Notes under the pieces: generated by a model | Seen by the model: only the letters and a program-made list of their open reading frames with translations | The model's database searches: none | Told to the model about the DNA's origin: nothing | Program-made: the position numbers and the translations under genes | Part shown: positions 1 to 26,487 of the stretch, in pieces | Position numbering within the stretch: position 1 is the first letter of the stretch | How the letters are laid out: each line of letters begins with the position of its first letter | Assembly: GCA_001179505.1 (NCBI GenBank) | Contig: CDMY01000728.1 | Span: 1-26,487 of the forward strand | From: Vitrella brassicaformis CCMP3155 | Taxonomy: Eukaryota > Protista > Chromerida | Direction: 5' to 3' | Length of the DNA stretch: 26,487 nt

Positions 1-1
1 C

Positions 2-3000
2 AGTGCCGTTGCCGCGGCGGCCCGGCAGTGGTGTGAGGAGCGGCGGGCTGACCCCCTCGAGTGGCTGAAGGAGCTGCTCACGTACCTCTCCATAAACAGA
101 GACCTCAAGAGCAAAGTGTGTGTCGATGGATGGATGGATGGATGGATGGATGGATGTGCACGGCCGTCGCATCGCATTCTGTACAATCGTGTTGTGTATC
201 TTGTGTGTGTTGTGTGTTGTGTGCAGATCCAGCGCGTTGCGGCTGAGGAGATCACGTCTACAGTGCAGTTGGGCGAACTCTTAGGTAGGCATGGCAGAGG
301 ATGTGCAGGCAGGCAGCTAGGCATGCACCAACCATGAGTATCGTTTTCCATGTGTTGCTTGCTTCCTCCCTTCCTTCAGCCGAGGAGGCGCCGGAGGTCT
401 ACCAGCAGGCGTTGGGTGTGCTCAAGGGCGACAGCTATGTCGATACCAGCGGGCTGCTCGCAGAGGCCACCCTGTCGATGGCATACAAATACCAACGTAC
501 GAACGACTCCATAACCACAGACACACACACACGCGCGCACACACACACCCCAGAGTATGTGGGTGTTTGTGCGGTGTGGTGTGTGTGTCTGATCCATCCA
601 TCCATCAGTTGGCGTGGAGGCCGTGCACTGCGCCCTGCGGATCGGTCGACAGGCGCTCCGGCGCGTCCAGGACAACGCTGCCAACTCAAACAAAGTACAC
701 CTTAGTGGGAGGGAAAGCACTGCACCGTCGGGTAGCCAGCCGTGTGTACTGCAGGCGCGATGTGGGTGTTTGGGGCTCATCCGCGGACTGCTCAGGGCTG
801 CGGCCAAGTACGGCCGGACAAGGCCTGGCTGCACCGTCACTCGCCGCACAAAGGAAGACCTGTGTGCATGTCATGTGTGCAGCGAGAGCGAGTTTCGTGT
901 GGGTGAGGCGTATGGGGTTCTGGAGGTGGATCCACCGCAGCTTCGGGATCGCTGGCTCGACGCACTACGTGAGCCAGCAACACCCACTCAAACACCAAAC
1001 ACCAGCCTGACTGACCCATGTCGGCCTGCCTGCCTGCCTGCCTGTCTGCTTGGCTGTTGTGCTGACAGGTCGTTGTGTGGATGGTGGCGAGAGCAGCCTG
1101 GCGTCGCAGCTGGTGGTGGGCATGTACAAAGAGCTCGACGACCGCACACTCAGACAAATCAACACCAATCAGGTCAGTGAGTCAGGGGGCAGGGGGACCA
1201 TCATGTCAATTGGCCGATGCATAACTGGTGCTCCACTACACTGCAGGACCACGTGGCACTGGTGCAGCGCGTTCTCACCACCTACATCGATTTCGAGATC
1301 TCTGTGTGGCAGAGCATCTACGAGCGGGCCAAGACCAATCCTAGCCCCGATCCACTGGGCGACTACGGCCGCTACGAGGCCACCACGGCCCTCTGTCGCC
1401 ACCTGCAGGCCAAGCACTTCGGTGACCAGGAGGATGAGGATGACGGCGATGATGACGGCGAGGGGGAGGGGGAGGGTGGGGGCGAGGAGGCACTCGACCG
1501 CACCGCAGAGCTCTATCGAGACCTCGGCGACACCGATCTAGCGATTGTCGAGGGGATGGATGCGTTGCTCGATGTGAGCGAGGGAAGGAAGCAGGAGCAA
1601 TATGCTAACTGCCAGAAGGTGTTGCTGCTGTGTGTGTATGTGTCACTCCTTTCTCTTCTCTCTCTCTCTCTCTGTGTGTTTGGTTCGTTCCCCAGTGCCG
1701 CCCACGAGATGTGCTGCTGGAGGAGCTGCTCGAAACGGGGCCACCTGCACGTACACACACGCACACACGCACAGACGACAAGCGAGTCGCATTGGTTGGA
1801 TGCCGCACATGTGCGGTTGGTCGGCGTGTGTGTGTGTGTGTGTGTGTGCAGTGGCGGCCACCCTGTTTGAGATCGTGTTGCGTCGCGTGCGTGAGGAGGT
1901 CGTCGAGTTGGATGGCGACGTGTCATCAGAGGAAACCAGGATGCGTCAGAGGGCTATCGCAAAGGTACACACCCCCACAGCCACACACACACACACACAC
2001 GCACACACACAACAGCCCCTCCCTCTCCCCCACCCTGCCAAAAACCATGATGGATGTGCCCGTGTGTAGGAGTTTGGTGTGTGTGTGTCGTCTTGCGGCC
2101 ATGTGTCGGGCCACCTGGGTGGCCTGATGGACGACGATGACGACCAGGAGGACCCTGACACACGACTCAGAGGTGGGTCAGATCGGGCATGACATGGTGG
2201 TGGACTGTCTGTCTGTCCTCTCTCCTTCGTATGAGTGCATTCCCTCCCTCCCTCCCTCTCTCCCTTGTCTGCACATCCTTTCTGCAGGTCGCATTTTGGA
2301 GATGGCCTTCGAACACCTGAGTCCGCTCATCAACGACGAGGGGCGCCCGGAGGGTGAGGGGCCGGCCGGGTGTGTAGGGGACGCTCACACGCACCATGGC
2401 TGCCTGCGTTTGGTTTGCCCAGAGTTGCGTTGGGAGGTCCTCGACTGCGTGCCGGCCGCCCTGAGCCTCTCTGTTCATAATGGGGAGTGGCACCGCGACC
2501 ATCAGGTGACCTGAGCGACAGACGGCACCATCCGCCGCCCGTGTCCGTGTGCGTGTGATCTCTCCCCTTTTGTCTCTCTGCTTGAGTGTCAGAACGCGTC
2601 GCTTGCCCGTGGTGCGGTGGGGCAGATGATGGACCTGGCCGCTGACGCCTGTGATGCCACTGTAGCGAGAGAGGTGAGCTATGCATTGCACCTCGCACCC
2701 GTGCACACCAGGGTGGGTGGGGTGCATAGTGGGTTACACACACCACACTTGCTGTGTGCGTGCAGGAGCCTGGCGCGCCCGAGATGACCCCCTTGTCGCT
2801 CATCGCCCTCCGTGCCCTCAGAAAGCTCGAACGTTAGACAACAACAACAAGTTTGTTCTGAGGCCCATGTCTTGTCTTGTCTTGTCTTGTGTTTTGTGTG
2901 CGCAGCGGCAGTTGTGTTCCACATCGTGGGGCCTCTGGTGGCTCAACAACTCAGCAGTGAGGATCCCTCAACCGTCAAGGCCATACACATAGAGGTCAGC

Positions 3001-5891
3001 CAGCCAGTCGGTCGACCAAACCAACAAGGGGGGCTGGACGACCGAGGGAATACTCTTTCATTCTCACTGCTGTCTGTGTGTCTGTGTGTGCAGATGGCGG
3101 CTGCATATCGCACACGCGCCGACGACTTCGACAGCAACGACCAAGCGGCCTGTCGCGAGGTACGCTCACACACACATCACATCACACCACACCACACCCA
3201 GCCTGACCGCCTTGAGCAGATATCCAGCAAGATCCGTCGTGTGGCCTTCGCGCGCGACCGAGCCGGCGTGTCCACTCGCGCCAAGGCCCTCATCCACCTC
3301 ACCTCGTCAATCGCCATGCTCCCCAACTACGTAGACTCTACACAACACACAAAACCACACACACACACATGCGATCTCTCCCTATGTCTGTGTGTATGGG
3401 TGTGCAGATGCAGCAGGCTGAGAGCCGCAACCTCCTGGCCGCGTGTGTCAAGGAGGCCGAGGCACTGGCCATGGACCGCGCCGTGCTGCTGACGTGCATC
3501 AAGGACGTCATCATGCGGCTGGGTCCGCGGCCGTCGCCAATAAACTCGCCGTCAGAGGAGCTGGACGGCGGGAAGGAGCTCCGGCAGAGCCTCCAGGGGG
3601 TCGTCAGCGAGTGCATGCGGCACCTGGGCAAACACAAACCTGTCGGCGACAAGGCCCTCAAAACTCAGGTACACACACACACACACAGACCGGTGTATGG
3701 CTGTGTGCGTGTGTGTGTGTGGAATTGGCAGCATGCCGCCGTCGATATCATGACCAAGATCGTCGAGGTCAGCATACTACCACAGGACAGAACAAGCAGT
3801 CTCGTGTGGTGTGTGCATATGGTGCCACACGTGTGTATGTGTATGTGTATGTGTATGCGTGTGTGTTTGTCTTTGTTTGTTTGTCAGAAGTGGCCTGCAG
3901 CTCTTGGGCGGGATGGCGTGACGGGCCAGCTGATCGACTACCTCCTCAACGTAGCACTGGTCAGTAACTGCACAGCACACACATCAATCAAGTCTGGATC
4001 CATTCCATCGATCGGTACAGACGGCTGCGGCTCTGTGTGTATGTTTGTGTCTCAGAGTGTGGGTATTGACGTGTCCAAGTGGTTGTGCGGGACGCGCCAG
4101 CTGTCCGAGAGCGCCATCCTCTGCTCAAGGGTCATCATTACCAACGCAGACGCATCGGGCCAGGTGTGTGTGTGTGTGTGTGTGTGCCGGCCACACAAAT
4201 CGCACACGAAATGGTTTAGTCTCTCCACCTACACCGGTCTGTGTGTGTGTGTATGTGCGTGGATGGATGGATGGATGGATGCAGGAGTTGTCTCGTCAGA
4301 TCGTAGAGTCGGCCGTCAAGTTCCTGCCAACCTTCAAGCTCGACCGAGAGGCGGAAAACAACAAGCCGCCACAGCAGCCACTTCCACAGGCACCTGAACC
4401 CGTGTCCTTCACACTCGTCACGCCCTTCATAGCACAGGTGAGCTCACGAACGCCTGTCTCCCTTATCTGCCCATCCATATGTCACGTGCTCTTGTCGTCC
4501 CTCCCTCCCTCCCACCGGCTCATCCCTGGTCCACCAGCACGTCCGTGAGCTGAAGGCCGGGCTGCACTTTTTCTCCCCCGCCAGCGCCTCCTCGACCAAA
4601 CTCATGGACGCCACTATCGACACACTCAAGGTAATGTACCTTTACACAAGAAAGAACTGTGCGCAGGTTGTCATGTGACCGCTCTCTCTCTCTCTCTCTC
4701 TGCGTGTGTGTGTGTGCGCTGGCAGCACTGGCCAGCGGTGGAGGAGCAGCGCCTCGTTGTCGCGACGCCGGTCAGCAGGGGTGGCGCGGCACCGAGGTGT
4801 CTGCTTGGCTGCAACGGGCACTTCTGATCTGTGTGGGTGGGTGCAGATAGAGATTTGGCGTCTGCTGCGGGCCATGGTCGACGAGCTCGTCGGGGGCGGC
4901 AAGAAGGTGAGTCAGTCAGCAGAGCGGCGGGCGACGGACACACCCCAATCCAATGCACTCACTCATCACATCGATTCGATGGGTCAGGTGCCCAACAGTC
5001 ATGCGCTCAAGAGGCTGCATCAGGTGGTGGCGGTGCTGGTGCCACACCTCTCACGAGACGGCCGCTGCCAACTGGGCTACGGCGCCCAACAGACACACAT
5101 ATTGCTACACGTGCGTGCGTGAAGTGATCGTCTAACCCACAGCCACCAGCCCTTCACCCACCCCACACCGGCCCTCACCTCTCTCCCTCTCTCCCTCTCT
5201 CCCTCTCTCCCTCTCTCCCTCTCTCCCTCTCTGTGTGTGTGTGTGTCTGGTTTGTGCTTGTGCAGCTGTGGGATGTGTTGTGGCGAGTTTTCCTGCGCAA
5301 GTGCGACTTGGCCTGGATAGCCGACTTCACCCTCACCAAAGACCTATGCACCGCACTCAAACAACACAACATCGTACGCTGCCACCACCCCTCCCAGCCA
5401 TCCACCCGCTCTTCTCACCCATGTGTGTGTCTGTCTGTCTGTCTGTCTGTCTGTGTGTCTGTCTGTGTGCAGGATGGCCCTGTGTACCGTTCGTGGCGGT
5501 ATCTGGTCCGCGGCATCCACCGACGTGGCCGCGAGCTGGCCCTGCAGCAGAGACAGGCGGAGCAAGACGACGGACACGACAGCAGTGGGCAGGCCAGCAG
5601 CGGACACCCCAGCGGCGGGGCCTGTCCTCCTGCTGCTGCCGCTGCTGCTTTTGCTGCTGCTGGTTTGCCGGGGGCAGCAGCAGCGGTTGCAGAGCTACAT
5701 GCTGCTGCTGCTGCCGGTGGTGGTGGCGGCCCCAGCCAGCTGACGCCGCCCCTGGAGCAGCCTGCTGTGGTTGCCTTTCTGCGGGAGAGCGGCCAGGCCA
5801 TCTGCCAATGCTGGACGAGGTGAGGCGCGGGACGAGGGGGAGAGGCACAAACGGCAAAGAGATCGTGTGCACGCACCTTCATGTCTGTGTA

Positions 5892-5924
<33 letters not shown>

Positions 5925-6447
5925 GTGTTGGTTGCTGACCTCAGTTGTGTGGAGCATGCCAAGCTTGCCCTCGAGATCGGTGAGGAGCATGTTGAGGATG
6001 TGTCGGAGTTGCGCCAGGCAGCCGGCGACAAGGTCGCACAGACCGCCATGGCCTACGAGGAGTTCATGCAGGTCACACAGCCACACACCACACACCACAT
6101 GCCACATCACGTCACACACACATGTGTCTGTGACCTGCAGATGTTTGGTTCGATGCGTGTGGGCGGACCGGAGGGCGAGGAGGGCGACGACAGTGAGGAG
6201 GCTACCACGCTCAGCGACGAGCTGCGGGCAGGTCTGCAGGAGTCGAGCTTCAGCCTGTTTGACGCCGCAAGCGAGTGTGCCGTCCACCACCCTCTCAAGG
6301 CTGCGTCCCTCCACGCCATGGCACTGGCACTCAAGGCCGGCGGCACACACACCGCTGACGCAATCTTCGCACCTGACGTGAGATGGAGGGATGAGTGGAT
6401 GGATGGAGAAGGAGGTCAACGACCGACCCCAATTGTGCGTCTGTCCG

Positions 6448-6478
<31 letters not shown>

Positions 6479-8311
6479 AGGGCCCTGGGGAGAGTCTGCT
6501 GCTGAGCATTAAGCTGGCCCTCACGCCTCTGAGCGAGCTGACGGACGACGATGGCGAAGACGGCGGCCAAGGCGATGGTGAGGCCAACGGCGAGGAGGCG
6601 GAGCATGACGCAGCCGAGGGTGAGGAGGACGAAGACGGCGATGGTGACGAGCAGATGGACGTAGACAAGGGGCGCAAGAGAGACAGAGACCTCGACCAGG
6701 GGGAGGAGGAGGGCGACGAGGGTCCCCAAGCCAAGCGACAGCGGTGAGGACAAACTCAACACAGACAGAGCACACACACACGCACACTCTCTCTCTCTCT
6801 CTCTCGCTCGCGCGCGCGCACACACACTTCTTTGTGGCCTCACTCACTTTGTGCCCATTGGCTCGGTCGGTTCGTGTGTGCGCAGTGTGTGCGGCGGTTT
6901 CTTCTTTGATGATTCTTTCCCGGACGACCTTGGCCTGCCGCAGATGTTCGAGGAGGGGGAGGGGGAGGAGCCCACGGATCCCACAGATGTACACCAGCAG
7001 CCCGAGACCGACCTCCAAGCACCACTAGCCGCCGCACACGCACTCGGTGGGTGAGGTGACTGGCTGATCCATCCATCAAGACACACACACACGCACACAC
7101 ACGCACGCACACACACGCACGCACACACTCCCCCCTCCCCCCCCCCGTGTGTGTGCGTGTGTAGGGGCGTTGGCTGATGTGGCCCCTGTGCAGTTGCGGG
7201 ATGCGCAGCTGAACTACCCGGACACCTTCGACGAGCACTATGTCAACACCATCTTAGACAAGGTATGGGTGGCTGTGTGTACCTAATCTATCCACGTGTA
7301 CTGTGTTGTGCTGTGTTGCGTGATGGTGTAGTTGGACAATTGGGTTGAGATCCTGCGTGACGGCAATAAGCACCAGGGGGACGACGTCAACGAGGTAATG
7401 GAATAAGCGGTGGAGGGGATGTGGTGGCTGGCCGCTGTGTGGTAAGATGTCGTGTGTTGTGTTGTGTTGTGTTGTGTGTCGTGTGTGTCCTCAGTTGGTC
7501 TACACGGTGCTCACCACCCAGTTCGTCCTTACAGAACAGTTCTGGCAAGACAAGTACGCACAGACGCAGCCCTACTCACACACACACACACACACAGACA
7601 GACACACAGGACGGCATCCCTCTCCGTGTTTGCAGAGCGGTGTTTGCCGATGTGGGCAAGGTGCAGGAGCGCTTCTCCTTCTGGCTGACCTACATCATGC
7701 CAACGCTGCTCGACCGCCTCGACTTTGTCCCCCTGCCCGACGACCTCCACCACATGGACATCGACACACCGCCACACACCCATGCCCGCCACCACCGCCC
7801 ACACCACAACGCCATGCGGCCCAGCGAGATGCGGGCCCGCTGCGAGTACGCCGCCCGGCAGGCGCATGAGGTGTGGCTGCGGCTGCTGGGCGACTACCTG
7901 GCCGACTCGACCATTTCGGAGGACGAGCCGGAGGAGCCGGTGGGCTTCTTCAACCTCTACAAATACGCCAACAAGATGCAGGTGGGCCGCAAAAGACGAA
8001 AGAAACGGGTGGCAAAAGGTCAACGTTTGTTAATGTGTCTGTGGGTGGGTGCGTGTGTGTGGCTGCAGCTACTAGGGTATTTGGGTAGTCTGATTGAGCG
8101 TTTTTTGGTGTTGGTGGTCGAGGAGGACGGCCGGCGGGCGGCCGTCAAGCGGCTCAAGGCCATCCAGGAACAGGTACGTGTCTGTGGGCAGGGAGCAGCC
8201 ACTCGTTCGATGGATGTGGGGTGGTGTGATGTGATGTGATGTGATGTGTTGTGGTGTGTTGGTGTGCAGGTGCACCTGCATCCTGGGGAGGCGCCCAGCA
8301 CACCCACATGA
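2..8311 (+). CDS. Large multi-exon hypothetical protein (5'-partial), mostly alpha-helical with acidic low-complexity tracts; function unknown
   Basis: Frame-consistent GT-AG exon chain. Examples: 2-115 (SAVAAAARQWCEERRADPLEWLKELLTYLSINRDLKSK), 227-284, exon from 609 (GVEAVHCALRIGRQ), 3408-3668 (MQQAESRNLLAACVKEAE), exon from 7636 (AVFADVGKVQERFSFWLTYIMPTLLDRLDF), final exon 8270-8311 (VHLHPGEAPSTPT*). Roughly 35-40 exons and about 1,500 aa by approximate hand count. No family motif recognised. Confidence 0.75.
5179..5232 (+). repeat. Pure-pyrimidine octamer tandem repeat (CTCTCTCC)n in an intron
   Basis: ctctctccctctctccctctctccc… runs about 54 nt with only C and T, followed by a (GT)n tract. 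Confidence 0.85.
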
Positions 8312-8928
8312 GAGACAGAGGGGCAGATACACCGACGTCCTACCCACCCATGTGTAGCTTTAGTGTCGGTTGGGTCGGCTGGTCGGTCGGTCGGTCGGTC
8401 GATGTGAAGTAGATGTGAAGTAGACAGAACTGGGGTGGTGTGTGTGTGTGTGTGCGGGGGGCGGGAGCGGCATAGATAAACCGACCAAGCATCATTCATT
8501 CATCGAATGAGTGAGTGAATTCCGGCATGGTATGGCATGGCATTGTCCACTCATCGTCCATGCATCCATCCATCCAGATCCATCCATCCACCCACGGTCT
8601 CATTGTCTTGACAAACATCAGTCAATCAATCAGCCAGCCAGTGTACAGGCACCACCTGACGTGCAGCGTCGATTGCCTCTGTCTGTTGGAGGCATATGCA
8701 CACGCACACACACCAAGGGAATCATTCTGGTGCGTGCGACATGGTGACACCCCTCCCCTCCCTCCCTCCCCATCCTCCCTGCCTGTACAGAAACTAAGCG
8801 ACCACGCACCTTGGGCAGACAGACAGACAGACAGCGAGCAATTTCCCTCACCCACCACCGCCGCCGCCGTGCCGTTTATACAGTAAACACAGCCGTACGC
8901 CTTGCCGACGGTTTCTTTCCCTCCTGAC

Positions 8929-11367
8929 TCAGACAACTGTCTTTCTCATTTGTGGAGTTATCTCCACCGTCACCACTCTGCCCACCACATCATTATCACC
9001 AATCTCACCACCTGCTAATGTCCTCATGTCAGCGTCGGCCGCCACGACCGACGGCCACAGCAGCCGCCTCCCATAGGTGACGATGGACACCACCAGACGG
9101 CTGAACACCGACAGAGGGGTCGCCCACAAGGCACTAAAGGGCGGAGAGGGGGCGGACACGGAATCCTCCTCTGAGGCTTCTGAGTCTTCTTCCGCCTCTC
9201 TCTGTTGCCGTTGCCGACATTCCCTCTCCCTGTCGCCTGTGTGGGTGGCCAGCCTAATCTCCAGCCTGTTCTTGTCCTCGGCCCTTTCGACCGTGACGCT
9301 CTCGGGCGGTGTGACCCTCACAGTGTAGCCATGTGGGTAGTGGACGCCCTCATTGAGGTACACGACGGTGGGGGCGTGGATGCAGGGGTCGGGCTCGTAG
9401 GTGAGCACGAACAGGCCGGTGGCGGGGTCGAAGGAGGTGCGGTGGAGGGCACCCGCTATGGCCATCGGGTAGGTCCGCGACAGCACACGGACCTTCTCGT
9501 ACTTGAGTTCCCCCGTGTCGACGTCCCAGAAACCTGCACAACAACACAATACAACACACGGACGGACCTTCCTGTGATGTTGGTTTCTGCCACAGGCACC
9601 CCCCCCCCCCTTCACACAGACGTACCTTGGAGGCGGTCTCCGTGGTTTTTGTCGTTGCCGATAGGGAAGGTCTTGAATGCCCACCAGGTCCACGACTGAT
9701 GGTGCACGTCAGCCATGTCAAGCAGCGCCTTGATGGGCTCCAGCTGCTCGGGCACCCCGTCCACCTCACCAAACTCAGTCATGAAACCACCGTAGGCCGC
9801 GCCGCCCGTTTTCTTCTTCTTTCCTTTCCTGTTGGTGGCGCCGTCCAGGCGCCTCAGGTCCCAGAGCGCCATCCGGAACAGCACTGTCAGGGCAAGCCGA
9901 CATAGGAAACGCTGAGACCTGCAGACAGACAATGGACGGATGGATGGATGGATGCATTGGCCAGGCACAATGGAGATGTGTCGCTTTGTGCGTGTGTGTG
10001 TGCGCACCAGCTGATGGGTTTGCCGGCTTCGAAGGGCGAGCAGTAGATGTGGTAGCTGAAGACGCCGCCGGGGTCGTCCGCCCCTAGGTTGAGGGGGTCG
10101 CCTCGCAGGCCGCTCTTGAAGATGCTCGTGAAGGCCTTCTCGAAGAAGATGATGTGGTTCCTGTCCACCTCACGGATGCTGCGCGTCAGACGCTGGTAGA
10201 ACGGACGCAGATTGGCGTAGTCTGAGTGACCCTGCAGGCAGAGCAGACAGACACCACAAGGCTCGTCACGTGCCATTCCATGGAATCTGCGTGTGGCTTG
10301 GTGAGTGCCTCACTCACGGACCTGCACGAGCAGCAGTGTCAGGTTGTTGTAGAAGTCGCCTGTCCACGGCTCGTTCATGAGCTCATACCCCAACACATGA
10401 GGGTTTTCCCGGAACCTGCTGGCCGCGTACCGCCAGACATTCGAGAGGGCCGTCTGCGCCCCCGCCACGTCGTCGTAGAGGGCCTGGAAGCTCTTGCTGA
10501 CGCGCTGGCTGAGGTAGTACTCGACGAAGAACGAGTTGTCGCAGTCGCTGGTGGACGGAGTGCCCTTGTCTGTGTTATTGAACGGCGGGAGGATGGGAGC
10601 GGGGAAGTCGTCCATGTTGGTGTAGACGCCGTGGCGGTCGAACTCCTCCACCCAGAAGGACGGAATGCCCTCGCCGCAGAAGGGCTCGCTGAACAAGTCC
10701 TGGTGCAGATCGAGGATCGTGTAGATGCCTGCAACCAATCAACCAAACAACCAATGCATTGACAGACAACACGTGGGATGCTTGGGGTGGTGGGGCGGTT
10801 TGCGTCACTCGTGGGAATGCTTGTAGGCTGGCTGGCTGACTGACCTCTGCTCGACAGCCTGTCCACGATGCCCTCAATGACCCCAAAGTATGTATGGTTG
10901 AAGCGCCGCCCGTGCGGCTCCATGCCAGGCCACATAAGGCCGAGGCGCACCACGTTGAACCCCCACTCCCTCAGGTGGTCTATGTCCACGTCAGACAGGG
11001 ACCGCCACGGATCAAAAGGGGCGTCAGGGGCGGATGGCGGGTGGAAGGGCGGCGACTTGATGACCACGTTAACGCCGTGGAAGAGCCGCTGGCGGCCGTC
11101 CCGGTCCATAAAGTGGCGGCTGGACGGATCCACGTGAATGAAGCCATCACCCAAACCGACAAGAAGCAGCGTCGGGAGGAGAAGCCGCTGTAGGGGAGGG
11201 ATAAAGGCGGTAGTAGTGGAAGGCTGCTGATGCCGCCGCTGTGGCCGTGGCGCAGTGCGTGGCCTGAGGGGCTCAGCTCCATCGGATGAGCCATATACTG
11301 GATGGCTCGGCTCAGAACGATAATGACATCTTCGCGCAGAGGATTGTTGGCTTTGTCGCGGCTCCAT
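8929..11367 (-). CDS. Glycoside hydrolase family 5, endoglycoceramidase-like, with C-terminal beta-sandwich domain
   Basis: Exons 11367-10845, 10728-10322, 10231-10008, 9918-9626, 9533-8929. Motifs: LFHGVNVVIK, GFNVVRLGLMWPGMEP, IYTILDLHQDLFSEPFCGEGIP, VLGYELMNEP (acid/base Glu), VFSYHIYC, FMTEFG (nucleophile Glu), SWTWW, LSRTYPMAIAG. These match the EGCase-type GH5 pattern. Confidence 0.92.
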
Positions 11368-11473
11368 CTTCTGAAGAGGCGAGCGATGGCTGAGAACGGA
11401 TGCGAGCTAATGGAGCAAATGATGCGTTTCGCGCAGGTTTTGGGATGCGTGTGAGGTGGCTGATGGTGGATTG
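11368..11473. promoter_or_regulatory. Putative very short bidirectional promoter / 5' region between divergent genes
   Basis: Only 106 nt separate the GH5 ATG (11367, - strand) from the predicted ATG of the + strand gene (11474). No specific element was identified. Confidence 0.35.
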
Positions 11474-12348
11474 ATGGACATAGATAACGCTGACGGCCCG
11501 GCCGCCGCTGCAGCTGCAGGTCACACCCACCACCATTGCATTGCACACACCGGATGGGATGTGGGTGTGTGGTGGGGTGTTGCTGGTGCATGTTGTGCAG
11601 GTGTGCAGGGCGGCGCGGCGAATGGCAGTGTTAGCTTGCGTGACGTCACAGATCAGCTCGACTCGGTGAGAAAGGACGTTTCGCCACACGGTGCATTGCA
11701 TTGCTCTGCATTGCTCCGTTCTGCTCTGCTCTGCAGATGACATCTCAGATGGCCGCGTGCACAGAGGCGGCGAAGCTCAGCACCTCACAGCTCGATGACA
11801 ATACAGCTGAGGTCACCACGGAAAGAGAACAGAGAAGTTCATTGGACCGCGCAATGCCATCAGCACTCATTGGCTGTGTTTCTCTGTCTGCAGGACCGTG
11901 GCCGGCTGGCGGATGCGCTCAAGACCTTCACCGACGCCCACTCCACTCTTCGCAACCAGCTGACGCACATCCTCACCGTAAGGCCGGCATAGACGCCACA
12001 ATGGCTCTCAAAAGCAGATGCGTCCATCCCTCTCTCTGTCGCCGTGTGTGTGTGTGTGTGAGGTCAGACATTGCGTGCGCCTCGTTACAAGGTCGGCACT
12101 CGTGTGTCGGTGGCGGCCGAGGAGAGGAGGGGCGACTCTGTGTGGGTGACGGCCGCTGTGTACCACACGGAGGAGACCGATGGCGGCACTGTGGTGTTCA
12201 TGCGGGAGGTGGAGGGGAGGGAGGAGAACCTCAAGCCGGTCACCGTACCGCACCGGACCAAGCCACCACCCCAGCACAACCAAGACCTGGTAGGCATATA
12301 CACGACAGTCACACGTACGTTGGACCTCCAGTGCGGATCCCTCTCTCA

Positions 12349-12380
<32 letters not shown>

Positions 12381-14818
12381 CCATGTCAGCGAATGGGCGG
12401 CAAGACGTTTTCGTGGAAGGGCAAGAGGGATAACCAGCAGGGCGGTGCTGTGACTTCTGTTGGGACCACCACCAAAGCACAGCAATCCACACCGGTACGC
12501 ACAGACAAACATGCAGCTCATGGCGATGGCATTTTTGCTGTTTGACTTGGCTCCATCCAGGTGGTGTCTGTTGGTGCTGGGAGGCGTTTGCCGCGTGAGG
12601 GCCTCATTCTCATCTGCGGCTATGGCGTGTGGCCGCTCTTCGACAACAGCATCGCCAAGGAGGCCGGGGCTCAGTGCCGCCAGGTGGACATCGACTGCTC
12701 CCGGGCCGCCGACAGGGCCTTCTGGCAGACGATGCCCGCCAATGTGGCCATGAGGTGGGGCGGCCGCATGCCGAAGATCGCCCGCATCTGGTGCTGTCAC
12801 CCGGCTGGCGAGGGGGCCTGGTGTCTGGACGTCATCTCGGCGCTCATCGAGGGCCACACAGAGGGCCGCACAGCCATGGTGGCGGAGAAGAGAACAGAGG
12901 CAGAGAGGCGGGGAGAGGCGGCCGACATCCCCGACGGCTCACTTACGACGATCGCCTTCGAGGCGGCTGAGCTGAGCGACGAGGTCATGCAGTCCGTCAG
13001 GCGCACCAACCCCGGCCTCCCCTCTGTGTCTGCCCCGCTCCCCTCCCTCCCCGCCCTCACATCCATCAGCGGCCTCACCCGCCGCCACCGTGGCATCGGC
13101 AACCGCGGCTGGCGCGCCCCGTCGCTGGAGCGGGTGCAGGCGCACGAGCACGTCGACACACTGGGGCCNNNNNNNNNNNNNNNNNNNNNNNNNNNNNNNN
13201 NNNNNNNNNNNNNNNNNNNNNNNNNNNNNNNNNNNNNNNNNNNNNNNNNNNNNNNNNNNNNNNNNNNNNNNNNNNNNNNNNNNNNNNNNNNNNNNNNNNN
13301 NNNNNNNNNNNNNNNNNNNNNNNNNNNNNNNNNNNNNNNNNNNNNNNNNNNNNNNNNNNNNNNNNNNNNNNNNNNNNNNNNNNNNNNNNNNNNNNNNNNN
13401 NNNNNNNNNNNNNNNNNNNNNNNNNNNNNNNNNNNNNNNNNNNNNNNNNNNNNNNNNNNNNNNNNNNNCTGAGGGTGTTCGACGTGCCCTCGACGGTCGA
13501 CCAGAAGGCCGAGGTGCTGCAGGAGGTGCCTGTTGCTGCAGAGGAGGGACAGCCGGGGCCGCTGGCGAACTTGGAGGATGTCGGGCCGATTGAGATCCCC
13601 GCCAATCTGACGACGAATCAGCAGGCGTTGACAATATGGTGCACTCGGTTGCAGGTCAGCAGGCAGACAGACAGACAACGGACAACGGCTGCAATGATAC
13701 TTGCTGTGTCTATGTCATTTCCTTGTTTAGATGTTGGGGTCGGGTCTCGTGTCACGAGGCTGTCGTCGGTCAATCAAGTCGCTGAAGGTCAAGTTCGTCA
13801 ACCGGGCGGTTGTGAGCCCAAGGCTTTTCGACTTCGCCGAGGCCCTGCAGACATTCGCCAGTGCGGTGTGCATCGAGGATGCCCCCATCAGCTTCAAAGG
13901 TGTCGTAGGGTGGTTCCTCCTGAAGACTCTGTACCGCCCCCTCTTCCCCGCTGCCCCGTCCCCCGTCCTCGAGACCCTCATGCACCAGCTGGCAAACCAG
14001 GCGACAGAGGTGGGAGTGGACCTCAGGTGGTACACCCTCGCCGCCCCGGCCACGCCTGCGATGCTGGACATGGCCAGAGGTCTCGCATTCAACAAGGCCA
14101 CGCGTGTGGTTGTGTTGGGTGTCGACCAGCCTGCACAGGCCGCCCCCGCCCCCGCCCACCCTGCCCTCGCCATCATCCACCAGATCCAGCCGATGCCGCA
14201 GGTGTCGTCCCTGTTTCTCGACAAGCACACGGCATTAGCGGCCGGCATCCAGCTCGCCAGCAAGATGCCCAACTTGCGGGAGCTGTCCATCCAGGGCGGT
14301 GTGCCGATGGAAGAGGCGCTGCAGGCCATCAAGGCCATCGGGTGTGAGCGGGAGCTCGACGAGGTGGACCTGAGTGACATTCAGGGGGTGGGCAGCGGGG
14401 GCATCGACATAGGGGAGCATATTAGAGAGGGATTCCCACAGATCACCAAACTGGTTGTCGATCTTAGAGGTGGGTGGATTGGAGGGTAGACTGCCCCACG
14501 GAGAGGGAAAGAAAGTAACACCCAGAGAGACCTGTATCTGAATCTGCGTCTGTGCCTGTCTGTGCGTCTGTGTGTCCAATCCCACCAGTTCCTGGTGGCG
14601 TCACCGACTTTGTCGAGTTCGCCTGTTCGAGTGTGAGATCGCTGCTGCAGCTCAAGTGCAAGACGGTGGACCTCCTGCTGCGGGGCCTGGATGCCGACAC
14701 ACGCAGCCGGCTCGAGTCTGCCGTGCCTGCACAGCTTGGCAGCATCGTGGGCACGATGATATGGTGCTCGCAGAAGGGGGAGAAGCTCAGGATCACTGCC
14801 GAGCATGACAGTGGGTAG
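11474..14818 (+). CDS. Hypothetical protein: heptad-like N-terminus, small beta-rich module, F-box-like motif, degenerate LRR-like C-terminus; interrupted by assembly gap
   Basis: ATG at 11474 (MDIDNADGPAAAAAA). Short exons SLRDVTDQLDS / MTSQMAACTEAAK / DRGRLADALKTF / TLRAPRYKVGTRVSV (ends 12289), then long exons 12561-gap, gap-13655 and 13730-14469, and last exon 14589-14818 (VPGGVTDF...AEHDSG*). Phases are consistent across the checked junctions. Confidence 0.7.
13169..13468. other. Assembly gap (300 N) inside a coding region
   Basis: Run of N from 13169 to 13468, with coding-like sequence on both sides (…HEHVDTLG before; LRVFDVPSTVDQK after). Confidence 0.99.
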
Positions 14819-15044
14819 CTACGGGTGTGTAGCGGCGTATGGGAATGGGCCAGCCATTGATGTGTGTGTACAGGGTCCATGGATCGGGTGAGACGTTCAT
14901 GTGATGCTCGATCAAGAATTGGTGACTCGTGTCAAGACGGTCCCATACATGCAGTCATTACGACCTCTCACTCATTCATTCATCTGCATCTCCTCTCTCC
15001 CGTCCATCATCCATCCATCCATCGACCCATGCATGGCTCTCATC

Positions 15045-17036
15045 TCATTTGGCTCGCACGAAGCCGATCATGAGCTTGGAGCGGTCGAACACGGTGTAAA
15101 AAGCACGCAGGAACACCTGCACACAACACACACTTCCTGTCCCTGTCCCTCTCTCTCTCTGGCTGTCTGACCTGTCCGAGTGTCCACCCTCTGATGTCAT
15201 CCGTCTCGCCGGCGTCGTCCGTCGCTATGCCTGCATGGGCACACAGATACAGTGATTTGTCGTACTTGTCTGTGTGTGTGTGTGTGTGTGTGGGCTGTAG
15301 CTGACCGAGCATGCATTCTGACTGTCCGTCCTCCCGCCGAAACTCCAAGACGTAATCGTCCGGCGTCAACACAAGCTGCAGCCACACACACCCCCACACA
15401 TGAGGCGCACATCCCCCTGTCTGTCTGTCTGTCTGTCTGTCTAGGTCTGTGTGACCTCCAGGACGTTGCCTTCGAGCCCCTGTATCTGCAGCATGAGGGA
15501 CGGCAGCCGGCCGCGGTCGGCACACGACGACACACGCAGGTCAGACAGATCGGTCGACTTGGGGGCGTAGATGAGATAAGTGCCAGTGTCTGAACAGACA
15601 CGAATGACACGTGTGTGTGTGTCTCCACTCAATGCTTATGTGTCACCGACCGACGATCGACGTCTTCTCGCCGTCCATGCTGATGTCGAGGAGCGGCGCT
15701 GTGGCTGACGGGCTGTCTTGCGGCTGTGCCTTGCGAACGCCGAGGACAGTGACGGCCCAGTAGGACGATGAGGGGTCGACAGGCGCCCACACAAACTCCT
15801 CGGCTGGCGTCCGCTTCAGTGACAGGTCCGCACCGCCAAACAAGATCTGGCCGCCGTCGTGAGACAGATGGTACGAGAACTGATTGGCCAAGCTACACGT
15901 ACACACACACACAGAGGTGAGAGAAAGACATCTCATCCGTGTGCCTGTCTGTCTGTCTGTCTGCTGTGTGTGGGTGTGGGTGAGACTTGAGCTTAGTGAG
16001 GATTTCGTTCTTCATGATCGTGTCCCTGACACACATACACACAGAGACATGGCAGCCACGTCTCCCTTTCTGCCTCTCTAGTTGCATCGATCTAGGTGTG
16101 CATCGTACATGAGTGGTGTGACGCCTCTCTGTTTGATCTCCGCGTTTGCAAAGCCCAAACCGACAATGCCGTCCCACTCGATGGTCTCGAGCAGCGGCAC
16201 GTCGACCGTCGACGCGAACCCCACACTCTGATTGGGAACCTCGATGCCATCACCGACCACAACCTGCACACCACCACACAGAGAACATGCAGCCGCCCCT
16301 CTCTCTCTGTCTCTCTCTGTGTTGGTTATATTTTACTCACCGTCTCGGTTGCGTCTCGTCCGGCGACTTTGCCGCTGAGGTACTCGACGCTGAGTCGCGA
16401 GGGCTGGCCGTCTGACGTCCGCCGCGGGCGGTACGTAACACTCCGCCGGTAGAGGGTGTGTCTCGCACAGGCGGGACTCGCACAGCTCTGGTCGGGCACC
16501 CACAACTCGCACTACGCACACGGATGGACACAGAGACGTGAGATGGGATTGTCGTTGTGTGTCGGTGGTCGTCTGACCGACCGATGCTGTGTCGAACAAG
16601 ACTTTAAAATGTGTCGTGGGGCTCTTGCTGCATCCATCCATCCATCCACAGAGACACAGCCATGCATCCACCTCGAGTGCGCGTGTGATTTATTGGCTGA
16701 CTTACCCGATGCCGATTGTGCCGAAGTAAGTCGCCAGACGCTGCACACAAAGACACAAAAACACAAACCATTCTGTCATTCCGTCACTGCTTAGTTTCTG
16801 TATGCGCCTACCTTTGATGCGAGGACTTGTGTGTGCAGGGGGAGTCTGTCGCCGCCTCGAAGACTCAGCTGCAGAAAGGACGGGGCAGACAGAGTGGCGT
16901 TGTGTCTCATGCGCACATGGTCCCTCTCTGTCTGCCGGTCGATGCGCGTCAGCGGCACTCTGATCAGGCCGTCAGCAGACACACATGCACTGCAACAGAG
17001 GGCGAGAGCCAAGGCCAGCAGCAGCAGACGAACCAT
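15045..17036 (-). CDS. Secreted pepsin-like aspartic protease (peptidase family A1) with signal peptide and propeptide
   Basis: 11 exons: 17036-16812, 16740-16706, 16627-16582, 16511-16341, 16263-16109, 16025-15987, 15892-15651, 15589-15456, 15375-15306, 15230-15172, 15116-15045. Signal peptide MVRLLLLALALALCCSACVSA. Motifs: YFGTIGIG, FKVLFDTASCELWVP, flap EYLSGKV, WDGIVGLGF, SIVDTGTYLIYAP, GWTLGQVFLRAFYTVFD, IGFVRAK*. Confidence 0.93.
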
Positions 17037-17556
17037 TTGCTTGAGTGATTGATTAACCCGTCAGTCAAAATGTCAATCAATACGTGTTAACGGCAACGAC
17101 ATGATTGTACCTATGACATATATATGTGTATCCAACAGTGATCGATCAGTCAGCCAGCAAGTCAGCCATCCTCTGCTCGTGTGTCAGCAAGGCATTGCCA
17201 CGCTGGATATGAAGATAAAAGACTCATCTCCTATGCCCTATGACTTCCATTTGCTTTCTTTCCTTCCATTTCCTTTCTGTTCCATTCTCATTCATTCAGA
17301 AAATTAAGAGACAAAGAACAGGACGGCCAACAAAGCCGAGAGAGAGAGATAGAGAGAGAGAGATTTCAAACTCCACCCCTTTGCTCAAGAGGTAATTCGC
17401 TCCAAAGCAGGACAGGCACAAAAGAGTCACAAACAATAAACACCACAAGGGCCACGAATGCCCCAAAAAGAGAGCATCCAGTCATACAAACAAAACCTAT
17501 GTGTGTGTCTGCCTGCCTGTCTGTCTGCATTTGGTTCTGAGAAGAGAAGACGTCCT

Positions 17557-17592
17557 GGGGGCTTCTGGGGGCTTGTGGGGGCTTGTGGGGGG
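17557..17592 (+). repeat. G-rich 10-bp tandem repeat (GGGGGCTTGT-like x4), potential G-quadruplex
   Basis: ggggg cttct ggggg cttgt ggggg cttgt gggggg: four G5-6 runs with 5-nt loops, between the receptor stop and the protease start. Confidence 0.7.
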
Positions 17593-17653
17593 TGTGCACG
17601 ACACCCTGTCTCGCACACAAAGGAACTGCCATGTTGTGTCTCCATTAGTCCAG

Positions 17654-20600
17654 TCAGAACGAGAAGACGTCCTGGACCATGCCAACCGAGTCGATGTTAA
17701 GGCCGGCGAATCCGACGAGGCCTCGTGTGAGTTCGTGTGTATCGCTGATGGCATGCAATTGAACCGTCAGCTCGTGTAGCGATTGTGCACCCTGCATGGA
17801 TAGACATGGACAAAGACACAAACATTCATAAGCAGTGATGGCCAGTATGTCGATCAGATCAGCTGCCCGACTGACCGAGAAGGTGAAATCAAACCAGTGG
17901 GGCATCATCCAAACGACCCAGTCGAAGGACCCCACCCGCAGCACGGCCATCAGCAGGAAAGACAGCAGGCAGAAGAAAATTATCGGCTGCAACAACATTC
18001 AAAAGCGCAGTCGGCCCAGTATCGGCTGCAGTATCTCCAAGGCTGAAACAGACCTACCTGGAGGATAAAACTGTTTAGAAACTCAACCGAACACACCATC
18101 ACAAAGTCCTGATAGATCACGTAGGTCGGCTGGCCCTCGAGGCCGCTCTCCGCCAGCTGCGACGAGAAGGCGAAGAGGAGCAGGAAGGAGCAGCACGCGA
18201 ACCAGTAGAGGAGCCCGATGGTGATGCCGATCCGTTCCTTCAGCCGCCACCGCGACAACACAGCTATCTTTCTGTCCTGTTGTCCCGACACACACACAGG
18301 TGCAACATTGCAGGAGATCCATCAATACATGGACAAATGATAGGCCTTTCACACCGACCAATGAGAAATGACCTGACCGACAACATATGACAAGAGGCAC
18401 GTTTTCAGTTGGATGGATGTCTCTTTGTATGTAGTTACCAGAATGGCGTCCTGTGAGGTCGGCGATGCGTCGAGGGGTCATCACAGTGAGGCGTCGCGTG
18501 TGTATTGACGACAGTTTCTGCGCGGTCATCTTCCTCTGTGCTCGCAGATTACGGGGCGTGGCCCCGTATTGTATTTCTGCACACGAGCACCACCCCCAAC
18601 AAGCCATGACTACCTCTCCCCTCTCTCTCTCTCTCTCTCTCTCTCAACCTCTTACCCTGTCTTGTAGCTGACGGCATGATGTGAGGGACGGCTTTGCGGA
18701 AGAGGAAGAGCAGCGTCAGCGGAATGGGTTTGGAAAGCAGGATTGACCATAGGAGCACGGCGATCTGTCGGAGTGTGAGGAGCCACCCGATGCCCCCCGA
18801 CTGCCAGGCCATCAGCACTGTGCTGTCGTCCTGCCGACGGCTGTATCGGCCCTGGTCGAAGAAGACCGCGCACATCGTCAAGATGCCTAGACTGATACTC
18901 CCAAAAAAGAGGGTCCGTTGCACGGCGGTGAACCTGACTCATCAGACAAATGTGGCCACTCCTGTCGTGTGTCTCCCTCAGTGTCTGTCGTCCTCAGTAC
19001 GTGGGGTTCAATATGAAGAGCTGTGACGAGCCACACACAACCAGCCACACAGTGAGTGCCTACGCGCTGCCTCTCACGTGTCTGTGTGCTGCGTTTGAGG
19101 TGTGTGCCTTTCACCTTGAGAAGGGGGTGGTCTCGACGGCAAACCTCGCGGAACATCTTTGGAGCGCCCCATTCCACATACTCGACACGACGCAGTGTTC
19201 GGGTCACCATCAGCTCCACCTCCGCATTCACATCAATCCACAGCTCTGTTACGCTCTTGCGACGATCCGCCAGTTGTGTCGACCCTCTTTTGAGCTGGGG
19301 TCTGTCGTCTGGGGATGATGAGATCGCGATCATGACCGACTTGGTCGACTCGCGGCGCAGCTCTGGTCGGCTGCTCTCTGTGTCTCCTTGCTCCACAGCG
19401 TCGACCCCTTCACTCCAGCCGGGGGCCACAGTGGCGGGCAGCGGTGCCTCCGCGCCAGCCGCGTCGGCGCTAATCTCACCAGGCTGGCTGCTGCGAGAAA
19501 CAGGGCTTGAGTCGAAGAATGAGCCAATGACATTCACCTTCTCGTCGCGTCCTAAACTGATGGGCGAGGTGATCTCAGTGTCCGTTGCAGTGCCATCGGC
19601 TGAAGTGTCTTGCGGCTGGCCGGCGATGTTGTCCAGGGAAGTGACAGTCTGCGGGCGGCCTACGATTGTGGGATTGAGGAGCGATTCCGCTGCGGCCTGC
19701 TGCTGTTGCTGCTGCTGCTGCCTTTTGCGCTCCAGGACGGCACTGAAAGAGCGTTGAATGAGTACGGCGGCGGCCTGCTGCCTCTGCAGCTCCAACAACA
19801 GCCGCTTTCGGAGCGCTTCCTTCAGCACGCCACTCCTGCGACGACAATGCAGACAGTCCGAGGCACAAACACGTCAGTCATTTAGTCAGAGTCAGCAGTT
19901 TAGGGCCCCCAGCATACTTGATAAGAGAGACGTCTTTGGCGTCTTTGTCATGGCTCCCCCACGATATGAGCTTGACCCATGCCGACTCGAGCCTCCGGGT
20001 GTCCTTTCTCGTCTTGTCTCTCTGCAGCAACCGCTGTATCGCCCGGAGATCCTTGGCATCGACCGCAGCGCTCGTCGACTCGGCAATCGACATGTCGGAC
20101 TGCACGTGATCCTCTTCGTCAGAAGCGAACTCCATCGACGCATGTGGCGAGCCGATGCGCTTGACTCTCTTGCGGGGGGAGGACTCGCCACTCTGCAGGG
20201 CGGATGGGCTGAATGGTGCCGGTATGTCCACCCCCCGGCCCTCTCCTCCCAGAGCGACATGCTGTTCTTCAGAGGTCGTCCAGTTTGGGGGGAATGTGGG
20301 GACGTCCTCTGCGAGATGTGTCTCGAACAAGGCGCTCTCCTGTGAGAGTAGGTGCTTGATCTGTCGCTTGGAGTGGAAGTGCTTGATGAAGTCGGACAAG
20401 GAGGGAGGCTCCTCCGCCACTTTGCACCTCAGCTTCTGGTGGTCGACGTTTTTCTCTGCCCACTCGACGGACAACCGCTTGTTCATCCTGCACCCGCCCA
20501 CACATCCATCTCTCCAGGAGGGTTCACACAAGTAGGAGAAGCTTGTACCATTCCTCCATTGTGGGCTTGGTTGTTTCAGCCCTCACAACGGTTGAAAACT

Positions 20601-23600
20601 TGGAGGGAGGCTTGCCCGGCGATGGCTCGTCGTGTAAGCTTATGATGCTCTTGCCACTGCTTGGGGCTGTGTGGACATCCGTCAGGGGTTTGCCTTCGCT
20701 CAGCAGGTCGTTGCGCACCGCTCTGCAGCAGAGAAGGAATGAATGGCAGCGGTTATTTGTTCATCAGGGGAATTCACTTACCTGAGTGTGCGCAGTTCCT
20801 GGAGATGCAGTGTGGGCTCTCGCTTGCGGCAGTGCAGGTAGATGCCGCCGAAGATGCGGCATATGAGGAAGTCGCACCACCAGGGGTGGTAGCACCGACG
20901 GCCGACACAACCATTGATACTCCGCTGCAAACTCGACCGCTGCGCATGAAGAGCAAGGACGAAGGAAATGGGTGTCTATCTGCGGTCGTTGATTGTATGT
21001 GTGTGTGCTTACGGCTTTGTGTCGTGTGCTGTCGCGACAACCGGCACACAGCAGACAACAGAACAGGAGTGAGACCATTGGTGGACATACACAGTGTTCG
21101 AATGACCCACTCACTCGAGCAGTGGATCGGTCATCCTGATGAAACATCCAATCAAACGGGTGGATAATGAATTCACAACACAATGATGCGTGTGCGCTGT
21201 GTCGTGACTGACCATATATCAAGCAAGATCTCATCAGTGATACTGCCAAGAACGACGATCAAGACCAGCACACAACACATAATGATTGTGTGTCTCTTGT
21301 CTGTTGTGCTTACGGGTGTTTGCAGTCGAAGTAGACCGAGAGGATTAAGCAAGTGGTGTGTATGGCGATCATAATCGACACGAAGAAGGCAGCTATGTTT
21401 TGTGTCCACGCGGTGATGTCGGCCATCCTGGCGAGGGAGTCACCCGCACCGCCCACCACCCCAGCTATATGGCTGTCAACGATCACACTCCTGCAGACAC
21501 GGAAGCACTCACACACGCATCATGACCTAGGTGTGTGTGCCAGCGGTGTCAGCTGACCTGAAGAGTGAAGAGAATTCTGTGAGGTGAGTGCACTCACAGC
21601 AGAGGGTCGTCTCATTCGACAGCGCCAAATTCACATGACAACCTACACATACACACCCGTTAATTCATTGATCGACCGATGGATTGATCCGAGAGACACG
21701 TGTGTGCATGGCTGACCTTGTGTGTCCCACTGGTGCGTCGATGCGTTCCAGAAGCCACACACCACATGTACATCGTACGCCCTCTCCGTTCCATTGACAG
21801 AGGCATTGCCAGCCGCCGGCACGCTGTCAGCTGAGGGGCGAGGGATGAACAGCCGGAAGGGCCTTTGCTGCCCGTCACCCGCCGTCAGCTGCAGGTCGCT
21901 GCCGCATTGTCGGGCCGACACAGCCAAAGTGCCCTGCGCTGCATTTCTAAGAGTGTCGTTGGCGGTCAGGTTGGCCATTGGCACCTCCTCCTGAGCGGCA
22001 TAAGCGTATGGGTCGTCGGCCCAGAAGGTCATCTGCACACTCTCGCGCAGCCCGCCGCCATCGGCGCACACGGCTGGTGGGATGGATGGCAATGAAGGCA
22101 TGTCCACGGCCACACTGGTTTCCTTCATCGTGAGTGTGGCCCCACTGGCCGTGTCTGTGCGGGCAACTCTCAGCCGCGTCTTGGCGCCCACCACTTCGGC
22201 CGTGCCATTTGGATGTGCGGCTGCACGTGTGGCGAGGCTGTCTGCCAGCTGGGCTGTGGTGCCGATGATATCAGATGACAACGTGTGATAGGTCCCGTTG
22301 GCAGCCGGTGTCAGCCGCCGAAGGTGTCCGTCGGCCTTTGCTGTCCTGTTGAGTTGTCTGAGGAGGCCGGCCGCCCCATCGAGATAGTACTGAAGGCCCT
22401 GCAGCTCCTTGACGGCATCCGCGAGAGTGTCGTCCGGCTGGGAGATGGTGTCCGCCGAGACGGCCGCGAGAGCCTTGAACGTCGCGACGCCCGCCTCCGC
22501 CGTGTCCATGTCGTCGTTCTCTGCACACACAAGACAGCACGGCAATCAGGTGATCTTGTGTGTCTATCTTTGTTCTGCTGCATGCCTGTCTCATCGGCCA
22601 CCTCGACGGTCGTCGCCAGCGTGACGGCTGACAAGAGCACTTCAGCCGGGCTGCTCGACACATCACTCAACTTTGTCGACCGATCGATAGCAGCCTGACC
22701 AGGTACACAAAGGACAGAGGAATTGGGTGCCCTGTCGTTGCTTGTGTGTGTCGACATGTACCTTTTGCAGGTTGCGCATAAGTGCCTTGACGACTGCGTT
22801 TCTTTGCGCCTTGGTCTCTTCCTGTGTGGAATTGGGCTTTGCCAGCCCGGCCATGTCCTCTTTGCGGGCCACTTTGGCGACGTTAATAGTCTTGAGTAGC
22901 CGAGAGCTGAAGTCCTCGGGCGAATCCACGGGCGGCGGTGTGGGTGGTTCCTCGCCCTCGCCCCCCACCAGGCTGCCGATCGTGTCCTCTGCATCCGAGA
23001 TGTCAACTGCATCGGGGTTCTGCAGCAAGTAAAAGAGACATGCGCACACACGAGACATACATGCACCGATGCAAGTGTCTCGTCTCTCGGTGGGGCCAGT
23101 CACTTTGAGATTGTCTAGGTCGTCTGTGATATCGTCCACGTCCACCGGCGGGACGAGCACCGGGGGCGCACCAGCTAAAGACAAACACGGAGGGAGGCAG
23201 CAACAGCCAGCCGATCGACGTTCATTGTGCCTCTCGCGTATCTTTCTCACTCACTTGTGGGCGCCATTGGCGGTTCTGTCGTTGGAATGCCTGGCTGGGG
23301 GACTGTTGTCGGTGGTGCAGTGGTCACAGGGCCTGTGGTCGGTGCAGCCGTGGTTGCTGGCGGAGGTTGGGCGGTTGTCGACGGTGGCAATGTGGTGGGA
23401 GGTGGAGGTGGCGGGGCTGTGGTCACGGGTGGAGGGGGAGCAGTCGTCGGTGGTGCTGTCGTTATGAGGACTGAGGGAGGCGAGCAAGGGGACACGAGAC
23501 AGAGAGAGGGAGAGGCAGAGAGAGCTGACGAAAAGGCAAGCCTTGTGCTTACAGCATGGCGAGCCTGGCGTAGGGCATGTGTATCCTGCTTCAATCTGGC

Positions 23601-26425
23601 ACGTATCTGAGCATCCGTCTCCCGCCGCCGTGTTCCCGTCATCGCACTGAGAACGTACACAGCCAGCCAGTCATCATCGGTGCTTGTGAGACCGTCTCAC
23701 GCTCGTGCACGTACAAAGAAAGACATTACCTCCTCCCCGCCAACCAAGAGGCCGTCACCACATACTGGTACGCAACTCGCGCTGGGTGTTGGGCATGTAT
23801 AGCCTGATTCAATCTGGCACGTGTCTGAGCACCCGTCGCCCGCTGCAGTGTTCCCGTCATCGCACTGAGAACGTTCACATGCACACACTTCCGAGACTCG
23901 CCCATCTGTGCGTGGGCACAATACGCGTACCTGTTCTGAGCCCTTCAGTTGACCATCCCCACATATGGCTGCCGCGCAAAGACGCAAAAGACAACAACAG
24001 TTTTTGCTGTGGTACGTGTGGCGTGGCGTGGTGTGATGCATACTTACGATCGCACGGAAACCCAGGGGTCGAACATACCCACCCCACCTCCAGCAAACAG
24101 TTGTCGTCGCATCCGTCGCCTACAGACACGAGCAGCGGAATGGATGTTCTTCCTCGTGTGCTGTTTATTGTCGTTACCGACGGCCGTATTCCCATCATCA
24201 CACTGAGACACCAATGTACACAGCCAGTCAGCCACATCGATACTTGCGAGACTCGCTATCCATCGCTTATGTAAATACATAGGTACAGACACAGACCTGT
24301 TCCCCGCCAATCACGAGGCCGTCGCCACATAACGGTTCGCAAATCTCTCCGGGTGTGGGGCATGTATAGCCTGATTCCGTCTGGCATGTAGCCGAACAAC
24401 CGTCGCCCCCCATGTCGTTGCCATCTGGGTGGAAGCAACAAAAGGAGACGGAGGGCATATGGCGTCATGACAGCTGCTGACTGCAGTGCAGTACAATAAG
24501 TACCATCACAGGTTTCGCTTCCAGTCACAATGTAATCGCCGCACTTCGCTTCAGGCTCAATATCTAGAAGAGGACAGTTACACCGTACTGCCTTCAGAGA
24601 TGCGCTGCGGATCTGCGCTTCTGTGTTTACCGAGGCAGTTGGCTGCACATGCACAATCCCGGATCCCAGCTGTAGCATGGATACCACACCATTGCACGCA
24701 AGACAGAAGGCAAAAAACGGAATAGAACAGAACATGTCCAGTCTCCCCTTTCATCCTACTGACAGTCGTAGTTCCCGTCGGGGAACTGGTTCCATCCGTC
24801 CGGCGCCGGGTCTGCTCCCCATTTGAGGAAGCAGGAACCGGCATTGTGGAAAGAGAACCCACGGCACTCGGGCGTATTCCGGCACGCCGCCGCACATTCG
24901 TTGTAAGTGAAGCCGGGAGCTCCGTGCCAATTAAAGAGGTTGCCGCTGAAGAGAACCTCCCCATTATACTGCTTAAAGGTGTCGCAACCTTCAAAGATAT
25001 GCCACGAGACAGGACAAGCAATGCGAGACTCGTGTGTTTGTGTTTCTATGTGATTGACCTGGTTGAACGATAAACTCTATTGTCGCGGGAGTATTGCTCA
25101 CAAGGTTGCCCGAGAAATCCGCCACATTGTGTGAAGGATCGAGTCCAATCACGACTTTGGCAGTGGTGAATCCGGGAGGCAACTCATCCAGACGGATCTG
25201 AGTGACAAATGGAGATAAGACACATCCCCCACCCCCGCATACACACATATGCTGTCGTGCCCACCTCGACGCCCCATTTGTCACTCCATAGCGGCCATGT
25301 GACATTCTCCTGGTGCAAAGGCGCGAGGTGGACCCAGCCCAGGCCCCCGTCAAAAGTGCAGTTGGTGCAATGGATGTCCAGATCAGAGGGGTCAATGTGC
25401 TTCACTGGCTCGGTGAAGTGAATCTCTGTTGGGCCAAAACGGAGGAACATGCGTGTGGATTTTCTGTTCCGTTCTCTGGTGATTGCGTACCAGCGAATAG
25501 ATGGATGTAGTTGGGGTGGTTGTAGAAGTTGGGGACGCTCCCACCGGGTAAGGGTAAAGCGCTCGTGTCGCCGCGGCGCACTATCATCATCTCAGGTGCT
25601 TTCACATCTTAAAAAAACACGGAAAGAAGACAGACAGACAGACAGACAGAGCAGTAGGATATGATGTCTGGAATCACTTTACCAGCATTCACGGAGCAGG
25701 CCCTCGCGGAGCTGACTTGAGCGGGGTTTACTGAGCCACTGAGCTCGGCTTGATCATAGAGGCGACAGGGAGCTGGGACCGACCCGCCGCCAGGTTGGCC
25801 ATTCCGGGCGTCGAAGGTGAAGGATTCGCAACTGGGGTTCTCAAGACACAGTCGGCTACAGTGCCACCAAGACTCGGCATTGGTGTCCTCGATTGTTGAA
25901 TGCGTCAAACCCTCCCCCCAGAGCATTCCGCAGCCTGACGAAGCGCACACACACAGATTCGCGCATCGACTTTATCGACTCAGGCACACACCGTGGTACA
26001 CGATGAGTGTATTCGACGGGTTGTTGTGGTCCAAATTTCCGTAGTTACGTGAGAACACATTCCCCGGCACCTGGATCGTCACGCGTCCCTTCTGTATGGG
26101 CCATATCCACTCGACAATCTCTCTGTTGGTTGGCTGTGAAACAAATACGATAACTCCGTTGACGCCGCCGAGTGTCTGCCAGCTCGTCAGGTTGGTGAAG
26201 TTGTTGAAGGCCAGACCAGAAATGTCCTCTGAAAACCGGATGGTGACCTCGAAATAGTTGGCTTCAGCGTCCGCGGGGAAGACAGATGGCATCAGCACTT
26301 GCACCGATGGAGGCTCCACTGCACAAATAAACACGAGACTTGCAATAATCTCTTTGCTTTGCCTGTGGTCGAGTGTGGTTGGTTGGCCATGGTCACGCAC
26401 CGCAGCCGGCCTCGTGCTTCTCACA
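17654..26425 (-). CDS. Giant GAIN/GPS-containing polycystin-1-like (5-TM) surface receptor with Ig-like, PAN/apple and Myxococcus Cys-rich repeat ectodomain (5'-partial)
   Basis: Continuous frame-consistent exon chain from mini-exon 26425-26401 (CEKHEAGC) to the stop at 17654. GPS: VVCGFWNASTHQWDTQGCHVNLALSNETTLCCECTHLTEFSSLF. Polycystin-type TM motifs: DHPLLKLFILNPTFTAVQRTLFF…MCAVFF, TLRQIAVLLWSILLSKPIPLTLLFLFRKAVP, EFLNSFILQPIIFF. Confidence 0.85.
21558..21765 (-). other. GPS autoproteolysis motif (C-terminal part of a GAIN domain), split by intron 21643-21716
   Basis: C-x-FW…W…GC…C-x-C-x-H-L-T-x-F. The His, Leu and Thr codons lie at 21586-21578. Confidence 0.9.
23255..23470 (-). repeat. 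Pro/Thr-rich mucin-like stalk (TTAPP repeats)
   Basis: TTAPPTTAPPPPVTTAPPPPPPTTLPPSTTAQPPPATTAAPTTGPVTTAPPTTVPQP. Confidence 0.85.
23553..24545 (-). repeat. Four Myxococcus-type cysteine-rich repeats (CGDG…E-x-CDDGN…GDGC…C)
   Basis: CGDYIVTGSETCDDGNDMGGDGCSATC; CGDGLVIGGEQCDDGNTAVGDGCDDNC; CGDGQLKGSEQCDDGNTAAGDGCSDTC; CGDGLLVGGEECDDGNTAAGDGCSDTC. Confidence 0.9.
24764..24988 (-). other. PAN/apple domain 2 (not visible in the ORF track)
   Basis: Exon translates to CDTFKQYNGEVLFSGNL…TYNECAAACRNTPECRGFSFHNAGSCFLKWG…YD, spliced to SGIRDC. Confidence 0.85.
25059..25607 (-). other. Bacterial-type Ig-like domain 2 (three exons)
   Basis: DVKAPEMMIV…EIHFTEPVKHIDPSDLDI…IRLDELP…AKVVIGLDPSHNVADFSGN…TPATIEF: D-x2-P…F-x-E-P-V…D-x2-G-N pattern. 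Confidence 0.55.
25683..25934 (-). other. PAN/apple domain 1
   Basis: C…SWWHCSRLCLENPSCESFTF…PCRLYD…SSARAC: the C-x3-C-x5-C-x2-F-x-F…C-x-L pattern of PAN domains. Confidence 0.8.
25992..26318 (-). other. Bacterial-type Ig-like domain 1 of the receptor
   Basis: Exon reads EPPSVQVLMP…FEVTIRFSEDISGL…GRVTIQVPGNVFSRNYGN…NPSNTLIVYH. It resembles the P-x-V…V-T-x-x-F-S-E…V-x-I-x-V…G-N pattern of bacterial Ig-like repeats. Recognised by eye. Confidence 0.6.
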
Positions 26426-26487
26426 CTGACAGGATACATACATAGCATGACGGAAAGAAAAGAGGGGAAGTGCTCAACAATCGAGAG

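What the first reader, a model, noticed from the sequence alone, without database searches (positions are those of the whole stretch)
17654..26425. Self-cleaving adhesion receptor: Ig-PAN-Ig-PAN-CysRich4-mucin-GAIN/GPS-5TM in a probable alveolate
Hand splicing joins what the ORF track shows as dozens of fragments into one protein. It combines bacterial-type Ig-like domains, PAN/apple domains (the adhesive fold of apicomplexan microneme proteins such as MIC4 and AMA1), Myxococcus-type Cys-rich repeats, a mucin stalk, a GAIN domain with an intact GPS, and polycystin-1-type TM helices. GAIN plus TM is established for adhesion GPCRs and polycystin-1/REJ proteins, and REJ/GPS proteins occur in protists. 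I do not recognise this particular ectodomain combination. It suggests a glycan- or contact-sensing, autoproteolytic mechanoreceptor in a free-living relative of parasites. Any analogy to apicomplexan multi-pass sensors of exocytosis (CRMPs) is functional speculation, not claimed homology.
Basis: partly seen in the sequence, partly recalled or inferred. Interest (0 to 1): 0.85.

Follow-up and report, generated by a model that had tools for sequence, protein, structure and literature searches.

The report
Split-annotated GAIN/GPS five-helix receptor, Vitrella
The region holds one long, 36-exon gene of the alga Vitrella brassicaformis, filed in the public record as two genes, that encodes a surface receptor with sugar- or protein-binding modules, a probable self-cleavage domain and five membrane helices; it belongs to a small uncharacterised family found so far only in this species.

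Summary
The window is the whole contig CDMY01000728.1 of Vitrella brassicaformis CCMP3155, a free-living alveolate. On the minus strand, 36 exons (26425-17657) with 57-94 nt introns give one open frame of about 2050 aa.

GenBank splits this into two genes 32 bp apart. The first gene's stop codon sits inside a perfect GTGAGT donor. Spliced RNA contigs join the two parts through a 16-nt micro-exon, and five of the six genome-annotated paralogs are annotated as single proteins.

- **Confirmed:** two PAN domains, four DUF4215 (Myxococcus-type) Cys repeats, a Pro/Thr mucin stretch, and a GPS motif with an intact HL|T site that is invariant in all eight family members.
- **Weaker:** a helix-then-strand pattern and top fold hits to latrophilin and REJ GAIN domains; five hydropathy peaks that fit an N-out, C-in topology.
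- **Not confirmed:** the "bacterial Ig-like" label. The polycystin-1-like TM bundle is one structural lead only.
- **Absent:** PLAT, REJ, PKD channel and 7TM domains.
- **Incomplete:** the contig end cuts off the 5' end of the gene.

The family has no detectable sequence relatives outside Vitrella. I read it as a new variant of the GAIN-domain receptor kind. Cleavage and signalling are inferred, not shown.

The parts
26401..26425 (-). 25-nt micro-exon encoding C-E-K-H-E-A-G-C, the end of an upstream domain whose remaining exons lie beyond the contig end
   Evidence: AG acceptor and GTGCGT donor flank it. It aligns with the '..ICEK....C' end of the N-terminal domain of paralogs P0001, P0004, P0005 and P0008.
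   Evidence: 41-46% identical to four paralogs. Strands in the AF2 model have low confidence. No Pfam or meaningful PDB-profile hit. Language-model neighbours are Big_5/Big_12 at 0.74, a lead only.
25606..25932 (-). PAN/apple domain 1, aa 115-198
   Evidence: PAN_1 E 3.2e-06, 27.3 bits against a cut-off of 21.4.
   Evidence: Conserved in paralogs and carries an 'H-F-T-E-P-V' motif. One paralog hits Big_12 at E 0.24 only. hhalign against module 1 is not significant.
24668..24986 (-). PAN/apple domain 2, aa 338-412
   Evidence: PAN_4 E 1.3e-07 and PAN_1 E 1.7e-07. The family profile hits Sarcocystis microneme antigen L2 and Toxoplasma MIC4 structures.
23469..24667 (-). four DUF4215 (Myxococcus-type) cysteine-rich repeats, aa 413-609, nine short exons
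   Evidence: DUF4215 E 4e-42 in 4 stretches. The family profile hits the same repeat in pappalysin structures, E 6e-08.
23146..23468 (-). Pro/Thr-rich mucin-like stalk, aa 610-690
   Evidence: 65% P+T+S. RNA joints lie at both ends of its main exon.
21490..23145 (-). GAIN-like domain, aa 691-1123: helical part (691-930), then beta part with the GPS motif (aa 1081-1122, window 21759-21560); the H-L-T codons are at 21586-21578
   Evidence: Pfam GPS 34.2 bits. The profile hits aGPCR GPS regions in PDB, E 7e-05. Best Foldseek hits are latrophilin-3 and latrophilin-1 GAIN, E 9e-04 and 9e-03, but with low TM-scores from a poor model. Best Atlas shape hit is a REJ/GPS cluster, 323 residues aligned. 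Paralog P0003 is named GAIN-B domain-containing by UniProt.
21328..21580 (-). 39-residue stalk beginning T-E-F-S-S-L-F (the candidate tethered peptide), followed by TM1 (aa 1155-1177)
   Evidence: T1116, F1118 and F1122 are invariant in 8 paralogs. TM1 hydropathy is 2.33.
21013..21242 (-). three tiny exons (30, 21 and 16 nt) that bridge the two annotated genes; the annotated stop (TGA, 21114-21112) lies inside the GTGAGT donor
   Evidence: DNA read directly. Paralog P0001 has the same join. RNA contig record 6 of run X1 runs from 20939 into 21013-21028 and 21115-21120, a 22/22 match to the spliced form and not to the genomic continuation.
18918..21327 (-). first cytoplasmic loop, about 580 aa: a conserved Cys/His-containing juxtamembrane module (aa 1178-1262), a low-complexity stretch, an IQ-like helix (aa 1505-1556, window 19919-19682) and a conserved basic pre-TM2 module
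   Evidence: The 495-aa stretch after the juxtamembrane module has 2 Cys and 1 N-glycosylation sequon, against 47 and 14 in the ectodomain. The helix is invariant across paralogs and is the only part of the P0010 AF2 model above pLDDT 60. Pfam IQ scores 21.6 bits (cut-off 20.3) in paralog P0009; the window's copy is degenerate and gets no hit.
17657..18917 (-). TM2-TM5 with a basic TM3-TM4 loop (18 K+R against 4 D+E), an acidic TM4-TM5 loop and a conserved 62-aa C-terminal tail; the stop codon is at 17656-17654
   Evidence: Hydropathy and charge counts. 56-90% identity to paralogs. ESM Atlas structure neighbours of this part are PLAT/GPS/PKD1L2 clusters at TM 0.50-0.53, against 0.28 or less for all others.

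Best explanation
One gene of Vitrella brassicaformis, wrongly split in the public annotation and cut at its 5' end by the contig end, encodes a type-I-oriented multi-pass surface receptor of a Vitrella-specific family of 8 known members.

Its layout, from outside to inside:
- the end of a possible lectin-like domain (the rest is off the contig)
- beta module, PAN, beta module, PAN
- four DUF4215 Cys repeats
- a Pro/Thr mucin stalk
- a GAIN-like domain with a GPS motif and HL|T site
- a 39-aa stalk and TM1
- a cytoplasmic loop of about 580 aa with an IQ-like helix
- TM2-TM5 and a short cytoplasmic tail.

Most likely mechanism (inferred): the PAN and Cys-rich modules, held away from the membrane by the O-glycosylated stalk, bind glycans or proteins on a surface or on another cell. 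The GAIN domain cleaves itself at HL|T in the secretory pathway, and the two fragments stay together. Pull on, or loss of, the N-terminal fragment exposes the T-E-F-S-S-L-F stalk to the five-helix bundle. The signal then passes to the large first cytoplasmic loop, possibly through a calmodulin- or centrin-type partner on the IQ-like helix.

In design it is closest to the GPS-TM1-loop-TM2-5 half of polycystin-1/REJ proteins, without PLAT and without the channel half, and to the GAIN + 5-TM proteins of Tetrahymena called CRMPs.

Shown here: gene continuity, domain content, motif conservation, expression as spliced RNA. Inferred: topology, cleavage, ligand type, signalling.
For: Gene continuity:
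- The annotated genes are 32 bp apart.
- The annotated stop lies in a GTGAGT donor, and the splice restores the frame exactly as in paralog P0001.
- An RNA contig carries the spliced join.
- 16 of 22 model introns in or touching 18000-23999 are seen as CT..AC joints or spliced loose ends in RNA run X1. DNA runs X2, X3 and X5 are unspliced there.
- Five paralogs are annotated as single 1847-2254 aa proteins, and a transcriptome-derived paralog (P0003) runs from GAIN to the C-terminus.

Domains: Pfam PAN x2, DUF4215 x4 and GPS; PDB profile hits to aGPCR GPS regions, MIC4-type PAN and the pappalysin repeat; GAIN fold leads.

Conservation: the GPS Cys, Trp and HLT residues and the stalk T-x-F are invariant in 8 members.

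Topology: 5 hydropathy peaks; a Cys- and sequon-rich ectodomain against a Cys-poor loop; a basic TM3-TM4 loop.

TM kinship lead: Atlas structural neighbours are PLAT/GPS/PKD1L2 clusters.

Literature: an IQ hit in paralog P0009; GAIN domains in alveolates and GAIN + 5 TM in Tetrahymena CRMPs (PMC3321182, PMC9670195).
Against: - No full-length cDNA. The bridging RNA contig overlaps the upstream exons by only 22 nt.
- RNA depth is zero over most of the large GAIN exon, 22000-22600.
- Both AlphaFold models are poor, mean pLDDT 38. The GAIN fold and the TM bundle are therefore not structurally established, and Foldseek TM-scores to GAIN structures are low.
- Pfam's GAIN model (PF16489) does not hit.
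- The TM half has no match in Pfam or PDB sequences.
- The window's own IQ-like motif lacks the central basic residue and gets no Pfam hit.
- An HL|T consensus does not guarantee cleavage, as the abstract of PMC12488864 notes for aGPCRs.
- A moderately hydrophobic, Cys-rich helix after TM1 could be membrane-embedded, which would change the topology.
Confidence: 0.72

Rival explanations
1. The public annotation is right: there are two genes, a secreted or single-pass PAN/Cys-rich/GPS adhesin (1199 aa) and a separate 868-aa four-helix membrane protein.
For: The GenBank record has two gene calls. There is an in-frame TGA at 21114-21112 if the donor is not used. No single RNA record spans the whole stretch.
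Against: The gap is only 32 bp. The stop lies in a consensus donor. The second gene's first 17 residues are intron read-through. RNA contig record 6 carries the spliced join. Five paralogs are annotated as single proteins, and the transcript-derived P0003 spans both halves. RNA depth at 21000-21199 is as low as expected for exons only.
Confidence: 0.04
2. It is a true polycystin-1/REJ family member, a diverged orthologue that partners with a TRPP-type channel subunit encoded elsewhere.
For: It has a GPS next to TM1, a long first cytoplasmic loop and then four helices. Atlas structural neighbours of TM2-5 are PLAT/GPS/PKD1L2 clusters. The best shape match of the GAIN part is a REJ/GPS cluster. 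Paralogs have a possible C-type-lectin-like N-terminal domain.
Against: No PLAT, REJ, PKD repeat or PKD_channel hit even at E up to 10. The protein ends 62 aa after TM5. No sequence relative of either half was found outside Vitrella. The TM-scores come from a model with mean pLDDT 0.46.
Confidence: 0.12
3. It is a chromerid relative of the ciliate CRMP-type proteins (GAIN + 5 TM) and acts as a contact sensor that triggers regulated exocytosis of extrusive organelles.
For: Tetrahymena CRMP1/2 are reported with Cys-rich modules, a GAIN domain (by HHpred) and five predicted TMs, and are needed for mucocyst exocytosis (PMC9670195). CRMP ectodomains include lectin-type modules, and many diverse CRMPs are reported in Chromera (PMC9815656). 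Language-model neighbours of the TM part include two Ciliophora clusters at 0.91-0.92.
Against: Homology was not tested because CRMP sequences could not be fetched. Apicomplexan CRMPs are defined by a 9-TM core plus two EGF-like domains (PMC9815656), which this protein lacks. The language-model scores lie in a range that shuffled proteins reach 4-10% of the time.
Confidence: 0.1
4. It is a structural surface or cell-wall glycoprotein. The GAIN domain serves only as a shedding device or a stable fold, and the membrane part is an anchor without signalling.
For: Mucin stalk, lectin-type modules, many N-glycosylation sequons. The ectodomain differs strongly between paralogs that share almost the same membrane half.
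Against: The TM2-5 bundle, C-tail, juxtamembrane module and IQ-like helix are the best conserved parts of the family, at 56-90% identity with many invariant polar residues. That is more constraint than an anchor needs.
Confidence: 0.1
5. It is an adhesion GPCR (class B2).
For: A GPS/GAIN next to the membrane, an adhesive ectodomain, and PDB profile hits to aGPCR GPS regions.
Against: There is no 7tm_2 hit. There are five, not seven, hydropathy peaks, with a loop of about 580 aa after TM1.
Confidence: 0.02

Closest known systems
Polycystin-1 / PKD1-like / sea-urchin REJ proteins
   Same: A large modular ectodomain with lectin-type modules, a GAIN/GPS with HL|T directly before TM1, a long first cytoplasmic loop, then a four-helix group. 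Structural neighbours of TM2-5 in the ESM Atlas are PKD1L2-type clusters, and the best shape match of the GAIN part is a REJ/GPS cluster.
   Different: No REJ domain, no PKD repeats, no PLAT in loop 1 (an IQ-like helix and low-complexity sequence instead), no TOP/polycystin domain, and no six-helix channel-like half. There is no detectable sequence similarity outside the GPS motif.
Tetrahymena CRMP1/CRMP2 (TTHERM_00442310, TTHERM_00637180), as described in PMC9670195
   Same: Alveolate proteins reported with cysteine-rich ectodomain modules, a GAIN domain and five predicted TMs.
   Different: Their Cys-rich part is EGF-receptor-like, not DUF4215, and PAN and mucin parts are not reported. Homology to the Vitrella family is untested. 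Apicomplexan CRMPs have a 9-TM core (PMC9815656).
Adhesion GPCRs (latrophilin, BAI, ADGRF1 and others)
   Same: A GPS motif pattern and an HL|T site; a stalk beginning T-x-F-x-x-L-hydrophobic, like the tethered agonist; an adhesive modular ectodomain with a mucin-like spacer.
   Different: No class-B 7TM domain. There are five helices, split 1 + 4 by a cytoplasmic loop of about 580 aa.
Apicomplexan PAN/apple microneme proteins (MIC4, Sarcocystis lectin L2)
   Same: The PAN domains match these structures by profile.
   Different: Those are soluble or single-pass adhesins made of PAN repeats only. Here two PAN domains sit in a GAIN/multi-pass receptor.
Paralogs in the same genome: CEL91843.1 (P0001), CEM02297.1 (P0004), CEM19383.1 (P0005), P0008, P0009, CEL94066.1 (P0002), A0A7S1P750 (P0003)
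   Same: The same GAIN-TM1-loop-TM2-5 chassis; the PAN/DUF4215 ectodomain scheme is shared by the long members P0001, P0004 and P0005, and in part by P0008 and P0009.
   Different: The number of Cys repeats varies (1 in P0001, 4 here). Ectodomain identity to P0001 is only 33-46%, while the region from the mucin onward is 82-92% identical in all but the low-complexity loop (60%), and the DNA there, introns included, is 84-92% identical.

Membership tests
GAIN/GPS autoproteolytic domain proteins | GPS motif with four Cys, two Trp and the H-L-T/S cleavage triad | tested here: met
   Pfam GPS 34.2 bits against a cut-off of 22.5. The pattern is invariant in 8 members. PDB profile hits to aGPCR GPS regions, E 7e-05.
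GAIN/GPS autoproteolytic domain proteins | Full GAIN fold: helical subdomain A followed by beta-sandwich subdomain B that embeds the GPS | tested here: inconclusive
   The AF2 secondary structure shows helices at 693-927 and then strands up to 1112, but pLDDT is 50-80 only in the helical part. Best Foldseek hits are latrophilin GAIN, E 9e-04, with TM-scores of 0.2 or less. An Atlas REJ/GPS cluster aligns over 323 residues. Pfam GAIN PF16489 does not hit.
GAIN/GPS autoproteolytic domain proteins | Actual self-cleavage at HL|T | not testable with these tools
   Needs a western blot of tagged wild type against a T1116 mutant.
Adhesion GPCR (class B2) | Seven-helix secretin-type domain (PF00002) after the GPS | tested here: not met
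   No 7tm_2 hit at E up to 10. There are five hydropathy peaks, arranged 1 + 4.
Polycystin-1 / PKD1-like / REJ | PLAT domain in the first cytoplasmic loop | tested here: not met
   No PLAT hit in P0010 at E up to 10, nor in any paralog.
Polycystin-1 / PKD1-like / REJ | REJ domain upstream of the GPS | tested here: not met
   No REJ (PF02010) hit in P0007 or in paralogs.
Polycystin-1 / PKD1-like / REJ | C-terminal six-helix channel-like half (PKD_channel, polycystin domain) | tested here: not met
   The protein ends 62 aa after TM5 and has no PKD_channel hit.
Polycystin-1 / PKD1-like / REJ | TM1-5 bundle homologous to that of PKD1-like proteins | tested here: inconclusive
   ESM Atlas structure neighbours are PLAT/GPS/PKD1L2 clusters at TM 0.50-0.53 against 0.28 or less for the rest. 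The AF2 model is too poor for a second test.
Apicomplexan CRMPs | Conserved core of two EGF-like domains plus nine TMs (PMC9815656) | tested here: not met
   There are five TMs and no EGF-type Pfam hit.
Ciliate CRMP-like GAIN + 5-TM proteins | Sequence or structure homology of the GAIN-TM region to TtCRMP1/2 | not tested
   The sequences could not be fetched with these tools. The resemblance rests on the description in PMC9670195.
PAN/apple domain | Pfam PAN_1 or PAN_4 above the curated cut-off | tested here: met
   Two domains, 27.3 and 31.4 bits for PAN_1 against a cut-off of 21.4.
DUF4215 / Myxococcus cysteine-rich repeat | Pfam PF13948 above the cut-off, in tandem | tested here: met
   Four stretches, 130-143 bits.
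Bacterial Ig-like domains (Big_5, Big_12) | Significant profile match or a confident beta-sandwich model | tested here: inconclusive
   No Pfam hit in the window's copies. Big_12 reaches E 0.24 in one paralog. No meaningful PDB profile hit. Language-model score 0.74. The AF2 model has pLDDT mostly below 50 there.
IQ calmodulin-binding motif | Pfam IQ above the cut-off | tested here: inconclusive
   Met in paralog P0009 (21.6 bits against 20.3). There is no hit in the window's own copy, where Ser replaces the central Arg.

The most novel reading that the evidence does not exclude
The GAIN-TM1-IQ loop-TM2-5 chassis, carrying swappable lectin, PAN and Cys-rich ectodomains, belongs to an alveolate-wide receptor class. 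That class would be homologous both to the non-channel half (TM1-5) of polycystin-1 and to the ciliate CRMP-type proteins needed for mucocyst discharge. It would act as a self-cleaving contact sensor coupled through a calmodulin- or centrin-type partner to regulated exocytosis. This would link polycystin-type mechanosensing to the origin of the apicomplexan invasion trigger.
Probability: 0.15. Interest if true: 0.8.

Novelty: new variant of a known kind. Interest (0 to 1): 0.5.

Why it matters
GAIN-domain receptors are studied almost only as animal adhesion GPCRs (7 TM) and polycystins (11 TM). This is an expressed, intron-verified example from a free-living relative of apicomplexans. In it the same autoproteolytic module sits on a five-helix membrane part with an IQ-type loop, and it carries the PAN modules that apicomplexans use in microneme adhesins.

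Three things follow.
- It corrects a split gene model in the public record.
- One member shows a conserved membrane chassis behind a divergent ectodomain: the 3' two-thirds of the gene match a second locus at 84-92% DNA identity, introns included, while the ectodomains are only 33-46% identical.
- It gives a tractable candidate for asking whether GAIN + 5-TM receptors, also reported in Tetrahymena, are an ancestral alveolate contact-sensing device.

The function is still entirely inferred, and the domains are already flagged by automatic annotation, so the surprise for a specialist is moderate.

Tried and rejected
- **AlphaFold2 of the two annotated proteins.** P0007 and P0010 were run with 8-sequence paralog alignments and gave mean pLDDT of 38. 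Fold searches on them are therefore weak. The AFDB Swiss-Prot search with the P0010 model returned only long disordered or coiled-coil proteins, and the Atlas shape search with it returned nothing usable.
- **TM-half profile against PDB sequences.** No meaningful hit.
- **phmmer of the 300-aa GAIN exon against 1.84 billion representatives.** Only five Vitrella proteins and one weak repeat hit.
- **Word-indexed searches with the GAIN part and both halves of the membrane part.** Vitrella only, even at E up to 10.
- **Ig-like modules.** No Pfam hits at E up to 10 in the window's copies or in 8 paralog segments, apart from Big_12 at E 0.24 and DUF7271 at E 0.2. PDB profile hits were nil or spurious designed-armadillo matches. 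hhalign of module 1 against module 2 was not significant, so an [Ig-PAN]x2 tandem duplication is not shown.
- **C-type-lectin reading of the paralogs' N-terminal domain.** It rests on a weak top hit only, a snake-venom CTLD at E 0.18, plus my own reading of the motifs.
- **Literature.** No paper in the searchable library pairs Vitrella with 'GAIN domain', 'GPS domain' or CRMPs. The genome paper does not mention GPS, Apple, polycystin, REJ or CRMP, and 'PAN' appears only as 'pan-eukaryotic' in a reference.
- **Adhesion GPCR and apicomplexan CRMP membership.** Both rejected on TM number and missing defining domains.
Full report
**Source and setting.** The window is the complete 26,487-bp contig CDMY01000728.1 of the Vitrella brassicaformis CCMP3155 assembly GCA_001179505.1. 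Vitrella is a free-living photosynthetic alveolate placed in Colpodellida. GC content is about 55-60%. A 300-N gap lies at 13169-13468.

**Gene structure.** Stop-to-stop segments on the minus strand between 26487 and 17654 hold many short coding pieces. The public annotation places two genes here:
- P0007: 1199 aa, window 26443-21111.
- P0010: 868 aa, window 21078-17654.

They are only 32 bp apart. Reading the DNA shows that the stop of P0007 (TGA, 21114-21112) sits inside a perfect GTGAGT donor. Using that donor, then a 16-nt micro-exon (21028-21013, donor GTAAGC), then the acceptor before 20939, keeps the frame open. It gives '...MTDPLLD-TRHKA-RSSLQRSINGC...', the same join as in paralog P0001. 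The first 17 residues of P0010 are intron read-through.

The merged model has 35 exons from 26316 to 17657. Introns are 57-94 nt, all GT-AG except one GC-AG. The model translates exactly to P0007 (from residue 6, without its last residue) plus Asp plus P0010 from residue 18, giving 2050 aa.

A further 25-nt micro-exon at 26425-26401 encodes C-E-K-H-E-A-G-C. It lines up with the end of an N-terminal domain that paralogs carry. The gene is therefore cut at its 5' end by the contig end. Paralogs have about 190 more residues there, and P0001 begins with a signal-peptide-like hydrophobic stretch.

**RNA evidence.** I laid four runs on 18000-23999. X2, X3 and X5 give unspliced contigs and are DNA. 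X1 gives contigs with CT..AC joints, which is GT..AG on the minus strand.
- Eleven joints coincide with model introns.
- Spliced loose ends support five more, making 16 of the 22 introns in or touching the stretch.
- Record 6 of X1 (615 nt, no mismatch) covers 20227-20939 spliced. It then continues for 22 nt that equal the micro-exon 21013-21028 plus the first 6 nt of exon 21115-21135, not the genomic continuation. This bridges the two annotated genes.

There are limits. The overlap on the far side is short. No single record spans the gene. RNA depth is zero at 22000-22600. Exons outside 18000-23999 rest on annotation and homology only. Some X1 contigs come from paralogs and show the same micro-exon splice pattern.

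**Family.** phmmer of the 300-aa GAIN exon against 1.84 billion representatives found five proteins at E of 1e-41 or better, all from Vitrella, plus one weak repeat hit. Word-indexed searches with the GAIN part and with both halves of the membrane part found the same set, even at E up to 10:
- P0001, P0004, P0005, P0008 and P0009, annotated as single proteins of 1847-2254 aa.
- P0002, 1383 aa.
- P0003, a UniProt-only entry (A0A7S1P750, no contig on record) that I take to be transcriptome-derived, running from GAIN to the C-terminus.
- The window's pair, P0007 and P0010.

UniProt names them 'Apple domain-containing', 'GPS domain-containing' or 'GAIN-B domain-containing'. No paper in the searchable library describes them.

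**Domains confirmed in the window's own protein.**
- Two PAN domains: PAN_1 at 27.3 and 31.4 bits, cut-off 21.4.
- Four DUF4215 repeats: 130 bits.
- GPS: 34.2 bits, cut-off 22.5.

The family profile hits PDB sequences of three kinds: the pappalysin repeat, adhesion-GPCR GPS regions (ADGRF1, ADGRL3, latrophilin-1, ADGRG6) and apicomplexan PAN proteins (Sarcocystis L2, Toxoplasma MIC4). The stretch at aa 610-690 is 65% Pro+Thr+Ser. The GPS cysteines, tryptophans, H1114-L1115-T1116 and the following F1118 and F1122 are invariant in all eight members.

**GAIN fold.** The AF2 model of P0007 is poor overall, mean pLDDT 38. It does show about seven helices at 693-927, with block pLDDT mostly 50-80, followed by strands up to the GPS. 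Foldseek against PDB ranks latrophilin-3 and latrophilin-1 HormR-GAIN first (E 9e-04 and 9e-03), with BAI2, BAI3 and GPR110 also listed, but TM-scores are low. The best Atlas shape match is a REJ/GPS cluster over residues 688-1196, with 323 aligned. Language-model neighbours of aa 690-1199 are GPS-bearing clusters. I take the GAIN assignment as likely but not structurally proven.

**Ig-like modules.** The two modules (aa 6-114 and 199-337) are conserved among paralogs and are beta-rich in the poor model. They have no significant Pfam or PDB-profile match. They are not detectably related to each other. Their language-model neighbours are Big_5/Big_12 at 0.74 only. 'Bacterial-type Ig-like' remains a lead.

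**Membrane part.** Hydropathy gives TM1 (aa 1155-1177), 39 residues after the cleavage site, and four more segments at 1758-1777, 1800-1831, 1912-1933 and 1966-1988. Several counts fit an N-out, C-in five-helix topology:
- The ectodomain has 47 Cys and 14 N-glycosylation sequons.
- The 495-aa low-complexity stretch of the TM1-TM2 loop has 2 and 1.
- The TM3-TM4 loop has 18 K+R against 4 D+E.
- The TM4-TM5 loop is acidic.

A Cys/His-rich, moderately hydrophobic helix after TM1 is an open point. The loop holds an invariant helix with an IQ-like motif. Pfam IQ passes its cut-off in paralog P0009. The window's copy, with Ser in place of the central Arg, gets no hit.

No PLAT, REJ, PKD_channel or 7tm_2 domain is found. 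The one pointer to polycystin-1 kinship of TM2-5 is the ESM Atlas structure search. Its three best neighbours are PLAT, PLAT+GPS+lectin (PKD1L2) and PKD_channel (PKD1L2) clusters at TM 0.50-0.53, and all others are 0.28 or less. The underlying model has mean pLDDT 0.46.

**Evolution.** Identity to P0001 is mosaic: 33-46% in the beta and PAN modules, and 82-92% from the mucin onward in all parts but the low-complexity loop, which is 60%. At the DNA level, 23396-20768, 19875-18358 and 18277-17656 align to the P0001 locus (CDMY01000027.1) at 81-89% identity. Exons (87-92%) are barely more alike than introns (84-89%). This is a recent duplication or gene conversion of the chassis, with different ectodomains attached. 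Other first-stage notes on this genome describe further GPS + 5-TM genes with other ectodomains and 'IQ in place of PLAT'. They are unchecked leads, but they agree in kind.

**Comparison with known systems.** GAIN domains in an alveolate (Tetrahymena, more than eight) have been known since the fold was defined (PMC3321182). Tetrahymena CRMP1/2, which are needed for mucocyst exocytosis, are reported with Cys-rich modules, a GAIN domain by HHpred and five predicted TMs (PMC9670195). Apicomplexan CRMPs have a 9-TM core plus EGF-like domains, and 'many diverse CRMPs' are noted in Chromera (PMC9815656).

The Vitrella family fails the defining tests for adhesion GPCRs, for polycystin-1 proper and for apicomplexan CRMPs. 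It shares the design of the GPS-TM1-loop-TM2-5 half of polycystin-1 and of the ciliate proteins. Homology to either could not be tested here.

**Verdict.** It is a lineage-specific variant of the GAIN-domain receptor kind. Self-cleavage, ligand type and signalling are inferred.

Noticed in passing
window 21078-21114, with P0007 and P0010 in GCA_001179505.1: The public annotation splits this gene in two. The annotated 'MYVSL' start of P0007 at 26443 is also an artefact of the contig end.
   Followed up: yes
paralogs P0001:20-195, P0004:20-178, P0005:20-200, P0008:1-137; only the last 8 codons are in the window, at 26425-26401: Paralogs carry an N-terminal domain of about 170 aa with conserved Trp, Gly-Gly-Thr, E-P-W and a final '..ICEK' that reads like a C-type-lectin-like domain. 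The best PDB profile hit is a snake-venom CTLD at E 0.18 only, and there is no Pfam hit.
   Followed up: partly
window 23396-17656 against L002 9326-14944 (CDMY01000027.1): The 3' two-thirds of the gene, introns included, align at 81-89% identity to the P0001 locus, while the 5' ectodomain exons do not align at the DNA level. This points to recent gene conversion or duplication of the membrane chassis with a different ectodomain.
   Followed up: partly
window 21003-21112 and 21311-21500: Contigs of the DNA runs break here and continue in unlike sequence (loose ends, 'TG..TG' joints, a 3-nt insertion at 21500-21502). RNA contigs include a variant micro-exon encoding D-A-R-H-K-A. Paralogous or allelic copies are probably interfering with assembly around the micro-exons.
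   Followed up: no
window about 15045-16910, minus strand (signal-peptide ORF at 16791-17036): The next annotated gene downstream is a 373-aa pepsin-type aspartyl protease (Pfam Asp). The 81-aa minus-strand ORF just upstream of it (16791-17036) begins with a hydrophobic, signal-peptide-like stretch.
   Followed up: no
window 13169-13468: A 300-N assembly gap lies within otherwise GC-rich sequence. The composition dip at 13001-14000 is due to it.
   Followed up: no
introns and intergenic stretches throughout the window, for example 1-8500: Frequent (CA)n/(TG)n-type microsatellites translate as runs of 'HTHT' and 'CVCV' in the ORF lists.
   Followed up: no
ESM Atlas neighbours of the rank-1 GPS cluster: One GPS-domain cluster structurally close to the best feature hit is 55% viral (Nucleocytoviricota), which suggests that giant viruses carry GPS/GAIN-like proteins.
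   Followed up: no
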